Source: Minisyncoccota bacterium (GTDB lineage Bacteria; Patescibacteriota; Minisyncoccia; Phycocordibacterales; UBA9973). Taken from it: a stretch of DNA of 64,000 bases. Of the stretch, positions 1 through 64,000 are shown piece by piece. The stretch lies in assembly GCA_041657885.1 (NCBI GenBank), contig JBBABB010000001.1, positions 267,184 through 331,183 of the forward strand, written 5' to 3'. The notes under the pieces were generated by a model. The model worked only from the letters and a program-made list of their open reading frames with translations, was not told the DNA's origin and searched no databases. Each line of letters begins with the position of its first letter. Positions within the stretch are counted from its first letter, which is position 1. The position numbers and the translations under genes were made by a program.

Positions 1-719
1 GCCATCCTCCCACCAACCGATAACCGACTGAAACCTTTTTGTATTACTTGTTCTAAATTTGACAATTCACTGTTCGTTGCAATCCGGAGCGCTTGGAAAG
101 TTTTGGTTGAAGGATTAATCCTTTTCCCTTTGTAAAACCTGCTAACGGCTTTTTCAATAATTTCATTTAGATCGAATGTCGTTTTAATCTTTTTCTCCAT
201 CCTTGCTTCTACGATTCCCTTTGCGATTTTTCTTGAAAATTTCTCTTCACCGAAACCATAAATAATATCTGCTAATGTTTCTTCACTCCAAGTGTTTACT
301 ATCTCATAAGCCGTCAGGTCATCACCACTCGGATCTCTTTTCATTGTCATCAATAGTGATTCGTTTTTAGAAAATGAGAATCCCCTATCTCCCTCTTCAA
401 GCTGGAATGAACTGAGACCTAGGTCAAGCAGAATTCGATCAACTTTTGGAATCTTTAAATCATCAAGAACTTTGTCTATGTTCTGAAATCCAGTTGTTTC
501 GAAAGTTACATTAGAATAAGTCTCATCAATTATTTTTTTTGATCTGGATATCGCATCTTTATCCAAATCAAAACAAATAATTTTTACATTCTTACCAAAA
601 CGCTTGATTATCTCAAGGGTATGACCTCCACCACCGAGTGTCCCATCTACAATCGTATCTCCAGACTTTATTTGAAGTCCATCGATTGATTCACCTAGTA
701 ATACAGAAATATGTTTCAT
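1..719 (-). CDS. rsmH: 16S rRNA (cytosine1402-N4)-methyltransferase RsmH (MraW), partial; the C-terminus runs off the window
   Basis: Translating the minus strand from the ATG at 717-719 gives MKHISVLLGESIDGLQIKSGDTIVDGTLGGGGHT..., a SAM-binding motif, followed by RsmH-like sequence. It sits immediately downstream of mraZ, the conserved mraZ-rsmH arrangement. Confidence 0.8.
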   Translation of the reverse strand, partial: MKHISVLLGESIDGLQIKSGDTIVDGTLGGGGHTLEIIKRFGKNVKIICFDLDKDAISRSKKIIDETYSNVTFETTGFQNIDKVLDDLKIPKVDRILLDLGLSSFQLEEGDRGFSFSKNESLLMTMKRDPSGDDLTAYEIVNTWSEETLADIIYGFGEEKFSRKIAKGIVEARMEKKIKTTFDLNEIIEKAVSRFYKGKRINPSTKTFQALRIATNSELSNLEQVIQKGFSRLSVGGRM

Positions 720-720
720 T

Positions 721-1155
721 TTAAAGAACACCTATCTGCCCCAATTTATCTGCGAGGGCGTCTGCCTGCGTCTCTACAACTTTTTTGTAGTCATTCCATG
801 CTTTTTCATTCCAGATTTCTGCGCGATTCTGTACACCAATAACAACAACTTTGGAAGTCAGGCCTGAACGATTTTTTAAATTTTCCGGGATTAGTATTCG
901 GCCATTCGTATCTACATCTACAATCACAGCTTGACCAAACATAAATCTCGAGAAACTTCTGTTATCACTCGCGAGCATTGAGGAGTCAGATAATTTCCCT
1001 GAAATCTTTTGCCACTCGTGGGTGGTAAAGATTGAAAGACAATTATCTAATCCTGGAGCAACAACAACACTCTTCCCCATTTCCTTTCGGAATTTAACGG
1101 GTAATGACATTCTATTCTTGTCATCCAATGTGTGAGTGTATTCTCCTATGAGCAT
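721..1155 (-). CDS. mraZ: Transcriptional regulator MraZ
   Basis: The 144 aa protein has two MraZ/SpoVT-AbrB-like halves, each with a DXXXR-type motif (LDDKNRMSLP and VDTNGRILIP). It lies directly upstream of rsmH. Confidence 0.85.
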   Translation of the reverse strand: MLIGEYTHTLDDKNRMSLPVKFRKEMGKSVVVAPGLDNCLSIFTTHEWQKISGKLSDSSMLASDNRSFSRFMFGQAVIVDVDTNGRILIPENLKNRSGLTSKVVVIGVQNRAEIWNEKAWNDYKKVVETQADALADKLGQIGVL

Positions 1156-1261
1156 AAAATTTCGTGGAATGAGTTTAATTTATAAAAAATTCTTTAACCC
1201 TAAAAATTTTCTTTATGAAAATTTCGGGCGAACAATTTTTAACAAAATTGTTTTAGCCCAC

Positions 1262-1310
1262 TTCATCCCACTTGCCTAATATTATACACCACTTCATCCC
1301 ACAAAACAAA
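1262..1310 (-). promoter_or_regulatory. Putative mraZ promoter/operator: direct repeats of GTGGGATGAAGTGG (MraZ-box-like TGGGA/GTGG repeats) flanking a TATAAT -10 hexamer
   Basis: On the gene strand the sequence reads GTGGGATGAAGTGGtgTATAATattaggcaaGTGGGATGAAGTGGG. MraZ is known to bind direct GTGGG/TGGGA repeats in its own promoter. Confidence 0.45.
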
Positions 1311-1340
1311 CAACCCCTCCCACCCTAAAACTGTGGATAA

Positions 1341-1387
1341 CTAATCAAGAAAAAACCTGTCCAAAAGACAGGTTTTTTCTTGATTAG
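1341..1387 (-). terminator. Rho-independent terminator downstream of lysS (bidirectional hairpin)
   Basis: aaaaacctgtc-caaaa-gacaggttttttt is a perfect stem flanked by A and T tracts. The outer repeat ctaatcaag...cttgattag extends the stem. Confidence 0.7.
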
Positions 1388-1390
1388 TTT

Positions 1391-2878
1391 CTATTCCTTC
1401 GGTTTCATTATCGGGAAAAAGATTACATCGCGGAGATTTTTCTGTTCTGTGAATATTGCCACGAGGCGGTCTATTCCCATTCCAAAGCCTGTCATTGGTG
1501 GCATACCGTGCTCCATGGCCGTCAGGAATCGCTCATCTATTTGCATCGCTTCTTCGTCACCCTCTTCTTTGGCTTTTGATTGTGCTGATAGAAGTTCTCT
1601 TTGTATCATTGGATTTACCAATTCAGCGTATTGATTTGTAATCTCTGCTCCAGCAATGATAAGCTGGCAAACTTTCGCTGTCCCATTTTCATTTTGTTGA
1701 GCCAAAGGTTTTAAGTCCCCCGGAAAATCTATCACAAAAGTTGGATTTATTATTTTTGAACGAGATGATTTTTTATAAATTTTATCCAGCAAGTTTCCAC
1801 GTCCAAATTTTTTTACTTCTTCTTCTTTTACTCCCCATTTTATAGCTTCCTTGCGAGCTTCATCAAGAGTGATAGTTTCTATATCAATACCGGCATCTTT
1901 TTGGAGCAATGAGCCAAAAGTAATACGAGGCCACTCCCCGCCCAAATCTACATCAGTACCATTGCCATCATTATCGTAAACTTTGTATGTTGTCTTTCCG
2001 ACTAAATTTGTCGCAATATTCTTAATAAGTTCTTCGGTCCATTCCATATTCGTCTCAAGTGTTTGATAAGCCGCATACCATTCAATCATTGTAAATTCTT
2101 GCAAGTGAGTAGGGTCGGTTCCTTCATTTCTAAAATTCTTTCCTATTTCATATACTCTTTCATACCCTCCAACCATAAGAATCTTATGGTCAAGTTCAAG
2201 AGCGATACGAAGAACCATCGGCATCGCATAATCATTGTGATAAGTCTCAAATACTTTCGCCATCGCGCCCCCTGCTTGAGTTTGCAATATTGGTGTTTCA
2301 ACTTCAAGGAAATTTTTATTATCAAAAAACTCTCGTGTAAATTTAATTATTTTTGAGCGAAGGATAAAGCGATTATATACATCTTTATCCATCAAAATAT
2401 CGAGATAGCGCTTGCGATATATCTCTTCTTGGTCTTGAAGGCCGTGCCATTTATCAGGAATAGGAAGAAGGGCTTTTGTCGCCATCTTCCAGTCTTTTAT
2501 TAAAATACTTTGTTCCCCTCTTTGAGTGACAAAAAGGGACCCAGTTACAGATATAAAATCGCCATTATCAATTGTGTCTACAAATAAATTAAATACCTCA
2601 TCGCTCAAAGAATCTTTTTTAAGAACTGCTTGTAATCTCTTGTCTCCATCTTGCAATACTATAAACAATATTGACCCTTGTCCTCGCACAACGATAACTC
2701 TACCAACAACTGAAATATTTTTCTTTTCGGAAGTGGATGCAAGTTTATCAAAAGAATTTTTTACTTCCTTTATTGAATAATCGCGCGCGACAAAAGGAGG
2801 ATACGGATCCATCCCTGCTACCCTTAATAATTCTATTTTCTTGATTCGCGCGTCGCGCAATTCTTCTATTGATGCCAT
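1391..2878 (-). CDS. lysS: Lysyl-tRNA synthetase, class II
   Basis: The 495 aa protein has an N-terminal OB anticodon-binding domain and class II motifs (FRNEG, GGAGMGIDRLVAIF-like GFGMGIDRLV). Confidence 0.9.
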   Translation of the reverse strand: MASIEELRDARIKKIELLRVAGMDPYPPFVARDYSIKEVKNSFDKLASTSEKKNISVVGRVIVVRGQGSILFIVLQDGDKRLQAVLKKDSLSDEVFNLFVDTIDNGDFISVTGSLFVTQRGEQSILIKDWKMATKALLPIPDKWHGLQDQEEIYRKRYLDILMDKDVYNRFILRSKIIKFTREFFDNKNFLEVETPILQTQAGGAMAKVFETYHNDYAMPMVLRIALELDHKILMVGGYERVYEIGKNFRNEGTDPTHLQEFTMIEWYAAYQTLETNMEWTEELIKNIATNLVGKTTYKVYDNDGNGTDVDLGGEWPRITFGSLLQKDAGIDIETITLDEARKEAIKWGVKEEEVKKFGRGNLLDKIYKKSSRSKIINPTFVIDFPGDLKPLAQQNENGTAKVCQLIIAGAEITNQYAELVNPMIQRELLSAQSKAKEEGDEEAMQIDERFLTAMEHGMPPMTGFGMGIDRLVAIFTEQKNLRDVIFFPIMKPKE

Positions 2879-2883
2879 ACCCT

Positions 2884-3348
2884 CTATTGTATATCAATTA
2901 GAGTGTATTTGACTAGTCCCTTGGGGGTTTTGATAGATATAACATCTCCCTTTCTCTTGCCGAATAGTGCTTCACCTAGCGGAGATTTATTTGATATTTT
3001 GTTATTTGTCATATCTGCTTCCTCTGCCCCTACAATACTGTAGGTTATCTCATCTTTGGAATTTTCTTTTATAACTTTAACAGTAGTTCCAATTTCAACA
3101 CTTGCACTAAAATGCTTTTTTACCACTACGGCAGATTTGAGCATATGATCTATTTGGAGTATGCGGTCTTCTGTTTTTCCTTGATCCTCGCGTGCTTGGT
3201 GATATTCGGCATTCTCCGAAAGATCCCCGAGAGCCCTAGCAGCTTCTAAAGATTCAAGTATTTCCTTGCGTTTTGTCGTCTTTAAATAATTGAGCTCATT
3301 TTCTAAGGCTTGTTTTTTCTCTTCTGTTATATAATTTATTTCATCCAT
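2884..3348 (-). CDS. greA: Transcription elongation factor GreA
   Basis: The 154 aa protein has an N-terminal coiled coil with acidic tip residues and a C-terminal FKBP-like domain, in a GreA-like arrangement. Confidence 0.8.
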   Translation of the reverse strand: MDEINYITEEKKQALENELNYLKTTKRKEILESLEAARALGDLSENAEYHQAREDQGKTEDRILQIDHMLKSAVVVKKHFSASVEIGTTVKVIKENSKDEITYSIVGAEEADMTNNKISNKSPLGEALFGKRKGDVISIKTPKGLVKYTLIDIQ

Positions 3349-3369
3349 AATTTGTCCATATTAGCTTAT

Positions 3370-5076
3370 TTAGTGATATAAGTCAAAGTATTCTGGAGTA
3401 TAAACACTTATATAATCTATGACTTCGCTCATTACTCGAGTTGCATTACCTGATGCTGCTTTGGGACCACGCTCCATAACGAGGGCAAAGGCATATTTAG
3501 GATTATCATACGGGAAAAAACCTATTATCCAAGAGTTTGTATTTGTATTACCAAGTCCGACTTGTGCCGTACCAGACTTGGCAGCAACTTTTACATTTAC
3601 TAGATTAAGCGCTGTCGCAGTCCCCTCTGTTACTGCCATTCTCATACCCTCGTGTATAACATTTATATTATTGGCATCAACGGGAATAGTTATTTTTTGT
3701 GATTCAAAACTGCTATCTGCAAGAGTAATATGCGGAGTATAAATTGTTCCCATATTTGCAATTCCTGCTATTGCTTTTACCATTTGAATAGGAGTCACTT
3801 GAAAACCATACTGACCAATGGCAGTATTATAAGTATCACCAACTCGCCATATTTCCCCTTTAAATGTTTTTGTTTTCCATTCTGGAGTCGGGATTGTGCC
3901 GTCCTTTTCACCATTAAGATTAATCCCTGTCTTTTCTCCTATTCCAAATAATCTTGAATATTTATCAATATTTACTATACCTAAACCTTTTTGACTTTCA
4001 TATCCACCACCTATTTCATAAAAATATACGTCAGAAGAAATTGCAATCGCTTTTCTCATATCCACATAACCGAAAGTCCCGTGGTCCTTAAATACCGATT
4101 TTTTATCTGGAAAATAAGGATTAGGAATAGAAATTGACCCATTTGAGAAAATTACCTTTAATGGACTAATAATATTCTCAACTAACGCTCCATATCCCAA
4201 AAATGGTTTTATTATAGAACCTGGACTATACAATCCAGAAATAGTACGATTCAAAAATACTTTTCTTTTATCTGAAAAATATCCATTTATTGTTTTACTA
4301 TCACTGCCAAGAGATAAAACATTTCCATCGTATTCTGGAAAGCTGGTGATAGCGAGTAATTCACCAGTTTTTATATCCATAATTACTCCAGCTCCACCTT
4401 GGAAATTCACGTTTTGTGCCATCGACGATATTGAATCATACATTTTTTTTTGAATTCTGGAATCGATAGAAAGATTTATATTTTCCCCCGCTTTAGGTGG
4501 TGATATTATATTTTCTGATTGAATAACTCCATTAACATCTGTTTCTGTAATACGAACCCCATTGACTCCCGTGAGAATGTCATTATAAAAATTCTCTACC
4601 CCATCTTTACCTATAAAATTATCTTGCCAATAACGTCCAGATGAGTCTTTAGCTGGAGAGCTCACATAACCAAGAAGCAACCCAAATCCTGGGGATGAAT
4701 AATAAGATCTCTCGGGCGAAGATAATTTATTTATATCTTCCTTGTCCCATGTGTTCCAAGAAAGCAAAACTCCCTTACGATCATATATTAATCCCCTGTC
4801 AGAAAAAATAGGTTGCTTCTGGAGTGTATTATTTTCACTTTTTTTGAAATATGACCCACCTTTAATTATTTGGAGATTAAAAACTTGCCCAATGAATATA
4901 AATGATATCCCAAGAAAGAACAACCCGACCCAAAAGATAGAACGCTTTGATATTGCCTTCTCTAACCTGCCTTCAAACTGTTGTATATTAAAATTAGGTA
5001 AGTTTTTAGAATCAAGAAAAATTTCATCCGGATCAATATCTTTTTTTATTCGATTGTGATTAATGTGAAACCTCAT
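3370..5076 (-). CDS. Class B penicillin-binding protein (FtsI/PBP2-type transpeptidase)
   Basis: The 568 aa protein has an N-terminal TM anchor, a dimerisation domain and a transpeptidase domain with SXXK (SIIK), SXN (SSD) and KSGT (KSGTA) motifs. Confidence 0.85.
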   Translation of the reverse strand: MRFHINHNRIKKDIDPDEIFLDSKNLPNFNIQQFEGRLEKAISKRSIFWVGLFFLGISFIFIGQVFNLQIIKGGSYFKKSENNTLQKQPIFSDRGLIYDRKGVLLSWNTWDKEDINKLSSPERSYYSSPGFGLLLGYVSSPAKDSSGRYWQDNFIGKDGVENFYNDILTGVNGVRITETDVNGVIQSENIISPPKAGENINLSIDSRIQKKMYDSISSMAQNVNFQGGAGVIMDIKTGELLAITSFPEYDGNVLSLGSDSKTINGYFSDKRKVFLNRTISGLYSPGSIIKPFLGYGALVENIISPLKVIFSNGSISIPNPYFPDKKSVFKDHGTFGYVDMRKAIAISSDVYFYEIGGGYESQKGLGIVNIDKYSRLFGIGEKTGINLNGEKDGTIPTPEWKTKTFKGEIWRVGDTYNTAIGQYGFQVTPIQMVKAIAGIANMGTIYTPHITLADSSFESQKITIPVDANNINVIHEGMRMAVTEGTATALNLVNVKVAAKSGTAQVGLGNTNTNSWIIGFFPYDNPKYAFALVMERGPKAASGNATRVMSEVIDYISVYTPEYFDLYH

Positions 5077-5083
5077 TTTAATT

Positions 5084-5347
5084 TTATTTTTTATATAAAA
5101 TAATATTATTTTTTATATACTCAATTGCAATATATAAAGTTATAAGAACTGAAGAGAAAAATATTGGGGAAGAAATTATTCTATCTCCAGGAATAGTATA
5201 TAAAGAATAGATGATTACGCTAGCTACTATAAATTCATAAAAATTATTAAAAATAAATATACCAATAAATAACAAAAAAATACTAACCCACCAAGGAAAA
5301 ATAAAAACCGAAAGAAATAATACTATATCAAAAATAACTCTTTTCAT
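5084..5347 (-). CDS. Hypothetical small integral membrane protein
   Basis: The 87 aa protein is very hydrophobic with 2-3 predicted TM helices. It sits just upstream of the PBP gene on the same strand. Confidence 0.4.
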   Translation of the reverse strand: MKRVIFDIVLFLSVFIFPWWVSIFLLFIGIFIFNNFYEFIVASVIIYSLYTIPGDRIISSPIFFSSVLITLYIAIEYIKNNIILYKK

Positions 5348-5392
5348 TATATATATATTATACTAGAGTATAACTCTATTTGACAAATATTA

Positions 5393-6223
5393 TTATCTGT
5401 TTCGTATTTTACGATATATAAAACGTAGAATAAAAAATACAACTATGACTAAAATTCCATAGAAAACAATTTTGTTACCAAAAATAAAAGAAAGGAATGT
5501 AAATAAAAAGAGCTTAATATAAGCGATTGGTTTCTTTACTGCATCTTCAATATTACTTTTTTCATCTAAGGTTTTGGCTACTGTTTTTTCTTCACTTTTA
5601 ATTAAATTTATTTCTTTTTGTGTTTCATCCTTAACCGCAGTTACTTGTGTAAAAGTTTTATCGCGAAAATTATCTAATACAGTAAAACCATCTGAAATAG
5701 AAGTACTAACTTTTTCTGGAATAATGCCATTTATTTCAGCACTTGTTTTATTTATTTGATTCTTTAGTAAATCCGTCTCGGACACAGATTCACCTAAATT
5801 ATTCTTAACTACTACAGAGACAAATTGCTTGTCGTTAGAAGTTGCGATACGAGTAAGTATAACTTTTTCTTTTTTACTAGAAACAGTTACTGCTGATGAG
5901 ATAATTTTTGCAGATAGGACATGATCCCCAGATGTAACTTTCCACGGGATATACACATCTTTTAATTCTAAAGCATTCAACACAACATCTCTATCACCTA
6001 GAACTACATTCTTATCATAAAATTCAACTTTTACGGACAATGAATTACTCTCTCCATTCCAAACTGCTGTGTGAATGTTAACAGTATCACCTTCTATAAG
6101 CTTATCTTTGGAATACCAAATCTGCCCAGGAATAAAGCCAGAAACAGCAGATACTTCAGCGTAAACTGGTAGTGAAAAGAAAATGGAAAATATAATTAAT
6201 AAAGAGAGAAAATATTTTTTCAT
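5393..6223 (-). CDS. Hypothetical secreted/membrane-anchored protein
   Basis: The 276 aa protein has an N-terminal signal peptide and a C-terminal hydrophobic anchor followed by a basic tail. I recognise no family. Confidence 0.4.
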   Translation of the reverse strand: MKKYFLSLLIIFSIFFSLPVYAEVSAVSGFIPGQIWYSKDKLIEGDTVNIHTAVWNGESNSLSVKVEFYDKNVVLGDRDVVLNALELKDVYIPWKVTSGDHVLSAKIISSAVTVSSKKEKVILTRIATSNDKQFVSVVVKNNLGESVSETDLLKNQINKTSAEINGIIPEKVSTSISDGFTVLDNFRDKTFTQVTAVKDETQKEINLIKSEEKTVAKTLDEKSNIEDAVKKPIAYIKLFLFTFLSFIFGNKIVFYGILVIVVFFILRFIYRKIRNR

Positions 6224-6241
6224 TATTTTATTATACCATAT

Positions 6242-7618
6242 TTAAATTTTTAATAAGTAATCCCCAACTTTTGAGGCTTCTCCTGCTCCCATTGTAATAA
6301 TAATGTCTTTATCATTCATATTTGGAAGTCCGACCTGCCTTGCCGTCAGGCAGGCTTCCAAATATTTTTCTACTTCCCTAAAGCCAAGAAAAGATTTTGC
6401 GTTATGTGTATTATTGTTTATTTCCTCTGCTAAAATTTCTGAACTTATCGTACCATCATCAATTTCACGAGCATAATAAATCGGTAATAATAAAACTTCG
6501 TCAGCATCGAAAAAACTTTTAGCGAAGTCCGGCAAAAGTAATTTTGTACGAGAAAATAAATGTGGTTGAAATACTACTGTTATTTTCCATCTGTCCCTCT
6601 TCGGATATAATTCGCGGAATCCTTCAAGCGTCGCTATTATTTCTGTTGGGTGGTGAGCATAATCATCGTAAAGAAGTGAACCTTGTGAGAGTTTTCCCCT
6701 AAACTCAAATCTTTTCCATGTTCCAGGAAATTCTCTCAAATATTTCTCGGAATCGGATTGAGAGACTCCGAGAACTGCGGCGGCGGCTACAGCCGCCACC
6801 GCATCCTTTTTGTTGTGTACTCCAGGAATTTTTAATTTCAAATCTGTATTAAAATAATCTTGCCAATCTACAACACGCGCATTTATGTCTTTGATTACAT
6901 CCGCAATATTTACATCGTTTGGATTACAAACTACATATCCATCACTTGGCACTTTCATCGCCATCTCATGGAATGCACTTTTTATATCTTCAATATCTTT
7001 ATAATAATCCAAATGGTCGCTATCAATATTCGTAATTACCAAAATCTTTGGATTTATATTTAAAAATGACCTTCTATACTCACAGGCCTCAACAACCAAA
7101 TACTTACTCTTTCCCGCAATAAAATTACTTTTGGTACCTATAAGTAAACTTCCCACAATAACAGTTGGATCATTACCATTATCACAAAGAATCTGTGCAA
7201 TCATTGCCGTAGTGGTTGTTTTACCGTGTGTTCCTGAAATCGCAATCGTATATTTATCACGACTTATAATATCAAGCATTTGCGGATATGAACGAACTTG
7301 GATTTCGGTTTCTTGCCCGTTTGCATTTTTATGCAAAATAGGGTGTTCTTTTATTTTTTTTGCAAGTTCTGGGTCATAAGTATCTATAGCAATTGTATAA
7401 ACTATTAAATCAGTATCTTTTGGAATATTCTCATATGATTGGCCAATTTTAATCGAAATCCCCAGCTTTTTAAGTTCCATCACAATTTCCCCTTCCTGCA
7501 TATCTTGCCCTGTCACATTCTTCCCTTCATGGAGCATCATTCTGGCCACCGCCGAAATCCCGATACCACCGATACCGATAAAGTGAACATTTTTAATTTT
7601 TGATAAATCTAGGTCCAT
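6242..7618 (-). CDS. murC: UDP-N-acetylmuramate--L-alanine ligase
   Basis: The 458 aa protein has a Mur ligase N-terminal Rossmann fold (GIGGIGISAVA) and the P-loop GTHGKTTTTAMIA. Confidence 0.85.
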   Translation of the reverse strand: MDLDLSKIKNVHFIGIGGIGISAVARMMLHEGKNVTGQDMQEGEIVMELKKLGISIKIGQSYENIPKDTDLIVYTIAIDTYDPELAKKIKEHPILHKNANGQETEIQVRSYPQMLDIISRDKYTIAISGTHGKTTTTAMIAQILCDNGNDPTVIVGSLLIGTKSNFIAGKSKYLVVEACEYRRSFLNINPKILVITNIDSDHLDYYKDIEDIKSAFHEMAMKVPSDGYVVCNPNDVNIADVIKDINARVVDWQDYFNTDLKLKIPGVHNKKDAVAAVAAAAVLGVSQSDSEKYLREFPGTWKRFEFRGKLSQGSLLYDDYAHHPTEIIATLEGFRELYPKRDRWKITVVFQPHLFSRTKLLLPDFAKSFFDADEVLLLPIYYAREIDDGTISSEILAEEINNNTHNAKSFLGFREVEKYLEACLTARQVGLPNMNDKDIIITMGAGEASKVGDYLLKI

Positions 7619-7619
7619 A

Positions 7620-8129
7620 TTATTTAAATAATTCTTCCAAATTTAATTTTCTAGGTTCTTTAATAACTAAAAACTTTTTATCTTTTATAGATTCTAATAT
7701 AGAAAATATTTTTGGTTTGCTATGATTATTCCAATTATACACCCATGAAAAAAATTTGATATCAAACTTGTTCTTAGATTCTATTGGTCGTCCATACCTT
7801 TTATCTAATCCTAGTTTAACTCTAATTAATCGTTTAATAATACGATACAACTGTAATCTTCTTGGAATATCAATAAAAATAATTAGATTTGCCCAATCCA
7901 CTCTTTGGGGTAAAGTGCTTGTATAATTTCCTTCTATAACACCAACATTTTCAGATAATAATTTTTTATTTATTTCTATTAATTCATTAATATCTTTCTT
8001 TTTCCAATTAAAATCTAAAAATAAATTATCTAAATGATATACTGGGTAACCTGTATATAAAGAAATTCTATTCGCTAAGGTAGATTTACCAGAGCCACTT
8101 CCTCCTAAAATTATGATTCTCTTATACAT
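7620..8129 (-). CDS. P-loop NTPase, adenylate-kinase-like (topology modulation/FlaR-like family)
   Basis: The 169 aa protein has the Walker A motif ILGGSGSGKSTLA at its N-terminus. Confidence 0.5.
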   Translation of the reverse strand: MYKRIIILGGSGSGKSTLANRISLYTGYPVYHLDNLFLDFNWKKKDINELIEINKKLLSENVGVIEGNYTSTLPQRVDWANLIIFIDIPRRLQLYRIIKRLIRVKLGLDKRYGRPIESKNKFDIKFFSWVYNWNNHSKPKIFSILESIKDKKFLVIKEPRKLNLEELFK

Positions 8130-8130
8130 T

Positions 8131-8739
8131 TTATTTGGCTTTATTTATAATATTTAGTATCTCAGGAAAAGCGGGTTGTTTAAAATGCCCTTTATTTTTA
8201 AATATATGGAAATTTGCATTAGAAATAATACTTTTAATAAATTCTGAATTTTTAAAGATACAAATATCATCGTCTTTTGAGTGCCAAAGATGTAATTCCT
8301 TACATTTCCTTCTAATTTTTTTAATATTTTTTACATTCAATTTAAAAGTTGAAAGCTTTTCTGGTCCCAGTCCATCATCAAAAATAGCTGGTGCAACTAA
8401 ATGAAGTTGATATATTTTTTTGGGAAAATTATTTTCAGATAGATATTTTAATAAGAAAATAGCCCCTAGTGAATGCCCAATTAAAATTGGATTTTTATCT
8501 TTAATAAAATCAAAATATTTTTTAAACCAAATTTTCCACTCTTCATACTTGGCATTTTTTTCACAAGGCATTTGTGGAATTAACACTTGATATTTATTTT
8601 TTAGACGCAAAGATAACCAATTTATCCAATATTTTTTCTTTTTATTTGGAACTAATTTATAATTTTTCAAAAAGTTCAAATAGTCCTTTTTTGAGCCAAA
8701 AGTATAACCTCCATGTATAAATAATATTTGTTTTTTCAT
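8131..8739 (-). CDS. Alpha/beta serine hydrolase (RBBP9/YdeN-like)
   Basis: The 202 aa protein has a GHSLG nucleophile elbow and downstream Asp and His residues (SKDD, KGHF) consistent with a catalytic triad. Confidence 0.5.
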   Translation of the reverse strand: MKKQILFIHGGYTFGSKKDYLNFLKNYKLVPNKKKKYWINWLSLRLKNKYQVLIPQMPCEKNAKYEEWKIWFKKYFDFIKDKNPILIGHSLGAIFLLKYLSENNFPKKIYQLHLVAPAIFDDGLGPEKLSTFKLNVKNIKKIRRKCKELHLWHSKDDDICIFKNSEFIKSIISNANFHIFKNKGHFKQPAFPEILNIINKAK

Positions 8740-9233
8740 ATATTTAATGATATTTCATCTACTTCTATTAATTCTTTACTAATAATTTTTGATGAATATT
8801 CTTTATTAGAGGGACAGTCAAAAAGAAAAGTTCCTTTGAATTTTTTTCCATCTAATAATAGTGGTAACCAAAATATATCATCTGGCCACATACTATCATA
8901 TGGTATCTCATCAACAGAAAACCAGCGTGGATTCATCTCTTCTGTTTCTTCGGGTGTTCCATCAAACTTATCAATAGAGTAAATATGAACTTCAAGCGAC
9001 GAAGAATGATCTTCAAATTCGAAATTTAATATTCCTCTTTTAGTCATTTCCTGTGCTTCCAGACAAGCCTCTTCTTTTAGTTCTCGTATAACAGCTTCTT
9101 CTATTGTCTCCTCTTGTCCTAATTTACCACCAAAACCGTTCCATCTACCAACACCAAATCCGCGCTTTTTCATTCCAAGCAATACTTTGAAATTCTGATG
9201 TATTATGCAAAGTGTTAATATTTTTTTCTGCAT
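8736..9233 (-). CDS. NUDIX hydrolase (MutT-like)
   Basis: The 165 aa protein has a NUDIX box, GGKLGQEETIEEAVIRELKEEACL, matching GX5EX7REUXEEXGU. Confidence 0.8.
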   Translation of the reverse strand: MQKKILTLCIIHQNFKVLLGMKKRGFGVGRWNGFGGKLGQEETIEEAVIRELKEEACLEAQEMTKRGILNFEFEDHSSSLEVHIYSIDKFDGTPEETEEMNPRWFSVDEIPYDSMWPDDIFWLPLLLDGKKFKGTFLFDCPSNKEYSSKIISKELIEVDEISLNI

Positions 9234-9234
9234 T

Positions 9235-10716
9235 TTATTTTACTTTCTTAACAATTTTCATGAATAAATCGTTGCGTTCATATTCGTTGTTAAACATTCC
9301 AAATGATGCAAAAGCAGGAGAGAAAAGAATTGTGTCACCTTTCTTTGCTAGTTTAATTGCTTTTTGAATTACGTCTTTCAAATCCTTCCCTATTTCATTC
9401 GTAATTGGTAATTTGTAATTCTTAATTAATTTTTCTGTTCCACTTCCTTCCAGAAAAATTACCGCTTTACAATATTTATTTATAACTTTTACAAAATCAC
9501 CAAGCGGAAGATTTTTGTCTGAACCCCCACAAATTAAAACAATTTTCTTTCCCCCTAGGCCTTGCCTAGGGGACACCAATGCTTCTATCCCCGCTATTGT
9601 CGCATCGGGGGTTGTAGCATTGTTATCATTGTAAATTTTTATTCCCTTATATATTTTTAGTAGTTGGAGACGTCCCTCTAATCCTTTAAATTTTTCTATA
9701 CTCTTTTTAATAGCTTCCATTGGCACGCCAAGCACTTGTGCGACGGCTACTGCACAAGCCATATTTTCTCGATGGTGGATTCCAGGGACATTGAATTTCC
9801 AACTTTCAACATCTTTTTTATCTATAACAATCAACTTTCCTTTTATTTCATTTTTATTTATTAACTTTTTCATTCCAGGACGGATAATAAGAATATCTCC
9901 CTTTTTTTGAAATTTAAAAATATTTGCCTTATCACTAAAATATCTCTCCATTGCTTTACTTGTAGTGAACTTAGTTGAACTATAATAATTCATATGGTCA
10001 GGCATAAATGTTGTAAAAACGGAAATATGAGGAGAAAGTTTCGCTTCGCCGAACCCTTGTAATTGCCAAGAATCTAATTCACAAACTAAAATATCACCAT
10101 CTTTTACTTTTTTAAGCAACGGTAATGTTGCAACACCACGAAGATTGCCACCTAAATATACATTTCTTTTTCCTCGTCCCGCCGTAGCCTTGGCGGAGGA
10201 GGATAAAATCTCATAAATCAAAGTTGTCGTCATCGATTTCCCTCTTGTCCCTGTTACTCCGATTATCATTACACCAGGTGCACATTTAGCAAAAAGAGAG
10301 ACGTCCATCTCAACGGGAATATTATTCTTTTTTGCCTCAGCAATATAGATGGAATCAAGAGGAACCCCTGCAGATTTTATAATCATATCTCTATCTTTAA
10401 AATTCTCAAGCCTATGTTCTCCTAAGACAAATTTTACTTTAGCTCCGTGATCGCGAAGCGATTTTACGGGGTTTTTTGAATTCTTATCCTTAATTCTTAA
10501 CCCGCCTGCTCCCGAACTATCGTGAGGGCGGGCAGGTTCGTAATTCTTAATTGCTTCTACTGAAGCTTTGAGTTGTTCTTTTGTCTTCAAGTCTGTGACT
10601 ATCAAATCTGCCCCGCATTCTGCCAAGAATTTGGTATATCCCAACCCACGTCCCAAAATCCCCAGTCCCATAACTGTAATTTTCTTCCCCTTAAAAAATT
10701 GTTTGTAATTTTTCAT
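9235..10716 (-). CDS. murD: UDP-N-acetylmuramoylalanine--D-glutamate ligase, carrying at least three in-frame GC-rich palindromic insertions
   Basis: The 493 aa protein has an N-terminal Rossmann fold (MGLGILGRGLG) and the Mur ligase P-loop GVTGTRGKSMTT. The segment ARPHDSSGAGGLRIKDKNSKNPVKSLRDHGAKV is atypical, and GC-rich repeats lie at 9551-9573, 10175-10202 and 10501-10535. Confidence 0.85.
   Translation of the reverse strand: MKNYKQFFKGKKITVMGLGILGRGLGYTKFLAECGADLIVTDLKTKEQLKASVEAIKNYEPARPHDSSGAGGLRIKDKNSKNPVKSLRDHGAKVKFVLGEHRLENFKDRDMIIKSAGVPLDSIYIAEAKKNNIPVEMDVSLFAKCAPGVMIIGVTGTRGKSMTTTLIYEILSSSAKATAGRGKRNVYLGGNLRGVATLPLLKKVKDGDILVCELDSWQLQGFGEAKLSPHISVFTTFMPDHMNYYSSTKFTTSKAMERYFSDKANIFKFQKKGDILIIRPGMKKLINKNEIKGKLIVIDKKDVESWKFNVPGIHHRENMACAVAVAQVLGVPMEAIKKSIEKFKGLEGRLQLLKIYKGIKIYNDNNATTPDATIAGIEALVSPRQGLGGKKIVLICGGSDKNLPLGDFVKVINKYCKAVIFLEGSGTEKLIKNYKLPITNEIGKDLKDVIQKAIKLAKKGDTILFSPAFASFGMFNNEYERNDLFMKIVKKVK
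9551..9573. repeat. Family B palindrome ccccctaggccttgcctagggga (in frame in murD; second copy 37527-37547 in miaA)
   Basis: It is the inverted repeat CCTAGGC/GCCTAGG flanked by C and G runs, and is identical apart from the central base in the two genes. Confidence 0.75.
10175..10202. repeat. Family C GC-rich repeat (CGCCGTAGCC-TTGG-CGGAGGCGG-like), in-frame copy in murD
   Basis: It reads cgtcccgccgtagccttggcggaggagg. Related copies are 20232-20259 (intergenic), 27369-27397 (leuS), and weaker variants at 37751-37776 and 14641-14665. Confidence 0.6.
10501..10535. repeat. Family A GC-rich palindrome (cccgcctgctcc-N-gggcgggcagg), in-frame copy in murD
   Basis: It reads cccgcctgctcccgaactatcgtgagggcgggcagg, a hairpin CCCGCC/GGCGGG. 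Other copies are at 40039-40069 (alr) and 42111-42140 (murB), and split arms lie at 19844-19854 and 19944-19953. Confidence 0.8.
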
Positions 10717-10761
10717 TATTTTACATTCTCACATTCTTGAGAATGTCGGAATGTTATTTTT

Positions 10762-12429
10762 TTAATTTATTTCTCTTTTGTAACAATCCTCACAGTATAT
10801 TTTATATTGGTTATGTTTTTCTTTGGGATATGTTGTTTGTGTTATATTACCACAAGAAGCACATTTCACTTCATTGAGAATTCTAGGATTTCGAGCATCC
10901 ATACGAGCTTGATGACGACAGTTGAAACATTTTGGTGGAATTGGTAATTTCATTCTTTTATAAAATGCAATTTCTCTTGAAATAAATTTATAATTATTAC
11001 CACAAGATTCACATTTCAAAATTTTATCAAGAAGCCCATCATCATTATACATCTCTGGATTTTTAGGTAAATCTTCATAATTACAATTTTCTTGCCCTTT
11101 TGTATGCGGAATATCATCTCGCCATCTAAATCCTTGCTCAATTGCCTCTTCTTTTGTAAGTGGCATATATTCATTAGCAATTGATTCATTATAACCAAAA
11201 GGACTCATCCAAATTGGAAAGAAGTTTCCCCAATCACCACTTTCTTTCATATTTTTAATAATTTGTGGCACAAGTTTTTCATATTCATCTTTGGGGTAAG
11301 GTTTATTTAAAATATGATATTCCTTATTTCGCAAACCAAAACAACCAAAACAATTCTTAGAATTATAGCAAGTATTCGAATAATACATGTAATTCGATTC
11401 TACAACGAGCTGTATCCCAATAACATTATTACTATTACCACCAGTTAAAACCTGATAACCGTACTCGACATCAACAGTAAAAGAAACATCTCGTGATTCA
11501 ATTGGGTTATTAACCGTATAACAATAACTACTATTTTCGCCTCCATTTTTTATATCAAAAGATTGTTGGACATTATGAGCATCATAAATATGATCCCCTG
11601 ACACATTATTATTATGAGACCCAAAGACAGTTCGCGTTGGCATTTTCTTTCTTAATTCTTCTCTTTTACCTAAAAAATATAAGATGCTTGCCTCACTATT
11701 TAGCGGATATTTTTCTAAAAATTTTTGATATTCTTCTTTTGTAAATTGTTCATTAAAAATACAATTATTTTTATGACGCAAGCCGACACAGCCAATACAA
11801 TTTACACAATCTCTGCAATCATAAAGTCCGATAGAATCTGCACAAGATTCACACTCTTGTGAATAAAATAATTTATTGCAGTTTACACAATCTATACACT
11901 CATAACAAAGCTCACATTTATTTATATAAAGATTATCTACACAATCAGTAGAATACCAAACAATATGTCCATAGTCACAATTTTCATCCTCAACACAACC
12001 AAAAATTAAATAACAATTTTTTGACCTAAGGGCAAAATTTGAATATTCACAATTTACACTATTTACATTAGTAATAGCAAAATGAGGCACTTTGTTTTCA
12101 AGTTCACCTAATTGTTCAATAAACGACTTGGTTAAATCTAAAGGAACAGCATATTCTCCTGCTTCCCAATCATCAGCCCACCATTCAGCGATATCCCAAA
12201 CAGGAAATGGAACATCAGGATTATACATAGAAATAATCATTTTGTTAGATTTGCTTGATGGTCGTTTATATAATGTTTTGAAATTTCTAAAAAGCATTTG
12301 CTGTTGTTGACGACATGTAGGGCAAAATTCTGGTACAGGTACTTTCATTCGATCGTAAAAAATATGATCATTCTGATCTACAATAAATCGATTTTTACAT
12401 TTTTGACAATTTTTTGTTTCTGTTTGCAT
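10762..12429 (-). CDS. Large cysteine-rich protein with N- and C-terminal CxxC zinc-ribbon modules (paralog 1 of 3 in the window; uncharacterised family)
   Basis: The 555 aa protein has more than 50 Cys. Terminal motifs of the form CxxC-x(n)-FY-x-K/R-x-K/D-V/L-P-x-P-x2-C-P/F-x-C-R are shared with the ORFs at 48864-50573 and 51444-53090. There is an internal duplicated block C.GC.GLR.K.Y.I.N.QY.KEEY. Confidence 0.6.
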   Translation of the reverse strand: MQTETKNCQKCKNRFIVDQNDHIFYDRMKVPVPEFCPTCRQQQQMLFRNFKTLYKRPSSKSNKMIISMYNPDVPFPVWDIAEWWADDWEAGEYAVPLDLTKSFIEQLGELENKVPHFAITNVNSVNCEYSNFALRSKNCYLIFGCVEDENCDYGHIVWYSTDCVDNLYINKCELCYECIDCVNCNKLFYSQECESCADSIGLYDCRDCVNCIGCVGLRHKNNCIFNEQFTKEEYQKFLEKYPLNSEASILYFLGKREELRKKMPTRTVFGSHNNNVSGDHIYDAHNVQQSFDIKNGGENSSYCYTVNNPIESRDVSFTVDVEYGYQVLTGGNSNNVIGIQLVVESNYMYYSNTCYNSKNCFGCFGLRNKEYHILNKPYPKDEYEKLVPQIIKNMKESGDWGNFFPIWMSPFGYNESIANEYMPLTKEEAIEQGFRWRDDIPHTKGQENCNYEDLPKNPEMYNDDGLLDKILKCESCGNNYKFISREIAFYKRMKLPIPPKCFNCRHQARMDARNPRILNEVKCASCGNITQTTYPKEKHNQYKIYCEDCYKREIN

Positions 12430-12462
12430 TTTAATTCTTAATTCGTAATTATTAATTCTTAA

Positions 12463-13959
12463 TTACTCAAAGCATTTCTGCAATTCTTCCATATCATCAA
12501 AATGGGTTTTCAAACCATTCACTTCTTGATAATCCTCATGACCTTTGCCAGCAATAAGGACGAAGTCGCCTGCGAGTGCTAACGAGCAGGCTTTCTCTAT
12601 GGCCATGTGTCTATCTTCTATTATATGAACTTTATCTTTAAGAGAGAGACCTTTCAATCCTTTTTTCATTTCTTTTAAAATATCTACTGGTTTTTCAGTT
12701 CGAGGATTATCAGACGTGAGAATAAGAATATCACTCATATCATAACCAATTTTTGCCATGATAGGCCGTTTGCTTTTATCTCGGTCTCCACCACAACCAA
12801 TAACTGCAATAACTCGTCCATTTTCCTTCATTCCATTTGCAGTTTTTAAAACATTTTCTAATGCGTCTGGAGTGTGAGCATAATCAACTATTCCAGTTAC
12901 TCCACTTTTACTTTTTATGTATTGAAATCGCCCTGGAACTGCTTCTAGTATTTTAATAATTTCTTTTATTTTTTCCCCGCCTTGTATTGCTTCAGGCGAG
13001 GCAAGTTTATCTCCATATAGAAGTAAAATTGCAACAGCATAAATTCCAAGCAAATTATAAGCATTAAATTCTCCAATTAATTTTGATTCAAATCTTTCGT
13101 TAAAATATTCGCACAGGTCTGACCTGTGCAAAATCTGCATAGGTCTGACCTGTGCATTTTTTAACCCAAAAGCATACTTTTTGGCTTTCGTCGTACTTAA
13201 CATATATTCTCCCTTTTCATCATCAATATTGGCTATTGCAAAACCTGTGGCGGGCAACATATCAAAGAAGCCCTTTTTTGCATCACAATAATTATCGATA
13301 GTTTTATGATAATCTAAGTGATCAAGTGTAAGATTTGTAAATATACCACCAACAAAAGAAAGTGCTGTTATTCTCTTTTCGCTAAACGAATGTGAGCTAA
13401 CTTCCATAAAACAATATTCGCAACTATTATCTACCATTCGAGCTAATAATTCATTTAAGGTTATGGAATCAGGAGTTGTTCTAGTTGCTTCAAAAAATTC
13501 ATCATTTATTTTGTTTACCACGGTCCCAATCATTCCAGCCTTATATCCTAAATTACGGAAAAGTTGGTGTAGAAGAGTCACGGTAGTAGTTTTTCCATTT
13601 GTTCCTGTCACCCCTATCAATTTTAATTTACGAGATGGATTACCATAAAAATTACCTGCAATTACGCCAACAACACTGTGGGTATCTGCTACTTTTATAT
13701 AAGTAACACCATTTTTAAATTCTTTAGGATTATTTTCATAAACTATTGTTGTTGCTCCTTTTTCAATAACTTCATCTATGAAAGAGTGTCCATCTAGAAC
13801 ATTCCCCCTTAACGCGACGAAAATAGCATGAGGTTCTATAACTTTAGAATTGAGCGACACGGAAGACACATGGGCTTCAAGATTACCATGACTTTCTAAA
13901 ACTGGGATATTTTCTAATAGTTCGCTTAGTATTTTCATCGATTTTATTTGTTTAACCAA
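12463..13959 (-). CDS. murE: UDP-N-acetylmuramoyl-L-alanyl-D-glutamate--2,6-diaminopimelate ligase
   Basis: The 498 aa protein has the Mur ligase P-loop GVTGTNGKTTT and a MurE-like C-terminal domain. It contains a tandem in-frame palindrome (13111-13155). Confidence 0.85.
   Translation of the reverse strand: MVKQIKSMKILSELLENIPVLESHGNLEAHVSSVSLNSKVIEPHAIFVALRGNVLDGHSFIDEVIEKGATTIVYENNPKEFKNGVTYIKVADTHSVVGVIAGNFYGNPSRKLKLIGVTGTNGKTTTVTLLHQLFRNLGYKAGMIGTVVNKINDEFFEATRTTPDSITLNELLARMVDNSCEYCFMEVSSHSFSEKRITALSFVGGIFTNLTLDHLDYHKTIDNYCDAKKGFFDMLPATGFAIANIDDEKGEYMLSTTKAKKYAFGLKNAQVRPMQILHRSDLCEYFNERFESKLIGEFNAYNLLGIYAVAILLLYGDKLASPEAIQGGEKIKEIIKILEAVPGRFQYIKSKSGVTGIVDYAHTPDALENVLKTANGMKENGRVIAVIGCGGDRDKSKRPIMAKIGYDMSDILILTSDNPRTEKPVDILKEMKKGLKGLSLKDKVHIIEDRHMAIEKACSLALAGDFVLIAGKGHEDYQEVNGLKTHFDDMEELQKCFE
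13111..13155. repeat. Family D palindrome (gcacaggtctgacctgtgc) in tandem, in frame in murE; a third copy in inverse orientation lies at 43968-43984
   Basis: It reads gcacaggtctgacctgtgcaaaatctgcataggtctgacctgtgc. The intergenic copy reads cacaggtcagacctgtg. Confidence 0.75.
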
Positions 13960-14519
13960 TTTTTATATTCTTCAATAATTTTTTGAGAAACTTCTTCAAG
14001 GGGTATTTGCGATGTATCAATTACCAAATCAAAATTATCATGAGCAGTAAAGTTCTCTATATCATATAATTTTTTATATCTTTTTCTTTCGCTTAAAAGA
14101 CGAGTGTTTATACTTTCCATAATACTTTCTCTTGTATCAAAACCAGAGGATTCAGTATGTCTGTTAGGATTTGATTTTTTATCTTCTAGAATTCTTTCCG
14201 AGGCAATACTTGGGTCAAGTTCTAAAAATACTTTAAATGATTCAGGTATAAAATAAAAACCGAGACGTGAATCTAAAACAACATCTTCTTTTTTACCTAT
14301 TTCTAAATTTCTATCATCTAACTCTTTATCTATAGAATTATCAGTTTCTGCATCTAAACCTAATTCAGCCAATGAAATTCCTTTATCATTCGCAATGGAA
14401 CGCATAAAGTCCCCAGTAGAATAATGTTTATAACCTAGAATTTCTGCCATTCTTTTTGCTGTTGATGACTTACCGCTTCCAAGCTTGCCAGCTATAGTGA
14501 TAATATGCTTTTTGTTCAT
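13944..14519 (-). CDS. cmk: Cytidylate kinase
   Basis: The 191 aa protein has the P-loop IAGKLGSGKSST and an NMP-kinase fold. Confidence 0.7.
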   Translation of the reverse strand: MNKKHIITIAGKLGSGKSSTAKRMAEILGYKHYSTGDFMRSIANDKGISLAELGLDAETDNSIDKELDDRNLEIGKKEDVVLDSRLGFYFIPESFKVFLELDPSIASERILEDKKSNPNRHTESSGFDTRESIMESINTRLLSERKRYKKLYDIENFTAHDNFDLVIDTSQIPLEEVSQKIIEEYKNWLNK

Positions 14520-14576
14520 AAACTTATTCTATCATAAATGATAGTCAAATAAAAACCCTTATGGTATAGTATTCTT

Positions 14577-15770
14577 ATGAAAATTCTGGCGATTGAAACA
14601 TCGTGTGACGAAACAGGAATAAGTATATTGGAGGTGAAAAAACCTGCCTCGCGCCAAGGCGGGTCTGGTAAAAAAGATATTTTTAAAATTTTAGCCAATA
14701 ATATACATTCCCAAGTTGAAATTCACGCCCAATATGGCGGTGTTTTCCCTGCTCTGGCTAAAAGAGAACATATAAAGAATCTACCTATTCTTTTTGAAAA
14801 AACAATTAAACAAGCAAAAATAAAAATAGAACAAATTGATGCAATCGCTGTAACATATGGACCTGGTCTTGAACCAGCCCTTTGGACTGGAATAGTTTTT
14901 GCTAAGGAACTTTCAAAGAAATACAATATTCCAATCGTGAAAGTTAATCATATGGAGGGTCATATATTTTCTATATTTCCCAAAAAAAGAAAAACATTCA
15001 CAATTGATTCTGATAAAAAAATATTCCCAATGCTTTCACTTCTTGTTTCAGGTGGACACACTGAACTTATTTTAGTAAAAAATTGGCACAAATATAAAAA
15101 AATAGGGCAAACGCGAGATGATGCAGTTGGGGAAGCTTTTGATAAAGTAGCACGTATGCTTGGACTTCCCTATCCGGGAGGACCAGAGGTCTCAAAGCTG
15201 GCAGAAATAGAACGAGAAAAAATTCCCCTCTCGAGGGGTGGCTTGAAAAGTCGGGGTGGATGCATTCCACCTCCCCCTTCGGGTACTCCTCAAGAGGAGA
15301 ATCTGCAACTCCCACGTCCTATGATTTATTCAAAAGATTATGATTTCTCTTTTTCGGGATTAAAAACCGCAGTATTGTATCTAATAAGAGATTTAAAAAA
15401 AGAACATTCCGACATTCTTGAGAATGTCGGAATAAAACAAAAAATCGCAAAAGAATTTGAAGATGCGGTAGTTGAAACATTAGTATACAAAACAATAAAA
15501 GCAATTAAAGAATATAAAATAAAAACTCTTATTGTTGGTGGTGGGGTCTCGGCAAATAAATATTTACAGGAGATAATGAACAAAGAAGTAAAAAATCTAA
15601 ATTTTAGTAGTCGGACTACTAAAATTTTAACAAAAGTTCACTTCCCTTCTAAAAGTTTAACTGGAGATAATGCTCTTATGATTGCTATCGCTGGATATTT
15701 TCAATATAAAAATAAAAAAGGAGTAAAAAATTTAAATTCTATAAAAGCCAAAGGAAATTTATCTTTATGA
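14577..15770 (+). CDS. tsaD: tRNA N6-adenosine threonylcarbamoyltransferase TsaD (Kae1/Gcp family) with a roughly 30 aa in-frame GC-rich insertion
   Basis: MKILAIETSCDETGISIL... and the HMEGH metal site match TsaD. The segment IPLSRGGLKSRGGCIPPPPSGTPQEENLQLPRP, encoded by the GC-rich palindromic DNA at 15225-15318, is not part of canonical TsaD. Confidence 0.85.
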   Translation: MKILAIETSCDETGISILEVKKPASRQGGSGKKDIFKILANNIHSQVEIHAQYGGVFPALAKREHIKNLPILFEKTIKQAKIKIEQIDAIAVTYGPGLEPALWTGIVFAKELSKKYNIPIVKVNHMEGHIFSIFPKKRKTFTIDSDKKIFPMLSLLVSGGHTELILVKNWHKYKKIGQTRDDAVGEAFDKVARMLGLPYPGGPEVSKLAEIEREKIPLSRGGLKSRGGCIPPPPSGTPQEENLQLPRPMIYSKDYDFSFSGLKTAVLYLIRDLKKEHSDILENVGIKQKIAKEFEDAVVETLVYKTIKAIKEYKIKTLIVGGGVSANKYLQEIMNKEVKNLNFSSRTTKILTKVHFPSKSLTGDNALMIAIAGYFQYKNKKGVKNLNSIKAKGNLSL

Positions 15771-15792
15771 TAAAATATGTTATATTTTATAT

Positions 15793-17994
15793 ATGAATAA
15801 TGACCAGCCCAACATTGACCCAAAATTCTTAAAACCATACAATCCACAAGAAACGGAAGATAGAATATATAAACTCTGGGAAGAGAGTGGTTTTTTTAAC
15901 CCAGATGTTTGTATTGAAAAAGGAATAATAGAGGAAAATGCTGAACCTTTTACTATAATAATGCCTCCGACTAATGCCAATGGGTCACTTCACGCCGGGC
16001 ACGGACTTGTGATGACAATTGAAGACCTAATGGTCCGATATAAAAGAATGCGCGGTTTTAAAACTCTTTGGCTTCCAGGACTTGACCATGCAGGATTTGA
16101 AACCCAAGTAGTTTATGAAAAAAAATTAGAAAAAGAAGGACGGACTCGATTTGGCATGGAAAGAAATGAACTATACAAAGAAATTTTAGATTTTACATTG
16201 CTTAACTCCTCAAATATCAAAGGTCAAGTTAGAAAAATGGGGGCCTCTTGCGATTGGTCACGAGAAAAGTTCACTCTTGATGACAATGTTATAAAAATTG
16301 TTTATAAAACATTTAAAAAACTTTATGATGATGAGTTGCTTTATAGAGGAAAAAGAATTATAAGCTGGTGTTCTAAACATCAAACTTCTTTTGCAGATAT
16401 AGAAATAAAAGACGAAGAAAAAATAGAACCTTATTATTATCTCAAATATGGTCCATTTATTATTTCTACTTCACGACCAGAAACAAAATTTGGTGATAAA
16501 TATGTCGTCATGCATCCAGACGATGAAAGATATGCTGAATACAAAGATGGACAAAAGATAGATCTCGAATGGATTAATGAACCAATAACAGCTACCATTA
16601 TTAAAGATAATGTTGTAGATATGGAATTCGGCACAGGAGTTATGACTATCACACCTTGGCATGATGTAATTGATTTTGAAATCGCTCAAAGACATAATTT
16701 AGAAAAAGAACAGATAATAGATGAAAACGGAAAACTTTTACCGATAGCCGGAGAATTTGCTGGAATGCATATAAAAAAGGCTCGTCCTTTAATCATTGAA
16801 AAATTACGAGGCAAAGGATTGGTTGAAAAAATAGAAGAAGACTACAAACACGTTATTCATACATGTTATAAATGTGGTACTACTATAGAACCTCAAATAC
16901 AAAATCAATGGTTTGTAAAAACAAAACCACTTGCTGAAAAAGCTCTTAAAAAAATACTAGAGGGAGAAATACAATATATCCCAGAACATTATAAAAAAAT
17001 TACAACTCATTGGTTAGAAAATATAATAGATTGGAATATTTCTCGTCAAATCGTATGGGGTATACCAATTCCTGCAAAAATCTGCGATAAATGTGAAAGT
17101 GGTTTTGTAGATTTAGAAGACAAAATTACAAAATGTGAAAAGTGCGGGAGTGAAGTTCGAAAAGATAATGATACCTTTGATACTTGGTTCTCATCAGCAC
17201 AGTGGCCATTTGCAGTATTTGACTATCCAGATGGAAAAGATTTTAAAATTTTTTACCCAACAAACGTTTTAGAAACTGCTGGGGATATTTTTCATTGGGT
17301 GGCAAGAATGATAATGCTAGGACTTTATATCACAGGGAAATCTCCATTTAACACAGTTTATATGCATGGTATGGTCCTTGACGCCAAAGGACAAAAAATG
17401 AGTAAAAGTAAGGGCAATGTTATTGATCCACTCACTTTAACCGATAAATATGGAATAGATGCCTTTAGAATAGGAATGGTAGTCGGGAATACTCCTGGTA
17501 CTTCTCTTTCTTTGTCCGAAGATAAAATTAGAGCTTATAAAAATTATGCGAATAAACTTTGGAATATAACTCGATTTGTATTGAGTAATACAAAATTTGT
17601 TAAATATAATGAAAAGTTTGAAGAATATACAGAAAGAGAAAATAATTTAATTGAAGAAATAGATGGATTGATAAAAGAAATCACCAAAGAAATGGATGGA
17701 TATAAATTCTATCTTGTTGGAGAAAAGATATACCAATACACTTGGTCTCGTTTTGCTGATGTAATAATAGAAGAAAGTAAGAATATTCTTATGGGAGATG
17801 ATGAAAAAGCACCTGCTTCCGCACAAGGCTCCAGCGAGACACAGAAAATTTCAAGAGCACAATTTTTGCTTGGAACATTAATAAAAATTCTTAAGATACT
17901 TCACCCATTCATGCCATTTGTGACAGAAGAAATATGGGGCATGATGCCAGTTCCCAATAAGAGATTATTAATGGTAGAAAAGTGGCCAAGTTAA
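15793..17994 (+). CDS. valS: Valyl-tRNA synthetase (short form lacking the long C-terminal coiled coil)
   Basis: It is a class I aaRS with HAGHGL (HIGH) and KMSKSKGN (KMSKS) motifs. The ValRS-type editing-domain signature TSRPETKFGDKYVVMHPDDERY is present. At 733 aa it is shorter than typical ValRS. Confidence 0.7.
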   Translation: MNNDQPNIDPKFLKPYNPQETEDRIYKLWEESGFFNPDVCIEKGIIEENAEPFTIIMPPTNANGSLHAGHGLVMTIEDLMVRYKRMRGFKTLWLPGLDHAGFETQVVYEKKLEKEGRTRFGMERNELYKEILDFTLLNSSNIKGQVRKMGASCDWSREKFTLDDNVIKIVYKTFKKLYDDELLYRGKRIISWCSKHQTSFADIEIKDEEKIEPYYYLKYGPFIISTSRPETKFGDKYVVMHPDDERYAEYKDGQKIDLEWINEPITATIIKDNVVDMEFGTGVMTITPWHDVIDFEIAQRHNLEKEQIIDENGKLLPIAGEFAGMHIKKARPLIIEKLRGKGLVEKIEEDYKHVIHTCYKCGTTIEPQIQNQWFVKTKPLAEKALKKILEGEIQYIPEHYKKITTHWLENIIDWNISRQIVWGIPIPAKICDKCESGFVDLEDKITKCEKCGSEVRKDNDTFDTWFSSAQWPFAVFDYPDGKDFKIFYPTNVLETAGDIFHWVARMIMLGLYITGKSPFNTVYMHGMVLDAKGQKMSKSKGNVIDPLTLTDKYGIDAFRIGMVVGNTPGTSLSLSEDKIRAYKNYANKLWNITRFVLSNTKFVKYNEKFEEYTERENNLIEEIDGLIKEITKEMDGYKFYLVGEKIYQYTWSRFADVIIEESKNILMGDDEKAPASAQGSSETQKISRAQFLLGTLIKILKILHPFMPFVTEEIWGMMPVPNKRLLMVEKWPS

Positions 17995-18102
17995 AACCTG
18001 TCCCGTACTAAATTTTTGATTAGGAAAAAATAAGAACATAAATAATTTATATAATATGAAGTCGAACAAAATGATGATTAATATTAAAATTTTAGTACTG
18101 GG

Positions 18103-18816
18103 ATGATTGAATTATTACAAAATCCTAAAATACTCTTGTTCGCCATTATAAGTGGTATAGTTCCAGCTATATTTTGGCTTTGGTTTTGGCTAAAAGAAGA
18201 AGATGAAGACGATCGTGAACCAATAGGACTTATCATTATATCTTTCATACTTGGTGGATTAATGGTTTTTGTTGCTGTTTGGCTTGAAAAATACTCCCTA
18301 AACTTTATTAAAGATAGTACTGTAAAAATTGTAACGTGGGCAACCATTGAAGAATTGCTTAAGTTTTTTGGCGTGGCAATTATTATATTCGGAAATCGTA
18401 ATATCAATGAGCCAATAGATTATCCTATATATTTTATAGCAACAGCACTAGGATTTGCTGCACTGGAAAATTTCCTTTATTTATTAAATCCATTTAATGT
18501 AAGCGGAACAATGGTCGGTATGCTTACTGGGAATTTGAGGTTCCTTGGTTCTACTTTACTACATGCCATATCAAGTGCTATGATAGGTAGTGCTCTGGGA
18601 TTATCTTTTTACCTAAAAAAATATCGAGCAATATATCTTTTCGCTGGTATATTATGTGCTGTCGCCTTGCATAGTGTCTTTAATTTTTTTATAATGAAAG
18701 GAAGTGGTGAAAATTTCCTTTCTGTTTTTGGATTTTTGTGGGTCGTCACGATTATTAACATACTTATATTTGAAAAATTAAAACGTATGGGCAAACATGT
18801 TCCCGTACTTAATTAA
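18103..18816 (+). CDS. PrsW-family intramembrane metalloprotease-like membrane protein
   Basis: The 237 aa polytopic protein has an EExxK motif (IEELLKFFG) and downstream His-containing helices (HAIS, ALHSVFNFF), as in PrsW/M82. Confidence 0.45.
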   Translation: MIELLQNPKILLFAIISGIVPAIFWLWFWLKEEDEDDREPIGLIIISFILGGLMVFVAVWLEKYSLNFIKDSTVKIVTWATIEELLKFFGVAIIIFGNRNINEPIDYPIYFIATALGFAALENFLYLLNPFNVSGTMVGMLTGNLRFLGSTLLHAISSAMIGSALGLSFYLKKYRAIYLFAGILCAVALHSVFNFFIMKGSGENFLSVFGFLWVVTIINILIFEKLKRMGKHVPVLN

Positions 18817-18825
18817 ATAAATAAT

Positions 18826-19323
18826 ATGATGAAAAAGAAATCATTTTTAGAACGCCTTACAGGTAGTATTCGATTTGAAGATAATGAGGAAAACGAGGAA
18901 GAAGAAGTGTCTTCTAATGGGTCAAAGAGAAAGATTAATTTTGAGTTAAAAGATAAAGACTTACCAAAAGAACCAAAATGGGAAGAAGAAATAGATGCGG
19001 AGTTAACAGTAGACCTATATCAAACCCCATCAGATATTATTGTACAGACAATGGTTGCTGGAGTACAACCAGATAACCTTTCTATAACTATTACTCGTGA
19101 TATGATTACAGTCCGTGGTAAACGTGAAGAAAATCAATCAATTGATAAAGATAATTACTTTGTCCAAGAACTTTACTGGGGATCATTCTCTAGAACCATT
19201 TCCCTACCAGAAGAAGTTGACCCCGAGGGAGCCGAAGCAATTGAAAAACATGGATTGTTAATTATTAAACTTCCGAAATTAGACAAAAATAGAGAGACGA
19301 AATTAAAAGTAAAATCAATTTAA
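18826..19323 (+). CDS. Hsp20/alpha-crystallin family small heat-shock protein
   Basis: A conserved alpha-crystallin domain (DLYQTPSDIIVQTMVAGVQPDNLSITI ... GSFSRTISLPEEVDPEGAEAIEKHGLLIIKLPK) is present. Confidence 0.8.
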   Translation: MMKKKSFLERLTGSIRFEDNEENEEEEVSSNGSKRKINFELKDKDLPKEPKWEEEIDAELTVDLYQTPSDIIVQTMVAGVQPDNLSITITRDMITVRGKREENQSIDKDNYFVQELYWGSFSRTISLPEEVDPEGAEAIEKHGLLIIKLPKLDKNRETKLKVKSI

Positions 19324-19325
19324 TT

Positions 19326-19356
19326 AAAAATCCTCCGACAATGTTGGAGGATTTTT
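19326..19356 (+). terminator. Rho-independent terminator after the hsp20 gene
   Basis: aaaaatcctccgacaatgttggaggattttt is an 8-bp GC-containing stem followed by a T-tract. Confidence 0.7.
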
Positions 19357-19365
19357 AATTTATTG

Positions 19366-19438
19366 TGCTTGGAGGCAGATTTGCACTGCCGACCCTTCCC
19401 TCTTCAGGGGAATGCTCTACTAACTGAGCTATCCAAGC
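19366..19438 (-). tRNA. tRNA-Phe (anticodon GAA)
   Basis: The minus-strand read GCTTGGATAGCTCAGTTAGTAGAGCATTCCCCTGAAGAGGGAAGGGTCGGCAGTGCAAATCTGCCTCCAAGCA folds as a cloverleaf with a 7-bp acceptor stem and anticodon loop CTGAAGA. No CCA is encoded. Confidence 0.75.
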
Positions 19439-19443
19439 GTATT

Positions 19444-19743
19444 TTATTCATTCAATGATTTTAATAAATTTTGTATGTCTGCTCCTCCGTTTTTAAGATT
19501 TTTTGTAATATCACTAACATTGTTTATTCCAGATACTCCTCCTGTATATACATTCAACAAATTTCCTAAATAAGGTTTAATAAAGTAAAAAGCTCCAACC
19601 GAAACTCCTATAATGAGAAACCAGTAAAAAATACGTGTAATCTGGGCCCAACGTTGAATTTTATAGAGTTTAAGAAGTATTTTATTATTCTCTTTAGATA
19701 ATCTTAAATTTTCCTCTAAAAGTTTTTTTGTTTCTTCTTCCAT
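19444..19743 (-). CDS. Hypothetical membrane protein with N-terminal coiled-coil
   Basis: The 99 aa protein has an N-terminal coiled-coil segment and one central TM helix. I recognise no family. Confidence 0.35.
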   Translation of the reverse strand: MEEETKKLLEENLRLSKENNKILLKLYKIQRWAQITRIFYWFLIIGVSVGAFYFIKPYLGNLLNVYTGGVSGINNVSDITKNLKNGGADIQNLLKSLNE

Positions 19744-19792
19744 TAATTATACTTTATCATATTTAAATGGAAAATAAAAGGTGCTAAAAAAG

Positions 19793-19973
19793 TGCCCTCG
19801 GCCAGAGTCGGACTGACATTAGACCCTTAGGACGGGCCGGTTCCCCGCCTGCCTAAGCCTGTGCCCCCGACACGAATCGAACGTACATCTATCCCTTAGG
19901 ACGGGACTGTTCTATCCATTGAACTACGGGGGCATAGGCACTGGCGGGCAGGTATCCGTTGAACTACGAGGGC
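19793..19973 (-). tRNA. Second tRNA-Arg(CCT)-like gene, interrupted in its D-loop by a 109-nt insertion that contains the complete tRNA-Arg above. The 5' piece is 19953-19973 and the 3' piece is 19793-19843.
   Basis: The 5' piece GCCCTCGTAGTTCAACGGATA joined to the 3' piece GAACCGGCCCGTCCTAAGGGTCTAATGTCAGTCCGACTCTGGCCGAGGGCA forms a full 72-nt cloverleaf (acceptor GCCCTCG/CGAGGGC). The insert is bounded by CCCCGCCTGCC...GGCGGGCAGG palindrome arms of repeat family A. Confidence 0.4.
19862..19933 (-). tRNA. tRNA-Arg (anticodon CCT), complete and embedded within a larger interrupted tRNA-like gene
   Basis: The minus-strand read GCCCCCGTAGTTCAATGGATAGAACAGTCCCGTCCTAAGGGATAGATGTACGTTCGATTCGTGTCGGGGGCA has a perfect 7-bp acceptor stem, a D-arm GTTC/GAAC, anticodon loop GTCCTAA and T-loop TTCGATT. 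Confidence 0.6.
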
Positions 19974-19980
19974 AATTTTG

Positions 19981-20220
19981 CTACTCTTTAATATCCAAAA
20001 GCTCCATAATTTTAGGCTTATTAAAACCAACGACTAATTTATCATCAATCGCAATAACGGGAACTCCCATTTGTCCACTTTTATCTATCATTTCTTTTCT
20101 TTTTTCTAAATTAGAAGAAACATCAAAATCTTCATAAACAATTCCTTTAGATGTAAAGAAATCTTTTGCCATGCGACAAAAATGACATGTTGGTGTACTG
20201 TAAACTGTTACTTTGCTCAT
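19981..20220 (-). CDS. Glutaredoxin-like protein (NrdH/Grx family thiol-disulfide oxidoreductase)
   Basis: The 79 aa protein has a CHFC active site after an N-terminal beta strand (VTVYSTPTCHFCRMAK) and a thioredoxin-fold C-terminal (GVPVIAIDDKLVVGF). Confidence 0.75.
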   Translation of the reverse strand: MSKVTVYSTPTCHFCRMAKDFFTSKGIVYEDFDVSSNLEKRKEMIDKSGQMGVPVIAIDDKLVVGFNKPKIMELLDIKE

Positions 20221-20392
20221 AATTTTTCTTTGGCTCGCCGTAGCGGAAGCGGAGGCGGCTATTATTAATTAATAAAGGATTTTCATTGTAACATAAAAAT
20301 AAAAATAAAAACAATTGTGCGAGTAGCGAGAATCGGACTCGCGTTTTTTGCTTGGGAAGCAAACATATTACCACTATATGATACTCGCATTT

Positions 20393-20773
20393 TTATTTAT
20401 TAAATATCTTTTTAACCCAATTCCAAAAACCATGACTCGTTTTATTGTCTATTACTGAAGAATTATTTTTATTTTCTTCATCAACTATTATTACCATTTT
20501 TTCTCCTTCTTTGGCAACTTGATATTTTTCTCTAATTATTTCTTCCTTACCTTCTTCTGTATCTAATTTTGATATGTCGAGAGATAAAGAAGATTCTCTT
20601 TGTTTTAAACTGTCTATTTGGTCTAAAATAAGTTCTTTTTTGTGAGAAGTTTCTCTTTCTTTTTGAATCAAGCCTACAATATTATATCCAAACAATACCA
20701 AAATACAAAAAAGAAATACCAGAGCAACCGGCGAATGCCAAAACTTATAATTACTTTTCTTCCATTTCTTCAT
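20393..20773 (-). CDS. FtsB/DivIC-like septum formation initiator (bitopic membrane coiled-coil protein)
   Basis: The 126 aa protein has one N-terminal TM helix, a coiled coil and an IIREKYQVAKEGEKMVII segment resembling the FtsB/DivIC C-terminal motif. Confidence 0.45.
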   Translation of the reverse strand: MKKWKKSNYKFWHSPVALVFLFCILVLFGYNIVGLIQKERETSHKKELILDQIDSLKQRESSLSLDISKLDTEEGKEEIIREKYQVAKEGEKMVIIVDEENKNNSSVIDNKTSHGFWNWVKKIFNK

Positions 20774-20918
20774 AATTAATGGTAGTATTATATCATGTTT
20801 TTCAACACAAAAAATAAGAAGAAAATAGAGAAAGCTTTTGCTATAGTTTCAATACTTGTAATCATAAGTATGATATTACTCTATATGCCTGGACTTTTTA
20901 GATAAGGGTAATAAAAAG

Positions 20919-22808
20919 CTAATTGTTACTACCACGTATCATTTTTAAAAACACATCATGGGATATGTTTATTTTTGCGTTTGATTGCATTCTTTTCTTA
21001 CCCCTTTTTTGTTTCTCAAGCAACTTTTTCTTTCTACTCACATCCCCTCCACCCACAACTTTACTTCTGTGCATAAGAACATCCTTTCTGAAAGCAGACA
21101 CTGATTCTGATGATATAATTCGCCCTAATGCCTTCCCTTGAATTTTAAAAGCAAATTGCTGTCTTGGAATAATATCTTTTAATTTTTCAACTTGGGCTTT
21201 CGCTTCATCTGTCACTTTTCTTCGTGATACCACTCGACAAAATGCCACCATTGGTTCATCAGCGACAACGATATCAAGCCTAACAACATCAGCTTCTCTG
21301 TACTCACCTATTTCATACGAAATAGAAGAATACCCCGAAGTGATGCTTTTCATATCATCAAAAAAATTACGCATGAGTTCTCGTAATGGCATTTCTAAAT
21401 CAATCGAGGACCTGTTGTCTCCAAAATTATCAGTTCCTTTAACTATGGCTTCGTGGTCATAGAAGAATGGCATAAGAGAACTTATATAGGTTGATGGGGT
21501 GATAATTTTTACATTGACCCACGGCTCAAAAACTTTGACGATATTTCCATCATCAGGGAAAAGATGAGGTGAGTAAATAATTTCTTCTTTTCCATTACGA
21601 AGTAATACTTTGTAAGTAATAGAAGGCATTGTTACTATTAATTGTAAATTAAATTCACGACTCAACCTTTCTGTAATTATTTCTAAATGAAGCATCCCCA
21701 AAAAACCACAGCGATATCCTCTCCCAAGTGAACCTGAATTTTCTTCTTCATATGAAAAAGATGAATCTGATAGTCGTAGTCGCCCCAGTGCTTGTCTGAG
21801 ATTGGGAAAATCATCCTGACTTTCTGGGTACACAGAGGCCCAAACTACTGGTTTAGGATTTTTATACCCCGGTAAAGCAAGCATCGGCTTTTTAAGAAAA
21901 GTAATAGTATCTCCAACTGATGCAATTCCTGGTTTTTTAATACCTGTCACAATATAACCAATTTCTCCACTACTTAAAAATTCACGTGGTTGTTCTTCGG
22001 GAGAAAATGTCCCAACTTCAAGTGAAATAAATTTTTCGGCAGAAACTGCAAACAAAAGTGATTCTCCTTTTTTAAATCCTCCATTAACCACACGTACATA
22101 AACTATAACTCCTCTATGATTATCATATTTGAAATCAAAAACTAAAGCTCGCCCTGTGTTTGATGATAATGCTAAATTTTCTCCAATATGAGGACAAGGA
22201 ATCTTTTTTATTATTTCTTCAAGTAACATTGCCACACCCTCACCCGTTTTTCCCGAAACAAGTAAAATAGTGTCTGGGTCGATGTCTAAAAGTAGCGCCA
22301 CTTCCATTTTTATTTCTTCAACTCGAGCCAGTGATGAATCAATCTTGGAAAGTACTGGTATAATCACAAGCCCAGAATCACGCGCCATTTGTAAGGTAGT
22401 GAGTGTTTGAGCTTGCACGCCCTGAGTCGCGTCCACGAGCAAAATAGAGCCTTCTACGGCCTTAAGAGCGCGAGAAACTTCATAAGAGAAGTCAATATGC
22501 CCAGGCGTATCTATCAAATTCAAAATATAATTCTCACCCCCTCCATGCCTCCCCCAAGAGGAGAGGTTTTGAATTTCCCCTTCCCCTTTGGGGAGGGGTT
22601 GGGGTGAGGTGTACTCCATTCTAACGGGCTGCATTTTTATAGTAATACCACGTTCTCTTTCCAATTCCATTGAATCTAAAACTTGATCTTTCATTTTACG
22701 TTTTTCTATCGTGCCAGTTATTTCTATCATTCGGTCAGCCAAAGTACTCTTGCCATGGTCAATGTGGGCAATAATTGAAAAATTTCTGATATTCTTAATA
22801 TCTGTCAT
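20919..22808 (-). CDS. lepA: Elongation factor 4 (LepA) with an in-frame MITE-like insertion of about 26 aa in the GTPase domain
   Basis: FSIIAHIDHGKSTLADR, NLIDTPGH and the LepA C-terminal domain match EF4. The insertion SPQPLPKGEGEIQNLSSWGRHGGGEN is encoded by the GC-rich element at 22534-22612. Confidence 0.9.
   Translation of the reverse strand: MTDIKNIRNFSIIAHIDHGKSTLADRMIEITGTIEKRKMKDQVLDSMELERERGITIKMQPVRMEYTSPQPLPKGEGEIQNLSSWGRHGGGENYILNLIDTPGHIDFSYEVSRALKAVEGSILLVDATQGVQAQTLTTLQMARDSGLVIIPVLSKIDSSLARVEEIKMEVALLLDIDPDTILLVSGKTGEGVAMLLEEIIKKIPCPHIGENLALSSNTGRALVFDFKYDNHRGVIVYVRVVNGGFKKGESLLFAVSAEKFISLEVGTFSPEEQPREFLSSGEIGYIVTGIKKPGIASVGDTITFLKKPMLALPGYKNPKPVVWASVYPESQDDFPNLRQALGRLRLSDSSFSYEEENSGSLGRGYRCGFLGMLHLEIITERLSREFNLQLIVTMPSITYKVLLRNGKEEIIYSPHLFPDDGNIVKVFEPWVNVKIITPSTYISSLMPFFYDHEAIVKGTDNFGDNRSSIDLEMPLRELMRNFFDDMKSITSGYSSISYEIGEYREADVVRLDIVVADEPMVAFCRVVSRRKVTDEAKAQVEKLKDIIPRQQFAFKIQGKALGRIISSESVSAFRKDVLMHRSKVVGGGDVSRKKKLLEKQKRGKKRMQSNAKINISHDVFLKMIRGSNN
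22534..22612 (-). mobile_element. Solo MITE-like GC-rich element (family F) inserted in frame in lepA
   Basis: It reads ctcacccccctccatgcctcccccaagaggagaggttttgaatttccccttcccctttggggaggggttggggtgag, with terminal inverted repeats CTCACCCC/GGGGTGAG. It is related to the leuS copies. Confidence 0.55.
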
Positions 22809-22850
22809 TCTTCTATCCTAACAAAAAAGACCCTGAAATCAAAGGTCATA

Positions 22851-22879
22851 CCTAGATAGAGGCTTCGCCTCTATCTAGG
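22851..22879 (-). terminator. Hairpin terminator between murJ and lepA
   Basis: cctagatagaggc-ttcg-gcctctatctagg is a 13-bp perfect stem with a TTCG tetraloop. Confidence 0.5.
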
Positions 22880-22885
22880 ATATGA

Positions 22886-24574
22886 TTACAGTTCGCCTTG
22901 TTCGGGGGCGATGACGCGGTTACGCCAGAATTTATTTTTAAAGGCATGGATGATATCAAATAATTCTTTATTCTTTAACATAATCAAAACTAACACTCCA
23001 GTGGTTATGCCTAAAATTCCAGACAAAAATCCCTGTAAGAAAATTCCTTTTCCTGTATTTATATTAAATATATTATCAAAAAAACCTAAAGAAATATAAG
23101 TAACTAATCCCATAACAACTGCACTTATAGTACTTTGAATAAAAGTTAAAGAGAGGTTAATTTTTTTATTGTCAAGAAAATCTCTTTTGAATAAAATCCA
23201 GATTAAAAAGAAATTGAGGAGTGAGCCCATAGCATAAGCAAGTGGCAATGCCAACATTATAGTCCCTGGAACATCTTTAACCCGTAAAATTATTTCTAAC
23301 CTTGAAAGTAATTCTGGATAATTACGGAAAATATAAATTAATATTTGGGCAAAAACAATAACCATAACAGAGGAAAAAACGTTTATTAATAAGGGTTTTT
23401 TTGTGTTTCCTGCGGCATAATATCCTCTAACAAATAAGAGTACAAGTCCCTGAGAAGCAAGTGATATTACAAAAAGTGCAACTGAAGCGGCAGTTAAACG
23501 AGTATCAAACCACGAGAAATTATTTGAACCGAGTATTACACGGACAATCTGAGCACGAAGAACAATTAAAAGAGTAATTGCGGGTAGTGACCAAAATATA
23601 ATTTGCCTAGCAGCAAAAATTATCTGCCCAATAAAATTATCCATATCTTTCATAGAAAATGATTTAACTAAAATTGGAAAAGCTGCCACGGAATAAGAAA
23701 TGCCAATAATACCGACTGGAACAGATTGAAGATTGTAAGCAAAAGTAAATAAAGATATAGACCCTTCCTTAAGAGTTGAAGCCATAGCTATAAGAAAAAT
23801 AAAAGCCAAACTATTACATGAAAGAGCTAATGTTCTCGGAGCAGATAATTTTACCACATGGATGACTTCTCGCCATTTTATTTTAAAACTAAATTTAGGG
23901 AAAAAGTTATGCTTCAACACCACGGGAACTTGTATAAGGAAATGCATAGTAGCCCCCACAATAACTCCAATACTTAAGCCATAAACTCCAAATTGGGGAT
24001 AAAGAAATATTACACCTAAAAGAATTCCAAAATTATAAAAGATAGGAGATAATGAGAAAACAAGAAAATTTCTAAATAATTGAGTCACTGTGCCAATCAA
24101 ATTAGATAATCCAATAAAAATTGGGGAGATCAACATTATGCGACTAGTTGTAATTAGTAAATGAATCTGAGAATCATTAAAACCAGGAGCTATATAAGAA
24201 ACTATATACGGAATAAAAATAGCAATTAAAATACTGGCCAATGCCATAAAGAGCATGAAGGCACTAAAAATATTATTCATAAATGCCCGAGCTTTGAGAG
24301 TTGTATCATTATCATTATTTATTTTATCCATCAAAAACGGCATAAGCACCGTAACGGAAGCAAGAGAAGCTATAGATATATATAAAAAATCCGGTATTCT
24401 AAAAGCTGCATAATAGACATCTAGTGTTGGGCCTGCTCCAACTATATGAGCAAGCGTTCTGTCTCTAATTAGCCCTAATAACTGAGACAGAAAAGCAAAG
24501 CCGCCAAGTAATAGGGCGGCTTCGTTTACTCCACGGAATTCTTTATTTAGGAATGTAAGAATACGATTAACCAT
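22886..24574 (-). CDS. murJ: Lipid II flippase MurJ (MviN)
   Basis: The 562 aa polytopic protein has a MurJ-like N-terminus (LLGGFAFLSQLLGLIRDRTLAHIVGAGPTLDVYYAAFRIPDFLY). Confidence 0.8.
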   Translation of the reverse strand: MVNRILTFLNKEFRGVNEAALLLGGFAFLSQLLGLIRDRTLAHIVGAGPTLDVYYAAFRIPDFLYISIASLASVTVLMPFLMDKINNDNDTTLKARAFMNNIFSAFMLFMALASILIAIFIPYIVSYIAPGFNDSQIHLLITTSRIMLISPIFIGLSNLIGTVTQLFRNFLVFSLSPIFYNFGILLGVIFLYPQFGVYGLSIGVIVGATMHFLIQVPVVLKHNFFPKFSFKIKWREVIHVVKLSAPRTLALSCNSLAFIFLIAMASTLKEGSISLFTFAYNLQSVPVGIIGISYSVAAFPILVKSFSMKDMDNFIGQIIFAARQIIFWSLPAITLLIVLRAQIVRVILGSNNFSWFDTRLTAASVALFVISLASQGLVLLFVRGYYAAGNTKKPLLINVFSSVMVIVFAQILIYIFRNYPELLSRLEIILRVKDVPGTIMLALPLAYAMGSLLNFFLIWILFKRDFLDNKKINLSLTFIQSTISAVVMGLVTYISLGFFDNIFNINTGKGIFLQGFLSGILGITTGVLVLIMLKNKELFDIIHAFKNKFWRNRVIAPEQGEL

Positions 24575-24592
24575 TGCTAATTTAAAGAATAA

Positions 24593-26962
24593 TTATTGTT
24601 TTTCTTGTAATGGTGGTTTTGTCGTACTATCTACTGTTTTAGTAGTATCGCTTTGTTGTGTAGGTGCATTAATTCCACTTATAGCATCTTTTATATCTTG
24701 ATTATCTGGAGCAATCTTGCTCAAGATATTAAATTGTATTAAAGCGTCACTTGTTCGTCCAACTTTCTTATATGACATACCTAAAAAGTAACGAGCGTTC
24801 AAGTAGCTATTATCTAAAATAACAGCTTTTTCAAAAGCGGAAACTGCCCCAGTATAATCACTTTTATTATAACGTAGTAACCCAAGTCTAAAGAAAACAG
24901 TAGGATCGTTTGGGGCTAATTCCCCTGCATATTCGGCTTGTTTTATAGCCTCAGAGAGATTACCTTCATTTGTTTCTATTTGAACTAGAAAGAAAATAGC
25001 ATCTATATAATTAGCCTTCAAATCGAGAGCTTGTTTTATATACTTTCTTGCTTCACTATTATTTTTATTTGTAAATTCAAGCGATGCTTTCGCTAAAATT
25101 ATAGATGGATTATTTGGAGCAAGTTGTGATGCTTTATTATAAGCAGCGATAGCACTTTCGTAGCTATTAGTGACAGATAAGGAAACTAGCGCACTATAAA
25201 CATTACCAAGGTTCATGTAATTTAAATATTGTTTTGGATTTTGATTTACCGCTAACCCTGCAGATTCTTGAGCAAGATTTATAAGTTGCTGAAGGTTTGA
25301 TTTAAGTGTATCTTGGGAAATTCCTTTATCATTAACAAGTATACCGATTTTACTTATGTATATTTGTGATAAGTTACGATAATAAACGTCATTTTTATCC
25401 AGATTTATCGCTTTTAATAACATTTCTTCTGAGGTAGATAGGGATTCCATTGTATTTTCACTATTTAATGCTTTAGAGAAATAAATAACCGAAGTAAATT
25501 TTTCAACATAAATATAGGTTAAAGAAATAGCAGAAACCATTAAAACAAGCAAAATCAGAATGGAAAAAAAACTATTGCGTGGATCAGATAAGAAGGAGAA
25601 ATCCTTGACTGGAATTGCTTGCTTATGAACCAATATACTAATCAATATACCGCTTGAAGAAAATGCCAACATTAACATCAAAATATTAGGATTATAAAAG
25701 ATAATAGTAACCCATGAATATATTGAAACCATTAAGGTCGTCATTATAAAATAGTTAGAGAGCGGATTCTGTAATGCTATACGGATAGATTGAATACCCC
25801 TTGCAACATATATAACTAAGAATAATAACAATGAAATAAGACCGAGTAATCCAGTGGTTACAACAAAGGTAGTAAACAAACTAAAACCATTTGTAAAATC
25901 AACATTCCAGAATATTGTCTGCGCTATTTCTTTTGGTTGCCAAAGAGCCCAGTCAATGACAAAGGTGTTTGGACCAGTTCCAAAGAGTGGGTTGTGTTTT
26001 ATAGATTTCCATGCAATTTGAGTTGTAGTTACTATTGATGGACGAATATCAGGATTATTAAGGTTTACATATTTAGAAATAAAACCATTTACCAAATTAC
26101 CACCAACTAAGAACATCAAAGAAACAAAGATAATAATTAAAGAAGTAAAAGGAAATTTCTTTTTATTGTTTTCACCTTGAATAATTTTAACTCCGGAATG
26201 TTGTAAAGATGTACTATAAACAAAAATAATTACAGAAAAAACACCAACAAGAATCCATGCTAAAGGAATATTTATTATAACAAGGAATAACAATCCTAGA
26301 ACCAATAACAAATATTGAGCTATTTTAAATACTCCCTTTGTTTTTAATAATTCTAGAGTAAATATTGATAGCAAAACCAAAAGACCAAACAATAGGGCAA
26401 AGTTATTCCAACTACCAACTAAATTGCCCGATGATACTCCTTGTAAAAACCCTGGTAAAATACGGTCAAAACCAATAAATATATTAAACAACTCAAATAA
26501 TGCCAAAAACAATCCCCCTATAAATAAAGCGCCTATAAAATACCATGAACGCTTCTCTGATTGAAAATAAATAGAGGATAAGAAAAAAATAATGAAAAGA
26601 ACCAGCATTGACCCGAATGTTCCAATCTCAAAACCACTACCAAAAAGTGATACATATAGAGACGATGAAAAAAATGAAGAAACCAAAAATACCAAAGGAA
26701 TAGCCATTGCAAATAAAATCAATTTATCTTTAGGAACCACAAATTTACCATCACCTAATCTAGAGATTAACCAGAAAAACAGAGAAAGCGTTACTCCGAC
26801 AGATAATAGAAATCCTTTACTTGCTTCAAGTGTGACAGAAGTATAAGGAATAAAGAAGAAAAGACACGCAAACAAAGTAAAAAGAAGAGTCACAAACGAC
26901 AATTTATTAAAAAATGCTACTTTTTTTGATTCCATTTGATTTTGCAAAATCATGTCGCGCAA
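24593..26962 (-). CDS. Polytopic membrane protein with O-antigen ligase/polymerase-like (Wzy_C-type) domain and C-terminal TPR repeats
   Basis: The 789 aa protein has about 12 TM helices followed by roughly 5 TPR-like repeats (AIAAYNKASQLAPNN..., AIKQAEYAGELAPND..., AVSAFEKAVILDNSY...). Confidence 0.45.
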   Translation of the reverse strand: MRDMILQNQMESKKVAFFNKLSFVTLLFTLFACLFFFIPYTSVTLEASKGFLLSVGVTLSLFFWLISRLGDGKFVVPKDKLILFAMAIPLVFLVSSFFSSSLYVSLFGSGFEIGTFGSMLVLFIIFFLSSIYFQSEKRSWYFIGALFIGGLFLALFELFNIFIGFDRILPGFLQGVSSGNLVGSWNNFALLFGLLVLLSIFTLELLKTKGVFKIAQYLLLVLGLLFLVIINIPLAWILVGVFSVIIFVYSTSLQHSGVKIIQGENNKKKFPFTSLIIIFVSLMFLVGGNLVNGFISKYVNLNNPDIRPSIVTTTQIAWKSIKHNPLFGTGPNTFVIDWALWQPKEIAQTIFWNVDFTNGFSLFTTFVVTTGLLGLISLLLFLVIYVARGIQSIRIALQNPLSNYFIMTTLMVSIYSWVTIIFYNPNILMLMLAFSSSGILISILVHKQAIPVKDFSFLSDPRNSFFSILILLVLMVSAISLTYIYVEKFTSVIYFSKALNSENTMESLSTSEEMLLKAINLDKNDVYYRNLSQIYISKIGILVNDKGISQDTLKSNLQQLINLAQESAGLAVNQNPKQYLNYMNLGNVYSALVSLSVTNSYESAIAAYNKASQLAPNNPSIILAKASLEFTNKNNSEARKYIKQALDLKANYIDAIFFLVQIETNEGNLSEAIKQAEYAGELAPNDPTVFFRLGLLRYNKSDYTGAVSAFEKAVILDNSYLNARYFLGMSYKKVGRTSDALIQFNILSKIAPDNQDIKDAISGINAPTQQSDTTKTVDSTTKPPLQEKQ

Positions 26963-27038
26963 TTGTCTTTTAAGCGCAACGTTGATAAATTAAATAATAA
27001 TATAACCGTTTAATTATACACAATAAGTGTAAATAAAA

Positions 27039-29849
27039 CTAGACGACTATGTTGATAACTTTACCTGTAACATAAATAACTCTTTTAATCTCTTTATTCT
27101 CTGTCCAAGCGATTATACTCTTGTTTTTGAGGGCTATATTTTTAATTTCTTCTTCAGTTATATCCTTTGATATCATGATTTCAGCCCTAACTTTACCATT
27201 TACCTGTATTGCTATTTTTATTTCTTCTTCTATAATTTTCTTTTTGTCCCATTTTGGCCATTTACTTTTATTTATGGACTTTTTTTCTCCCAATAAATAC
27301 CATAACTCTTCTGTTATATGAGGGGCAAATGGCGAGAGAATTTGAAGAAACATTTTAAAATCTTTCTTCGTCACGCCGTAGCCTTTGGCGAAGGCGGATT
27401 CCATCTCATTTATCAATACCATCATAGATGAAACCGCTGTGTTGAAATTCATGGACTCTATATCTTCCGAAACTTTTTTGATTGTTTTATGAAGAAGCGT
27501 TTGAAACGAAGCAACCCCTCCTAAATCCTCCCCAGAAGGAAGGACTTTAAATTCCACTCCCTTCCCTTTGGGAAGGGTTGGGGATGGGTTGTAATGAATC
27601 CTCTCTCCTATTCGCCAAACTTTTTCAAGAAAACGACGCGACCCGATTATACTTTTTGTGTTCCAAACAACTGTCTGGTCGAATGGGCCCATAAACATTT
27701 CATAAAGTCGCAAAGTGTCTGCGCCATAAGTTTTCACGATATCGTCTGGATTAACAATATTGCCAAAGCGTTTAGACATTTTTCTCCCATCTTCACCGAT
27801 AATTAAACCAACTGATTGTAATTTCTTAAATGGTTCAAGAGTTGAAACAACTCCAATATCATAAAGGAATTTGTGCCAAAAACGAGCATAAATTAAATGC
27901 CTTGTGGCATGTTCAGCTCCGCCGACATAAAAATCAACTTGATTCCAATATTTTTCCTTTTTCTTATCAACTAGAGCTTTGTTGTTCTTTGGATCCATAT
28001 AACGCAAGTAATACCACGAACTCCCAGCCCATTGGGGCATTGTATTTGTTTCGCGTTTCATCATTTTTGCATTTTTACCTTTACCAACTTTAACATTTAC
28101 CCAATTAGAAATATTTGCCAGTGGTGATTCCCCTGTACCAGTTGGTTCATAAAATTTTACTCTTGGTAAAACAACTGGTAAATCTTTTTCCTTAATAGGA
28201 ACAATTTTGTCGCCATCGTGCAAAACAGGAATTGGTTCCCCCCAATAACGTTGTCTTGAAAATACCCAATCACGAAGTTTGTATTTTGTAACAATTTTTC
28301 CGCCAACTTCTTTGGTAATTTCATTAGCATCAACAAGCTGTCTATTAATAATTGGCAAGTTGTATTTTTCAGCAAATTCTTTATCACGACTGTCGTGTTG
28401 TGGTACTGCCATTATTGCTCCCGTGCCGTAACTAGCCAAAACATAATCCGCAATCCAGATTGGGATTTCTTCACCGTTTGCTGGATTTATCGCTTTTATT
28501 CCTTTTAATTCAACTCCTGTTTTTAGTTTATCTTCTCTAGTTCTTTCTATGTCTGTTTTGTTTTTAATTTGTTTTATATAATCTTCTACTTCTTTTTTAT
28601 TTGAAATATTATCAGAAAGTTTCTTCACTAATTCGTGTTCAGGTGCAAGTACAAGATAAGTAGCACCGAAAATAGTATCTGCCCGAGTAGTAAATACTTT
28701 AATACTTCCTAACTCAACCCCTCCTAAATCCTCCCCAAAGGGAAGGACTTTTAATGCTTTATTAATTTTATTTATAACAGAATCTATATTTTTTAAAACT
28801 TCTTCATTTTTAAATCTGATAACTTTAAAACCAAGTATTTTTAAAATTTCAGTTCTTTCTTCATCTTTTTCTTTTTGTAAGTCATGAATATCTCCATCAA
28901 CTTCTATTACTAAATTTTTTGAGAGACACACAAAATCAACAATGAATTTATTTATGATATGTTGTCTTCTAAAATGATATTCTTTATTCTTTTTTAAGAT
29001 TTGCCATAATTTTTTCTCAGCTTCTGTAGAGTTTTCACGCATCTCAAGAACCTTACCTTGAAGCAATTTCCATGTTTGTGAATCTGTCGTATAGTACCCC
29101 GGCATTTCTCCCTTCCCTTTGGGAAGGGCTGGGGATGGGTTCTTAATTTTAAATTCTATTTCACTTCCTTCTGACTTTCCTATCCAGTTTTTTTGACTTT
29201 CTTTAATTGATTCAGGCCAATTCAGTGAATCTAAATCTTTAAGTAATCTTTCAGCATAATCTGTAATGCGAAGCACCCATTGACGCATAGGTTTTTGTTC
29301 AACAAAAAAACCACAACGTTCACATTTACCATCTTCTACATCTTCATTAGCTAAACCAGTTTTGCAAGAAGGACACCAATTAATTGGTTCATACGATTCA
29401 TAAGCTAAACCTTTTTCTAAAAGTTTCAAAAATATCCATTGGGTCCATTTATAAAATTTCGGGTCAGTTGTATTTACTTCTCTAGACCAATCATAATCAA
29501 ATCCGAGTATTTCTAATTGTTTCTTAAAACGAATAACATTTTTAGGTACCGAAACAGCAGGATTAGTTTTAGTTTTTATGGCATAATTTTCAGCCGGAAG
29601 ACCAAAAGCATCAAAACCCATGGGATGCATAACGTTTGCTCCTTGCATTCTCTTCATTCTAGATATGACGTCAGTGGCAATATAACCCTTAGGATGACCA
29701 ACATGAAGACCTTCACCAGAAAGATATGGGAACATATCAAGCACATAATATTTAGGCTTTTTAGAAAAATCTAAAGTTTTATAAATTTTCTTCTTTTCCC
29801 AATCTTTTTGCCATTTTGATTCTATTTTTTTATGGTCGTATGTTTTCAT
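27039..29849 (-). CDS. leuS: Leucyl-tRNA synthetase carrying two in-frame MITE-like insertions, one with an embedded DUF559 (Vsr-like PD-(D/E)xK) endonuclease domain
   Basis: It is a class I aaRS with HVGHPKGY (HIGH), KMSKRFGN (KMSKS) and the LeuS editing domain, 936 aa in total. Between EIEFKIK and SIKVFTTRADT there is an insert of about 145 aa containing ...LWQILKKNKEYHFRRQHIINKFIVDFVCLSKNLVIEVDGDIHDLQKEKDEERTEILKILGFKVIRFKNEEV..., which matches DUF559. Confidence 0.9.
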   Translation of the reverse strand: MKTYDHKKIESKWQKDWEKKKIYKTLDFSKKPKYYVLDMFPYLSGEGLHVGHPKGYIATDVISRMKRMQGANVMHPMGFDAFGLPAENYAIKTKTNPAVSVPKNVIRFKKQLEILGFDYDWSREVNTTDPKFYKWTQWIFLKLLEKGLAYESYEPINWCPSCKTGLANEDVEDGKCERCGFFVEQKPMRQWVLRITDYAERLLKDLDSLNWPESIKESQKNWIGKSEGSEIEFKIKNPSPALPKGKGEMPGYYTTDSQTWKLLQGKVLEMRENSTEAEKKLWQILKKNKEYHFRRQHIINKFIVDFVCLSKNLVIEVDGDIHDLQKEKDEERTEILKILGFKVIRFKNEEVLKNIDSVINKINKALKVLPFGEDLGGVELGSIKVFTTRADTIFGATYLVLAPEHELVKKLSDNISNKKEVEDYIKQIKNKTDIERTREDKLKTGVELKGIKAINPANGEEIPIWIADYVLASYGTGAIMAVPQHDSRDKEFAEKYNLPIINRQLVDANEITKEVGGKIVTKYKLRDWVFSRQRYWGEPIPVLHDGDKIVPIKEKDLPVVLPRVKFYEPTGTGESPLANISNWVNVKVGKGKNAKMMKRETNTMPQWAGSSWYYLRYMDPKNNKALVDKKKEKYWNQVDFYVGGAEHATRHLIYARFWHKFLYDIGVVSTLEPFKKLQSVGLIIGEDGRKMSKRFGNIVNPDDIVKTYGADTLRLYEMFMGPFDQTVVWNTKSIIGSRRFLEKVWRIGERIHYNPSPTLPKGKGVEFKVLPSGEDLGGVASFQTLLHKTIKKVSEDIESMNFNTAVSSMMVLINEMESAFAKGYGVTKKDFKMFLQILSPFAPHITEELWYLLGEKKSINKSKWPKWDKKKIIEEEIKIAIQVNGKVRAEIMISKDITEEEIKNIALKNKSIIAWTENKEIKRVIYVTGKVINIVV
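27513..27591 (-). mobile_element. Solo family F MITE-like element (both terminal repeats adjacent, no cargo) inserted in frame in leuS
   Basis: It reads caacccctcctaaatcctccccagaaggaaggactttaaattccactcccttccctttgggaagggttggggatgggttg. In the leuS frame this gives NPSPTLPKGKGVEFKVLPSGEDLGGVA. Confidence 0.6.
28715..29141 (-). mobile_element. Family F element with cargo: about 427 bp, with terminal inverted repeats, encoding in frame with leuS a DUF559 endonuclease-like domain
   Basis: The ends caacccctcctaaatcctccccaaagggaaggactttt (28715-28752) and ctcccttccctttgggaagggctggggatgggtt (29108-29141) are inverted repeats. Translated in the leuS frame they give LPFGEDLGGVEL and NPSPALPKGKGE. Confidence 0.6.
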
Positions 29850-30000
29850 GAATTAATGTATTATACCAGAAAAATATGATTATAGGGAAACAATATAAAA
29901 AGCTCCTCTCTGAATAGCTCTTCTTGAAGGGTACGCAAATTTTTTACTAGAAATTTGTTCAGTTCTCGCGCCGTCGCGCTCCAAAGCCCCTTCAATAAGA

Positions 30001-30600
30001 CTATTCAGAGATACGCTTTAATTTCTTCTCCCCTTGGCGTAAAATGACAAAACTATTATTTTCTAGTTTAATGAGAGTTGAAGGTTTTAATTTTCTTTTC
30101 CCGCCGTTGATATATAGATTCGGTCCTAAGCAATGCTTAGGACTGAAATATGCTTTGGCTTGTTTTATTGTTTCCGCAGGTGGTAATCCTTCAGGGTTTG
30201 CGCTTGGCGCCACAAGTGGCCCAACTTTTTTTATTAGATTGTAAAGATTTTTATTTCGAGGTCCAATCATCCGAAAAGCAATTCCATTTGTTCCTCGATG
30301 AATATATTTAAATTTTGAAAGTTTGCAAGGCAAAATGACACTGACTTTCCCCGGCCAAATTTTTTTCAAAAATTTGGCCTGTTCTTTTCCTATCTTTACC
30401 TCAAACAATCTCAAATCATTATACGAAGCAATAAGAACAATAAAAGGTTTATTTTCGTTTCTTCCTTTTATTTCGTAAATTTTTTCAACTACCCTTTTCG
30501 ACATCGCCTTTCCGATTATCCCATACAAAGTATCCGTAGATAATACAACTATCCCATCATTCTTAAGTATTTTTATCGCTTTTTTCCAATCATTTTTCAT
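30001..30600 (-). CDS. tsaC: L-threonylcarbamoyladenylate synthase (TsaC/YrdC/Sua5 family)
   Basis: The 199 aa protein has the YrdC-domain motifs VVLSTDTLYGIIG and IKGRNENKPFIVL. Confidence 0.7.
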   Translation of the reverse strand: MKNDWKKAIKILKNDGIVVLSTDTLYGIIGKAMSKRVVEKIYEIKGRNENKPFIVLIASYNDLRLFEVKIGKEQAKFLKKIWPGKVSVILPCKLSKFKYIHRGTNGIAFRMIGPRNKNLYNLIKKVGPLVAPSANPEGLPPAETIKQAKAYFSPKHCLGPNLYINGGKRKLKPSTLIKLENNSFVILRQGEKKLKRISE

Positions 30601-30602
30601 TA

Positions 30603-31592
30603 TTATATTCTAAACTCTATTACATCCCCATTTTTAACTATATAATCCTTGCCTTCTGTCCTCACTTTCCCATGGGCGCGAGCGTCAGTGTAACTTCCAG
30701 CATTGAGCAAATCCTGCCAATACACAACTTCGGCACGAATAAATTTATCTCGAAAATCCGTGTGAATTGCCATCCCAGCCACAGGTGCGGTGCTTCCCTT
30801 TTTTATTGTCCAAGCTCGTGTCTCATCAAGTCCCGTTGTAAAATAAGTTTGAAGCCCAAGCAATTCATAACTTTTTGTAATCAATTCATCAAAACCACTT
30901 TCAAAAACAGGATCAACTTTTACTGAACAAATGTTTGGAAGTTCGACTTCCAAATTTGGGCACGCCTGCGAAGTATTTAGCACATAAAGCATTGGTTTCA
31001 GTGTAAGTAAATTCAAAGATTTAATTTTAAATTTTTCATCATCATTCAAGTTTGCTTCTGTGGCCATTTCCCCTTTTTCAAAAACAACCATCAGCTTTTT
31101 CAAAATTAATTCTTCAGCAATTGCCTCTTTATCTTGTTTTTTTAATTCCTTTCCTATGCTTGCAATTCTCTTTGAAACTATTTCAAAATCAGAAAGAACA
31201 AGCTCGAGATTTATAACCCCAATATCATCCATTGGATTTATTTTATTTTCTACATGGATTACTGAATTGTCTTCAAATGTACGCACCACGTGTGCAATCG
31301 CATTCACTTCACGAATATTCGTTAAAAATTTATTTCCAAGACCTTCCCCTTTTGATGCTCCAGCTACAAGCCCGGCGATATCCACGAATTCTATAACCGC
31401 TGGAATTGTCTTGGCTGACTTGGAAAACTCCGAAAGCTTCCATAAACGCTCGTCAGGAACAGGCACAATCCCCACAGATGGGTCTATTGTGCAAAATGGG
31501 TAATTCTCACAAGGTACACTCTTTTTCGTAAGAGCGTTAAACAGCGTGGATTTCCCGACATTTGGCAAACCAACAATTCCGATACTAAGCAT
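30603..31592 (-). CDS. ychF: Ribosome-binding ATPase YchF (Obg-family GTPase/ATPase)
   Basis: The 329 aa protein has the G1 motif GIVGLPNVGKSTLFNALT and a C-terminal TGS domain (HTDFRDKFIRAEVV). Confidence 0.8.
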   Translation of the reverse strand: MLSIGIVGLPNVGKSTLFNALTKKSVPCENYPFCTIDPSVGIVPVPDERLWKLSEFSKSAKTIPAVIEFVDIAGLVAGASKGEGLGNKFLTNIREVNAIAHVVRTFEDNSVIHVENKINPMDDIGVINLELVLSDFEIVSKRIASIGKELKKQDKEAIAEELILKKLMVVFEKGEMATEANLNDDEKFKIKSLNLLTLKPMLYVLNTSQACPNLEVELPNICSVKVDPVFESGFDELITKSYELLGLQTYFTTGLDETRAWTIKKGSTAPVAGMAIHTDFRDKFIRAEVVYWQDLLNAGSYTDARAHGKVRTEGKDYIVKNGDVIEFRI

Positions 31593-31957
31593 AGAATGAG
31601 TTTAACAAAAAAAAATTATATTTCCAAATACAAAATTAAATGATAATATTAAATTATGGAAAAAATACCAGAAATAAGATTTGTTCCCTTCGAGAGATTT
31701 GCTGTAAAGGCTGAGCAAAAAGAGAATCCTAGGCTAATGCCATATTTGTCATATTCTATAGCAATACCAGATGAAGAGAGTAAAAATGTAGTTAATAATT
31801 TAATAAAAGAAGATTTGGAAAGACTTTTCGAAGAATAGATAAGGTCAGTTTTGTCTTAATATTTCCATTCAAACATCATCCCAAGTTCGGAGCCAGTTAG
31901 TATAGAGATATTCAAAGCTATTTACTATTTAAGTATAAAGGTGTTATAATATATAAT

Positions 31958-33403
31958 ATGAAAACAAATATTATAAAAAGGGGTGTTATAACTTTATTTT
32001 TATTAATAATTTTTTTAATCTCTCCTTCGGTTTTAGCTCAAGAACAAGTTCAAGTTTATTCAGGATTTAATAGATTTACTGATAATGTCAGATTACTTTT
32101 TTCTAATGGAGATAGTAAAGTTAGGTTAGCTTTAGAAATAAGAAAAAAAGAAGTAAATTCTGCTTTAGAAAATACAAAAAATGGTAAAACTGAAAATGCT
32201 ACCAATAATCTTAAGAGGGCTCAAAAAAAACTTAAAGTTATTCAAGAAAGTGTATCCCTAAAAACTTCTGAAGAGGTTAAGATAAGTGTTGAAGAAATTC
32301 AAAAAATAATAGATGAAGATAATCTCCCGGAAAAGTTTAGAGAGTACAAATTAGAAGAAGAAAAAACACAATTAGCTACAGAGCTTACTCTAAAAACTTT
32401 TGAATATTGTAAAGAACTTGCAAAAGGAGGATACGAGGAAATGCTAAAAGAAGAAGTATGTAATCCAGATACTGCGCAAGAAGGACTAGAGGATGAATTA
32501 AAAGAACTAAAAAATCTTCAAGAAAAATTATTCACTGATTTAATGTGGAATATTAGAAGTTGTATAGATGACCCTGGAACTTGTAGTTGTGATGAAGTTC
32601 TTGATATTGGACAAAAAACAAAATGCCAAAAAATGATTGCTTTTGCAATTAAATGTGAATATAAAGAGGATGAAATCTCTTGTGGTGAATTAAAAGCCAT
32701 GGAACCTAAACAAGGAGATAATTTTGCAGAAAGTTTTATCCCTAGTTTTTTAATGAATTTATTTAAAGAAAAACAATCAATGATAGATTATAATATTCAA
32801 AAGTCAGATGGTGTTCCTCCTGAATGCTGGAATTATAATAATAAACCAGAATGTAGACAATATGATTATCTAAAAGAATGGCATTATAGGGGGGAGAATG
32901 ATGAAGAAAGGCCGGGGAAACCGAAAGAAAAAGAACCAACAATGCAAGAATCAATTCCAGTATGTTTCAATAAAGATGGAACTTTTCTAGAAGAAAAATG
33001 TGGAGAAATTATAATAGTTAAAAATGAGAAAGGGTTAATAAATTATATTACTAAAAATCAGATTGATGAAATTATTAATAATTTTGAAAATGTTTCAGAA
33101 GAACATAAGATAGATATAAATGGAGAAAAAGGAGGAATCATGATAAATGAAATGAAGGAAGAAATTAATAATATTAAAGAAGAGATAGGAGAAAGAACTT
33201 TTGCTCCGGGAACTCAGGAAACTGGAAAAGTAGAAAATGATGTAAAAAATAATGTAATAGAAGAAAATAATGGTGCAAAAGATGGTGATGATGGTTTAAA
33301 ACCAGAAATTAAGATAGATGTTGATTCTGATTCTAATAATGGAGATGATGGTTTTACTAATGAAATTAAAACAGATATTTCTGGAAGTAGCCAAAATAAC
33401 TAA
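31958..33403 (+). CDS. Hypothetical secreted protein (signal peptide, Cys-containing central region, acidic Gly/Asp-rich C-terminus)
   Basis: The 481 aa protein has an N-terminal signal peptide (FLLIIFLISPSVLAQEQ) and a K/E-rich coiled-coil region. I recognise no family. Confidence 0.45.
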   Translation: MKTNIIKRGVITLFLLIIFLISPSVLAQEQVQVYSGFNRFTDNVRLLFSNGDSKVRLALEIRKKEVNSALENTKNGKTENATNNLKRAQKKLKVIQESVSLKTSEEVKISVEEIQKIIDEDNLPEKFREYKLEEEKTQLATELTLKTFEYCKELAKGGYEEMLKEEVCNPDTAQEGLEDELKELKNLQEKLFTDLMWNIRSCIDDPGTCSCDEVLDIGQKTKCQKMIAFAIKCEYKEDEISCGELKAMEPKQGDNFAESFIPSFLMNLFKEKQSMIDYNIQKSDGVPPECWNYNNKPECRQYDYLKEWHYRGENDEERPGKPKEKEPTMQESIPVCFNKDGTFLEEKCGEIIIVKNEKGLINYITKNQIDEIINNFENVSEEHKIDINGEKGGIMINEMKEEINNIKEEIGERTFAPGTQETGKVENDVKNNVIEENNGAKDGDDGLKPEIKIDVDSDSNNGDDGFTNEIKTDISGSSQNN

Positions 33404-33433
33404 AAAGGTCGAGATTAAAAAAAAATTAATTAT

Positions 33434-33781
33434 ATGAAAATAAAAATATTTTCTAATGTTGCAAAAGTTTGTGTAGTTTTATTAGTAGTTTCTACCCTTA
33501 TTTACAGAATTACTGAAATAATGCTTTTTAAAGGTACGGTGGGATACTCATTCTCTAGTGCTATTACTGGGATGATAACCTTAATTCTTCTTTTAGCAGT
33601 TTCCTTTTTTTGTTTACACAAAAAACAAAAATGGGGATTTTGGTATTGTCTTTTCTTGTTTATCTTCTTGCTCCTGGCTTATCTATTTAAAGCTCCTTTT
33701 GTTTGGCCATATGCTGTTTTTGTAATTCTGTCTATAATTCCGATTATTTCACTATTTATTTTAAAAAAGGAATTTAAATAA
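33434..33781 (+). CDS. Hypothetical integral membrane protein
   Basis: The 115 aa protein has 3-4 predicted TM helices. Confidence 0.4.
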   Translation: MKIKIFSNVAKVCVVLLVVSTLIYRITEIMLFKGTVGYSFSSAITGMITLILLLAVSFFCLHKKQKWGFWYCLFLFIFLLLAYLFKAPFVWPYAVFVILSIIPIISLFILKKEFK

Positions 33782-33829
33782 GGTCGATGTATTAAATATT
33801 AATAATTAAGATAAAAATAATTTTATTTT

Positions 33830-34468
33830 ATGAATGAAATAATAGAGAAAAAATCTATGCCAAAATGGATCAAGATCGGTATTTTGATAGCCGGTGCAAT
33901 TCTTATTGTAGTTGGTCTCTTTAAAATTTTTGGTAATGATACTAATGTCCTTGTTAATAAATTTAACGAAGTACAGGCTCCGAATGCGGTTATTAAGAAT
34001 GATCTCATAAGCGTAAGCAATATTTTACTTGGAATTGGCGCAAAGGAAACAAACAAAGATTACACTGGTATAGTTTCCGATCTTCAAACTATCTTTGTTA
34101 AACTTGATGATGCCGAAGTCCAGATTGCATCAACGTCAGCCCCCTTAACTGAACTTCAAGGTATAATTGACAGTTCTTCCGATCAGAGCGTGAAAATAAC
34201 TGGTACGCACTTTATTGACGTTTTTAAATTAAAGAATGTTGCTCAGCTGAAAATGATTAGTGACACCAGAGATTTCGTAAATCAAGCCATTACTTTCTAT
34301 AATGAAATGGCTCAGAATAAGAAAATAACTATTGATGTGAAAAAGTTTAATGCTACAGTGAGTACCCTTGGTGTGAATGCGCAGAGTATGACGGATATTG
34401 GTGTGCAGTATGAAGTAGCTGCAAATGACTTTGCCAAAGCAGCTGGGTTTATAATTGAGAGTAAATAG
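33830..34468 (+). CDS. Hypothetical membrane-anchored protein
   Basis: The 212 aa protein has a single N-terminal TM helix and a soluble helical domain. Confidence 0.4.
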   Translation: MNEIIEKKSMPKWIKIGILIAGAILIVVGLFKIFGNDTNVLVNKFNEVQAPNAVIKNDLISVSNILLGIGAKETNKDYTGIVSDLQTIFVKLDDAEVQIASTSAPLTELQGIIDSSSDQSVKITGTHFIDVFKLKNVAQLKMISDTRDFVNQAITFYNEMAQNKKITIDVKKFNATVSTLGVNAQSMTDIGVQYEVAANDFAKAAGFIIESK

Positions 34469-34550
34469 AAAAATAAACAATTCCTTAAAAAATAACCTAA
34501 TTTGATATAGCAAGTATATAGCAAGAACGATTCTTGCTACTTTTAACCTT

Positions 34551-35585
34551 TTACATTCCCATTCCAGAGCTACTTCTAGTGTCTAGATAAGTTTCTGGTA
34601 TTGGGTTTTCAAATTGCCCTTGTTCTTGTGCTTTTTTCATCCACTCTAATTGTTCAGGAGTCAGTTTATTATATTCTTCTTCCATTTTTTGTTGTAAATT
34701 ATTTAAATCTTCCATATTAAGAGAACTCCCATTAGATGGAATTGTATCTCCTTGTGGAATTAGACTATCATCTAACCCTTGCAGTTGTTTAAAAGTTTCT
34801 AAATCTTTCGGAGACAAACTATTTCCATAAAATTCTTGCATCTTTTTTAAAGCTTCTTTATTAATTCTATTATTAGCTCCAGATGGAATTTTGGTTCCAC
34901 TTGGCAGACAATTTTGCATAATTATTGACATAAAATCATTTTGACTAACTTCACCATTTTTTGTTTTATCACCAATATTATTTATTATTGATTTAAAACA
35001 ACTTTGCATTTCTGGTGGTGCCTGTTTAAGCCCTTCTCCTACTTGTTTTGATATATCTTCAGAAATTAAATTAAATTTTTTGCTGAATTCTAAACATTTA
35101 GAAAAGTTTATTTCTTTTGAGCAATATTCAATGCATGTTTTTTGGTCTTTACATTCACCTGGAAGTTTGTCAATATCTTTCAATACCTTAGAAATAGCTT
35201 TAGCTCGCTTTAATTGCTCAAGTGAAATAAGTTCATGTTTTTCTGCAAATGTTAAACATTCATTAATATGCAAAGATTCTTCACAATATTGTTCGCAAGT
35301 TCTTTGATTTGCGCATTTCCCAGGTCCACCTTGTTTTAATACTTCTGAAAATTTTCGTGTTTTTGTAGCATCCTCTGTAGAAATTATACCTGCTTTTTCA
35401 CCAAAATCCACGCATTTTAAAATATTTTCTTGTTTTTCGCAATATACATGGCAATCTTTTATGTCTTTACAATTTCCTAATTTTATTACTGGATATTTAA
35501 TGTTTTCTAAAGATGTTGTCGCTAAAACTACATTAAAAAAAATTATGCTTGTAATAAATGTTAAAATTATAAATAATGTTTTCAT
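34551..35585 (-). CDS. Secreted cysteine-repeat protein (about five tandem roughly 40-aa modules, 4 Cys each)
   Basis: It has a signal peptide and repeated modules such as NCKDIKDCHVYCEKQENILKCVDFGEKAGII, KCANQRTCEQYCEESLHINECLTFAEKHELI and ECKDQKTCIEYCSKEINFSKCLEFSKKFNLI. Confidence 0.5.
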   Translation of the reverse strand: MKTLFIILTFITSIIFFNVVLATTSLENIKYPVIKLGNCKDIKDCHVYCEKQENILKCVDFGEKAGIISTEDATKTRKFSEVLKQGGPGKCANQRTCEQYCEESLHINECLTFAEKHELISLEQLKRAKAISKVLKDIDKLPGECKDQKTCIEYCSKEINFSKCLEFSKKFNLISEDISKQVGEGLKQAPPEMQSCFKSIINNIGDKTKNGEVSQNDFMSIIMQNCLPSGTKIPSGANNRINKEALKKMQEFYGNSLSPKDLETFKQLQGLDDSLIPQGDTIPSNGSSLNMEDLNNLQQKMEEEYNKLTPEQLEWMKKAQEQGQFENPIPETYLDTRSSSGMGM

Positions 35586-35596
35586 ATTATTATTTA

Positions 35597-35797
35597 TTAA
35601 TTGCTAAATGGATTCTTGTAACTATTAGAAAAAGGGTTTGTTTCCGTTTTAAACGGATTTGTTTCTGGTAATTTTATAGGCTCTTCAATTTTTTGAGAAA
35701 AAAATTTATTTAAAAAAACAGGCTTTTTTATAAAAACTACCCATGCAATAGCTATTACGACGATTATAATAATAACTGCAATAATTATTTTTTTCAT
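35597..35797 (-). CDS. Small hypothetical membrane protein
   Basis: The 66 aa protein has one TM helix (IIAVIIIIVVIAIAWVVFI). Confidence 0.3.
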   Translation of the reverse strand: MKKIIIAVIIIIVVIAIAWVVFIKKPVFLNKFFSQKIEEPIKLPETNPFKTETNPFSNSYKNPFSN

Positions 35798-36035
35798 AAA
35801 ATACTTTAAATTAGCTTCTAGTATCTAAATTATACAACAAAAATCATAAAATAACCACAATCCAACCCTCTTTTAAGTGGCGACGGAAGTTCTATCGTAA
35901 ATTCAAATGGAATCTGTTTTTGAGCTATATTATTATCAAAAAATCGTGTTGTGTTCGTGTCGTGCCGATACTTAGTGACATATAGAGAACTCTACCAAAT
36001 TAGAGAGTAAAAAATAAAGAAATTATTAATTTTAA

Positions 36036-36635
36036 TTAGTCCACTTTTCTTGTAATATATCCAGTAATTAATCTATTCAAAAAATATATCAAAATTATCA
36101 AAGCGATAATTACCAAGAAGACATATTCACTTCTTTTTATAACTTTGCTAAGAGTTAAATATGCTTGGCCTGATAAAAAACCAACAACGGAATAAAAAAT
36201 AGTTTTGGGTATCGCAACGCTAACCGCTGTCTCAAAAAACTTTTTAAACGGTGTATGAGTCGCCCCGATAATGATTATCCCCGGAGTTCCAATAAATGGA
36301 GAGACCTTGATTAAAATAACTGCTTTGCGAGTATGTTTATGTAAAAGTTGCTCTATCCTTTTTACACGACTTTCGGTTAATCCAAGAGATTGGAAAAATG
36401 GAGTATTTATAATCTTACGACTTTTGTATCCAACAGTATAAAAAAACAAGTCTCCTCCTATATCACCCAAAATAGCAAGAATCACAATAAAAAAAAGATT
36501 AAAGACTCCCAGTGCTGCTCCAACTCCTGCAGCTATTGTAACCATCGGTCCTTCAATTAAAGATGCAATTAGAAAAAGAAAATATCCATGTGATATAACC
36601 CAAGGAACAAGAGTGGAAAGATTTGATGCGTCCAT
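36036..36635 (-). CDS. DedA-family (VTT/SNARE-associated domain) membrane protein
   Basis: The 199 aa protein has a DedA-like core (GYFLFLIASLIEGPMVTIAAGVGAALG ... G.PG.) and 4-5 TM helices. Confidence 0.6.
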   Translation of the reverse strand: MDASNLSTLVPWVISHGYFLFLIASLIEGPMVTIAAGVGAALGVFNLFFIVILAILGDIGGDLFFYTVGYKSRKIINTPFFQSLGLTESRVKRIEQLLHKHTRKAVILIKVSPFIGTPGIIIIGATHTPFKKFFETAVSVAIPKTIFYSVVGFLSGQAYLTLSKVIKRSEYVFLVIIALIILIYFLNRLITGYITRKVD

Positions 36636-36661
36636 AATTATTTTTTAATTTAAAATTTCTA

Positions 36662-36964
36662 TTATTTCTGCATTAATCCCATAAGTGGTTCTAACGCTTC
36701 GCGATGCTTCATTATTTCTGCTTTGTATTTACCCATGACTAAAACCGCAGCATATTGCTCCCCTAATCCAGTTTTTTTCTTAGCTTCAATTTCTTTGGTA
36801 ATTTTTTCAAAAAGCTCTTTAACTTCTTTGTTTGACTCAAGCTCTTTCAAACTTTTTGCAATTTCTGGATTTTCATCAAGTTGCTTTGCAATTTCTTCTG
36901 CCTTATCAGAAGATACCCCTTTCAAACGAAGAGCTTGTTTTGTAATAAATTTTTTGAATCCCAT
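36662..36964 (-). CDS. Hypothetical protein
   Basis: The 100 aa protein is a helical K/E-rich ORF with good coding periodicity. I recognise no family. Confidence 0.35.
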   Translation of the reverse strand: MGFKKFITKQALRLKGVSSDKAEEIAKQLDENPEIAKSLKELESNKEVKELFEKITKEIEAKKKTGLGEQYAAVLVMGKYKAEIMKHREALEPLMGLMQK

Positions 36965-37005
36965 AGTATATAAATTCTAACACAAAATATGCTAGAATTC
37001 AAAAT

Positions 37006-37935
37006 ATGAATAAAATCATTGTTATACTCGGCCAAACCTCTACTGGAAAGAGTGATTTTGCAGTAGAAGTAGCAAAAAATATAAATGGCGAAATAATTTC
37101 AGCAGATTCAAGACAAGTTTATAAAGGTATGAATTTAGGAACTGGTAAAATTACAAAAAAAGAAATGTGGGGTATACCGCATTATTTACTTGATATCACT
37201 TCCCCCTCACGAGTTTTTTCCGTTAGTGATTTCCAAAAATTGGCAAACAAAAAAATAAAAGAAATTTTAGAAAAAGGTAAAACTCCCATAATTTGTGGTG
37301 GTACAGGATTTTATATTGATTCCATCATAAATAGAACAATTTTCCCTGAAGTTCCACCAAATAAAAAACTCCGAGAAATTCTCGAGAGAAAAACCACAGA
37401 AAAACTTTTGGAAATATTAAAAAAAATAGATAAAAATCGCGCCCAAAATATTGACCAAAAAAATAGAATTCGCCTGATTCGTGCAATTGAAATAGTAAAA
37501 ACTCTCGGCAAGGTCCCAAGTCTTTCCCCTAGGCCGTGCCTAGGGGAAGATAAATATTTAAAAATTGGACTCACTATGCCACCTGAAGTTTTGAAAGAAA
37601 GAATCAAGACTCGTTTACTCATACGCATTAAAAAAGGTATGATAAAAGAAGTTGAAAATTTACACAATCAAGGCGTGTCTTGGAAACGAATGAATGCTCT
37701 TGGGCTTGAATATCGATACGTTAGTAATTATTTAAAAGATAGCAAAACCATGCCTCCGCTAAAGCTTCGGCAGGCGAAGAAAGAAATGATTGAAAAATTA
37801 AATACCGAGATTTGGCATTACGCTAAACGTCAAAAGACATGGTTTAAAAGAGATTTTAACACAATTTGGATAGACCCAAGAAAAAAGAGTGAGAAAAATA
37901 AAGCTCTAAAAGAGATAAAGAGATTTTTAAAATAG
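37006..37935 (+). CDS. miaA: tRNA dimethylallyltransferase MiaA (contains two in-frame GC-rich palindromes)
   Basis: The P-loop ILGQTSTGKSDFAVEVAK and the IPT-family motif SADSRQVYKGMNLGTGKI match MiaA. In-frame repeats lie at 37527-37547 (SPRPCLGE) and about 37751-37776. Confidence 0.8.
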   Translation: MNKIIVILGQTSTGKSDFAVEVAKNINGEIISADSRQVYKGMNLGTGKITKKEMWGIPHYLLDITSPSRVFSVSDFQKLANKKIKEILEKGKTPIICGGTGFYIDSIINRTIFPEVPPNKKLREILERKTTEKLLEILKKIDKNRAQNIDQKNRIRLIRAIEIVKTLGKVPSLSPRPCLGEDKYLKIGLTMPPEVLKERIKTRLLIRIKKGMIKEVENLHNQGVSWKRMNALGLEYRYVSNYLKDSKTMPPLKLRQAKKEMIEKLNTEIWHYAKRQKTWFKRDFNTIWIDPRKKSEKNKALKEIKRFLK

Positions 37936-37938
37936 AGA

Positions 37939-38277
37939 CTAATAATACAAAATGAATAAATAAACAGCAAATGGAATAATCCAAGACAACCAATCAAGTA
38001 TTCCATTTAGTAATTTCTGATTATATTTTTTAGGATGTAAATAAAATTCTTGATAAGTTATCCAAATGACTAAGAGGATAAAAACAATAATTGGTACATT
38101 TATATATACATAAAAATATAAAATGTGTGAAAGAATTATCAACAGTAATGATCCAATAATATGAAAAATCTCCCTAAAAAACTTACAAGGGAAAAATAAA
38201 AAACCATCTACTATTTTTGGTTTAAGTTGAGGAAATACTTTATCTGGTATTCTATCTAAATAATCTAAAAATAACAT
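37939..38277 (-). CDS. Hypothetical integral membrane protein
   Basis: The 112 aa protein has 3 predicted TM helices. Confidence 0.35.
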   Translation of the reverse strand: MLFLDYLDRIPDKVFPQLKPKIVDGFLFFPCKFFREIFHIIGSLLLIILSHILYFYVYINVPIIVFILLVIWITYQEFYLHPKKYNQKLLNGILDWLSWIIPFAVYLFILYY

Positions 38278-38361
38278 TATAATTATTCTAAACTACTGCG
38301 GGCAGTGTGGTTGGCTGTTGGAACTAGTTTGTTGAGAAATAAGAACATAATAGATTTTTAA

Positions 38362-38862
38362 TTACTTATTAGGTTTTGAGTTAAAAGGATAAAGGTTAAA
38401 AAAATCATTCATGAGTTTAATAAAAGCAATATGGTCATCTTCTAAGTCCCATTTAAGGTCTCCCGACACTATATGATTATTCATTAATGAAGTTGTAATT
38501 TTAATATTAGTTCCTGGTGGTGCAGAAATTGTTCCTGATGGTAGGCTAGCTATATCTATTGATTGCATATTTTCTAAATCTACTCCGTGCTCAAAGTCGT
38601 CTCGTATTTTAATTTTCTTTATTAAAGAGGTGTTTTTACCTTTAAGATTTGCTATGCGAGAATCGTAAGTAGCTACATCTTCTAATTGTCTAAATAATCT
38701 ACGTAGAAGTATTACATAAAAATCTACATCGTGAATTGGTGAAACTTTTTTCTTCCTAAATTCTTCGTGAGAAGTATTTAAAATACGTTCGCGTTGAAAT
38801 TCTAAACTATTTAGTTTTGATTTTATGTCATGTTGAAACAACATTTTATCTCTGTCATACAT
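38362..38862 (-). CDS. Hypothetical protein
   Basis: The 166 aa soluble ORF shows coding-like periodicity. I recognise no family. Confidence 0.35.
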   Translation of the reverse strand: MYDRDKMLFQHDIKSKLNSLEFQRERILNTSHEEFRKKKVSPIHDVDFYVILLRRLFRQLEDVATYDSRIANLKGKNTSLIKKIKIRDDFEHGVDLENMQSIDIASLPSGTISAPPGTNIKITTSLMNNHIVSGDLKWDLEDDHIAFIKLMNDFFNLYPFNSKPNK

Positions 38863-38873
38863 ATATTTTTTTG

Positions 38874-38944
38874 CGGGCGATGGAGGAATTGAACCCCCGC
38901 CAATTCTTTTGGAGAGAATTGTACTACCACTATACTAATCGCCC
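38874..38944 (-). tRNA. tRNA-Trp (anticodon CCA)
   Basis: The minus-strand read GGGCGATTAGTATAGTGGTAGTACAATTCTCTCCAAAAGAATTGGCGGGGGTTCAATTCCTCCATCGCCCG folds as a cloverleaf with anticodon loop CTCCAAA. Confidence 0.75.
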
Positions 38945-38967
38945 TAGAACGCTTGGATTATAACACA

Positions 38968-38995
38968 AAATTAACAAAAATAAAAATCCCATTTG
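38968..38995 (-). terminator. Hairpin terminator between rpmG and tRNA-Trp
   Basis: aaaaatcccatttgggattttt is a palindromic stem flanked by A and T tracts on both strands. Confidence 0.55.
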
Positions 38996-39001
38996 GGATT
39001 T

Positions 39002-39160
39002 TTATTTTTTGGACTCTTTATGTTTAGTGTTCTTTTTACACCATTTGCAATACTTCTTAAGCTCAATCTTTTTAGTGACGAGTTTCTTGTTCTTGCTTGA
39101 CCAATAATTTGTGCGCTTACAGGTAGTGCAAGCCAATCTAAATAATCTATCTTGTGACAT
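39002..39160 (-). CDS. rpmG: 50S ribosomal protein L33 (below the 60-aa cutoff of the ORF track)
   Basis: The minus strand translates to MSQDRLFRLACTTCKRTNYWSSKNKKLVTKKIELKKYCKWCKKNTKHKESKK. This has the L33 zinc-ribbon pattern C-x2-C ... LELKKYC-x2-C-x3-T-x-HKE and lies in the conserved rpmG/tRNA-Trp neighbourhood. Confidence 0.8.
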   Translation of the reverse strand: MSQDRLFRLACTTCKRTNYWSSKNKKLVTKKIELKKYCKWCKKNTKHKESKK

Positions 39161-39289
39161 AGTGGTTATACAATACTATAAAAGACCCCAAAATGCAAGA
39201 GAAAAACAGCAGGAATTTATTTTCAAATTATTGACTTAACTAATTTTATGTGTTAAATTTACGAAAACTGTTAAAAGAAAGGATCACAA

Positions 39290-39907
39290 ATGAAAGAAAT
39301 CTGTGTTTGGGCTGTGGGCTTCGTAATGTTATTGTTTTCCTTGAGATATATCTATCTCATCAAGAAACAAAAGATTAGCCCCGCCCTCTCAACTTGGGTT
39401 GTCTTTCTTTTGGGGACGATCTTGAGTTTGGTAACTTATGCCATCGCCGAAGATCATGATTTTCGGTCAGGTATTTTAAACACCGTAGATGTTGCTTCTG
39501 TCTCTATTATCATAATCGCTATTATAATTTATAGGGATAAAAATAGAAAAATTAAACCCTTTGATAGATGGTATATGATAGGTATAGGATTAATTGTTCT
39601 GTATGGTTTTCTTTCTAAGGATGCGTGGAATTCAAATATTTTCACCCAGATATTGATTGGAGTTGGATACATACCAACTTTCCAAAAATTAATATCAGAA
39701 AAGAAAAATACGGAATCCTTTTCAACTTGGAGCTTGAGCATTTTGTCAGGTGTGATTGCTTTTTACCCCGCGATAGTAGATGGTAATTCTTTGGCGATAA
39801 TTTACGCCACCCGTGCCATTATTATTGTCTCTCTTTTGATGTTAACTATGCTCTACTTTGAAATTTATTCAAAAAGGAAATTGGTTAATTCAAAAAAAAT
39901 AAACTGA
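39290..39907 (+). CDS. Hypothetical integral membrane protein
   Basis: The 205 aa protein has about 6 TM helices. Confidence 0.4.
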   Translation: MKEICVWAVGFVMLLFSLRYIYLIKKQKISPALSTWVVFLLGTILSLVTYAIAEDHDFRSGILNTVDVASVSIIIIAIIIYRDKNRKIKPFDRWYMIGIGLIVLYGFLSKDAWNSNIFTQILIGVGYIPTFQKLISEKKNTESFSTWSLSILSGVIAFYPAIVDGNSLAIIYATRAIIIVSLLMLTMLYFEIYSKRKLVNSKKIN

Positions 39908-39935
39908 GCCATTAAAATTTTAGTGGCTTTTGTTT

Positions 39936-41099
39936 TTATTTAATAACTCTTGGCAAAAGAGCACTTATCCTTGTTGTTGCTTCATAATTTATCGTTCCTG
40001 ACTCCTTAGCAATTTGTTCAGCAGTAATTTCATTTTTACCCCGCCTGCTCCCTCGTGAGGGCGGGCAGGCCTGTTTTCCTAAAATTACGACTTCATCCTC
40101 TGGCAACACATCTTTAATATGAGAAATATCAACTACAATCATATTCATAGCAACTCTCCCCAAAATTTTTGCTCTCTTACCTTTTACTAAAACTTCCCCA
40201 GTATTTGAAAGCAGACGTGGAATACCATCAGCATAACCCTGTGGAATTACTGCTATCTTGGTCGTTTTCTTTGTTATATATGTAAGCCCATAACCGATTG
40301 GATGATTCGCGGGGAGAACTTTAATCTGAGCTACGTGTGTCACCCATTTCAAAACTGGTTTCAAAATTATTTTCTTTTTATTTAAATATTCTAAATGTTC
40401 ACTTGGCCACATTCCATAAAGCCCGATACCAAGTCGAACAATATTGTGTAAGCTATTTCCTTTTTCATAAACTAGAATTCCAGAAGTTGCTGAAATGTGG
40501 GTTTTAATATTTTCAAAACTATTTTTTCTAAAAATTTCTACACATTTATGATACATATCTATTTGTTTCTGTGCGTAGGTGAAATTCATGGTGTCTTCAA
40601 TATTTGCAAAATGAGAATAAATTCCATCGAGTTCTATATTCTTCAACTTTTTGAGTTCAACAATAAAATTATCAATCTGGCTTGGCATTATTCCTTCTCT
40701 ACCAAGACAAGAATCAATAGCAACATGTACTTTGACTTTCATTTTTAAACTCCCAGCAATAAAATTTATTTTCAATAAATGAATCAAATCAAAAGCAGAT
40801 ATTATCGCTTTTGATTTTATGGCTCTTTTTATACCATCTCCATTCAAATAACCAAATACCAAAACGGGTTTATTTGTAACCTTTCCAACTCTTTCAAATT
40901 CTTCAATACTATTTACTTGGAAATAATCTGTATAAGGAGCAATAATTTTCGTCACCTCAACATCCCCATGCCCGTAAGCATTTGCTTTTATAACAGAAGC
41001 AATCTTTGTACCGTTTTTCAGTAATCCTCGAAACTGCTTGATATTATGTATCAAGTTTTCTTTTGAAATCTCTATATATGAAAGTGGTAAATTTTGCAT
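39936..41099 (-). CDS. alr: Alanine racemase with an in-frame family A palindrome insertion. Its start is revised to the internal Met because the longer ORF overlaps tRNA-Leu.
   Basis: ASVIKANAYGHGDVEV contains the PLP-lysine motif and the fold is Alr-like. QACPPSRGSRRGKNEI is encoded by ccccgcctgctccctcgtgagggcgggcagg at 40039-40069. The track ORF 39936-41177 would overlap the tRNA at 41102-41183. Confidence 0.75.
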   Translation of the reverse strand: MQNLPLSYIEISKENLIHNIKQFRGLLKNGTKIASVIKANAYGHGDVEVTKIIAPYTDYFQVNSIEEFERVGKVTNKPVLVFGYLNGDGIKRAIKSKAIISAFDLIHLLKINFIAGSLKMKVKVHVAIDSCLGREGIMPSQIDNFIVELKKLKNIELDGIYSHFANIEDTMNFTYAQKQIDMYHKCVEIFRKNSFENIKTHISATSGILVYEKGNSLHNIVRLGIGLYGMWPSEHLEYLNKKKIILKPVLKWVTHVAQIKVLPANHPIGYGLTYITKKTTKIAVIPQGYADGIPRLLSNTGEVLVKGKRAKILGRVAMNMIVVDISHIKDVLPEDEVVILGKQACPPSRGSRRGKNEITAEQIAKESGTINYEATTRISALLPRVIK

Positions 41100-41101
41100 T
41101 G

Positions 41102-41183
41102 TGCCGGAGGAGAGAATCGAACTCTCACCCCTTACGAGACACGATTTTGAGTCGTGCGCGTCTACCAATTCCGCCACTCCGGC
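41102..41183 (-). tRNA. tRNA-Leu (anticodon CAA), type II with a long variable arm
   Basis: The minus-strand read GCCGGAGTGGCGGAATTGGTAGACGCGCACGACTCAAAATCGTGTCTCGTAAGGGGTGAGAGTTCGATTCTCTCCTCCGGCA has anticodon loop CTCAAAA and T-loop TTCGATT. Confidence 0.8.
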
Positions 41184-41220
41184 AATAGAAGTAGTATACT
41201 AAAAATCTATTTAAAATCAA

Positions 41221-42384
41221 TTATATTATCTCCGGTTCTTGCTCTAGTGTTATCCCAAATTTTTGCTCAACTATTTTTATTATTTCATTTCTAGCATTTA
41301 TAAGATCTTCTTTTGTAGCATTTCCGTTGTTTACCAAGACAAGGGCATTCTTGTCATAGACAGAAACATTACCAAATGACTTCCCTTTTAATCCTGCATT
41401 TTCAATGAGCCAACCAGCGGGAATTTTTACTAGGTCTTGCCTAGTCGTTTCCAGTGGAAAAAATTTAGCATTTGGGAAATCTGCTTTAATTTTATCGGCT
41501 ACACTATTTGAAACAATAGGATTCTTGAAAAATGAACCGACATTTGGAATTTCTTTTGGGTTTGGTAATTTTTCTTTACGAATTTCAATAATTGCTTCGC
41601 GAATTTGTTTTAAATTAGGATTCTCTATTTTGTGTTCTTCGAAATATTTTGAGACGCCAGGATATCCTAATGCTGGAGAAAGGTTTTTTTCTCCTCCTTG
41701 TTGAGGAGGAGTGCCCTTTGGGGCGAGGTGGTGACTAATTAATTCTAAATCACCACCCCCTACCCCCTCCTCCAAAAGGAGGGGAGGAACTTTATTAAGT
41801 CTATATGTTACAGCGGTTATTATGTATTTCCCTTTATCTTCATTTTTGAAAATACTATCACGGTACCCAAATTTACAATCTTTATTTGAAATAGTTTTAA
41901 TTTTATTTTCTTTGATATCAAAAACCTCCACTTCCAAAATGGTATCTTTAACTTCTACTCCATAAGCCCCGACATTTTGGACTGGCGTTGCTCCAACTGT
42001 TCCAGGAATTGCCGAAAGTGCCTCTAATCCTTGCAGATTCATTTCAACAGTTTTCTCTACAATTTTGTCCCAAATCTCGCCAGCTCCAACTTTTATATCT
42101 GCATATTTTTCCGTTTCGTTCCCGCCTGCTCCCTTGTGAGGGCGGGCAGGTATTATTTCAAAACCTTTAATTTCTATTTTTATAGCAAACACATCAATAA
42201 TTCCATCCGAAAATACAATATTTGAACCCCCGCCTAATATAAAAATTGGGGTATTTTTTTCTCTTGCCATTAAATAAACATTTCCTAGCTCATCTTTTTT
42301 ATCAATTTTTACAAAATAGCGAAATTGCCCTCCTATATGTAGTGATGAATAATCCCGGATATCTACGTATTCTTGTATTTTCAT
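41221..42384 (-). CDS. murB: UDP-N-acetylenolpyruvoylglucosamine reductase MurB with two in-frame GC-rich palindromic insertions
   Basis: It has an FAD-binding domain (ILGGGSNIVF) and a MurB C-terminal domain. Inserts occur at ARPHKGAGGNETEK (family A, 42111-42140) and VPPLLLEEGVGGGDLELISHHLAPKGTPPQQGGEK (41690-41790). Confidence 0.8.
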   Translation of the reverse strand: MKIQEYVDIRDYSSLHIGGQFRYFVKIDKKDELGNVYLMAREKNTPIFILGGGSNIVFSDGIIDVFAIKIEIKGFEIIPARPHKGAGGNETEKYADIKVGAGEIWDKIVEKTVEMNLQGLEALSAIPGTVGATPVQNVGAYGVEVKDTILEVEVFDIKENKIKTISNKDCKFGYRDSIFKNEDKGKYIITAVTYRLNKVPPLLLEEGVGGGDLELISHHLAPKGTPPQQGGEKNLSPALGYPGVSKYFEEHKIENPNLKQIREAIIEIRKEKLPNPKEIPNVGSFFKNPIVSNSVADKIKADFPNAKFFPLETTRQDLVKIPAGWLIENAGLKGKSFGNVSVYDKNALVLVNNGNATKEDLINARNEIIKIVEQKFGITLEQEPEII

Positions 42385-42425
42385 ATTACTTGCAATTATA
42401 TCATATATGAGATAAAATAGTAAGT

Positions 42426-43940
42426 ATGAAAAAAGAACAAACCGAGCAACAAAAAATTGGGTATTTTATTAAGGAATTGAGAGAAAGCCGTGGTATGACT
42501 CAAGAAGCATTTGCGAAAGCACTGGAGACATCGCAAAGCTCTATTCCCCGCATGGAAAAGGGTGAGCAAAATTTCACAACTGAATTATTATTAAAAATAA
42601 GTAAAGTCCTAGACCATCAGGTTGTCTGCATAAATGATTCAATAGATTTTCAAGTACACGGCGGGAAAAAGTTAAGCGGAAGTATCAAAACAAATTTTTC
42701 TAAGAATGGTTCTGTTGGGCTTCTTTGTGCTTCACTACTCAACAAAGGGATAACAACCCTTCACGGCATCGCGCGCATCGAAGAAGTTAATCGTGTAATT
42801 GAAATCCTTGAAAGTATTGGAGTTCAAACAAAATGGGTTGGTCCAAATTCTCTTCAGCTTAATCCACCTAAACAACTAGCTTTAGAAAAAATAAATGTTG
42901 AATCTGCAGTTAAAACTCGTTCTATTGTAATGCTCATGGGTCCGCTCATACATTTATTCCCCACTTTTAAACTTCCTCACGCTCAAGGATGCAACCTTGG
43001 TAAACGCACTATCGCTGCTCACACTTATGCCCTTGAAGATTTAGGCGTAAAGATAAAGACAACTGCAACAAATTATGAAATAGAGTCCAAGAAATTAAAG
43101 CCTGGAAATATTGTCATGTATGAATCCGGAGATACTGCTTGCGAAAATGTCCTCACCGCTGCGTCAAAAATTGATGGAATCACAACTATTAGTTTCGCCA
43201 GTGCCAACTATATGGTTCAGGAAGTTTGTTTTTTCCTTGAAACACTTGGAGTAAAGATTGACGGCATTGGTACCTCTACTCTCGTTGTCCACGGAATAAA
43301 AGAAATTAATAAAAATATTGAATACTGGAATAGTGAAGACCCTATTGAATCAATGATGTTCATATCTGCAGCGGTTATCACTGACTCAGAACTCGTAATC
43401 ACCCGTTGCCCTATTGATTTCCTTTCGCTTGAATTAGAAAAAATGAAAAGAATGGGATTAAAATATAAAATATTGAAAAGATATCTCTCGTACAATGGAC
43501 GAACAAAATTAGCTGACATTAAAATACTACCTGGTAAATTAGTTGCTCTTGCTGACAAAATTTCTACAAATCCATACCCTGGAATAAATATTGATAATTT
43601 GCCATTTTTCGTACCTATTGCAATAAAAGCAAAAGGTCAGACCATGATTCACGACTGGGTCTACGAGAACCGCGCTATTTACTTCACAGAACTTAATCGT
43701 CTTGGAGCCAATGTCACTCTCGCTGATCCGCATCGGGTTTATATTCAAGGTGGTACACCATTAAAACCTGCTCAAGTCGTTTGTCCTCCTGCGCTTCGTC
43801 CATCTATGGTAATACTCGTCTCAATGCTTGCCGCTCCTGGTACTTCAATCTTGCGTAATGTCTATATGATTAATCGTGGTTATGAAGAAATAGCCGAACG
43901 TCTAAACTCTATTGGCGCTGATATTAAAATTTTGAAATAA
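42426..43940 (+). CDS. murA: UDP-N-acetylglucosamine 1-carboxyvinyltransferase (MurA/EPT family) fused to an N-terminal XRE-type helix-turn-helix domain
   Basis: Residues 10-65, IGYFIKELRESRGMTQEAFAKALETSQSSIPRMEKGEQNFTTELLLKISKVL, form a Cro/C1-type HTH. The remaining roughly 430 aa match MurA (KLSGSIKTNFSKNGSVGLLCASLL, active-site loop KLPHAQGCNLGKRTIAAH). Confidence 0.7.
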   Translation: MKKEQTEQQKIGYFIKELRESRGMTQEAFAKALETSQSSIPRMEKGEQNFTTELLLKISKVLDHQVVCINDSIDFQVHGGKKLSGSIKTNFSKNGSVGLLCASLLNKGITTLHGIARIEEVNRVIEILESIGVQTKWVGPNSLQLNPPKQLALEKINVESAVKTRSIVMLMGPLIHLFPTFKLPHAQGCNLGKRTIAAHTYALEDLGVKIKTTATNYEIESKKLKPGNIVMYESGDTACENVLTAASKIDGITTISFASANYMVQEVCFFLETLGVKIDGIGTSTLVVHGIKEINKNIEYWNSEDPIESMMFISAAVITDSELVITRCPIDFLSLELEKMKRMGLKYKILKRYLSYNGRTKLADIKILPGKLVALADKISTNPYPGINIDNLPFFVPIAIKAKGQTMIHDWVYENRAIYFTELNRLGANVTLADPHRVYIQGGTPLKPAQVVCPPALRPSMVILVSMLAAPGTSILRNVYMINRGYEEIAERLNSIGADIKILK

Positions 43941-44023
43941 AAAACCACAACACATTTTATTCATTTTCACAGGTCAGACCTGTGACTGTGAGAACTCAAG
44001 AAAAATGCTAAAATGTATATGTA

Positions 44024-44596
44024 ATGACGAAACGAGAACAATTGGATAAATTAAATATTTACTGGCAGGAGAACTGCAAGTGCGAACTGCGAAAAACAGC
44101 AACTCAAGCGGTTTTTGGTGATGGAAATGCGGAAAGTGATATCGTATTTATCGGAGAAGCTCCGGGGAAAAATGAAGATATTAAGGGAAGACCATTTGTT
44201 GGAGCTGCAGGAAAATTCTTAGAAGAAATGCTTGAAGGTATTGGAAAAAATCGTAGTGATATTTATATTACAAATATTGTAAAATATCGCCCGCCAAATA
44301 ATCGCGACCCAGAACCAGAAGAAAAAGAAGCTTGCAACGAATGGCTTATAAATGAACTCAAAATAATTTCTCCAAAATTAATTGTCTTTCTCGGAAGACA
44401 TTCAATGACACGGTTTTTCCCTACGGAAAAAATCTCTGAAATTCACGGGAAGCTTTTAATAAAAACTATCCCCGAACTTGGCAGACAAGCATTTCTTCCA
44501 CTTTATCATCCTGCCGCCGCTTTATATAACGGAGACATGAGGGAAAAATTAATCAAAGACTTCAAAAAAATTCCAAAAGCCCTAGAGAAAATTTGA
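44024..44596 (+). CDS. Uracil-DNA glycosylase, family 4 (Fe-S type)
   Basis: The 190 aa protein has GEAPG and a Cys cluster (CKCEL...C) at the N-terminus, followed by FVGAAGKFL and HP.A motifs typical of UDG family 4. Confidence 0.8.
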   Translation: MTKREQLDKLNIYWQENCKCELRKTATQAVFGDGNAESDIVFIGEAPGKNEDIKGRPFVGAAGKFLEEMLEGIGKNRSDIYITNIVKYRPPNNRDPEPEEKEACNEWLINELKIISPKLIVFLGRHSMTRFFPTEKISEIHGKLLIKTIPELGRQAFLPLYHPAAALYNGDMREKLIKDFKKIPKALEKI

Positions 44597-45985
44597 TTAT
44601 TCAATTATTGTCATATCTTCGACCCTGATTCCTTTTTCTATATAATCTTCCACACTATTTTTCTTTTTTATGAGTAAAAAGGAAGCTACTCCTATGCCAA
44701 TAACCACCAAAAGGCCGATAATTGGGTAAATTGATTTTGGGATATTAGAACCAGATTCTCCGGCACTTGCGCCAAGGTCATTTAAATTTATTACCTGTGA
44801 GTCTTGTGATAAATCATCATCTAGCGAACTACTGTCCGCTTGAATTGGATTGATATATGATACTACTTTGCTTACTGACGAAACTCTCGATGTTAACTTT
44901 TTTGTTTCTGTTGGATAAGTAGCAGTTATCTCTTTGTTCGGGTCTGTGATAACAACCGAGGCGATATCCCCACCCACAAAACCAGTTATCTTCGGCGATA
45001 ATTTTATTTTTTTATTTGGTAAAAGAGTTGTTTCCTCTGGAATTATAAAATAATGCGTTCCGGCCGTGACAATCCAATTTGAAAGAATTATTTCAGAACT
45101 TGATTTATTCTCAATTTCTATATATGGGTCTGATGCGCTTCCAACTGAGCTTATGAAAATTTCGGACGGAATAACTTTTATTGTAATCCTATTTGTAGCA
45201 TCAGCTATTTGACTAAAAGTGCTATCAAAATACGAAAGTGTTAAGGCGTATTCTCCAGGATACTCATATATGTATTCAAAGGAGCTAGAATCTCCAACCT
45301 TTCTCACCATCCCATCGCCGAAATTCCAAACAAAGTTACCAACAGTGTAGGTCTCTCCTCTGTTGGTAGTAGTCAGTGAACTAAGTAAAAAAGGAATTCC
45401 AGCTGTAATAATCTTTGGCGATATAATTTTGGTTGTTATTTTTAGAATTTCAGGATTGTTTTTAACAAGAGGAGTAGGGTCAATGTTTTCGTCTGTTGTA
45501 TCACTAGTATTTTCATCTAGTGAATTATTTGATGAATCAGAATTAGGTAAATTTTTTGTTGGATCTTGATTTGTTATCCATTTGCCAGATATTAAAACCC
45601 CAGACTTATCTTTTGCAGGAGCCTTAATAATTCCATCTGTACCATAGATTACCGAATCAATTGTATTAGATGAGTTATCTTTTAGAATAATTGTATCCCC
45701 ATCATTATTGAGCCAACTTTTAGAATTTTCAAAAACAATAAATCCATTTGCAGATATTGTTCCATTTAAAATTAGGTCATCTGTCACTTTGTCGTTACCA
45801 TCAACCAATTTCCATCCATTAAGAACGATTGGACTTCCTGTTGTATTTAATAATTCAATCCATTCAATTCCGTCGGTTGGGCTAGATACAAATTCATTAA
45901 TAATTACATTTGCATGCGCTAAATTTATCCAAGAGAAAAATACTACTAGCAAAATTATATAATGTTTAATTATTTTTGGTGTCAT
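44597..45985 (-). CDS. Secreted lamin-tail-domain (LTD) protein with C-terminal membrane anchor
   Basis: It has a signal peptide, an N-terminal LTD signature (ANVIINEFVSSPTDGIEWIELLN), a Ser/Asp-rich linker and a C-terminal TM helix followed by KKKN. Confidence 0.5.
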   Translation of the reverse strand: MTPKIIKHYIILLVVFFSWINLAHANVIINEFVSSPTDGIEWIELLNTTGSPIVLNGWKLVDGNDKVTDDLILNGTISANGFIVFENSKSWLNNDGDTIILKDNSSNTIDSVIYGTDGIIKAPAKDKSGVLISGKWITNQDPTKNLPNSDSSNNSLDENTSDTTDENIDPTPLVKNNPEILKITTKIISPKIITAGIPFLLSSLTTTNRGETYTVGNFVWNFGDGMVRKVGDSSSFEYIYEYPGEYALTLSYFDSTFSQIADATNRITIKVIPSEIFISSVGSASDPYIEIENKSSSEIILSNWIVTAGTHYFIIPEETTLLPNKKIKLSPKITGFVGGDIASVVITDPNKEITATYPTETKKLTSRVSSVSKVVSYINPIQADSSSLDDDLSQDSQVINLNDLGASAGESGSNIPKSIYPIIGLLVVIGIGVASFLLIKKKNSVEDYIEKGIRVEDMTIIE

Positions 45986-45995
45986 AACAATAAAT

Positions 45996-48173
45996 TTATT
46001 CTAATACTTTACGTAGCACATCTTCCGGCACTTCCCTTTTTGCCTTGCGTTTCTGCCAAGAATTTGTATTAGGTTTTATTTCGGGTTCTGGTTGCGAAAC
46101 AGGAATGTCTTTTTGAGATGGTCTGGCTCCTCGTCCTCCCTCATCCGAGGACCTCTCAAAAAGATTTTCCTGTGAAGCAACCTCTATCTTCTCTTCTTTT
46201 TTTACTTCTACTGATTGAATCACTTTTTCTTTCTCTTTAATCCTTGATAACACATCTTTAAGCGTTGCTTTCTTTTCTTCTGACGCCTCTTTTGTGGGTA
46301 AAGTATTTGCTACTCTTACATTAGAATTATTATTTTCTTTTAATGCAGAAAGAGACATAGGTTCTTGTTTAGAAATAGGCGCAACAGTTTCCTCTATTTT
46401 AAATCCTTTTTCTTCTGCCCCCTCCTTACCTCCTTTAGCAATTTTCTCCAACAATCCTCGCAAAAGTGGAGAAGGCCCAGAGTGTTTCTTTTTTTCTACA
46501 AAAGAAGTCCTTCTGTCATTGGTATTAACATTGTTTGTTGCTTGAGATGAACCCTGTGGTTTATATGAAGAATCTTTCGGCTTACTAAACCCAGAAAAAT
46601 TATTGTGAGGTGCCCCAGCTTTTTGTTCCATGGGTTTAAATTCTATCCCCAACATCGCTAACGGCTCAGTCGAAACTTTTTCTTCTTGATGAGCTGAACG
46701 AGATGCCACAAATCCGCTTTCTGGTTTAAGCTCACCACTTTTAATTTTGTACATACACTCTTTACAATAAACAGGCCTACCTTCTTTGGGCTCAAAAGGG
46801 ACCATCGTGGACTTACCACAATTTGAACAATCAGCTTTGTATTTCGCATCACCATCTCCGACTTGAAGCATTCCACTCCACTTTGAAATTTCATCTTCAA
46901 CTTCTGCTCGTGGACGAGTATATAGTTTACGTGATGACTCTATAATTTTATCTTTAACACCTTTTGATAAATCTATTTTTATTGGAGGAAGAGTTGTCGC
47001 CGAGAATGGACGACTAGTTACACCATCAATCATTAACTTAACATAAATATGAAAGTTGGGTAAATTTACCAAATCTAGTGCTGTAAATTCAGGCTCAAAT
47101 TCTTTTTCTAAAAATTCGGCATCATCTCCACCAACACGGAAAACAATCATAGTCCCAACGTTACCGAAAACAGCATCACGAACTTTTGTGCTATCTTTAC
47201 TCTCAAGTTGAGCTGTATATTGGTGAGCCACAGTAAGATTGAGTCGATATTTACGAGCTTCAGAGAGAATATTTGCAAATGCATCCGTCGCAAAGTTTTG
47301 GAATTCATCAACATACAAATAAAAATCTTTTCTATCTTCTTCGGGAATTCTGACACGCTCCATCGCGGCAAGCTGAATTTTTGTAATAATCATACCTCCT
47401 AAAAGTGCTGAATTGTCTTCACCGATACGCCCTTTTGAAACGTTGACGAGAAAAATTTTCCCCTCATTCATTATTTTGAAAATATCAATAGTTGATTTTG
47501 GCTGACCAACAACATTACGAATAATAGAAGTTGAAAGGAATTGACCGACCTTATTTTGAATCGGAGCTATTGCTTCATTACGAAATTGGTCACGCCATTG
47601 TTCATATTCATGAACCCAAAAAGCTTTAACAACAGGGTCTTTCAAATTACCAATTATCATTTGTCGATAATCTTTATCCACCAAGAGTCTTGGGATACCT
47701 AGAAGCGTTGTCCCTGGAGTATCAAGAAGCGCAAGAATTGCATTATTCAAAATGTATTCCATACGAGAACTCCAAGCATTAGCCCAAATCTTCGTAAAAA
47801 TACCCATCAGCCCTGATGCTACTAAGTGTTTATATTTTGGATCGTCAAGTTGTATAACATTAAAACCGATATGAAATTCTGTATCAGCTGGATTAAAATA
47901 TATTACATCTTTTACTCTGTGGTCTGGAATAAGATGGAGGATTTCTTCTACGGTCTCTCCGTGCGGGTCCACCACACAAACGCCTTCACCATTCTGAATA
48001 TTCTGGGCAATAAGATTGGAAAGAAGAACAGATTTACCAGTACCTGACTTTCCCAAGATATACATATGCTGGCGACGATCTTTACGTTTTATGCCAAAAA
48101 TAGCATTAGTACTACGGAAGTTTGTTCTACCAAAATAAGTAATGTCTCGATTGTGTGGAATTTCATTTTCCAT
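45996..48173 (-). CDS. FtsK/HerA/T4CP-superfamily P-loop ATPase (DUF87 or TraG/VirD4-like, soluble) with an internal CxxC zinc ribbon and a long low-complexity C-terminal tail (paralog B)
   Basis: Walker A ILGKSGTGKSVLLSNL is followed by VCVVDPHGE, Walker B FYLYVDEFQNF and VAHQY. The zinc ribbon CSNCGKSTMVPFEPKEGRPVYCKEC sits at about aa 440-470, followed by a roughly 250 aa K/E/S/P-rich tail. There is no N-terminal TM segment. Confidence 0.6.
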   Translation of the reverse strand: MENEIPHNRDITYFGRTNFRSTNAIFGIKRKDRRQHMYILGKSGTGKSVLLSNLIAQNIQNGEGVCVVDPHGETVEEILHLIPDHRVKDVIYFNPADTEFHIGFNVIQLDDPKYKHLVASGLMGIFTKIWANAWSSRMEYILNNAILALLDTPGTTLLGIPRLLVDKDYRQMIIGNLKDPVVKAFWVHEYEQWRDQFRNEAIAPIQNKVGQFLSTSIIRNVVGQPKSTIDIFKIMNEGKIFLVNVSKGRIGEDNSALLGGMIITKIQLAAMERVRIPEEDRKDFYLYVDEFQNFATDAFANILSEARKYRLNLTVAHQYTAQLESKDSTKVRDAVFGNVGTMIVFRVGGDDAEFLEKEFEPEFTALDLVNLPNFHIYVKLMIDGVTSRPFSATTLPPIKIDLSKGVKDKIIESSRKLYTRPRAEVEDEISKWSGMLQVGDGDAKYKADCSNCGKSTMVPFEPKEGRPVYCKECMYKIKSGELKPESGFVASRSAHQEEKVSTEPLAMLGIEFKPMEQKAGAPHNNFSGFSKPKDSSYKPQGSSQATNNVNTNDRRTSFVEKKKHSGPSPLLRGLLEKIAKGGKEGAEEKGFKIEETVAPISKQEPMSLSALKENNNSNVRVANTLPTKEASEEKKATLKDVLSRIKEKEKVIQSVEVKKEEKIEVASQENLFERSSDEGGRGARPSQKDIPVSQPEPEIKPNTNSWQKRKAKREVPEDVLRKVLE

Positions 48174-48255
48174 AGATTGGATTCATTATACAATGATTCT
48201 TCCAAATAAAAAAGGGGTTATAATATTCAAAACATAAATGCTATAATCTAAAAAT

Positions 48256-48849
48256 ATGATTCCAGAATATTTCGCCTATCTTTCAATTCCTTTCATTGCT
48301 ATCGGTTCTTTCTTTTATATAAGAGATACCATCAGGGGGAAAACAAAACCCAATAGAGTTTCTTGGATATTTTGGATGATTGCTCCTTTTGTTGGTGTAT
48401 ATATAGGTTATAAATCTGGAGTTAGTCTTCCCCTACTTGCATCTACATTTGCCGCAGGATTTTGTCCTTTTCTTGTTTTAATTGCATCTATCTTTAATAA
48501 AAATTCGTATTGGAAAACTACAAAGTTTGATATTTTGTGTGGAATATTATCTCTAATAGCAATTATAATATGGGTTACAACAAAAAATGGAGCTATCTCA
48601 ATCACCTTTGCTGTTCTAGCTGATTTGTTCGCAAGTATTCCAACAATTATTAAAAGTTGGAAACATAGCGAGACAGAAAACATTGGCCCATATTCTTTTG
48701 GCACGATAAATCAAATAATTACTATTTTGGCTATAAGTAAATTTTCTTTTTTAAACCTAATTTTCCCTATTTATTTTATTTTAGATAATATAATTATTAT
48801 TTTAGGAGTAAAAAGAAAAAGTATTTTCAAACTAATCACTAGAAACTAG
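48256..48849 (+). CDS. Hypothetical integral membrane protein (about 6 TM) located between the ATPase and Cys-rich genes
   Basis: The 197 aa ORF is hydrophobic. It is the only plus-strand gene inside the 45996-54700 module. Confidence 0.4.
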   Translation: MIPEYFAYLSIPFIAIGSFFYIRDTIRGKTKPNRVSWIFWMIAPFVGVYIGYKSGVSLPLLASTFAAGFCPFLVLIASIFNKNSYWKTTKFDILCGILSLIAIIIWVTTKNGAISITFAVLADLFASIPTIIKSWKHSETENIGPYSFGTINQIITILAISKFSFLNLIFPIYFILDNIIIILGVKRKSIFKLITRN

Positions 48850-48863
48850 CTACTGGAAACTAA

Positions 48864-50573
48864 TTAATAAACTTCCGCTTGATAGCATTTTTCACAATAG
48901 ATTATTTCTGGACGGTCGGGGGCATAAGGGGTTTTAATTTCTATACCACATTTATTACAATTTCTATCATATAATCCGGGCTTATTTGTCCTATTAAATC
49001 TACGAGCGTGTCGACATTTTGGGCAAGAATGTGGAATTGGTTGATTAAATTTTTCTAATAATTCAAATTCAACATCGCTTATATTAAATCCTTTGTCACA
49101 GGTGCTACACCTGATAACTTCCTTTTTTATTCCTTTTGTCGTCTCATTAAATGTCTGTGGTAAAGAATCCGCCGAGTAGGTAAAGTTGTAAGTTTGTTTT
49201 GGAATATCGCACCAATTATAACCCTGAGTTTCAGCTTGTTTTTTTGATAATGGATTATATTCATAAGCCATGGTTTCATTATATCCAAAGGGAGATAGTT
49301 CTGGCGGTAAAAATTCTCCATATGTATAAGTATGCCCTGTTTTGTTTTTCCAAGGATTCTTTTTCATATCAGCAATAATTTTTTCTTTTAGTTCAAAATA
49401 TTCTTCTTTTGTGTATTGTTTATTCAAAATACAATATTGTTTTCTTTTCAAATTTACACAACCAAAACAATCTTTTCCTTGAATACAATAAAAAGAATAT
49501 TCTACATTTTGTGCATTTGGCCAACACTCTGCGCAAAATTTATTATTGTAAGCTCCTTCTCCTACAATGTAACATTCATAAAGTAGAGACGATTCAGCCC
49601 CCCATCCAGTATAATCATAACAATCTTTTGCCCCCTTAAGAGATAAATATTGAACGAAGCGACAATCTTCAGCTCCCGAAACAAGAAAAGCATTTTTTGT
49701 ATTCTTCGATTCATAAACATATTCTCCTGTAACATTTATATTTAAACTATTACCATGATAGGATCGTTTAGGCGCACTACTCCAAAAATTTTCAGATTGA
49801 TTTTTTAATTTTTGTTGACTTCCATAAGTATCTAATTTTAATTCTTTTAACTTTTCAAAATATTCATTTTTTAAATATTTCTTATTAAAAATAAAGTAAC
49901 TTTTATTTCGTAGATTTACGCATCCAATACAATCATTACACCCATAACACGACTGGCAAAAATAACAATTTATACAACTATCTAATTCTTCGCTCCATTT
50001 GCAGTTATAACATTTATAAATTCCAACACATTCATAACACAATTCTGATTCTTTGGCACGATAACAGTCAAGAAGATCTTTATTGTGAGCAGTCATCATT
50101 GTATAAGCACAGTGTTCATCGTAGTCAGCATAGATTGTCATAAAACAATTTTTCTGATACGAGGCGTTGTTTGCATATTTTGTATTAACAAGTGATGGGT
50201 AAAGGGATTCAAGCGCAACAAAGATAGATTTCTTTCGAAGCTCAATTAATTGCTCAAAAAAAGGTCTATTTTCATCGTATTCCATCCCATATTCTGTCCC
50301 ATCCCAATTGTCTTTCCACCAACAAGGATTACAGTACATTTTTGTTTCCCCCTCTGGGGGATACAAACAAATAACAAGCTCCCCACATGAATCGCATTTT
50401 TTCTTATAAAATGACGACAAATTACCAAAAACCATTCTTCGCATCATCCTACACTCTGGACAAAAAGTTGGTGCTGGAACTTTTATTTTCTCGTAAAATG
50501 AAAAATCGTCAGGCTCGATAACGAAGTCGTGTTTGCAATTCTGACATATTCGGTTTTCGCTTTTATATTCCAT
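48864..50573 (-). CDS. Large cysteine-rich multi-zinc-ribbon protein (paralog 2)
   Basis: The 569 aa protein has the N-terminal ribbon CQNCKHDFVIEPDDFSFYEKIKVPAPTFCPECR and the C-terminal ribbons CPKCRHARR...CNKCGIEIKTPYAPDRPEIIYCEKCY. Its internal repeat blocks are shared with the ORFs at 10762-12429 and 51444-53090. Confidence 0.6.
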   Translation of the reverse strand: MEYKSENRICQNCKHDFVIEPDDFSFYEKIKVPAPTFCPECRMMRRMVFGNLSSFYKKKCDSCGELVICLYPPEGETKMYCNPCWWKDNWDGTEYGMEYDENRPFFEQLIELRKKSIFVALESLYPSLVNTKYANNASYQKNCFMTIYADYDEHCAYTMMTAHNKDLLDCYRAKESELCYECVGIYKCYNCKWSEELDSCINCYFCQSCYGCNDCIGCVNLRNKSYFIFNKKYLKNEYFEKLKELKLDTYGSQQKLKNQSENFWSSAPKRSYHGNSLNINVTGEYVYESKNTKNAFLVSGAEDCRFVQYLSLKGAKDCYDYTGWGAESSLLYECYIVGEGAYNNKFCAECWPNAQNVEYSFYCIQGKDCFGCVNLKRKQYCILNKQYTKEEYFELKEKIIADMKKNPWKNKTGHTYTYGEFLPPELSPFGYNETMAYEYNPLSKKQAETQGYNWCDIPKQTYNFTYSADSLPQTFNETTKGIKKEVIRCSTCDKGFNISDVEFELLEKFNQPIPHSCPKCRHARRFNRTNKPGLYDRNCNKCGIEIKTPYAPDRPEIIYCEKCYQAEVY

Positions 50574-50628
50574 GTTGAATTTTTCTTATCCATAACACTT
50601 TTTGACGACCGCATTAATCCGTTATTGT

Positions 50629-51054
50629 CTATTCTTTATCCTTTTTATTTAAAATTGAAGAATGGAAAATTTCGGGGTTGTGTGGTTTGCCACACACAAT
50701 TTCTATTTTTGGTAAATTACCATTTTTTATGGATTTATTTAAATTATTTAAAAGTGCATGTTGGTCATAGCCGAGATAAACAACATCCGGTTTAACTTCT
50801 TTTAAAATATTATATGTCCCTATTTTAAGGTCACCTAAAAGAACTAAATCTATATCTGGAACTTCTAAAAGTGTATTTATTCTTTCCACTTCATTATTTT
50901 CTGGTAATTGACCCTTCAACTCTTTTACAACACTATCACGCGCAATAATAGCCACAAGATGATTACCTTGCTTTTTTGCATCCTTTATAAAAGATGAGTG
51001 TCCATCATGTATCCCATCAAAAACACCAAAAATTACTACGGTTTTATTAATCAT
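50629..51054 (-). CDS. Cytidylyltransferase-like nucleotidyltransferase (TagD/RibL-like HxGH family)
   Basis: The 141 aa protein has VVIFGVFDGIHDGHSSFIKDAKKQG, an HxGH nucleotidyltransferase motif, and a Rossmann-like fold. Confidence 0.5.
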   Translation of the reverse strand: MINKTVVIFGVFDGIHDGHSSFIKDAKKQGNHLVAIIARDSVVKELKGQLPENNEVERINTLLEVPDIDLVLLGDLKIGTYNILKEVKPDVVYLGYDQHALLNNLNKSIKNGNLPKIEIVCGKPHNPEIFHSSILNKKDKE

Positions 51055-51057
51055 ATT

Positions 51058-51363
51058 TTATTCAATAACTTTCATCATCCATTCTTTGTATGGGTGGTTT
51101 ATTCGGCGGACATCTACCCCTGCAATAAGTGGAACACTATAAGTGTGGTGTTCTGAAATAATCTGATTCACTTCTTCTATTTTTAATTCAAATGTAGTGA
51201 CCAAAAGCATCGCTTGCGACACACATTGAAAAGAACCTTCCCAACTATAACAAGAAGATATTGACCAAAAATCAACACAAGCCGCTATCTTTTTATTTAC
51301 AATTAATGACCCAAGTTCTTGAGCTTCGTCCATATTTTTACATGTTGTATATATAAATACCAT
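51058..51363 (-). CDS. cutA: Divalent-cation tolerance protein CutA
   Basis: The 101 aa protein has IAACV, SISSCYSWEGS and HTYSVPLIA...NHPYKEWM motifs that match the CutA1 family pattern. Confidence 0.55.
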   Translation of the reverse strand: MVFIYTTCKNMDEAQELGSLIVNKKIAACVDFWSISSCYSWEGSFQCVSQAMLLVTTFELKIEEVNQIISEHHTYSVPLIAGVDVRRINHPYKEWMMKVIE

Positions 51364-51443
51364 AAAATATATAGATAAATTAGGTTACGACCCTTATTTT
51401 TTAATTATATCACTATTTAAAGAGAGGTCTATATAAAAACACT

Positions 51444-53090
51444 TTAGTTTATATTTTGCTTATAGCACTCTTCACAAGCAATTTTTTTATATCCCCACTC
51501 GGGAGGATAATAGGCATCGATATTTTTCTTGCAGTAATAACAATTATATGGATAAGCCGTCAAAACTGTCGTGTACTTCATATTATTTTTTATTCGCACA
51601 TCAAAATGATATCGTGGAAGTGGAATATTATTTTGTTTGTAAAAAATTAATTCATTTTCAGCTATATTAAACCGCCAACCTGTCTCTGGACAAATAAGTG
51701 CTTGAGTTATTATAGTATCAGGAACATCATCTATGGAATCAGGTAATTCACTTGTTGGTATTCCTTCTATATGACTTTCACTAACATCTTCCCAATAACC
51801 ACCAAGTTTTAAAATATCTTCTTTTTTGGTTTCTGGAAAATATAAGAAGCTAGTAGAAAAATTAAATGGCCCAGCACTCATAGAATATGGCAAAAACTTT
51901 CCATATTCGCCTCTTTCTTTCATATCTTCAATAATTCTTGTCCTGAGCTTGTCGAAGGATTCTTTCGTATATTGTTTATTCAAAATACAATATTTCTTTT
52001 TCTTCAAACCAACACAACCGAAACAATATTCACATTCAAGACATAAATCCAAATATTCGGAATATCTTGATTGGGTCCAAGCCGAATATTTTAAAGCAAA
52101 AATATTCATACAACCGGCACAATTACCAGATAATTCTCCATACCAGCAACCATTACAATCTATATTGGATGTCTCTTTCATCCCTCTGACGCAATTATAA
52201 CTATCTTCAGAGTCGCTGATAGTAAAACAATTATGACAATTTTTCGTGTTCATCAGATTATCTCCATCAGAATTATAAGTTTTCAAATTAAAGTTTTCCC
52301 TATGAATTGCTTCTTTTTGCGCAATTTCTTCGAAATGTTTTTTGTGTAATTGAATTGATTTATATGAGCCAAGAAAGAATAACCCTAATTTTTTATCATA
52401 TTCCTCCTTAGAATACTGAACATTCTCTATGCAGTATGATTTGCCTCGCAAATTCCAACACATAAAACAATCCTGGCAGTTGCGACAATCTTGTAAAAAA
52501 TATGAATCAATACAATCCTTGGAATTTCTGGAATAGAACAATTTAAAAGAATTGAAACAATTAACCGAATCAAAACACTTTTCCGAATCAAAACAAACTA
52601 CTACATCTATTGAATTTCTAACTCTTAGATTTCTGTATGAATAATATAAATCTTCACATACTTCCATTGAACGAGATAAGTAACAATTTTTAGAATTCCA
52701 AACATCATCACACCAATCACAATTCGTATTTTTACTTCCATTCTGATGCGGATGTGGAACTTTTTCTTGAAGTTTTTGTAATTGAGTAAAAAATGGTTTT
52801 GAAGAATCATAATCTTGTCCAAAACTCATCACATCCCAAGCATCACTATGCCATTCTGTTAAAGTATAAATCGGATATCTATTCTTTTCTGGAAAAGTTG
52901 TAATTAAACTGTCCCCTGATAAATCAGAAACCCCTTTACGAAATTTACCAAACAACCAAAAAGACAAGTGTAATTTTATTCGGCAAAAGAAACACAATGT
53001 CGGTAATTCAATATCAACCTTTTCATACATAGATAATTTATCTTTTGTTATAGAAAACTCTTTCTTACAGTGTTCGCAAACTTTTTTCAT
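51444..53090 (-). CDS. Large cysteine-rich multi-zinc-ribbon protein (paralog 3)
   Basis: The 548 aa protein has the N-terminal ribbon CEHCKKEFSITKDKLSMYEKVDIELPTLCFFCR and the C-terminal ribbon CYYCKKNIDAYYPPEWGYKKIACEECY. Its internal block CFGCVGLKKKKYCILNKQYTKESFDKL is conserved with the other two paralogs. Confidence 0.6.
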   Translation of the reverse strand: MKKVCEHCKKEFSITKDKLSMYEKVDIELPTLCFFCRIKLHLSFWLFGKFRKGVSDLSGDSLITTFPEKNRYPIYTLTEWHSDAWDVMSFGQDYDSSKPFFTQLQKLQEKVPHPHQNGSKNTNCDWCDDVWNSKNCYLSRSMEVCEDLYYSYRNLRVRNSIDVVVCFDSEKCFDSVNCFNSFKLFYSRNSKDCIDSYFLQDCRNCQDCFMCWNLRGKSYCIENVQYSKEEYDKKLGLFFLGSYKSIQLHKKHFEEIAQKEAIHRENFNLKTYNSDGDNLMNTKNCHNCFTISDSEDSYNCVRGMKETSNIDCNGCWYGELSGNCAGCMNIFALKYSAWTQSRYSEYLDLCLECEYCFGCVGLKKKKYCILNKQYTKESFDKLRTRIIEDMKERGEYGKFLPYSMSAGPFNFSTSFLYFPETKKEDILKLGGYWEDVSESHIEGIPTSELPDSIDDVPDTIITQALICPETGWRFNIAENELIFYKQNNIPLPRYHFDVRIKNNMKYTTVLTAYPYNCYYCKKNIDAYYPPEWGYKKIACEECYKQNIN

Positions 53091-53170
53091 AATATTTTTA
53101 ATTCATAGAATTTTTCTCCTCAAGGACTTGCCTTGGGCTCTCTAAAGGCAAGACCTTTTCCCGAAAAATT

Positions 53171-54700
53171 CTAAATCAACGGCTCGCCACCTTTTTCTCC
53201 TTTTTTTGGTTTCTCTCTAGGGTTTGATTCTTTATTTATACTTTCACTTTTATTTTCTTCATTACCTATTTCTTCTTCACCTTCTTCTTTTTTATCTGCC
53301 ATTATGGCAGCTTTTTCTTGAGCAGACCTTATGATAGTTGCTTCTTCTTCAGCAATTAATCTCTGCGCTTCACCTGCCAAAATAGAATATTTGCGTCGAG
53401 AGGCCTCTATAGCTTCTTGACGATAAGAAGGATGAGTGGCTGGCAATACACGCAATGTTTCAGCAGAAAATGGGTCATAACTTTCTCCATCAATTGTCAT
53501 CTTAATAAAAAATTCCCCAACTCCAAGATTAATCATATCTTTTACATCAAAAATAGGAGCAAAATCCGATTTAAGTTTTACGGCGTCATCTCCCCCAACA
53601 CGAAAGGCAATAATAGAACCTGTATTACCAAGTACTGCTTCTTCAACCTTAGGCATAAGTTGACCAACATATTGGTGGGCTACTATAAGATTTATGCCAT
53701 ATTTACGAGCTTCTGAAATAATATTTTCAAAAGTATCAGTAACAATATTATGGAACTCATCCACATATAGATAAAAATCATTACGATCTTGTGGTTCTAA
53801 TTTAGCACGAGCCATACCAGCTTGCTTAATTTTAGTAAGAAACATTGCTCCAAAGAAAGAAGAGTTCTCCTCACCTATTTTCCCTTTTGACAGATTAATC
53901 AAAAGAATCTTTCGCTCATTCATTAATTCTTCCAGATCAATTTTATTTTCTTTTTGTCCAAAAATATTACGGAGCATTGGGTCAGAAAGAAACTGGCCTA
54001 ATTTGTTAACCAGAGGAATAATAGCATCAGTATCAAATTTCTCAGACCAGTCAGCGAATTCTATTGCCCAGAATCTTTTTACCATATCATCCCCTATATA
54101 CTCCACAACCTTCTGACGATAGTTACGATCAGTAAGCATACTAATCATTCCCCGCATAGTAGCATGAGGATAATCAAGAAGAGCAAGCGTTGTAAAACGA
54201 AAAACGTGCTCAAGACGAGGAGTCCAGTTTGCTCCGAATTGTTTTCTTAAAACTTCTATCAATCCTTGAGTGAGTTGATGTTTAAAAGTTGGGTCGATGT
54301 TTGCTAGAGGATTAAATGATGAAGGATAATTTATGTCGCCTGGGTCGATTATACAAATATCTTCAATTCTCTCTTTAGGAATAAAATTTAAAATATCTTC
54401 AATAAGCTCTCCGTGTGGGTCTATAACACAAACACCTTGGCCGTAAGCTATATCTTGTCTAATCATTAATTCTAAAAGCTTAGACTTACCAGTACCTGAC
54501 TTTCCAATTATGTACATATGACGTCTACGGTCAATACGCTTGATACCAAAGACGAATTTCTTTTCTTCTAGAGATGCAACATAGTTCGTACGCCCAATAA
54601 AAACAACATCACTTGGGTCTGATTTCCCGAGAGTTGGAAGATCTGGAGGCGGCGGAGCATATTTAATTATCTGAATTTTGTTTGGCTTATTGAGTGACAT
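53171..54700 (-). CDS. FtsK/HerA/T4CP-superfamily P-loop ATPase (paralog A, shorter, lacking the zinc ribbon and tail)
   Basis: The 509 aa protein has Walker A IIGKSGTGKSKLLELM, then VCVIDPHGE, Walker B FYLYVDEFHNI and VAHQY. It is collinear with residues 1-430 of the ATPase at 45996-48173. Confidence 0.6.
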   Translation of the reverse strand: MSLNKPNKIQIIKYAPPPPDLPTLGKSDPSDVVFIGRTNYVASLEEKKFVFGIKRIDRRRHMYIIGKSGTGKSKLLELMIRQDIAYGQGVCVIDPHGELIEDILNFIPKERIEDICIIDPGDINYPSSFNPLANIDPTFKHQLTQGLIEVLRKQFGANWTPRLEHVFRFTTLALLDYPHATMRGMISMLTDRNYRQKVVEYIGDDMVKRFWAIEFADWSEKFDTDAIIPLVNKLGQFLSDPMLRNIFGQKENKIDLEELMNERKILLINLSKGKIGEENSSFFGAMFLTKIKQAGMARAKLEPQDRNDFYLYVDEFHNIVTDTFENIISEARKYGINLIVAHQYVGQLMPKVEEAVLGNTGSIIAFRVGGDDAVKLKSDFAPIFDVKDMINLGVGEFFIKMTIDGESYDPFSAETLRVLPATHPSYRQEAIEASRRKYSILAGEAQRLIAEEEATIIRSAQEKAAIMADKKEEGEEEIGNEENKSESINKESNPREKPKKGEKGGEPLI

Positions 54701-54751
54701 ATGTTTATATATTGTATCAAATTACAATAAAATAGTATAATATAGACGTAT

Positions 54752-56065
54752 ATGGAGAAGGAAGAAAAGAAAGAACCATTATCACAAGAAGGAGACCTGC
54801 CCGAAATGCACAAGCAGGCGGGAAATTATATTAAAAAGCTTGGCCCAGGAATTATTACTGGAGCAGCCGATGATGACCCCGCTGGAATTGCTACCTATTC
54901 TCAAGCTGGTGCTCAATATGGAACAGGTCTAACTTGGCTTGCTGCTTGGACATATCCCTTTGTAGCTACCGTTCAAGAAATGTGCGCTCGTATTGCTCTC
55001 GTCACCGGACGAGGTTTGGCCGCTAACATAAAACATACCTATTCAAGAGAAATACTTTACGTTTGTACAATTCTTTTATTTTTTGCTAACACATTAAATA
55101 TTGGTGCTGATTTAGGGGCCATGGCAAAAGCAGTCCAGCTACTAGCTCCCGGGGCTTCATTTATTTTTTTAGTTGTGTTTATTGGTATCGTTGGATTATT
55201 TTTAGAAATATTAATTCCCTATAGAAGATATACAAAATATCTCAAATGGTTAGTTATCGCCGTTTTTGCATATATTGCCACTGGATTAATTATCAATATG
55301 GATTGGTCTGTGTTGCTACGAGATGGACTTATTCCACAAATTACATTTTCTAAAACTCAAATTCTTCTCATCACCGGAATATTGGGAACTACCATTTCTC
55401 CATATTTATTTTTCTGGCAAACTTCACAAGAAATAGAAGAGGAAATTTCCGAAGGCAAGACGACTGTTCGCTCACGCAAAGGAACTACCCACGCCGAAAT
55501 TAAAGAAATGCGAGTTGATATTTGGGCTGGAATGTTTTTGTCTAATCTCGTCATGTTCTTTATTATTGCTGTCTGCGCTAATACTCTTTTTGTCAATGGA
55601 ATTACAAACATAAGTACCGCCGCCGATGCTGCTCGTGCACTTCGTCCTCTTGCTGGACAATGGGCATCGTTACTTTTTGCCGTAGGAATTATTGGAACTG
55701 GATTGTTGGCTATTCCAGTACTGGCGGGTTCCGCTGCTTACGCAATTTCTGAAAGTTTTGGATGGAGAGAAGGATTATACCGAAAATTTAAAACAGCTCA
55801 TGCATTTTATGGAGTCATCGCTGTTTCAATTATCATCGGTATTTTAATTAATTTTATTGGCATTGACCCGATTAAAGCGCTCATTTATTCGGCCATTGTA
55901 AACGGAGTTGTTGCTCCAGTAATTCTGATATTCATAGTTAAAATAAGTAGTAGTAAAAAAATAATGGGTGAATTTAAAAATTCCCTGATAATAAAAATAT
56001 TAGGATGGACAGCAACCATATTTATGGGCATTGCCGCAGTTGCTACAATTATTTCCTTGTTCTAA
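54752..56065 (+). CDS. mntH: NRAMP-family divalent metal (Mn2+/Fe2+) transporter
   Basis: The 437 aa protein has about 11 TM helices and an NRAMP signature near the N-terminus (GPGIITGAADDDPAGIATYSQAGAQYG). Confidence 0.7.
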   Translation: MEKEEKKEPLSQEGDLPEMHKQAGNYIKKLGPGIITGAADDDPAGIATYSQAGAQYGTGLTWLAAWTYPFVATVQEMCARIALVTGRGLAANIKHTYSREILYVCTILLFFANTLNIGADLGAMAKAVQLLAPGASFIFLVVFIGIVGLFLEILIPYRRYTKYLKWLVIAVFAYIATGLIINMDWSVLLRDGLIPQITFSKTQILLITGILGTTISPYLFFWQTSQEIEEEISEGKTTVRSRKGTTHAEIKEMRVDIWAGMFLSNLVMFFIIAVCANTLFVNGITNISTAADAARALRPLAGQWASLLFAVGIIGTGLLAIPVLAGSAAYAISESFGWREGLYRKFKTAHAFYGVIAVSIIIGILINFIGIDPIKALIYSAIVNGVVAPVILIFIVKISSSKKIMGEFKNSLIIKILGWTATIFMGIAAVATIISLF

Positions 56066-56084
56066 TAAAAATGTAATTGGGTTT

Positions 56085-56495
56085 TTATCCATGGTTTAGT
56101 TTATTTCGGAATCTCTTATTTTCAAGTTGGCGGATACCTGCTTCACTAAAACCGAAATGATGCCCGACTTCATGCCAGACAACTTCGTAAACTAGCTCCT
56201 TTATTTTTTCTGGGTCGCCTGCGCAAATATTTTCTATCGGTTTCTGAAAGATAGTAATCTTGTCGGGTAGAACATTGAAATACCCTTCCCCCCGCTTCGT
56301 CCGAGGTACACCTTCATAGAGCCCAAGAAGTGTTTGTCTGAGCATTATATTTTTCTCTCTTAATTTTCTGCTTCGAGTCTCGTCTTCCACAAAAAAAGCA
56401 ACATTGTTGATTTTCTTTTTTATGTTATCTGGAAACCTCTTTAGTGCGTCCGCCACCAACTTTTCAAAATCTTCTGTTCTCATATTGTGCCCCAC
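56085..56495 (-). CDS. Zincin-like metallopeptidase (DUF1025/Zincin_1 family)
   Basis: The 136 aa protein has an HExxH motif in VVWHEVGHHFGFSE. Confidence 0.5.
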   Translation of the reverse strand: MGHNMRTEDFEKLVADALKRFPDNIKKKINNVAFFVEDETRSRKLREKNIMLRQTLLGLYEGVPRTKRGEGYFNVLPDKITIFQKPIENICAGDPEKIKELVYEVVWHEVGHHFGFSEAGIRQLENKRFRNKLNHG

Positions 56496-56500
56496 TAATA

Positions 56501-56755
56501 TTACTCTGCCGGGAAAATTGCCAAACCTTCCCCTGCTTTTTGTGAAAGCTTTATTGCTATCTCTTGTCCCTTTTTCCCTGACTGGATTGGCTTATGATCC
56601 AGTTCCATGGAAGTGATTGTCTCCTCAAACTCTTGGCCACCGTGTTTTATTTTTATCTTGTCTCCAACTCGAAGAACTTCATTGAGTTTGACCACAGCTA
56701 CGCTAATCTTGTCGTACCAGTGGGTTATTTTCCCAATTGAATTATTTTTTACCAT
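56501..56755 (-). CDS. Hypothetical small beta-barrel protein (EF-Tu domain-2-like)
   Basis: The 84 aa protein has the G-x-I-x-G ... GD-x-I pattern (IGKITHWYDKISVAVVKLNEVLRVGDKIKIK) of translation-factor beta-barrel domains. Confidence 0.3.
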   Translation of the reverse strand: MVKNNSIGKITHWYDKISVAVVKLNEVLRVGDKIKIKHGGQEFEETITSMELDHKPIQSGKKGQEIAIKLSQKAGEGLAIFPAE

Positions 56756-56858
56756 AAAATTTATATGTTAAATTGTTTTATAAAATCGACTCCTTTTTTC
56801 TCTCTAATACTATAATTGTAATACAAACAACAAAAAAAGAAAACAAGCCAACCAAATA

Positions 56859-56890
56859 ACATTCTCACATTCTTGAGAATGTGAGAATGT
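56859..56890. repeat. Family E perfect palindrome (acattctcacattcttgagaatgtgagaatgt) immediately downstream of the ArsR-family gene
   Basis: It is a 32-bp near-perfect inverted repeat. Related copies lie at 57184-57219, 10723-10754 and 15403-15432. Confidence 0.8.
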
Positions 56891-57171
56891 TAAAATTGGC
56901 TAATAAAAAGACAGAAATTCTTTCCGTAGGGGGAAATAGTATGTTCTACTTTGCGTCCTCTATATGATTTATTTAGCAAACCGGCTTGAACTAGACGTCG
57001 AGTATGTTCAGATATAGTTTTCATATTACAATCCAGACTCTCTGCAATATCTTCTAATGTAATCCCTGAATTTTTAAACACAAGCATTAATATCGCAATA
57101 CGACGATGATTTGCTACTCCCTTAAAATGCCTTTCAAGTTGTTTGGCTGTTTTTAATTTATTTGTTTTCAT
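56890..57171 (-). CDS. ArsR/SmtB-family winged-helix transcriptional regulator
   Basis: The 93 aa protein has an HTH in ANHRRIAILMLVFKNSGITLEDIAESLDCNMKTISEHTRRLVQAGLL followed by a wing (SYRGRKVEHTI). Confidence 0.65.
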   Translation of the reverse strand: MKTNKLKTAKQLERHFKGVANHRRIAILMLVFKNSGITLEDIAESLDCNMKTISEHTRRLVQAGLLNKSYRGRKVEHTISPYGKNFCLFISQF

Positions 57172-57183
57172 ATTTTTATTCTA

Positions 57184-57219
57184 CCACATTCCGACATTCT
57201 TGAGAATGTCGGAATGTGG
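57184..57219. promoter_or_regulatory. Family E 36-bp perfect palindrome (ccacattccgacattcttgagaatgtcggaatgtgg) in the promoter region of the ArsR-family gene; candidate operator
   Basis: It lies between the sppA stop (57234) and the ArsR start (57171). It shares the core ACATTCTTGAGAATGT with three other copies. Confidence 0.5.
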
Positions 57220-57233
57220 TTTAATACTTATTT

Positions 57234-58130
57234 TTACTCCCAGCAAATCTCTAGTTTCTCCCCTATTACTCCTTCGAGATATTTCTCAACTTCATTTATT
57301 CCCCCTATCTCATCTATCAAACCTAGTTCTTTCGCTTTCTCTCCAAGTACTGTTGAACCATCGGCAAATTTTTTGACTTCCTCTATCGGTATTTTACGAT
57401 TATCTGAAACTGCTTTGACGAAATTCTCATAAATAATATTTACATCTCTCATAAACAAATCTTTTTCTTCTTTAGTTAAAGACATATCAGGACTTCCAGA
57501 ATCTTTAAATTTACCTGAACTTAACTGCTCATATGCATATCCCTCTTTTTTATTATTTTCTGCATTATTCAAATAAGACATTGTCACTCCAATACTTCCC
57601 ACATCTGAATTCTTTGATGCCCATATTCTACTTGCGCTACTTATTGACCAATATGCAGACGAAGCTCCTATATCTCTTATGAAAGCAATGACTGGCTTAT
57701 CACTATTTTTAATCGCGTCAGCAATCTCTTCTCCAGCTACAGGTGAACCACCAACTGAATCCACTTCAACTACAATAGCTTTAATATCAGGATTTGCATT
57801 GGCATTTTGTATTGACCAGAGAACGTTTTCACTCGCAACAACATCATAATCAACAGAAGGGTCACCCTCTGCATGCTCCGGTATATACGTCATTACAGTT
57901 CCATGCAAGTTAATACCTGTAACTGTGCAATCCTCATTTATATATTTATCAGAACCATCTGAAAATGAATTATTACCAGAAGGCCAACCAATCACAAAAT
58001 AAAGGATAATTCCCCCAATCCCGATACCTAAAGCAATAATCAATATCCACCTAATAGGTGACACAAGTTTTTTAAAAAATGTTTTAATTTTTTCCAATAT
58101 AATTTTCCCTTTAAATGTCGGCTCGTCCAT
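57234..58130 (-). CDS. sppA: Signal peptide peptidase SppA (S49 family, 36K type)
   Basis: The 298 aa protein has an N-terminal TM segment and an S49 catalytic region (IRDIGASSAYWSISSASRIWASKNSDVGSIGV). Confidence 0.75.
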   Translation of the reverse strand: MDEPTFKGKIILEKIKTFFKKLVSPIRWILIIALGIGIGGIILYFVIGWPSGNNSFSDGSDKYINEDCTVTGINLHGTVMTYIPEHAEGDPSVDYDVVASENVLWSIQNANANPDIKAIVVEVDSVGGSPVAGEEIADAIKNSDKPVIAFIRDIGASSAYWSISSASRIWASKNSDVGSIGVTMSYLNNAENNKKEGYAYEQLSSGKFKDSGSPDMSLTKEEKDLFMRDVNIIYENFVKAVSDNRKIPIEEVKKFADGSTVLGEKAKELGLIDEIGGINEVEKYLEGVIGEKLEICWE

Positions 58131-58226
58131 AAAGTTATACTTTCATCATAAACCTTTTTATAAAAGATGACAAATTATTCCATAATAAGAACTGCTCTTG
58201 TTATACAATGGAGGATATAATTGAAG

Positions 58227-58541
58227 TTATTTTATCATTTTAAAAACGACTTCATCACCATCAAAAAGTGGAGAATATTGTTTTGGTGGATAACCATTGA
58301 TAGTAAACCCTAATTCCCCTGGCTTACAAACTTTCATCATTTTGGGATATTCCATAAAAATACTATTAAGTAAAAACATAAAATTAGCACTAGTACTCAT
58401 CGCTACTTTGTGACCAGAAGTACCTGTTATTTTTTCTAAATTTTTATCAAATATAACATTAATAGAGATAGAACTTGAAAAATTTTTTTCATCTTGAATT
58501 TCAGGCTTATATGATTTTACTTTTTGTATTTTTGTTTTCAT
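58227..58541 (-). CDS. Hypothetical protein
   Basis: The 104 aa ORF overlaps the upstream ORF by 4 nt, which suggests translational coupling. I recognise no family. Confidence 0.35.
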   Translation of the reverse strand: MKTKIQKVKSYKPEIQDEKNFSSSISINVIFDKNLEKITGTSGHKVAMSTSANFMFLLNSIFMEYPKMMKVCKPGELGFTINGYPPKQYSPLFDGDEVVFKMIK

Positions 58542-58753
58542 AAAATTATTCTTTTCTTAATCTCATCTAGCACTTTTAAAAACTCCTCAATGTGATCATG
58601 AAATATGACGATATTATTTTTGATTCGCTCTTCATTTTCTTGCCTAGATTCTGTGATGTGGAGATATTTCTCACCTGATTTAGTCATCCTTATATCAAAA
58701 AAGTATGTCCGACCCCCGGCTTTAATGTTTTTTGAATAAATAGATTCTTGCAT
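58538..58753 (-). CDS. PUR-alpha-like (DUF3276-like) nucleic-acid-binding protein
   Basis: The 71 aa protein has KAGGRTYFFDIRMTKSGEKYLHITESR, which matches the bacterial PUR-like repeat pattern. Confidence 0.35.
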   Translation of the reverse strand: MQESIYSKNIKAGGRTYFFDIRMTKSGEKYLHITESRQENEERIKNNIVIFHDHIEEFLKVLDEIKKRIIL

Positions 58754-58774
58754 AATATTTATTATTTAGTTATT

Positions 58775-59374
58775 TTATTTTTTCCAGATAATATGTCCAT
58801 TAATACTATGCTTTTCATAAGTTTCTAGGATATCGGTACAAAACTTTTCTAATTCCCTATTATTTTCACTTTTTGCTAATTCATATAAACGAATGAACAT
58901 TCTCTTGCCAGTTTCGGTTTGTTTTAAATTTTTCTTAATAAAATTATGTTGTGAGCATAAAATTTGTCCATTTTCAATTGTTGCTTCACCTCCAAGATCT
59001 TTGGGTTTTATATGATCAACATGTAAATCAATACCGTCTTTTTTACCTCTGCCACAAATTACACATTTATATCCATCTCTTTTCAGAATTATCACTTTTT
59101 GAGCAACAGTAAAATCTTCCAATTCTCTTTTGTATGCTTTATCGGGATCATATTTATAAATCCCTTTTGCAATTTTTATTAAAAAACCACTTTGAGATAA
59201 ATGACGAATAGCTCTGTCGGGGTCACGAAAAACATTGCCTGTTCTTTTCAGATAAGTTGATACCACCCAATCAACAACTTCTGGGTGTTTTATATCTCTA
59301 TTTGGATTTTTCTTAAAAAACTCAATAATAAGGTTTTTTTGAATATTATTATTTTTCTTATTGTTTTTTTTCAT
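58775..59374 (-). CDS. HNH endonuclease (candidate restriction endonuclease partner of the adjacent methyltransferase)
   Basis: The 199 aa protein has an HNH/zinc-finger core DGYKCVICGRGKKDGIDLHVDHIKPKDLGGEATIENGQILCSQHN. The N-terminal winged-helix-like domain is K-rich. Confidence 0.65.
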   Translation of the reverse strand: MKKNNKKNNNIQKNLIIEFFKKNPNRDIKHPEVVDWVVSTYLKRTGNVFRDPDRAIRHLSQSGFLIKIAKGIYKYDPDKAYKRELEDFTVAQKVIILKRDGYKCVICGRGKKDGIDLHVDHIKPKDLGGEATIENGQILCSQHNFIKKNLKQTETGKRMFIRLYELAKSENNRELEKFCTDILETYEKHSINGHIIWKK

Positions 59375-59378
59375 AAAA

Positions 59379-60305
59379 TTATTTCAATAAATTTAATTGA
59401 TTAATTTTTGCTTCTTCTTGTAAGCGTTTTATTGCCATATTACAATAATCTTTATCTATATCAATACCAATTCCTTTTCTATTATGTAAATAAGAAGCAA
59501 TAAGAGTTGACCCACTACCTAAAAATGGATCCAATACTATATCACCAATAAAACTAAAAAGTTTTATGCATCGTTTTGGTAATTCAACTGGAAATGGTGC
59601 AGGATGTCCACCTGCCCCCTTTTTACTTTGTCCATTAAATGTCCAAATGCCATTTGTCCAATCCATAAATTCTTTTTTAGTAATATCATTTTCTCTACTA
59701 TTTCCAGTTTTTTTCCAGCTATCTTTATATAAAACTAATATTAGTTCTACTGGTGCAATAACATAAGGAGCAGAGGCAGACATAAAAGAACCCCATGCGG
59801 TACGACGAGATATATTTCCTTCGTTCCAAATAATTGTTGAGTGATATTTCCAGCCAACATCTTTTGCAATTTTTGTAATATCCGCACCAACAGACTTCTG
59901 TCCTCCTTTATTTTTATCAAGTGGAATGTTGAGTAAAAATCGTCCTTCATTTTTAGCTAAATCAAAACATTTTTTAATCCATTTTTGAGTAAATTCTAAA
60001 TAATCTTCATAGGTTAAATTATCACCATTGGAATTATAATGAATGTCAACATTATATGGTGGCGAAGTAATAATCAAATCAACTGAATTGTTTGGAATTG
60101 TGGAAATTTTTAAAATATCATCATTAAAAATTTTTATATTCTTTGTTTCAAAATAAACCCCATCCATTTTTTTTGCAATTGGAACAGAGTATGAGGCCAC
60201 TGAAGTCTCGCGAACTAAATCATTTTTCAAAGATGGTTTTTTATAATATTTCCTGATTATTTTTTGTGTTTTTTTATAAATCTTTTTTTGTTTTTTATTT
60301 TTCAT
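59379..60305 (-). CDS. DNA methyltransferase, beta-class amino-MTase (N4-cytosine or N6-adenine)
   Basis: Motif IV DLIITSPPYN precedes motif I VLDPFLGSGSTLIAS, the beta permutation found in PF01555 N4/N6 methyltransferases. Confidence 0.75.
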   Translation of the reverse strand: MKNKKQKKIYKKTQKIIRKYYKKPSLKNDLVRETSVASYSVPIAKKMDGVYFETKNIKIFNDDILKISTIPNNSVDLIITSPPYNVDIHYNSNGDNLTYEDYLEFTQKWIKKCFDLAKNEGRFLLNIPLDKNKGGQKSVGADITKIAKDVGWKYHSTIIWNEGNISRRTAWGSFMSASAPYVIAPVELILVLYKDSWKKTGNSRENDITKKEFMDWTNGIWTFNGQSKKGAGGHPAPFPVELPKRCIKLFSFIGDIVLDPFLGSGSTLIASYLHNRKGIGIDIDKDYCNMAIKRLQEEAKINQLNLLK

Positions 60306-60342
60306 TAGTCATATTATATCATATTTAAAAGCTTTTTGTATA

Positions 60343-60603
60343 TTACCAACTCTTATACGCATCTTTGCGATGGTGGATTCTAAGGATTAAAATAACGAGT
60401 TCTTTTTTTCTTATTTCATATATAATCCGAAAAGGCCAGGCTCGCATAGAATATTGATTTGGTAATTCACCACTCAATTTCTTCCCAGAAAAAGGATACT
60501 TGAGAATTGCTTCAAGAATTACACGAGCTTTTATACGGTCTGCATCTTCTAAATTAGCGAGTCCTTTTTTTGCTCTTGGTTTTAGAACGAGTATAAACGC
60601 CAT
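60343..60603 (-). CDS. RelE/ParE-family type II toxin
   Basis: The 86 aa protein has WPFRIIYEIRKKELVILILRIHHRKDAYK, which matches the RelE/ParE C-terminal pattern. Confidence 0.6.
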   Translation of the reverse strand: MAFILVLKPRAKKGLANLEDADRIKARVILEAILKYPFSGKKLSGELPNQYSMRAWPFRIIYEIRKKELVILILRIHHRKDAYKSW

Positions 60604-60925
60604 ATTTTCTTTTTGGTTTTTCTGCGACCTTTACTGCCATCCCCCATTCTCTTTTTAAATCATCAAATGTGGACCATTTTTTCCATTCACCAGTACGAAA
60701 TGCTTCATCTGCTTCTGCAATGTCTTTTTTAATATCAGGAAATTCTTCTAAAACAGAAATTGTTTCAATCAATGATTCATATTCCTCGGCAGACATAATA
60801 ACTACCTTTGGTTTGCCACCTTCGGTAATAGTATAAACTCTGTTTGGTATTTGCACTTCTTCGGCAATATCAAATATGCGCTTACGAGCCTCTGTTATTG
60901 AAATTGTTCTTTTTGTATCCATCAT
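60554..60925 (-). CDS. Phd/YefM-family antitoxin (overlaps the toxin start; basic C-terminal extension)
   Basis: The N-terminus ISITEARKRIFDIAEEVQIPNRVYTITEGGKPKVVIMSAEEYESLIETISVLE is Phd/YefM-like. It lies upstream of and overlaps the RelE-like ORF. Confidence 0.6.
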   Translation of the reverse strand: MMDTKRTISITEARKRIFDIAEEVQIPNRVYTITEGGKPKVVIMSAEEYESLIETISVLEEFPDIKKDIAEADEAFRTGEWKKWSTFDDLKREWGMAVKVAEKPKRKYGVYTRSKTKSKKRTR

Positions 60926-60964
60926 ATGTGTACATTATAACGTACATACTTTTTTAAAGCAAGC

Positions 60965-61624
60965 TTATAAAATTTTTGCTTGTTGAAAACTCAAATAGCC
61001 ACTTTTACTTAAAATGATATGATCTATAATATTAATGCCAAGAATTTTACCAGCTTCCACTAAACGCTTTGTAACTTCTTTATCTTCAGGCGAAGGTTCT
61101 AAATCTCCAGATGGATGATTATGTGCAATAATTATACTCGCTGCATGAAAAGATAATGCAGGTTCAAAAACTTCCCGTGGGTGCACAAGACTGGCATTCA
61201 ATGTTCCGATAGAAATAGTCTGACGTTCTATAAGACAATTTTGAGTATCAAGATAAAAAGCAACGAAATTTTCTCTTTGCAATGTACGAATATCCGCGCA
61301 AAAATTCCAAACATCACTCGCAGAAAGAATTTCTGGTTTATTTTCAGTATTTAATCTTTTTCCTAATTCAAGGAGAGCTGTGATTTGTGAAGCTTTTGCA
61401 GAGCCAAGACCTTTTATTTCTAATAAATCCTTGAGAGTTATTTTTTTAATTCCTATTTTTTTTATCTTTACTAAAATTTTCTTTGATAATTCAAGAACAT
61501 TTAACCCTTGAATTCCAGAACCTAAGAGAAGTGCTAAAAGTTCATAATCTTTTAATTTTTCAGAACCATATTTTGCAAGTTTTTCACGGGGTAAATCTAC
61601 TTTTTGTAAATCTTTAATTTTCAT
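60965..61624 (-). CDS. radC: RadC-like JAB/MPN-domain protein (UPF0758)
   Basis: The 219 aa protein has an N-terminal HhH-like region and the JAMM motif HNHPSGDLEPSPED. Confidence 0.75.
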   Translation of the reverse strand: MKIKDLQKVDLPREKLAKYGSEKLKDYELLALLLGSGIQGLNVLELSKKILVKIKKIGIKKITLKDLLEIKGLGSAKASQITALLELGKRLNTENKPEILSASDVWNFCADIRTLQRENFVAFYLDTQNCLIERQTISIGTLNASLVHPREVFEPALSFHAASIIIAHNHPSGDLEPSPEDKEVTKRLVEAGKILGINIIDHIILSKSGYLSFQQAKIL

Positions 61625-61693
61625 AATTAATTCGTAATTACTCTTCCATCATACTCCTTTTTTCTCATCTTCTCAAACCCCCAAAGAAAAAGG

Positions 61694-61726
61694 TCGCATC
61701 CAATCTGATTGGGCGACCTTAATTAG
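61694..61726 (-). terminator. Hairpin plus T-tract (minus strand) ending an ORF-less transcription unit
   Basis: The minus strand reads AAGGTCGCCCAATCAGATTGGATGCGACCTTTTTCTTTGG, an 8-bp outer stem plus inner palindrome followed by T-rich sequence. Confidence 0.45.
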
Positions 61727-62282
61727 CATCTTGAATTTTCATGGGGGAATTTTTTTGTAAAACTTTTAATAATTAAACAAATTTTTCTGCGTATTTTCGG
61801 CAGTGTTTATTGCCACAGCAATAAACGGAATTGTTATTTAAAGACACTTTCCATTTTGCTGATTTTTTACAATCTGGCTTTAAACAAATTTTTTTTCGAC
61901 TTAAACTCCAAGATACTTTTTGAAAAATCAGTCGTTCTTTTGTCATAGTAGTGCGTTTTTAGATTAACGAATTTTGCCTTCATTTTACAATTTATGGAGG
62001 GAGTTGTCAAATTAAACTTTTTGCACAAAATTAAAAGATGAAATTTTTTGTATGCTTCGCATGCAGAATTATTGTGTATCACGAGTTACTAAGTATAGCG
62101 GACCATGAGTACATTTCTCGCCCGCGACTAAAATTAGTGTTGTATGCTTCATATGCTAAATTATTGTGTATCACGAGTTACTAAATTTTTTGCTTCATTA
62201 AATCGCAAAAAACGTAAGTACTCGCGACCCCGGCTCGGTAATTTTTGTACTCAAAAATTATACCTGCGCCTTCCACAGACTA

Positions 62283-62310
62283 AAAATCCCCAAGCAGTTG
62301 GGGATTTTTT
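62283..62310 (-). terminator. Rho-independent terminator immediately after tRNA-Ala
   Basis: aaaaatccccaagcagttggggatttttt is a 10-bp stem with flanking A and T tracts. The outer repeat cacagac...gtctgtg extends it. Confidence 0.6.
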
Positions 62311-62317
62311 ACGTCTG

Positions 62318-62390
62318 TGGACCTTAGCGGACTCGGACCGCTTGCCTCCTCATTGCAAATGAGGCGCTCTACCAGATGAGCTAAAGGCCC
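62318..62390 (-). tRNA. tRNA-Ala (anticodon TGC)
   Basis: The minus-strand read GGGCCTTTAGCTCATCTGGTAGAGCGCCTCATTTGCAATGAGGAGGCAAGCGGTCCGAGTCCGCTAAGGTCCA has a G3:U70 identity pair, anticodon loop TTTGCAA and an unusual T-loop TCCGAGT. Confidence 0.75.
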
Positions 62391-62484
62391 AATGTAAACA
62401 TCTTACCGTATTTTTATTTTTTTGCAATAGTTAGTTTTATACTTTTCAATAAAAAACAAAAGTGATCTCCCTCTTTTTTATATA

Positions 62485-63621
62485 CTATCTCACAGGAAAA
62501 TATTCTCCTGTGAGATTCTTTGAAAGGACAAACTGATACAGCTGACTCTTTCTTGAACGGAAGGAGGCAGCGGAAGATAAAAGGTAATACTCCCACATAC
62601 GATAAAACCTTTCATCGTAATAATCGGATTTTACCTTGTCCCAATTTCTTTTGAAATTTCTATACCAAGCCATTAATGTTTTATCATAATGTCTTGGCCC
62701 AAAATTGTGAAGATCATGGATTGTAAACAACCTCTCAGATGCTTTCGCTATTTGTTTTATTGAAGGCACCATAGAATTCGGGAAGATGTACTTTCCGAGC
62801 CAAGGTTCAGAGTGTGTTACAGACTTCAATTCTCCGATAGTATGCAAGAGAAATAAACCACCATCGGCAAGAGATTTGTGAACAATTTTCATAAACTCTC
62901 TGTGGTTTTTGTAACCAACATGTTCAATCATGCCACAAACTACTATTTTGGAAAATTTCTCTTTTTCTAGGTCACGGTAATCCATTTGTATTATCGTGAC
63001 GGGTAAACCACTCGTAAAATTGCGAGCGTATTCGGCCTGTTCCGAAGAAATAGTTACGCCAGTTACCCGGCAACCATAATTCTTTGAAGCAAACTTTGCA
63101 AACCCTCCCCAGCCACAACCAATGTCTAAAACATGGTCTTCGGGGGTAAGTTTTAATTTCTGACAAATGAGATGAAGTTTTTGTTCTTGGGCTACACCAA
63201 GAGCATCAGTATTTTTAAAATATCCACATGTGTATTGATTATATGGGTCTAAAAATGATTCATATAATTCCGGGGACAAATCGTAGTGATCTCTCGCCAC
63301 TTTCGTACTCCCTGAGCGGGTTTGGGGATTGAAAAGAATAGCTCCAAGGTATGAAAACGCTATTCTCCACGGATTTATTTTTTTATCCAAATTCGCGTTT
63401 AAAATCTTCGTGAAAAACTCATCAAGTTTTTCACAATTAAACCACCCGTCCATATATGCCTCACCTAATCCAAGCGAGCCATAGCGGATGACACGGTAGT
63501 AAAGCGGAACAAGAAATTGAGGCTCAATACGGATATCCCAAGGATTTGGGCCATTGACCTCGACCCCTGAACCACTTAATAAGTGATTAATTTTATGCAA
63601 CGCTTTTTCTTCTTTCTTCAT
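62485..63621 (-). CDS. cfa: Cyclopropane-fatty-acyl-phospholipid synthase family SAM-dependent methyltransferase
   Basis: The 378 aa protein has SAM motif I VLDIGCGWGGFAKFASKNYGCRVTGVTIS and a CFA-synthase-like N-terminal and C-terminal organisation. Confidence 0.75.
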   Translation of the reverse strand: MKKEEKALHKINHLLSGSGVEVNGPNPWDIRIEPQFLVPLYYRVIRYGSLGLGEAYMDGWFNCEKLDEFFTKILNANLDKKINPWRIAFSYLGAILFNPQTRSGSTKVARDHYDLSPELYESFLDPYNQYTCGYFKNTDALGVAQEQKLHLICQKLKLTPEDHVLDIGCGWGGFAKFASKNYGCRVTGVTISSEQAEYARNFTSGLPVTIIQMDYRDLEKEKFSKIVVCGMIEHVGYKNHREFMKIVHKSLADGGLFLLHTIGELKSVTHSEPWLGKYIFPNSMVPSIKQIAKASERLFTIHDLHNFGPRHYDKTLMAWYRNFKRNWDKVKSDYYDERFYRMWEYYLLSSAASFRSRKSQLYQFVLSKNLTGEYFPVR

Positions 63622-63813
63622 ATTTTTATATTATACATTAAACCTAAAAAGAGTAAAATTATGTGCGCGTCCATTTGGGAAACCTAGTTGACAACAATTT
63701 TCACTTGTGGCACTATAGTGAAGATATTGGCTCTTTGATATTTGAGTTAAGTATTTGGTTAGTTTTCTTAGCTTCTTTAGGGAATTTAAGATAACTAACC
63801 AAAAAATAAAAAT

Positions 63814-64000
63814 ATGATACAAGCCGTTGCTTTATTAGCTGAATTGTTCTTTGGTGATTTAATGACTGAAGAACAACCCACTGTAGAAAAATACCCGAAT
63901 TTTACTAACCGAAGAGGGGAAGAGTTATCTTTGGAAGATATTATAGATGGAAGAGTAGTGACTATTGCAGAAATTACTTATCTTTTTAAAAAACCCGCAA
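63814..64000 (+). CDS. Hypothetical protein, 5' partial ORF running off the window end
   Basis: The ATG at 63814 opens a frame with no stop before the window end (MIQAVALLAELFFGDLMTEEQPTVEKYPNFTNRRGEELSLEDIIDGRVVTIAEITYLFKKP...). It is preceded by an AT-rich spacer. Confidence 0.3.
   Translation, partial: MIQAVALLAELFFGDLMTEEQPTVEKYPNFTNRRGEELSLEDIIDGRVVTIAEITYLFKKPA

What the first reader, a model, noticed from the sequence alone, without database searches (positions are those of the whole stretch)
46763..46853. ATPase-B carries the same type of CxxC zinc ribbon as the Cys-rich proteins, followed by a roughly 250-aa disordered tail
The segment CSNCGKSTMVPFEPKEGRPVYCKECMYK in ATPase-B has the same spacing and flanking residues as the terminal ribbons of the three Cys-rich paralogs (for example CNKCGIEIKTPYAPDRPEIIYCEKCY and VP/LP before the second CxxC). 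The shorter paralog ATPase-A lacks it. A ribbon shared between the two partners suggests a common binding target (nucleic acid, or the other partner), or domain shuffling within the module. The long K/E/S/P-rich tail resembles the disordered C-terminal tails of TraD-type coupling proteins that recruit relaxosomes.
Basis: seen in the sequence. Interest (0 to 1): 0.5.

Follow-up and report, generated by a model that had tools for sequence, protein, structure and literature searches.

The report
Known zinc finger on orphan coupling-type ATPase
The cysteine motif is real but is a catalogued zinc-finger domain (CxxC-x17-CxxC, Pfam PF23477) at the end of a chromosomal, membrane-anchor-less VirD4/TraD-like ATPase of Patescibacteria; the more interesting result is that this ATPase, its finger-less twin and a variable set of cysteine-rich proteins with related fingers stay linked across many species.

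Summary
ATPase-B (45996..48173, minus strand, 725 aa) carries CSNCGKSTMVPFEPKEGRPVYCKEC at aa 449-473. This is an exact CxxC-x17-CxxC and scores above the curated cut-offs of TIGR04272 (56.4 vs 36 bits) and PF23477 (53.6 vs 27). PGAP and JGI already name its orthologs 'CxxC-x17-CxxC domain-containing protein'.

Only one Cys-rich paralog (569 aa) shares the x17 spacing and resembles the finger beyond its cysteines. The other two have x18 and x19 spacers and weak or no similarity. ATPase-A lacks the finger, as do 53 of 53 orthologs.

The 249-aa tail is compositionally disordered but not featureless. Five short islands, including the extreme C-terminus EVPEDVLRKVLE, are conserved down to orthologs of 56-60% identity.

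Recent domain shuffling is not supported: ATPase-B's finger is much closer to free-standing tandem fingers of small basic proteins than to the Cys-rich fingers. A TraD-like conjugative role is not supported either. There is no membrane anchor and no T4SS or relaxase nearby, the context is housekeeping genes, and there are no viral or plasmid copies.

Synteny does support a module: ATPase-A, 0-6 Cys-rich genes, ATPase-B and an LTD/PKD surface protein. Its function is unknown; a tethered adaptor role is my inference.

The parts
45996..48173 (-). ATPase-B: 725-aa soluble VirD4/TraD/TrwB-like P-loop ATPase with a C-terminal finger and tail
   Evidence: ORF. PF10412 51.1 bits, PF01935 41.5, PF02534 31.4, PF12696 31.8. 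TrwB structure 1e9r E=3.7e-8. No window of 19 residues has Kyte-Doolittle hydropathy above 1.6. More than 8000 homologs, and all of the top 120 have the same architecture.
46881..48092 (-). ATPase core (aa 28-431), shared with ATPase-A at 45% identity; Walker A GKSGTGKS at 48030..48053 and Walker B FYLYVDEF at 47301..47324
   Evidence: Per-column identity is 0.83-1.00 among 120 orthologs.
46746..46844 (-). CxxC-x17-CxxC finger (aa 444-476); Cys449, Cys452, Cys470 and Cys473 at 46827-9, 46818-20, 46764-6 and 46755-7
   Evidence: TIGR04272 56.4 bits and PF23477 53.6 bits. The four Cys plus TMVPFEP..GRP.YC are invariant in 22 orthologs. The model gives strands 445-448 and 455-458 and helix 471-478, the best-scoring part (pLDDT 59-73) of an otherwise poor model.
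45999..46745 (-). 249-aa low-complexity tail (aa 477-725)
   Evidence: K34 E33 S27 P17 of 249 residues. Mean hydropathy 0.385 is below the charge-hydropathy boundary of 0.423. TOP-IDP is 0.20-0.33, against about 0.05 in the core. Tail length in orthologs is 150-340 aa, median 262.
46638..46745 (-). Tail island 1 (aa 477-512): IKSGELKPESGFVASRSAHQEEKVSTEPLAMLGIEF
   Evidence: Column identity is 0.84-0.96 for aa 466-510. An LGIEF-like motif is present in 71 of 77 species-level orthologs.
46440..46490 (-). Tail island 2 (aa 562-578): KKHSGPSPLLRGLLEKI, predicted helix 569-579
   Evidence: A PLLxGLL-like motif is present in 47 of 77 orthologs.
46338..46361 (-). Tail island 3 (aa 605-612): PMSLSALK
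   Evidence: Present in 69 of 77 orthologs.
46248..46292 (-). Tail island 4 (aa 628-642): KEASEEKKATLKDVL
   Evidence: identity 0.78. Present in 44 of 77 orthologs.
45999..46061 (-). Tail island 5, the extreme C-terminus (aa 705-725): SWQKRKAKREVPEDVLRKVLE, predicted helix 717-724
   Evidence: Identity 0.87-0.94. Present in 66 of 77 orthologs, including those at 56-60% identity. Helix.
53171..54700 (-). ATPase-A: 509-aa paralog without a finger, with a short acidic tail of about 75 aa
   Evidence: 45% identical to ATPase-B over aa 10-431. Pfam hits. 0 of 53 orthologs have CxxC..CxxC.
48864..50573 (-). Cys569: Cys-rich protein with an x17 finger at the C-terminus (48876..48971) and a second x17 finger near the N-terminus (50322..50396)
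   Evidence: AlphaFold2 model with pLDDT 87 and pTM 0.86. 118 of 120 orthologs keep x17 at the C-terminus and 107 of 120 at the N-terminus.
51444..53090 (-). Cys548: Cys-rich paralog with a C-terminal finger of x18 spacing (51465..51542); its N-terminal second finger and its C-terminal first finger have lost their cysteines
   Evidence: No TIGR04272 or PF23477 hit.
10762..12429 (-). Cys555: distant Cys-rich paralog lying among mur ligase genes, with a C-terminal finger of x19 spacing (10783..10863)
   Evidence: TIGR04272 18.7-20.9 bits, PF23477 18.9 bits, PF13451 23.3 bits.
44597..45985 (-). LTD/PKD surface protein gene 10 nt downstream of ATPase-B, with an N-terminal signal-anchor and a C-terminal transmembrane helix
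   Evidence: PF00932 76 bits. Hydrophobic windows at both ends. It follows ATPase-B on the same strand in 58 of 58 loci that have both genes; the median gap is 11 nt and it is under 200 nt in 56 of 58.

Best explanation
ATPase-B is the longer of two chromosomal paralogs of a soluble VirD4/TraD/TrwB-family P-loop ATPase. It has no membrane anchor and is vertically inherited in Paceibacteria/Nomurabacteria (Patescibacteria).

Shown here:
- After the ATPase fold it carries one canonical copy of the catalogued CxxC-x17-CxxC zinc finger (PF23477/TIGR04272, predicted treble-clef topology).
- The finger is followed by a roughly 250-aa low-complexity tether that carries five conserved short motifs and ends in an amphipathic C-terminal helix.
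- The Cys-rich neighbours carry divergent copies of the same finger family at their ends, paired with a PF13451 finger.
- These genes, the finger-less ATPase-A and a downstream LTD/PKD membrane protein stay linked across species.

Inferred:
- ATPase-A and ATPase-B work together as one motor, possibly as a mixed hexamer.
- ATPase-B is the adaptor subunit. Its finger and its tail motifs act as flexible docking sites that bring partners or clients to the motor. The best candidates are the Cys-rich proteins, through a ligand or contact common to PF23477 fingers, and the membrane-anchored LTD/PKD protein.
- The logic resembles the way TraD's tail recruits its partner, but this is not conjugation.
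For: Domain identity: (above the curated cut-offs); all of the top 120 orthologs carry PF23477, and many are named 'CxxC-x17-CxxC domain-containing protein'. Zinc binding by family members was shown by ICP-MS in M. mazei small proteins (PMC12704099).

Conservation: the finger is invariant and islands of the tail are conserved. Variable linkers between conserved islands are the usual signature of a disordered tether with docking motifs.

Same family in the partners. The hairpin-plus-helix pattern appears in both models, with Cys449/452 between strands and Cys470/473 at the start of the helix in ATPase-B, and Cys539/542 and Cys560/563 in the same positions in Cys569.

Linkage. ATPase-A is within 10 kb in 34 of 38 loci. 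Cys-rich genes lie between A and B in both gene orders. The LTD/PKD gene sits a median of 11 nt downstream in 56 of 58 loci.

Intact Walker A and B motifs in both paralogs.

Not a mobile element.

Literature: about two VirD4-like homologues per Patescibacteria genome (5713 in 2918 genomes), only 148 of them near virB4, with exaptation suggested (PMC12102498).
Against: - No physical interaction was tested.
- 12 of 38 full-flank loci have no Cys-rich gene within 10 kb, yet keep the finger. The finger is therefore not tied to a locally encoded Cys-rich partner.
- ATPase-B's finger is closer to fingers of unrelated small basic proteins than to the Cys-rich fingers. This fits a generic ligand such as nucleic acid at least as well as a specific partner.
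- Synteny among related genomes is partly inherited and not independent evidence.
- An A/B mixed hexamer is pure inference.
Confidence: 0.45

Rival explanations
1. The finger is a generic nucleic-acid-binding (RNA or single-stranded DNA) zinc finger that helps a DNA- or RNA-handling ATPase hold its substrate. Its presence in the Cys-rich proteins as well only reflects how promiscuous this domain is, not a shared partner.
For: The 39-aa finger finds 2026 cluster representatives. These are mostly 90-340-aa proteins with 2-5 tandem fingers, and 70 of 70 sampled are PF23477 with almost no other domain. Of the 137 that are not ATPase-B fragments, the median pI is 9.3, 85 have pI above 9, and 35 have at least 3 RGG-like triplets; this composition is typical of RNA-binding proteins. 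ATPase-B's finger matches their consensus C..CGk..eVPFkPt.gkPVyC..CF almost perfectly. From established knowledge, coupling-type ATPases of this family bind DNA.
Against: No nucleic-acid binding has been shown for any PF23477 member; the M. mazei paper shows only zinc binding. Within this window the finger type occurs only in ATPase-B and the Cys-rich family, and these are syntenic. The tail is nearly neutral (K+R 0.18, D+E 0.16), not basic.
Confidence: 0.3
2. One reading: ATPase-B is a conjugative type IV coupling protein whose disordered tail recruits a relaxosome, as the C-terminus of F-plasmid TraD binds TraM.
For: The ATPase fold is of the VirD4/TraD/TrwB type. The long tail ends in a conserved acidic and hydrophobic C-terminal peptide, formally like TraD (my own knowledge of F TraD-TraM).
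Against: There is no N-terminal transmembrane domain. Scores are far below every TraD/VirD4 equivalog cut-off, for example TIGR03743 50.3 vs 366 and TIGR02759 32.9 vs 521. No VirB4, relaxase or TraM was found among the window ORFs scanned or read. The locus is flanked by murA, murB, alr and udg in dozens of species. There are no viral copies, and plasmid copies match only the core at 39% identity or less. Only 148 of 5713 Patescibacteria T4CP homologues lie near virB4.
Confidence: 0.04
3. The finger was recently exchanged between the Cys-rich genes and ATPase-B (domain shuffling within the module).
For: The genes are adjacent, and Cys569 shares the same x17 spacing and the G, [VT]P[FY].P and YC landmarks.
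Against: The finger is fixed in 77 of 80 ATPase-B orthologs down to 56% identity, so any acquisition was ancient. Non-Cys similarity to the Cys-rich fingers (median 17) is far below that to free-standing fingers (median 55). The Cys-rich family often uses variant first knuckles, such as C-x4-C or His-containing inserts, that ATPase-B never has.
Confidence: 0.04
4. The zinc site is only a structural staple capping the ATPase fold, and the tail is an entropic spacer with no specific partners.
For: Small zinc sites often only stabilise a fold. Much of the tail varies freely in length and sequence: identity is 0.24-0.45 in the linkers and tail length ranges from 150 to 340 aa.
Against: Five tail islands are conserved to 56-60% ortholog identity, including the exact C-terminus. 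The finger's non-Cys surface residues are invariant. ATPase-A folds without any of this.
Confidence: 0.1

Closest known systems
CxxC-x17-CxxC domain (NCBIfam TIGR04272 cxxc_cxxc_Mbark; Pfam PF23477 zf_Tbcl_2, 'probable treble clef zinc finger')
   Same: Exact spacing and consensus (C..CG....VPF.P...RPVYC..C), with scores above both curated cut-offs. M. mazei small proteins of this family bind zinc (PMC12704099).
   Different: Typical members are small proteins made of 2-5 tandem fingers with basic, often RGG-like linkers. Here a single copy is attached to a 440-aa ATPase and followed by a long motif-bearing tail. No function is known for the family, and no solved structure was found by sequence.
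Type IV coupling proteins VirD4 / TrwB / TraD
   Same: P-loop fold with Walker A and B motifs and the all-alpha domain region (PF10412, PF02534, PF12696; TrwB 1e9r).
   Different: No N-terminal transmembrane domain, no T4SS or relaxase context, chromosomal and vertically inherited, present as an A/B paralog pair, and far below the equivalog cut-offs.
C-terminal tail of F-plasmid TraD, which binds TraM (my own knowledge, not tested here)
   Same: A long, poorly conserved tail on a coupling-type ATPase that ends in a conserved acidic and hydrophobic peptide, so a tether-and-dock logic is plausible.
   Different: No sequence similarity, no TraM or relaxosome genes nearby, and this tail carries four further conserved islands plus a zinc finger.
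Orphan VirD4-like T4CP homologues of Patescibacteria (PMC12102498)
   Same: The same kind of gene: about two per genome, almost never next to virB4, with function unknown and possible exaptation suggested.
   Different: In the passages I retrieved, that paper does not mention the finger ('zinc' occurs 0 times), the tail motifs, the A/B pairing or the linked Cys-rich and LTD/PKD genes. I did not read the whole paper.
PF13451 zf_Tbcl plus PF23477 finger pairs in the Cys-rich proteins
   Same: The last finger of Cys569 is a borderline PF23477 member (24.4 vs 27 bits). 22 of 120 orthologs pass the threshold.
   Different: The spacer is x17, x18 or x19, or the first knuckle is a variant. These fingers always occur as a pair with a PF13451-type finger at both ends of a beta-solenoid. 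ATPase-B has the second finger type only.

Membership tests
PF23477 / TIGR04272 (CxxC-x17-CxxC finger): ATPase-B | Four cysteines with exact C-x2-C-x17-C-x2-C spacing | tested here: met
   aa 449-473. 120 of 120 and 77 of 80 orthologs keep it.
PF23477 / TIGR04272 (CxxC-x17-CxxC finger): ATPase-B | Profile score above the curated cut-off | tested here: met
   56.4 vs 36 bits and 53.6 vs 27 bits.
PF23477 / TIGR04272 (CxxC-x17-CxxC finger): ATPase-B | Binds one zinc ion through the four cysteines | not testable with these tools
   Shown by ICP-MS only for M. mazei family members (PMC12704099).
PF23477 / TIGR04272 (CxxC-x17-CxxC finger): ATPase-B | Treble-clef topology (knuckle in a beta-hairpin, second Cys pair at a helix N-terminus) | tested here: inconclusive
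   Strands 445-448 and 455-458 and helix 471-478 fit, but local pLDDT is only 59-73 in a poor model. The same pattern appears at higher confidence (block means 83-88) in the Cys569 C-terminal finger.
PF23477 / TIGR04272: terminal fingers of the three Cys-rich paralogs | x17 spacing and profile score above the cut-off | tested here: inconclusive
   Cys569: x17, 24.4 vs 27 and 31.5 vs 36 bits, below threshold, but 22 of 120 orthologs pass. Cys555: x19, 18.9-20.9 bits. Cys548: x18, no hit.
Type IV coupling protein (VirD4/TraD/TrwB) | FtsK/HerA-type nucleotide-binding domain with Walker A and B motifs, plus the all-alpha domain | tested here: met
   GKSGTGKS and FYLYVDEF. PF10412 51.1 bits covering aa 28-348. 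TrwB 1e9r E=3.7e-8.
Type IV coupling protein (VirD4/TraD/TrwB) | N-terminal transmembrane domain that docks on the secretion channel | tested here: not met
   Walker A begins at residue 41. The maximum 19-residue hydropathy is 1.23, with no window above 1.6.
Type IV coupling protein (VirD4/TraD/TrwB) | Encoded with a T4SS (VirB4) and/or a relaxase on a conjugative element | tested here: not met
   None among the window ORFs scanned or read. Housekeeping synteny in 80 loci. None on viral contigs, and only core matches on plasmids.
Type IV coupling protein (VirD4/TraD/TrwB) | Score above the NCBIfam TraD/VirD4 equivalog or subfamily cut-offs | tested here: not met
   TIGR03743 50.3 vs 366, NF045973 40.6 vs 250, TIGR03754 36.4 vs 647.55, TIGR02759 32.9 vs 521.
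F-TraD-type relaxosome-recruiting tail | C-terminal peptide that binds TraM or an accessory relaxosome protein encoded nearby | not tested
No relaxosome gene was seen in the window. The PF12696 hit lies in the ATPase core (aa 285-356), not the tail.

The most novel reading that the evidence does not exclude
The two ATPases form a dedicated motor, independent of or only loosely coupled to the T4SS. Its clients are the variable, fast-diverging Cys-rich beta-solenoid proteins encoded between the two ATPase genes. The terminal PF13451+PF23477 finger pair of these proteins would be the recognition tag. ATPase-B's own finger and motif-bearing tail would be the receptor or gate, and the LTD/PKD membrane protein encoded 10 nt downstream would be the envelope partner. 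That would amount to a previously undescribed export or assembly system specific to Patescibacteria, and it would give the phylum's 'orphan T4CPs' a function.
Probability: 0.12. Interest if true: 0.75.

Novelty: new variant of a known kind. Interest (0 to 1): 0.35.

Why it matters
By itself the finger is ordinary. It is a catalogued domain, and annotation pipelines already name this protein after it.

What could matter is the context. Patescibacteria carry about two VirD4-like ATPases per genome, almost never next to a T4SS, and their role is an acknowledged open point (PMC12102498). This locus supplies concrete, testable partner candidates for that orphan ATPase:
- a finger-less twin (ATPase-A);
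- a variable array of Cys-rich proteins that carry a related finger at both ends;
- a tightly linked surface protein (LTD/PKD);
- five conserved docking-type motifs in the tail.

It also gives the functionally uncharacterised PF23477 finger a defined enzymatic context in which to test what it binds.

Tried and rejected
- AlphaFold2 of full-length ATPase-B from 22 close orthologs gave a poor model (mean pLDDT 39.6, with the core also below 50). I did not use its low confidence as evidence of disorder. I used only the local secondary structure of the finger and of two tail helices, with that caveat.
- The afdb50 fold library was not available.
- The promoter and terminator scan of 44000..55500 was uninformative for promoters (43 found vs 47.6 expected). 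Terminator-like sites were above expectation (14 found vs 6.0 +/- 2.6 in shuffles), but I did not examine them and drew no operon boundaries from them.
- PADLOC gave only generic P-loop similarity for the ATPases (mad8 58.9 bits, HerA) and nothing for the Cys-rich or LTD proteins, so I rejected a known defence system.
- Literature searches for PF13451, zf-trcl, PF23477 and TIGR04272 found nothing. A search for Parcubacteria, cysteine-rich and beta-helix found nothing relevant.
- A PDB sequence search with a two-finger small protein found no solved relative (best E=0.13, from low-complexity linkers). The Cys569 search found nothing either.
- The best plasmid relative (Sulfitobacter, 39% identity, core only) sits among transposases and gave no functional clue.
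- I considered a third whole-database homolog search with ATPase-A and did not run it, because 53 of 53 orthologs in the fetched loci already lack the finger.
Full report
**What is at the coordinates**

The finding lies inside ORF 45996..48173 on the minus strand, which encodes a 725-aa protein ('ATPase-B'). The quoted peptide CSNCGKSTMVPFEPKEGRPVYCKECMYK is aa 449-476, or window 46746..46829. The interval given, 46763..46853, translates to GDAKYKADCSNCGKSTMVPFEPKEGRPVYC. It is therefore shifted by 8 residues and misses the last CxxC. The spacing is exactly C-x2-C-x17-C-x2-C.

**Identity of the motif**

The motif is a catalogued domain. NCBIfam TIGR04272 ('CxxC-x17-CxxC domain', cxxc_cxxc_Mbark) scores 56.4 bits against a cut-off of 36 (E=1.7e-15). 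Pfam PF23477 (zf_Tbcl_2, 'probable treble clef zinc finger') scores 53.6 bits against 27.

All of the best 120 (70-100% identical) carry PF10412 + PF01935 + PF23477 + PF12696. NCBI and JGI name many of them 'CxxC-x17-CxxC domain-containing protein' or 'type IV secretion system DNA-binding domain-containing protein', from Candidatus Nomurabacteria, Paceibacterota and Patescibacteria. The finger on this ATPase is thus already annotated in public databases.

The only paper I found that discusses the domain shows by ICP-MS that two Methanosarcina mazei small proteins with it bind zinc. No function is known (PMC12704099). Searches for the accession numbers found nothing, and no solved structure was found by sequence.

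**How widespread the finger is, and what it usually looks like**

A phmmer search with the 39-aa finger against 1.84 billion cluster representatives gave 2026 proteins at E<=1e-3.
- The best hits are mostly proteins of 90-340 aa with 2-5 tandem fingers.
- 70 of 70 sampled are PF23477, with almost no other domain.
- Of the 137 that are not ATPase-B fragments, the median pI is 9.3, 85 have pI above 9, and 35 carry at least three RGG-like triplets.
- Their finger consensus, C..CGk..eVPFkPt.gkPVyC..CF, is almost the ATPase-B sequence.

**Comparison with the Cys-rich paralogs**

The three paralogs are Cys569 (48864..50573), Cys548 (51444..53090) and Cys555 (10762..12429). Their last fingers have spacers of 17, 18 and 19 residues, so 'same spacing' holds for one of the three.

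Scores of the isolated C-terminal fingers against TIGR04272 are 31.5 bits (E=1e-7) for Cys569 and 20.9 bits for Cys555, with no hit for Cys548. All are below the cut-off. However, 22 of the 120 listed Cys569 orthologs have a precomputed PF23477 hit, and some are named after it.

I tested for similarity beyond the cysteines in two ways.
- A profile built from 118 C-terminal fingers of Cys569 orthologs scores the ATPase-B finger at 17.0 bits, against 1.6 +/- 3.2 for 500 cysteine-preserving shuffles (none reach it). The reverse profile is weaker: 6 of 500 shuffles reach the observed score for Cys569, 7 of 500 for Cys555 and 124 of 500 for Cys548.
- A chance x17 motif from the Cys-rich central region scores like its own shuffles.

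The shared landmarks are a G after the first CxxC, [VT]P[FY].P in the middle, and YC before the second CxxC.

The fingers therefore belong to one family, but ATPase-B's copy is not derived from its neighbours. Its median non-Cys BLOSUM62 score is 55 to the small-protein fingers, 17 to the Cys-rich C-terminal fingers, 15 to their N-terminal fingers, and -34 to chance x17 motifs. Many Cys-rich family members also use variant first knuckles (C-x4-C, or His-containing inserts) that ATPase-B never shows.

- Cys569 has a second x17 finger near its N-terminus (50322..50396).
- Both ends of the family carry a pair of fingers: a PF13451-like finger followed by a PF23477-like one. In Cys548 and Cys555 several of these fingers have lost their cysteines.

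**Fold**

The ATPase-B model is poor overall (mean pLDDT 39.6). The finger is its best part (pLDDT 59-73), with strands 445-448 and 455-458 and a helix at 471-478.

The Cys569 model is good (pLDDT 87, pTM 0.86). Its C-terminal finger shows the same pattern, with the first Cys pair in a hairpin turn and the second at the start of a helix. This is treble-clef topology, as Pfam labels it, rather than a classical two-hairpin zinc ribbon.

**ATPase-A**

ATPase-A (53171..54700, 509 aa) is 45% identical to ATPase-B over aa 10-431 and diverges after that point. It has no CxxC...CxxC, and neither do 53 of 53 orthologs in the related loci. 77 of 80 ATPase-B orthologs have the x17 finger.

**The tail**

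Residues 477-725 (249 aa) are rich in K, E, S and P (34, 33, 27 and 17 residues). They fall on the disordered side of the charge-hydropathy plot (0.385 vs boundary 0.423). TOP-IDP values are 0.20-0.33, against about 0.05 in the core. This is a composition-based estimate; no dedicated disorder predictor was available.

The tail is not uniform. Among 120 orthologs, linkers have 0.24-0.45 column identity and variable length (tails of 150-340 aa). Five islands are conserved:
- Island 1, aa 477-512: IKSGELKP..GFVASRS..QEEKVST.PLA.LGIEF
- Island 2, aa 562-578: KKHSGPSPLLRGLLEKI
- Island 3, aa 605-612: PMSLSxLK
- Island 4, aa 628-642: KEASEEKKASLKDLL
- Island 5, aa 705-725: the exact C-terminus, SWQKRKAKKEVPEDVLRKVLE

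In species-level orthologs down to 56-60% identity, islands 1, 3 and 5 are present in 71, 69 and 66 of 77, and islands 2 and 4 in 47 and 44 of 77. The two predicted tail helices (569-579 and 717-724) coincide with islands 2 and 5. These motifs occur only in ATPase-B and its fragments, not in other finger proteins.

**What kind of ATPase this is**

The core matches the coupling-protein fold: PF10412, PF02534 and PF12696, TrwB structure 1e9r at E=3.7e-8, and intact Walker A (GKSGTGKS) and Walker B (FYLYVDEF) motifs. It fails the other defining features of a conjugative coupling protein.
- It has no transmembrane segment; Walker A starts at residue 41 and the maximum hydropathy is 1.23.
- Its scores are far below every TraD/VirD4 equivalog cut-off.
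- It has no T4SS or relaxase neighbours. The window ORFs that I scanned with Pfam are housekeeping genes: aminoacyl-tRNA synthetases, mur ligases, a PBP, MurJ, LepA, TsaD, MiaA and YchF. Others I read only from their translations, and several gave no Pfam hit.
- No relative is found on viral contigs.
- Plasmid-borne relatives match only aa ~9-444 at 39% identity or less, never the finger or tail.
- The 'TraM recognition site' Pfam hit lies in the ATPase fold (aa 285-356), not in the tail.

A 2025 survey reports 5713 VirD4-like homologues in 2918 Patescibacteria genomes, only 148 of them near virB4, and raises possible exaptation (PMC12102498). The A/B pair here fits that picture.

**Synteny**

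I fetched 80 loci from species-representative genomes and mapped the window's proteins onto them.
- Of 38 loci with at least 8 kb on both sides, 34 have ATPase-A within 10 kb and 26 have at least one Cys-rich gene. The count ranges from 0 to 6.
- Of the 71 Cys-rich genes in loci that have both ATPases, 52 lie between them.
- 93 of 95 Cys-rich genes are on ATPase-B's strand.
- Both gene orders keep Cys-rich genes in between: A>B in 22 of 44 loci and B>A in 8 of 9.
- The LTD/PKD membrane protein gene follows ATPase-B on the same strand in 58 of 58 loci that have both. The median gap is 11 nt, and it is under 200 nt in 56 of 58.

The 'module' is therefore real at the level of gene neighbourhood. 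However, 12 of the 38 full-flank loci keep the finger with no Cys-rich gene nearby.

**Mechanism**

Shown: a canonical PF23477 finger and a motif-bearing tether are fixed on one of two paralogous soluble coupling-type ATPases. That ATPase is linked to proteins carrying divergent fingers of the same family and to a membrane-anchored surface protein.

Inferred, confidence about 0.45: ATPase-B is the adaptor subunit of an A/B motor. Its finger and tail motifs dock partners or clients, with the Cys-rich proteins and the LTD/PKD protein as candidates. This follows the tether-and-dock logic known from TraD (my own knowledge), but outside conjugation.

Main rival, about 0.3: the finger is a generic RNA- or DNA-binding module, as the basic and often RGG-like context of its free-standing relatives suggests, and the sharing with the Cys-rich proteins is incidental.

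Conjugative coupling, recent domain shuffling, and a purely structural role are each unlikely, at 0.1 or less.

**Verdict**

However, the finger is a known, annotated domain, and the TraD and domain-shuffling interpretations are not supported. The residual interest lies in the conserved, undescribed module around an orphan Patescibacteria coupling-type ATPase. Interest is 0.35; novelty is a new variant of a known kind.

Noticed in passing
[not shown]
   Followed up: partly
window 44597..54700; loci L001-L080: The gene neighbourhood ATPase-A, 0-6 Cys-rich genes (often with CutA and a cytidylyltransferase), ATPase-B and LTD/PKD is conserved across Paceibacteria species. The Cys-rich copy number is highly variable and both A>B and B>A orders occur.
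   Followed up: yes
window 44597..45985 (-): The LTD (lamin-tail) + PKD protein, with an N-terminal signal-anchor and a C-terminal transmembrane helix, starts 10 nt after the ATPase-B stop codon. The same tight pairing (median gap 11 nt) is seen in 56 of 58 related loci. It is a candidate membrane partner for the anchor-less ATPase.
   Followed up: partly
window 27039..29849 (-): The leucyl-tRNA synthetase carries an inserted DUF559 / REase_MTES_1575 (Vsr-like endonuclease fold) domain at aa 269-366, between the catalytic N-terminal part and the editing domain (PF04480, 115 bits).
   Followed up: no
window 42426..43940 (+): The ORF I labelled MurA from its sequence begins with an XRE-type helix-turn-helix-like segment (…GYFIKELRESRGMTQEAFAKALETSQSSIPRMEKGEQ…) fused to the enzyme. 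The fusion gene is conserved next to the module in most related loci. I did not run it against Pfam.
   Followed up: no
window 41101..41183 (-): tRNA-Leu(CAA) overlaps the 5' extension of the listed alanine racemase ORF (39936..41177, GTG start). The true start of that gene must be further downstream.
   Followed up: partly
window 58775..60305 (-): An adjacent pair looks like a restriction-modification or HNH + methyltransferase unit. The 308-aa ORF has an SPPY methyltransferase motif (DLIITSPPYN), and the 199-aa ORF has an HNH-like motif (HVDHIKPKDLGG…CSQHN). This was read from the translations only.
   Followed up: no
window 53171..54700 (-), aa ~431-509: ATPase-A also ends in a short compositionally disordered tail rich in E and K (EEGEEEIGNEENKSESINKESNPREKPKKGEKGGEPLI; hydropathy 0.369 vs boundary 0.431). 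It has no finger. I did not examine its conservation.
   Followed up: no

What the first reader, a model, noticed from the sequence alone, without database searches (positions are those of the whole stretch)
56859..57219. A 32-36 bp perfect palindrome (core ACATTCTTGAGAATGT) brackets the ArsR-family regulator gene and recurs upstream of murD and inside tsaD
There are four copies of this long, exact inverted repeat: 56859-56890, 57184-57219, 10723-10754 and 15403-15432. Two sit immediately 5' and 3' of the ArsR/SmtB-family gene. ArsR-family repressors bind long inverted repeats that overlap their own promoters, so the 57184-57219 copy is a plausible autoregulatory operator. The copy at 10723-10754 would then place murD under the same regulator. 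However the tsaD copy is intragenic and in frame (HSDILENVGI), which fits a REP-like mobile palindrome better. Both readings are testable.
Basis: partly seen in the sequence, partly recalled or inferred. Interest (0 to 1): 0.6.

Follow-up and report, generated by a model that had tools for sequence, protein, structure and literature searches.

The report
Conserved palindrome paired with small regulator
A 32-36 bp near-palindrome that brackets a tiny DNA-binding-protein gene is conserved almost letter for letter across the Patescibacteria (CPR); it looks like that protein's own operator, and it has also been copied to a few other places per genome, including in frame inside essential genes.

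Summary
The four copies are real (8 strand-matches against 0.11 expected). They are near-palindromes, not perfect ones: the centre TTGA is asymmetric and copy 3 has a mismatched spacer.

The unit is aAC-ATTC-NN-ACATTC-T(TG/CA)A-GAATGT-NN-GAAT-GTt. It is not genome-specific. An exact 24-base pattern hit at least 120 loci in very diverse CPR lineages.

The bracketed gene encodes a 93-aa ArsR/MarR-like winged-helix protein with no metal sites. It has at least 1,700 homologue clusters, none with a specific name.

In 80 loci chosen by the protein alone, 85% have the palindrome upstream and 90% have it overlapping the stop codon. The palindrome centre supplies the -35 box. The -10 box sits 17 bp from TTCTCA or TTGAGA, shifting 3 bp with centre orientation, and the mRNA appears leaderless. 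Three protein substitutions co-vary with three site variants.

So the autoregulatory-operator reading is well supported for 57184-57219.

The other copies behave like REP or RPE elements. There is about one per 60 kb, plus a cluster within 3 kb of the gene. They avoid divergent promoter spacers and lack a correctly spaced -10 box. About 8% lie in genes, always in one frame (HSNILENVGM). The murD copy is absent in relatives and is not a promoter operator.

I found no literature on this pairing.

The parts
57184..57219 (.). Upstream palindrome (ACCACATTCCGACATTCTTGAGAATGTCGGAATGTGGT). Proposed autoregulatory operator of the winged-helix gene; its centre is the -35 box.
   Evidence: 24-nt arms, 92% complementary. 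An equivalent copy is present upstream in 64 of 75 protein-selected loci. RNA fold -30.3 kcal/mol, z -10.2.
57178..57206 (-). Promoter of the winged-helix gene: -35 TTCTCA (57206-57201), 17-nt spacer, TG-extended -10 TAGAAT (57183-57178). Six nt separate the -10 box from the ATG at 57171, so the mRNA is probably leaderless.
   Evidence: consensus scan; across loci the -10 box starts 18 nt from the centre when the centre reads TCAA and 21 nt when it reads TTGA, which gives a 17-bp spacer in both cases.
56890..57171 (-). 93-aa ArsR/MarR-like winged-helix protein. Recognition helix NMKTISEHTRRLVQ. No CXC or alpha-5 metal site.
   Evidence: Pfam MarR 9e-7 and HTH_5 1.7e-6. NCBIfam ArsR/SmtB 39.3 bits, below the cut-off of 55. 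PDB profile best hit HlyU 8.5e-9. AF2 pLDDT 92.9 with a wHTH topology. At least 1,700 homologue clusters with only generic names.
56857..56892 (.). Downstream palindrome with 17-bp perfect arms, overlapping the TAA stop codon (56890-56892). Second binding site and/or terminator-like hairpin.
   Evidence: I6. (terminator-like on the - strand, weak T tail). The downstream copy overlaps the stop codon, in three recurrent registers, in most loci; 69 of 77 protein-selected loci have a downstream copy.
10723..10754 (.). Dispersed copy in the 45-nt spacer between the stop of a 555-aa zinc-ribbon protein gene (10762) and the murD start (10716), both on the - strand. Spacers are mismatched (TC..CG).
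   Evidence: Relatives L201 and L204 have a 1-nt spacer and no palindrome. RNA fold -12.9 kcal/mol.
15404..15433 (.). Dispersed copy in frame inside tsaD (14577-15770, +), encoding HSDILENVGI in a variable loop.
   Evidence: The same position carries the exact peptide in 8 of 120 TsaD homologues. The palindrome DNA is conserved, with one compensatory change, against diverged flanks.

Best explanation
The palindrome is the cognate DNA site of the small ArsR/MarR-like winged-helix protein that it brackets.

The upstream copy carries the -35 box of the gene's own promoter in its centre and covers the spacer. Bound protein should therefore shut off its own leaderless transcript, which is negative autoregulation. 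The second copy overlaps the stop codon, giving a compact palindrome-gene-palindrome cassette.

The same 32-bp module has been copied to other places. A few copies lie within about 3 kb of the gene and roughly one lies every 60 kb elsewhere. They survive where they do least harm: 3' ends, intercistronic spacers, and one tolerated reading frame inside loops of housekeeping proteins. This is the behaviour of REP or RPE elements.

At those sites the palindrome most likely still binds the protein, acting as a roadblock, insulator or architectural site rather than as a promoter operator.

Shown: the conservation, the cassette architecture, the promoter geometry, the protein-site covariation, the distribution, and the presence/absence at murD.

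Inferred: actual binding, repression, the effect at dispersed sites, and the copying mechanism.
For: - Breadth: an exact 24-base pattern matched at least 120 loci in diverse CPR lineages. There were 139 exact and 34 near copies, with 0 in shuffles.
- Adjacency: the winged-helix gene is adjacent in 28 of 120 motif-selected loci.
- Cassette: in 80 protein-selected metagenome loci, 64/75 have an upstream copy, 69/77 a downstream copy and 59/72 both. The apparent exceptions carry diverged variants.
- Promoter geometry: the -10 position tracks centre orientation and gives a 17-bp spacer in both cases. About 74% of upstream copies have a good -10 box exactly there, against a 3-4% background.
- Covariation: R59 substituted with centre TGCA, 8/11 against 0/83. 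S54G with ACATCC/GGATGT, 8/8 against 0/86. Wing R73T/N with GAATAG, 5/5 against 0/89.
- Paralogues: paralogues with different site types sit on one contig, each bracketed by its own type.
- Dispersed copy tracks the protein: one copy 1.8 kb from an R59-substituted gene is also TGCA-centred.
- DNA-level constraint in tsaD: 2 of 30 bases differ in the palindrome, both compensatory, against about 22% divergence in the flanks.
- Insertional behaviour: the murD spacer is 45 nt in the window against 1 nt in relatives. The peptide is present or absent in loops of YchF, Mur ligase, TspO and TsaD.
Against: - No binding experiment exists.
- Each covariation is probably one clade, so there are about three events, and the sites are physically linked to the gene.
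- Dispersed copies show no promoter features and avoid divergent spacers. A regulatory role there is therefore conjecture.
- Symmetric compensatory changes within single sites, and variable complementary stem extensions, fit selection on a hairpin, or arm-to-arm conversion, as well as they fit protein symmetry.
- No copying mechanism was identified: there are no target-site duplications and no transposase nearby.
- The patchy intact state in TsaD could reflect gene conversion rather than selection.
Confidence: 0.6

Rival explanations
1. A purely structure-driven selfish palindrome, REP-like or MITE-like. The hairpin spreads and is kept by DNA-level processes. The winged-helix gene merely acquired copies at its ends and uses one as a promoter. 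The protein does not recognise the repeat.
For: - Distribution is REP-like: convergent 14-18 against divergent 1-3, tight intercistronic spacers, and 8% in frame in genes.
- Stems extend with variable complementary flanks.
- Single sites carry compensatory arm changes.
- AT-rich copies sit as islands in 65-69% GC Planctomycetota contigs.
- The window also carries other families of in-frame hairpin insertions.
Against: - The sequence is conserved across a superphylum rather than being genome-specific.
- Copy number is low.
- 82-90% of homologous genes keep the bracket.
- Protein substitutions co-vary with site variants, and paralogues keep distinct site types on one contig.
- There are no target-site duplications, and no RAYT or transposase was seen among neighbours.
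- There were no hits in viral contigs.
Confidence: 0.14
2. A classical regulon. Every copy is an operator that controls the promoter of the adjacent gene (murD, tsaD and others) through the same repressor.
For: - The autoregulatory site is convincing.
- Some gene families recur next to or around copies: TspO in 12 of 106 loci, plus Zincin_1, Mur ligases and YchF.
- Copies cluster within 3 kb of the regulator gene.
Against: - There is no -10 enrichment at the promoter spacing for non-regulator copies: 4.3% against a 3.9% background.
- Divergent spacers are avoided and convergent ones favoured.
- Only 22 of about 400 site-sides have a gene start within 16 nt.
- The murD site is absent in close relatives.
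- Neighbouring genes are functionally heterogeneous.
Confidence: 0.1
3. An RNA-level element. The transcribed hairpin acts as a terminator, a 3'-end stabiliser or a processing site, as E. coli REPs do, independently of the protein.
For: - Hairpins are very stable: -13 to -30 kcal/mol, z -6 to -10.
- Copies favour 3' ends.
- The downstream copy in the window is flagged terminator-like.
- About a quarter of sides have a T-rich tail.
Against: - T-tracts are no more frequent on the side of incoming transcription: 23% against 28%, p = 0.52.
- Spacer positions are often unpaired.
- RNA structure does not explain sequence identity across phyla, the -35 role, or the protein covariation.
- No Rfam family reached its gathering score on the window apart from six tRNAs.
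Confidence: 0.1
4. A centromere-like or nucleoid-organising system. The winged-helix protein nucleates on clustered palindromes near its gene and on scattered sites, as with AspA, ParB-parS or MatP-matS.
For: - Profile similarity to the pNOB8 centromere-binding protein AspA (E 2e-4; Foldseek TM 0.71-0.78).
- Sites lie inside genes and between them without regard to promoters.
- Sites cluster around the gene.
Against: - Clustering of neighbour proteins gave no recurrent ParA/ParB-like partner. Only the 14 largest clusters were inspected and about 28 neighbour proteins were run through Pfam.
- The AspA similarity is generic to winged-helix folds; MarR and HlyU score better.
- Position relative to the origin or terminus could not be examined.
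Confidence: 0.06

Closest known systems
ArsR/SmtB-family autorepressors (SmtB, CzrA, CadC, HlyU, PagR) with inverted-repeat operators over their own promoters
   Same: - Small winged-helix protein of about 90-120 aa, with Pfam HTH_5 and MarR matches.
- Best solved relatives are HlyU, CadC and SmtB.
- A long inverted repeat overlaps the -35 box and spacer of its own promoter.
- From memory: SmtB and CzrA bind 12-2-12 repeats, which resembles the four-hexamer site here.
   Different: - No alpha-3N (CXC) or alpha-5 metal site, and below the NCBIfam ArsR/SmtB cut-off.
- The site is longer (6-2-6-4-6-2-6).
- A second copy overlaps the stop codon.
- The operator is conserved across a superphylum and dispersed, including in frame in genes.
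REP elements and their RAYT transposases
   Same: - Short imperfect palindromes at 3' ends and intercistronic spacers.
- A dedicated gene flanked by two copies of the repeat.
- No target-site duplications.
   Different: - The flanked gene encodes a non-catalytic winged-helix protein, not an HUH/Y1 transposase.
- An estimated one to two dozen copies per genome, not hundreds.
- The sequence is shared by very distant lineages rather than being species-specific.
- About 8% of copies lie inside genes.
Rickettsia palindromic elements (RPE)
   Same: - Palindromic elements found in frame, in one phase, in unrelated housekeeping genes, adding a conserved peptide. PMC10969869 describes RPEs this way.
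- Here 22 of 26 open-frame cases, and essentially all genuine genes, read HSNIL(E/K)NVGM.
   Different: - RPEs are about 150 bp, come in about ten families, and are restricted to Rickettsia.
- This element is about 32 bp, has a cognate DNA-binding protein, and doubles as a promoter/operator.
Widely conserved operator-regulator pairs such as CIRCE-HrcA or parS-ParB (from memory)
   Same: - A palindromic site conserved nearly base for base over very large phylogenetic distances, together with its binding protein.
- A few to tens of copies per genome.
- parS sites are also often intragenic.
   Different: - Those sites are 16-27 bp and arise by point mutation.
- Here the site is 32-36 bp, shows insertion-like presence/absence, brackets its own gene, and is confined essentially to CPR.

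Membership tests
ArsR/SmtB family | Winged helix-turn-helix fold (helices, beta-hairpin wing, C-terminal helix) with a family-level sequence match | tested here: met
   - AF2 model pLDDT 92.9: H9-33, H39-45, H50-62, beta 66-79, H81-92.
- Pfam HTH_5 28.2 bits (cut-off 22) and MarR 29.1 bits (cut-off 24.6).
- PDB profile hits to HlyU, CadC and ArsR.
- It cannot be separated from MarR-like folds by Foldseek.
ArsR/SmtB family | NCBIfam subfamily model 'metalloregulator ArsR/SmtB' at or above its cut-off | tested here: not met
   39.3 bits against a cut-off of 55.
ArsR/SmtB family | Metal or metalloid sensing site (alpha-3N CXC or alpha-5 Asp/His cluster) | tested here: not met
   Read directly from the sequence and alignments. 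There is no CXC motif and no His/Asp cluster in the C-terminal helix. The only Cys residues (C48, C87) are not conserved across the family.
ArsR/SmtB family | Binds an inverted repeat overlapping its own promoter and represses it | not testable with these tools
   The geometry fits and there is protein-site covariation. Binding and repression need an experiment.
REP/RAYT | Repeat-flanked gene encodes an HUH/Y1 (RAYT) transposase | tested here: not met
   The flanked gene is a 93-aa winged-helix protein. No RAYT or transposase-like family appeared in the largest neighbour clusters inspected.
REP/RAYT | Hundreds of extragenic copies, with a sequence specific to a species or genus | tested here: not met
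   About 1 copy per 62 kb away from the regulator gene. The same 24 specified bases occur in at least 120 loci across CPR lineages. About 8% of copies are intragenic. Whole-genome counts were not obtainable.
MITE | Terminal inverted repeats plus target-site duplications | tested here: not met
   Flanking direct repeats are at control level over 246 sites, for k = 3-6. The TATTTT flanks at the murD copy are a single AT-rich case.
RPE-like in-frame palindromic insertions | Same element in one reading phase inside unrelated protein genes, present or absent among orthologues | tested here: met
   - 22 of 26 open-frame cases are in one phase.
- The peptide is present or absent in YchF, Mur ligase, TspO and TsaD alignments.
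- In TsaD the segment is homologous to a same-length segment in most relatives, so not every case is a simple insertion.
Intrinsic terminator | GC-containing hairpin followed by a U-tract in the direction of transcription | tested here: not met
   T-rich tails occur on 23% of sides with incoming transcription and 28% of sides without (p = 0.52). The single window copy 56892-56857 (-) passes the loose scan.
ParB-parS / AspA-type partition system | Centromere-binding protein encoded together with a ParA-type ATPase partner | tested here: inconclusive
   329 neighbour proteins from 106 loci fall into 235 clusters. No ParA-like family was seen among the 14 largest clusters or among about 28 neighbour proteins run through Pfam. 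Most neighbours were not annotated, so absence is not established.

The most novel reading that the evidence does not exclude
The pair may be a previously undescribed kind of dispersed-repeat system, confined essentially to the Patescibacteria. A non-catalytic winged-helix protein and its 32-bp palindrome would form a self-bracketed cassette whose site is propagated through the genome by hairpin-mediated copying or gene conversion. The propagated sites are then kept under DNA-level constraint because the bound protein works there, for example as a roadblock terminator or insulator in genomes with almost no intergenic space. This would be a REP-RAYT-like architecture without a transposase, doubling as a minimal global DNA-binding network.
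Probability: 0.3. Interest if true: 0.85.

Novelty: new variant of a known kind. Interest (0 to 1): 0.68.

Why it matters
CPR/Patescibacteria make up a large share of bacterial diversity, have tiny genomes with few regulators, and almost none of their regulation has been worked out.

This gives a concrete, testable protein-site pair that is present across the group:
- a defined promoter architecture (a -35 box inside the operator, a leaderless mRNA);
- candidate specificity-determining residues (S54, R59, R73);
- a defined consensus for locating candidate sites in any CPR genome.

If the dispersed copies are functional, it would show how a minimal genome wires a DNA-binding network by copying an operator, even into coding sequence.

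If they are selfish, it is a REP/RPE-like element with an unusual protein partner and unusual cross-phylum conservation.

It also flags that 10-residue insertions in CPR housekeeping proteins can be DNA elements rather than protein features.

Tried and rejected
- **Rfam.** A gathering-threshold search of the whole window found only six tRNAs.
- **Literature.** No paper contains the core sequence or the peptide. No relevant paper was found on CPR palindromes, operators or REPs.
- **Viral contigs.** No exact matches, so there is no sign of a phage vehicle.
- **Target-site duplications.** At control level over 246 sites.
- **Terminator reading.** T-tracts are not oriented with incoming transcription.
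- **Dispersed copies as promoters.** No -10 box at the 17-bp spacing.
- **The arm TGTGAGAAT as a built-in extended -10 box for adjacent leaderless genes.** The GA spacer is not enriched beside gene starts, 32% against 33%.
- **G-U against A-C mismatch asymmetry as evidence for RNA.** Uninformative without strand assignment; mismatches concentrate in the two spacer positions.
- **Conserved synteny around the regulator.** Weak. 329 neighbours fall into 235 clusters; only TspO (12 of 106) and Zincin_1 (6) recur.
- **PADLOC and PHROGs.** Only generic HTH-domain matches.
- **Integron attC-like cassettes.** Considered because palindromes punctuate co-directional small genes near the regulator. No integrase was seen, and the idea was not tested further.
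- **Structure prediction.** It was redone with database homologues.
- **Whole-genome copy counts.** Not obtainable.

Full report
**1. Observation**

The four copies are present at the stated coordinates. The 16-nt core gives 8 strand-matches at up to 2 mismatches, against 0.11 expected in shuffles.

The unit is ACATTC-NN-ACATTC-TTGA-GAATGT-NN-GAATGT. It is a near-palindrome:
- the central TG is asymmetric, and all four copies read TTGA on the + strand;
- the spacer dinucleotides are TC..GA (copy at 56859), CG..CG (57184 and 15403) and the hybrid TC..CG (10723);
- arms reach 17 bp (56857-56892) and 24 bp at 92% complementarity (57177-57226).

As single strands the copies fold at -13 to -30 kcal/mol, with z-scores of -6 to -10.

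Two copies bracket a 93-aa gene (56890-57171, -). One fills most of the 45-nt spacer between a 555-aa zinc-ribbon protein gene and murD. One encodes HSDILENVGI in frame in tsaD. The window is 29-37% GC in 4-kb windows. Its closest relatives in the databases are Nomurabacteria-type CPR sequences.

**2. The repeat is not genome-specific**

Nearly all are Patescibacteria: Saccharibacteria, Nomura-, Zambryski-, Jorgensen-, Adler-, Wolfe-, Uhr-, Moran- and Doudnabacteria, among others.

A weight matrix built from the 139 exact copies found 34 further near-copies and none in shuffled loci.

The consensus extends to aAC...GTt. Beyond that, flanks often continue the stem with variable but complementary sequence. 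The mean extension is 2.1 bp beyond AC/GT and the maximum is 9. From base composition I would expect about 0.4 bp by chance; that figure was not computed.

Mismatches between the arms concentrate in the two spacer positions. There was no match in viral contigs and no Rfam family on the window apart from six tRNAs. No paper contains the sequence or the encoded peptide.

**3. The bracketed gene and the cassette**

The protein is a winged-helix protein:
- Pfam MarR 9e-7 and HTH_5 1.7e-6;
- the NCBIfam ArsR/SmtB model scores below its cut-off;
- the PDB profile search gives HlyU (8.5e-9), Lmo1102, CadC and, weakly, AspA;
- the AF2 model has pLDDT 92.9 and canonical helix-wing topology;
- Foldseek places it among MarR, SlyA, HlyU and SmtB.

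It has no CXC or alpha-5 metal site. At least 1,700 homologue clusters at 90% identity exist. The few source names among the 120 listed are generic, such as MarR-family or predicted transcriptional regulator.

A homologue lies next to the motif in 28 of 120 motif-selected loci, at 41-84% identity across Saccharibacteria and Parcubacteria.

In an independent sample of 80 metagenome loci chosen by the protein alone:
- 64 of 75 assessable loci have a copy upstream;
- 69 of 77 have a copy at the 3' end;
- 59 of 72 have both.

The apparent exceptions carry diverged versions of the same palindrome.

The downstream copy overlaps the stop codon in three recurring registers:
- TGA is the palindrome centre, so the protein ends ..FQHS*;
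- TAA is formed by a TA spacer plus the next A;
- TAA sits at the palindrome edge, as in the window.

A distant subfamily at 41-44% identity ends ..FLRMLE*, which is also encoded by the palindrome.

**4. Promoter and operator**

Upstream copies are followed by a TATAAT-like box. That box ends about 6 nt before the ATG, so the mRNA is probably leaderless.

The start of the -10 box lies 18 nt from the palindrome centre when the centre reads TCAA towards the gene (15 of 28). It lies 21 nt away when the centre reads TTGA (10 of 34). This 3-nt shift is what is expected if the -35 box is TTCTCA in one orientation and TTGAGA in the other, each with a 17-bp spacer.

A good -10 box sits at the expected place for 18.5% of all directions of regulator-adjacent copies. 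The maximum would be 25% if one direction in four is the promoter. The background is about 3-4%.

In the window the scan finds TTCTCA-17-TAGAAT with an upstream TG at 57206-57178 on the - strand. A protein bound to the palindrome would therefore cover the -35 box and the spacer. That is the classical geometry of negative autoregulation.

**5. Protein-site covariation**

Among 94 distinct proteins with a flanking site:

| Protein change | Site change | With the protein change | Without it | Fisher p |
|---|---|---|---|---|
| Second Arg of TRRL (R59) substituted | Centre TGCA | 8 of 11 | 0 of 83 | 1.5e-9 |
| S54G (KTIGEH, with V61Y) | Outer hexamers ACATCC/GGATGT | 8 of 8 | 0 of 86 | 9e-12 |
| Wing R73T/N | Outer GAATAG | 5 of 5 | 0 of 89 | 1.8e-8 |

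Both flanking copies change together. A dispersed copy 1.8 kb away in L185 is also TGCA-centred. Contigs with two paralogues (L142, L169, L075) keep two site types, each bracketing its own gene.

Each pattern is probably a single clade, so this amounts to about three events, and the p-values overstate independence. It is still the pattern expected for direct recognition of the centre, the inner hexamers and the outer hexamers.

**6. The other copies**

*Density.* Away from the regulator gene the density is about 1 per 62 kb. Within 2 kb of the gene it is 1.2-1.4 per 10 kb, falling to about 0.1 per 10 kb beyond 3 kb. By rough extrapolation to a 0.6-1 Mb genome, that gives perhaps one to two dozen copies. 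This figure is my estimate, not a count.

*Genes near the regulator.* The palindromes there punctuate co-directional, functionally unrelated small genes: SNase, NUDIX, YggU, EndoIII-like, DAGK, DUF3175, Zincin_1, NYN, DUF559 and an S49 peptidase. TspO is a neighbour in 12 of 106 loci, most often downstream.

*Intergenic position.* Dispersed intergenic copies favour convergent (14-18) and co-directional spacers over divergent ones (1-3), although the two kinds of gene pair are about equally common. They often fill the whole spacer.

*Features they lack:*
- no -10 box at the promoter spacing (4.3% against 3.9%);
- no oriented T-tract;
- no target-site duplication;
- no enrichment of the -10-like GA arm next to gene starts.

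*Copies inside genes.* About 8% of 269 unique sites lie inside long open frames. Of 26 such cases, 22 are in one phase, reading HS(N/D/H)IL(E/K)NV(G/R)(M/I). The four exceptions look like non-genic open frames. If the five stop-free frame and orientation classes were equally likely, this would have a probability of about 2e-9 (my arithmetic).

The hosts are housekeeping proteins: TsaD (at two different positions), YchF, MurC/D-type ligases, MnmA and TspO. In alignments the peptide sits in variable loops. Close orthologues share it and others lack it, sometimes with the centre flipped (E against K).

**7. The two dispersed copies in the window**

*murD.* Syntenic regions from four related genomes were fetched.
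- In L201 and L204 the zinc-ribbon gene stop and the murD start are 1 nt apart.
- In L202 the zinc-ribbon gene is absent and murE abuts murD.
- None of the four has a palindrome at this junction.
- The window has TATTTT + 32 nt + TATTTTT there.

So this copy is a lineage-specific insertion into an operon junction. The only promoter-like match places the -10 box on the murD ATG. Any effect on murD would be through a roadblock or through mRNA structure, not through a promoter operator.

*tsaD.* Of the 120 closest TsaD homologues (63-100% identity):
- 8 carry the exact peptide at the same position, and about 8 carry near versions;
- most have a same-length homologous segment, KNPNILEDINI;
- about 11 have a shorter ELTDEIK.

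On a neighbour-joining tree the intact state is scattered over at least six places.

At DNA level, the window, L203 and L204 share the palindrome. The window and L203 differ at only two bases, a compensatory CG..CG to CA..TG change. Flanking codons differ at about 22% of positions, by my count.

This copy is therefore old. It is kept intact in some lineages by selection on DNA or by conversion from other copies, and it has decayed in others.

**8. Interpretation**

The best-supported model is a cognate protein-site pair. The upstream copy is an autoregulatory operator and promoter. The site has also been propagated as a low-copy REP/RPE-like element.

It fails the defining tests of REP/RAYT (no transposase, low copy number, not species-specific) and of MITEs (no target-site duplications).

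What the protein does at dispersed sites is open. The candidates are a roadblock or insulator, an architectural role, or nothing. The copying mechanism is also unknown.

**9. Limits**
- There are no binding data.
- Gene calls in fetched loci are simple ORF calls.
- MAG labels outside CPR may reflect mis-binning. However, two high-GC Planctomycetota contigs carry the AT-rich element as an island.
- Whole-genome counts could not be made.

Noticed in passing
window 10501-10536, 40040-40069, 42121-42150; also 9549-9575, 37522-37551, 10170-10205, 20228-20263, 27372-27399, 22531-22615, 29110-29140, 41702-41788: The 33%-GC window carries about 60 short GC-rich segments, many of them small hairpins. 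One family, CCCGCCTGCTCCC..GTGAGGGCGGGCAGG, recurs three times. It lies in frame in murD, encoding ..PARPHDSSGAGG... TsaD, MurD and ValRS have similar odd GC-rich peptide insertions. This is a second class of in-frame palindromic insertion in the same genome.
   Followed up: partly
protein P0202 (TsaD homologue), segment homologous to window 15404-15433: A GC-rich insertion, PARPHDSLASLPYGSRQGAGG, sits exactly in the middle of the decayed ACATTC-palindrome segment (NPNIL|...|DDINIK). One hairpin element appears to have landed in the centre of another.
   Followed up: no
L052 1365-1437: In the closest genome-collection relative (regulator 84% identical), the left arm of the downstream palindrome is expanded into about nine tandem 8-mers (ACATTCTA)n. 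Two palindromes sit upstream of the gene.
   Followed up: no
L053 1031-1058 (68.5% GC) and L102 7248-7275 (65% GC): The AT-rich palindrome occurs as an island in high-GC contigs labelled Planctomycetota. In L053 it ends a 368-aa ORF with ..TFSHS*, using the central TGA as stop, as many regulator genes do. This suggests transfer beyond CPR or chimeric assembly.
   Followed up: partly
L142 235-1745 and L169 17-2900; L075: Two paralogous winged-helix cassettes sit on one contig. Each is bracketed by its own palindrome variant, canonical ACATTC against ACATCC..ACAAAC. They look like orthogonal protein-site pairs.
   Followed up: partly
L204 1038-7895: The 555-aa zinc-ribbon-rich protein gene upstream of murD in the window (10762-12429) is present as four tandem genes of similar size (552-576 aa) in one relative. 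It is single in L201 and absent in L202 and L203. Homology among the four was not checked.
   Followed up: no
window 58775-60305: An HNH-type endonuclease-like ORF (199 aa) and a DNA methyltransferase-like ORF (308 aa) lie about 1.5 kb from the regulator cassette. This reading is from their sequences only; they were not examined.
   Followed up: no

Follow-up and report, generated by a model that had tools for sequence, protein, structure and literature searches.

The window, a stretch of 64,000 nt from a member of Candidatus Paceibacterota (an ultra-small, genome-reduced lineage of the candidate phyla radiation), carries seven minus-strand genes at 58227–61624, with a tRNA-Ala gene and two 45-nt direct repeats nearby (Table 1). 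An earlier note had predicted all of these from the sequence, and they lie where it claimed. All seven open reading frames (7/7) were recovered at their coordinates, and Pfam matches establish the identity of the overlapping RelE/Phd pair, of the PUR-like (DUF3276) protein and, together with NCBIfam, of the RadC JAMM protein.

Table 1. Features of the locus (window coordinates).
Feature	Position	Strand	Basis
Strain-variable segment, 3,491 bp (RadC, Phd, RelE, methyltransferase, HNH, DUF3276 and 104-aa genes)	58182-61672	.	
Lineage-restricted small protein, 104 aa as called	58227-58541	-	ORF call
DUF3276 (PUR-like) small protein	58538-58753	-	Pfam DUF3276, E 5e-15
Mobile cassette core, methyltransferase residue ~50 to HNH stop codon	58770-60155	-	blastn
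Candidate Type II restriction endonuclease, HNH, 199 aa	58775-59374	-	Pfam PF01844, E 1e-8
Beta-class DNA methyltransferase	59379-60305	-	Pfam N6_N4_Mtase, E 5e-46
Promoter-like site, TATACA, 18 nt, TG-TATAAT	60313-60342	-	Consensus scan, 10/12 plus extended -10 TG
RelE/ParE-superfamily toxin, 86 aa	60343-60603	-	Pfam ParE_toxin, E 4e-11
Phd/YefM antitoxin, 123 aa	60554-60925	-	Pfam PhdYeFM_antitox, E 2e-14
Full-length RadC, UPF0758 N-terminal domain plus JAB domain, HNHPSG motif	60965-61624	-	Pfam RadC, E 1e-42
Intrinsic-terminator-like hairpin, GGTCGC...GCGACC plus T run, ending the 57-aa ORF unit	61683-61719	-	Read directly from sequence
Cys-rich ORF, 57 aa, conserved flank	61773-61946	-	ORF list; called by two metagenome gene callers
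Partial second element copy (repeat copy 1 plus degenerate long-helix strand)	62048-62135	-	Repeat/element comparison
Conserved structured element, full copy (holds repeat copy 2)	62133-62324	-	Covariance model, 201 bits, E 8e-49
tRNA-Ala(tgc), G3:U70 pair, no encoded CCA	62317-62390	-	ARAGORN; Rfam tRNA, 63.3 bits

The methyltransferase and the HNH nuclease

The methyltransferase has the motif order of the beta class (SPPY followed by DPFLGSGST) and matches the PADLOC model MTase_II (PDLC03353) with an E-value of 5e-97. Its top PDB matches are 2zie (TTHA0409), with which it aligns across residues 67–299, most of the protein (E 2e-25), and N4-cytosine methyltransferases; TTHA0409, M.PvuII (1boo) and the bacterial N4-cytosine methyltransferases (8s9n) share with the window protein both its motif order and SPPY as the catalytic motif. 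It differs from this group in a non-homologous, Lys-rich N-terminal extension of ~50 aa, and its homologs have either shorter N termini (279–280 aa) or, in contig L001, a LexA-plus-S24 fusion. Because of the SPPY motif, the enzyme is predicted to methylate N4-cytosine within a short specific sequence of the host DNA.

The nuclease comprises a zinc-bound HNH domain between a winged-helix-like N-terminal region and a helical C-terminal one; a structure prediction was of low confidence (pLDDT 58). The HNH catalytic and zinc-binding residues C104, C107, D120, H121, N135, C140, H143 and N144 are invariant across 38 homologs and, with the MTase_II match of the partner, make both proteins look functional; the nuclease would presumably cut DNA that lacks its partner's mark. 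KpnI is an HNH nuclease of a Type II restriction-modification system. Hpy99I and PacI are likewise HNH nucleases of such systems (PMC3765158). Each of the three is a small nuclease that combines a zinc-bound HNH (CxxC...DH...N...CxxH) with an extra DNA-binding region and is encoded beside its cognate methyltransferase, an arrangement also seen here, although the window nuclease is similar to them in the HNH core only, and its winged-helix-like and C-terminal helical regions are family-specific. A profile search of the PDB up to E 10 did not retrieve Hpy99I or PacI, and a known Type II enzyme model (PADLOC REase_II, E 6e-4) is matched weakly and over the generic HNH core only. There is also a weak match to the AbiEi N-terminal region at residues 46–83.

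The methyltransferase gene precedes the HNH gene with a gap of 4 nt, as the earlier note had it, and adjoins it in every context examined. The promoter-like site, predicted from the consensus only, lies between the relE stop codon and the methyltransferase start, and a promoter immediately behind relE probably drives both genes as one transcript. Since the methyltransferase comes first, the gap is 4 nt and the promoter is probably shared, protection would be made with or before the nuclease.

Both families are found in the same order on plasmid pCALNI01 of a cultured organism, Calditerrivibrio nitroreducens DSM 19672 (WP_013447291 and WP_013447292, 63% and 59% identity), adjoining IS256 and TnpB genes. 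That pair differs from the one in the window in having a 15-nt rather than a 4-nt gap, in being plasmid-borne, in belonging to the phylum Deferribacterota and in having generic annotation only; no experimental characterisation of it was found. A further pair (64% and 71% identity) lies between the minor head protein and prohead protease genes of a phage contig (L074). In contig L055 an 80-aa HTH_3 gene overlaps a 60%-identical HNH gene and the N6_N4 methyltransferase is convergent, a layout typical of controller-protein-regulated restriction-modification systems.

The resemblance of the nuclease to other proteins is restricted to the generic HNH core and is best with IscB HNH domains and phage HNH families, which could suit a homing, nicking, phage-packaging or methylation-dependent nuclease accompanied by an orphan methyltransferase or a phage anti-restriction fellow traveller. 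Phage packaging modules include HNH proteins, and the homologous pair within a phage head-gene module is in keeping with such a role. The presence of HNH proteins in these modules is described in one report (PMC3592412). We nevertheless consider this reading unlikely, as the same methyltransferase family adjoins the nuclease everywhere it is seen, including on chromosomes without phage genes and on a plasmid, the variant with a controller-type HTH gene and convergent methyltransferase is laid out like a restriction-modification system, a methyltransferase-first order with a 4-nt gap suits coupled expression, and a methylation-dependent nuclease beside an active methyltransferase would be self-toxic. 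A Type II restriction-modification system, as proposed in the earlier note, is the best reading of the pair; the two genes are linked and horizontally mobile, as expected of such a system.

The RadC-Phd-RelE triad and the small genes

The genes for the antitoxin and the toxin overlap by 50 nt, and their products are 95% and 92% identical, respectively, to those of contig L070; the toxin also has weak NCBIfam matches to YoeB and RelE. RadC scores 230 bits with the NCBIfam equivalog model PRK00024 (cut-off 180), and a short, mobile-element form of RadC is not borne out. The triad recurs in three other genomes and in differing chromosomal contexts, with its order conserved in L070 and L071. Phd/RelE would act as a classical type II toxin-antitoxin system, either keeping the locus stable or aborting infection. 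The CP4-type cryptic prophages of Escherichia coli have RadC-like genes beside toxin-antitoxin pairs (yeeS with cbeA/cbtA, ykfG, yfjY), and there as in the window a RadC/JAB gene lies directly upstream of the pair in variable DNA. In the window, however, RadC is full-length with a UPF0758 N-terminal domain, the pair is Phd/RelE rather than CbeA/CbtA, and there is no prophage.

The two small genes are probably lineage-specific passengers. DUF3276 is absent beside the cassette in the Nealsonbacteria, Levybacteria and Ratteibacteria contigs described below, and there is no evidence of a defence role for its product. The 104-aa protein has no match in Pfam, NCBIfam, PADLOC or PHROGs and only six homologs (61–95 aa) in a collection of 5.8 billion proteins; in contig L073 its homolog comes after GuaA and an ArsR-like gene, in a neighbourhood free of restriction-modification genes.

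Horizontal spread and exchange of the cassette

Loci labelled Nealsonbacteria, Levybacteria and Ratteibacteria share 79–82% DNA identity with the cassette core over 1.36–1.38 kb, although they belong to metagenome-assembled genomes whose taxon labels are the depositors' and some of which are possibly mis-binned. The homology ends at the HNH stop codon and does not extend into the flanks, which are unrelated in each of these contigs (130–253 kb), and the gap within the pair is 4–5 nt. More than 3,000 HNH homologs were found, the best 120 of them 80–89% identical, and the family forms ~50 clusters at 50% identity (E 1e-30 or better). At 90% identity the HNH protein belongs to a cluster of 118 members and the methyltransferase to one of 160, some of them labelled Elusimicrobiota, Endomicrobiia and Falkowbacteria, and the clusters of RadC, RelE, DUF3276 and SppA have a single member each; the host SppA has one relative at 86% identity, and the others do not exceed 77% (73% where almost the full length is covered). 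Linkage and horizontal spread of the pair are thus established, and it travels as a bare two-gene cassette across classes of the candidate phyla radiation and other phyla, and also on a plasmid and in a phage.

The block around the cassette is non-core and variable between strains. Contig L043, a single metagenome contig of 4.8 kb from a near-identical strain, matches window positions 62027–61673 at 98% and 58181–54823 at 96%, and between these same flanks it holds a different cassette, 1,125 bp of unrelated sequence in which a 67-aa ORF and a Methylase_S gene (191 aa) lie. Both block variants are present in one sample (L039 and L043). Where the earlier note suggested looking for an empty site in related genomes, L043 has a replacement.

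The cargo varies further afield. After relE, L070 and L072 have a Type I system and L071 has a Mod-plus-ResIII (Type III-like) one, and homology of these contigs to the window ends at 60343–60354, at or no more than 11 nt from the relE stop codon. The restriction-modification system directly behind relE differs from genome to genome. Directly upstream of sppA, L043 has Methylase_S, L044 and L045 have NgoPII with a C5 methyltransferase, and L046 and L047 have two methyltransferase-containing pairs, although the relatives with other systems at this position are distant (66–75% SppA identity), so that their genes may be ordered differently for some other reason. As a recombinase and flanking repeats are absent, we infer that cargo is exchanged by recombination in or beside the conserved neighbours.

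We therefore read the locus, with a probability of about 0.75, as a strain-variable defence and addiction islet of separable modules within a recombination hot spot, and not as a tRNA-integrated island. Its components are of ordinary, known kinds, a restriction-modification cassette and a defence hot spot. Hot spots with conserved flanks and variable defence cargo are described in Pseudomonas, Acinetobacter and phages P2/P4 (PMC12629846, PMC11723918, PMC9122126), and share with the window constant anchors (here the relE stop codon and the sppA promoter) and restriction-modification cargo differing by genome. The window differs from them in belonging to a genome-reduced candidate-phyla-radiation lineage, in having cargo that is so far restriction-modification only, and in its upstream anchor, a RadC-toxin-antitoxin triad whose chromosomal context varies.

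We give little credence to the alternative that the block is ordinary, vertically inherited chromosome, an ancient resident whose variability reflects assembly artefacts or deletions in relatives. Its composition is unremarkable: GC dips weakly to 0.28–0.31 against a window average of ~0.33, and GC3 of its genes is within ~1.6 SD of other genes, so neither GC nor GC3 marks it as foreign. Close relatives of RadC, RelE, DUF3276 and the 104-aa protein are lineage-restricted, and same-species contigs have an identical arrangement. Yet the restriction-modification genes are ~80% DNA-identical across phyla when core genes of the nearest relatives are 68–78% identical, L043 carries a replacement with intact alternative genes rather than a deletion, four different systems follow the same relE gene in four genomes, and the HNH and methyltransferase cluster data speak against a match to the species tree.

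The tRNA-Ala gene and the element behind it

The 45-nt repeats (62048–62092 and 62140–62184) are 91% identical, and their common 25-mer occurs nowhere else in the window, with 0 expected by chance. Judging from comparative alignment, they are the conserved end of an RNA-like structured element of ~190 nt that follows tRNA-Ala. The element is found 3′ of tRNA-Ala genes in 10 other contigs, once with tRNA-Val, and has no match in Rfam; its covariance model has a sole match in the window. Of the 46 pairs in the alignment, 25 show compensatory changes, and the share of paired cells is 95.7% against 83.5% in shuffles.

Site-specific integration of a genomic island in or next to tRNA-Ala, with the repeats as attachment-site remnants, is largely refuted, even though the block is strain-variable and less than 0.7 kb from the tRNA gene, L055 has a related restriction-modification system directly after tRNA-Ala and its trailing element, and in L057 the tRNA-Ala, the element and an NRAMP gene adjoin without the window's 6 kb: the variable block stops at 61672, leaving 645 nt between it and the tRNA, there is no integrase or transposase in the islet neighbourhood, and the element trails tRNA-Ala genes even where there is no island. 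The repeats were rejected as att remnants, since both lie outside the block on one side, are no more similar to the tRNA than shuffled sequence is and belong to the structured element; near the islet, no stretch of at least 10 nt from tRNA-Ala occurs a second time. What stands of the earlier interpretation is the Type II pair, Phd/RelE, the identity of RadC and the variable block; tRNA integration, att remnants and a mobile-form RadC do not.

The adjacent 550 bp had been taken to be free of ORFs and in fact hold the 57-aa ORF, the truly ORF-less stretch being ~370 bp. This ORF is called in both L039 and L043, lies in a region that is 98% conserved in L043 and has a sigma-70-like promoter match (11/12, consensus scan) at 62010–61982. 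The hairpin that ends its unit is absent from the terminator-scan list but also occurs in L043, and the left junction of the variable segment is 11 nt past it.

A variable defence locus between tRNA-Ala and sppA

All seven minus-strand ORFs that the earlier note described between tRNA-Ala and sppA are present at the coordinates it gave, a Pfam scan agrees with its labels, and both its gene calls and its reading of the group as a defence and addiction islet are right in substance. The genome is metagenome-assembled and labelled Candidatus Paceibacterota, and the islet lies on a contig of 361,958 bp. The toxin-antitoxin pair is recognized by PF02604 (53.7 bits, cut-off 29.8) and PF05016 (43.8 bits, cut-off 23), with the antitoxin gene upstream. 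The NCBIfam YoeB and RelE matches of the toxin fall below their cut-offs, and it could act as an mRNA interferase or as a gyrase poison. RadC has the UPF0758 N-terminal domain as well as a JAB domain with an HNHPSG motif and is thus full-length (PRK00024, 230 bits versus a cut-off of 180).

Features of the islet and of the adjacent tRNA-Ala region (window coordinates)
Feature	Position	Strand	Basis or remark
104-aa gene	58227-58541	-	no family match
DUF3276/PUR-like	58538-58753	-	Pfam
HNH nuclease	58775-59374	-	Pfam HNH domain
N6_N4 methyltransferase	59379-60305	-	SPPY before DPFLGSGST, the beta-class order; Pfam
ParE/RelE toxin	60343-60603	-	PF05016
Phd/YefM antitoxin	60554-60925	-	PF02604; 50-nt overlap with toxin gene
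RadC	60965-61624	-	Pfam, NCBIfam
57-aa Cys-rich ORF	61773-61946	-	C-x4-C ... CC-x4-C
45-nt repeats	62048-62092 and 62140-62184		91% identical to each other
Structured element, partial copy	62048-62135		truncated, in tandem
Structured element, full copy	62133-62324	-	about 190 nt
tRNA-Ala(tgc)	62317-62390	-	

The locus is a defence hot spot, in which conserved flanking genes enclose variable cargo enriched in defence functions. Its polymorphism among close relatives is evident from a contig (L043) that matches window 62027-61673 at 98% and 58181-54823 at 96% but has 1,125 unrelated bp between these flanks, in place of the 3,491 bp from RadC to the 104-aa gene (58182-61672) in the window. The alternative cassette encodes a 67-aa ORF and a 191-aa Type I specificity subunit (Methylase_S). 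One junction of the block is 11 nt past a terminator hairpin and the other is just upstream of the sppA promoter. A second contig from the same sample (L039) has the window arrangement. The specificity subunit of L043 (825-1400) is a lone, half-size one, with neither HsdM nor HsdR visible on the contig.

More distant relatives carry other genes directly upstream of sppA: an NgoPII nuclease with a C5 methyltransferase in L044 and L045, and an N6_N4 methyltransferase with a 389-aa protein and a D12 methyltransferase with a 113-aa protein in L046 and L047. Counting the Methylase_S gene of L043, four different restriction-modification gene sets are seen before sppA. A scan of the genome collection with SppA gave as its closest loci L010-L012 (61-64% identity), which lack synteny upstream of sppA, and yielded no empty site. 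In another contig (L057) a tRNA gene, the structured element described below and an NRAMP gene are adjacent, with the window's 6 kb (56071-62097) missing, an arrangement that at about 75% identity hints only faintly at an empty site.

The other side of the cargo is bounded by RadC, Phd and RelE. The three genes recur together in two other genomes (L070 and L071) and Phd-RelE is seen at a contig end in a third (L072); the Phd proteins of all three fall in the 90% cluster of the window protein. What follows relE differs in each: a Type I system in L070, a Mod-like methyltransferase with a ResIII helicase and a NucS_C protein (Type III-like) in L071, and a Type I system with AAA_21 and RloB genes in L072. 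Homology to the window ends at 60343-60354, at or no more than 11 nt from the relE stop codon. The slot after relE has been seen with Type II, Type I (twice) and Type III-like systems. In L070 the triad is in a chromosomal context unlike that of the window. The Phd/RelE genes (60343-60925) are 94-98% identical in DNA sequence among the four genomes, whose core proteins share only 65-70% identity. RadC is 69-78% identical; between the window and L070 the Phd and RelE proteins are 95% and 92% identical versus 65-70% for core proteins. With this disparity the pair looks either recently exchanged or unusually constrained.

It is tempting to see the triad in Paceibacteria as a functional partner of exchangeable restriction-modification cassettes, or as a landing pad for them: Type I, II and III systems would replace one another at precisely the relE stop codon, the toxin-antitoxin pair or RadC would help to establish, stabilise or back up the downstream system, and triad and cargo would relocate as one composite defence unit. 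We consider this unlikely, at a probability of roughly 0.15.

The earlier note had proposed integration at the tRNA gene with the 45-nt repeats as att-site remnants, and this mechanism is not supported. No integrase or transposase gene is present in roughly 8 kb on the upstream side of the islet or 4 kb on the downstream side, and the boundary of the variable block (61672/61673) is 645 nt from the tRNA 3' end. The two repeats do not flank the block but lie outside it on the same side, they align with tRNA-Ala no better than shuffled sequences do, and near the islet no 10-nt piece of the tRNA has a second copy. They are instead part of a conserved tRNA-linked element. Composition (GC and codon third positions compared with other genes) does not mark the islet as clearly foreign, and GC, GC3 and skew fail to set it apart. 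Because integrases and transposases were not found in the neighbourhood, we infer that cargo would be exchanged by recombination near the conserved anchors.

Bacteria of the CPR have tiny genomes, mostly without CRISPR, and are thought to depend on restriction-modification, and genomic islands with restriction-modification systems have been reported in Patescibacteria (PMC12455944). The locus is a concrete example of a tiny genome keeping its restriction repertoire fluid: between a toxin-antitoxin gene and the promoter of a housekeeping gene there is a fixed slot, and the system in it changes from lineage to lineage. Defence hot spots, like restriction-modification cassettes and toxin-antitoxin pairs, are of an established kind; new in detail here is that Type I, Type II and Type III-like systems have all been seen in a slot anchored by RadC and a toxin-antitoxin pair.

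Several smaller features are found in and around the islet. The spacer on the tRNA side does contain the two 45-nt repeats as placed in the earlier note, with their common 25-mer present nowhere else in the window (0 expected), but it is not free of ORFs as had been thought. The 57-aa Cys-rich ORF in it has an 11/12 promoter match, a hairpin-plus-T-run terminator of its own that can be read directly off the sequence, and 98% conservation in L043; it is seemingly unannotated at NCBI, where no accession number is skipped between RadC and the CFA synthase gene. A 15-nt near-copy (14/15) of the RadC start region (ATGAAAATTCAAGAT, 61610-61624) is present at 61728-61742, in conserved flanking sequence immediately beyond the variable block; it may have been left by an earlier rearrangement or have arisen by chance. 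A palindromic element of about 35-50 nt, terminator-like or REP-like, follows both sppA and an ArsR-like gene (57177-57236 and 56857-56892) and is also present at the right edge of the alternative cassette (L043, 1403-1453). No link to defence was found for DUF3276 or the 104-aa protein. The latter has six homologs among 5.8 billion proteins, one of them in an unrelated context, and as all are 61-95 aa long the true start may be further downstream than the one called; on visual inspection, the C-terminal part is suggestive of a ThiS/MoaD-type beta-grasp fold.

The methyltransferase-HNH nuclease pair

The proposal that the methyltransferase and HNH genes form a Type II restriction-modification pair holds up well. 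The methyltransferase motifs SPPY and DPFLGSGST are intact (Pfam N6_N4_Mtase, E 5e-46; PADLOC MTase_II, E 5e-97), a nuclease gene with an intact active site is adjacent after a gap of 4 nt, and the pair co-occurs across unrelated genomes. In 38 homologs of the nuclease no variation is seen at the HNH residues D120, H121, N135, H143 and N144 or at the zinc ligands C104, C107 and C140. Its likeness to known proteins is confined to the generic HNH core: PADLOC REase_II gives a weak match (E 6e-4) that covers only this core, and sequence and profile searches of the PDB gave nothing beyond HNH domains of IscB and generic HNH proteins. IscB itself can be dismissed, as the NCBIfam score is 38.5 bits against a cut-off of 175, the match is to the common HNH core only, and the protein is 199 aa long and adjoins a methyltransferase. 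The structure model is poor (pLDDT 58, pTM 0.34, from 38 input homologs that are all at least 80% identical). Given an unusable model and a generic likeness, we take the restriction role from gene context, which argues strongly for it. The motifs predict N4-cytosine specificity for the methyltransferase.

GATC (60 observed versus 161 expected, z -8) and TCGA (82 versus 156, z -6) are the two most strongly depleted palindromes in the window, where 64 kb leaves counts of six-base words underpowered. Their depletion suggests long-term restriction pressure on these sites in the lineage, attributable to no system here. As a route to the recognition site this word avoidance was rejected, since it is not assignable to a recently acquired methyltransferase-HNH system.

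The nuclease has more than 3,000 homologs, the best 120 of which are 80-89% identical, with source labels that include Minisyncoccia, Nealsonbacteria, Levybacteria, Taylorbacteria, Ratteibacteria and a euryarchaeote. Full-length members form a small family of about 50 clusters (50% identity, E <=1e-30), one branch of which is strongly expanded and includes the window protein. At 90% identity the HNH cluster has 118 members and the methyltransferase cluster 160, the latter including Elusimicrobiota, Endomicrobiia and Falkowbacteria labels, and those of RadC, RelE, DUF3276 and SppA have one member each.

In a small sample that is no census, the pair was seen at nine loci (L001-L009), on a plasmid and a phage contig, and in rearranged form in one further contig (L055). 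On long contigs of three of these lineages a homologous methyltransferase gene invariably precedes the HNH gene, 4-5 nt away, and the neighbours of the pair differ completely from lineage to lineage. At the DNA level the pair is 79-82% identical to the window over 1.36-1.38 kb (60155-58770), from about 50 codons into the methyltransferase gene as far as the HNH stop codon, with unrelated flanks; by contrast, the SppA of the host has one relative at 86% and none of the others exceeds 77% (73% where nearly the full length is aligned). The methyltransferase-HNH pair is thus a linked, mobile unit. A cultured bacterium, Calditerrivibrio nitroreducens, carries it on plasmid pCALNI01 (63% and 59% identity), and a 33-kb tailed-phage contig (L074; IMGVR_UViG_3300017698_000302) has it at 3920-5342 (64% and 71% identity, 8-nt overlap) with a minor head protein gene on one side and genes for prohead protease and capsid on the other. 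Phages could serve as a vector for its spread. This copy was found through its methyltransferase, and a peptide-pattern search of viral contigs for close HNH relatives returned none. One HNH-based cassette has spread at 80-89% protein identity over several phyla and into a phage; also new in detail is the family to which it belongs, predicted restriction enzymes of the HNH type with a wide cross-phylum and phage distribution.

Two variants differ in what precedes the enzymes. In L001 (4545-5996; Nealsonbacteria GCA_016188865.1) the methyltransferase has 483 aa and combines N6_N4_Mtase with a LexA DNA-binding domain and an S24 peptidase domain in one fusion, also present in L002 and L003, which suggests that the restriction-modification system may be under LexA-type, possibly damage-responsive, autoregulation. 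In L055 (4737-6503) a tRNA-Ala gene and its trailing element are followed by an 80-aa HTH_3 gene that overlaps the HNH gene (60% identical), and the latter is faced by an N6_N4 methyltransferase gene that runs convergently and is truncated where the contig ends; this layout is usual for Type II systems regulated by a controller protein. The HTH_3 gene and the LexA/S24 fusion indicate that regulation in the family comes with several alternative front ends, as would suit a system in need of expression control. The L055 nuclease, of the same family in a different architecture, is again directly after tRNA-Ala.

A structured element following tRNA-Ala genes

The 45-nt repeats are contained in a tRNA-linked element, one in the full copy and the other in the truncated tandem copy. 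A 22-mer of the repeat is found in 10 metagenome contigs (L048-L057), each of which shows 75-88% homology over the stretch that links the repeat with a gene for tRNA-Ala (tgc, ggc or cgc) or, once, for tRNA-Val(cac). Most copies have a spacing of about 155 nt from the tRNA 3' end, and two have insertions. Two other identities for the repeats were considered and rejected: they have no sigma-70-like match on either strand that would make them promoters, and as a TIGR or CRISPR-like array they would comprise only two copies, embedded in a conserved tRNA-linked structure and with no Tas or Cas gene.

Eleven aligned copies support eight helices with 46 base pairs in total, and 25 of the pairs show compensatory changes. 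Paired cells make up 95.7% of the alignment, versus 83.5% after shuffling and 32-45% after shifting the partners by 1-3 columns, and in two hairpins the pairing is kept while the sequence turns over completely. A covariance model gives matches above 80 bits only next to tRNA-Ala or tRNA-Val genes; in the window it matches only the full copy, with none at the five other tRNAs. A search of 57000-64000 with 4,227 Rfam covariance models returned only the tRNA at E <=1, and the repeat motif had no match in viral contigs. The element may represent a new class or family of structured RNA, and as an unannotated structured element following tRNA-Ala genes it is new in detail. The practical yield of the locus is modest, with the enzyme pair a candidate for a new restriction specificity and the element a candidate RNA family.

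In the first stem of the element, which surrounds a terminator-like hairpin, the final tRNA bases take part in pairing. With the structure predicted on the tRNA strand, folding energy and the counts of G-U versus A-C cells (32 versus 7, 22 of the 32 G-U cells coming from two invariant pairs) tentatively favour that strand, on which the element would be a 3' trailer that shares its first stem with the end of the tRNA.
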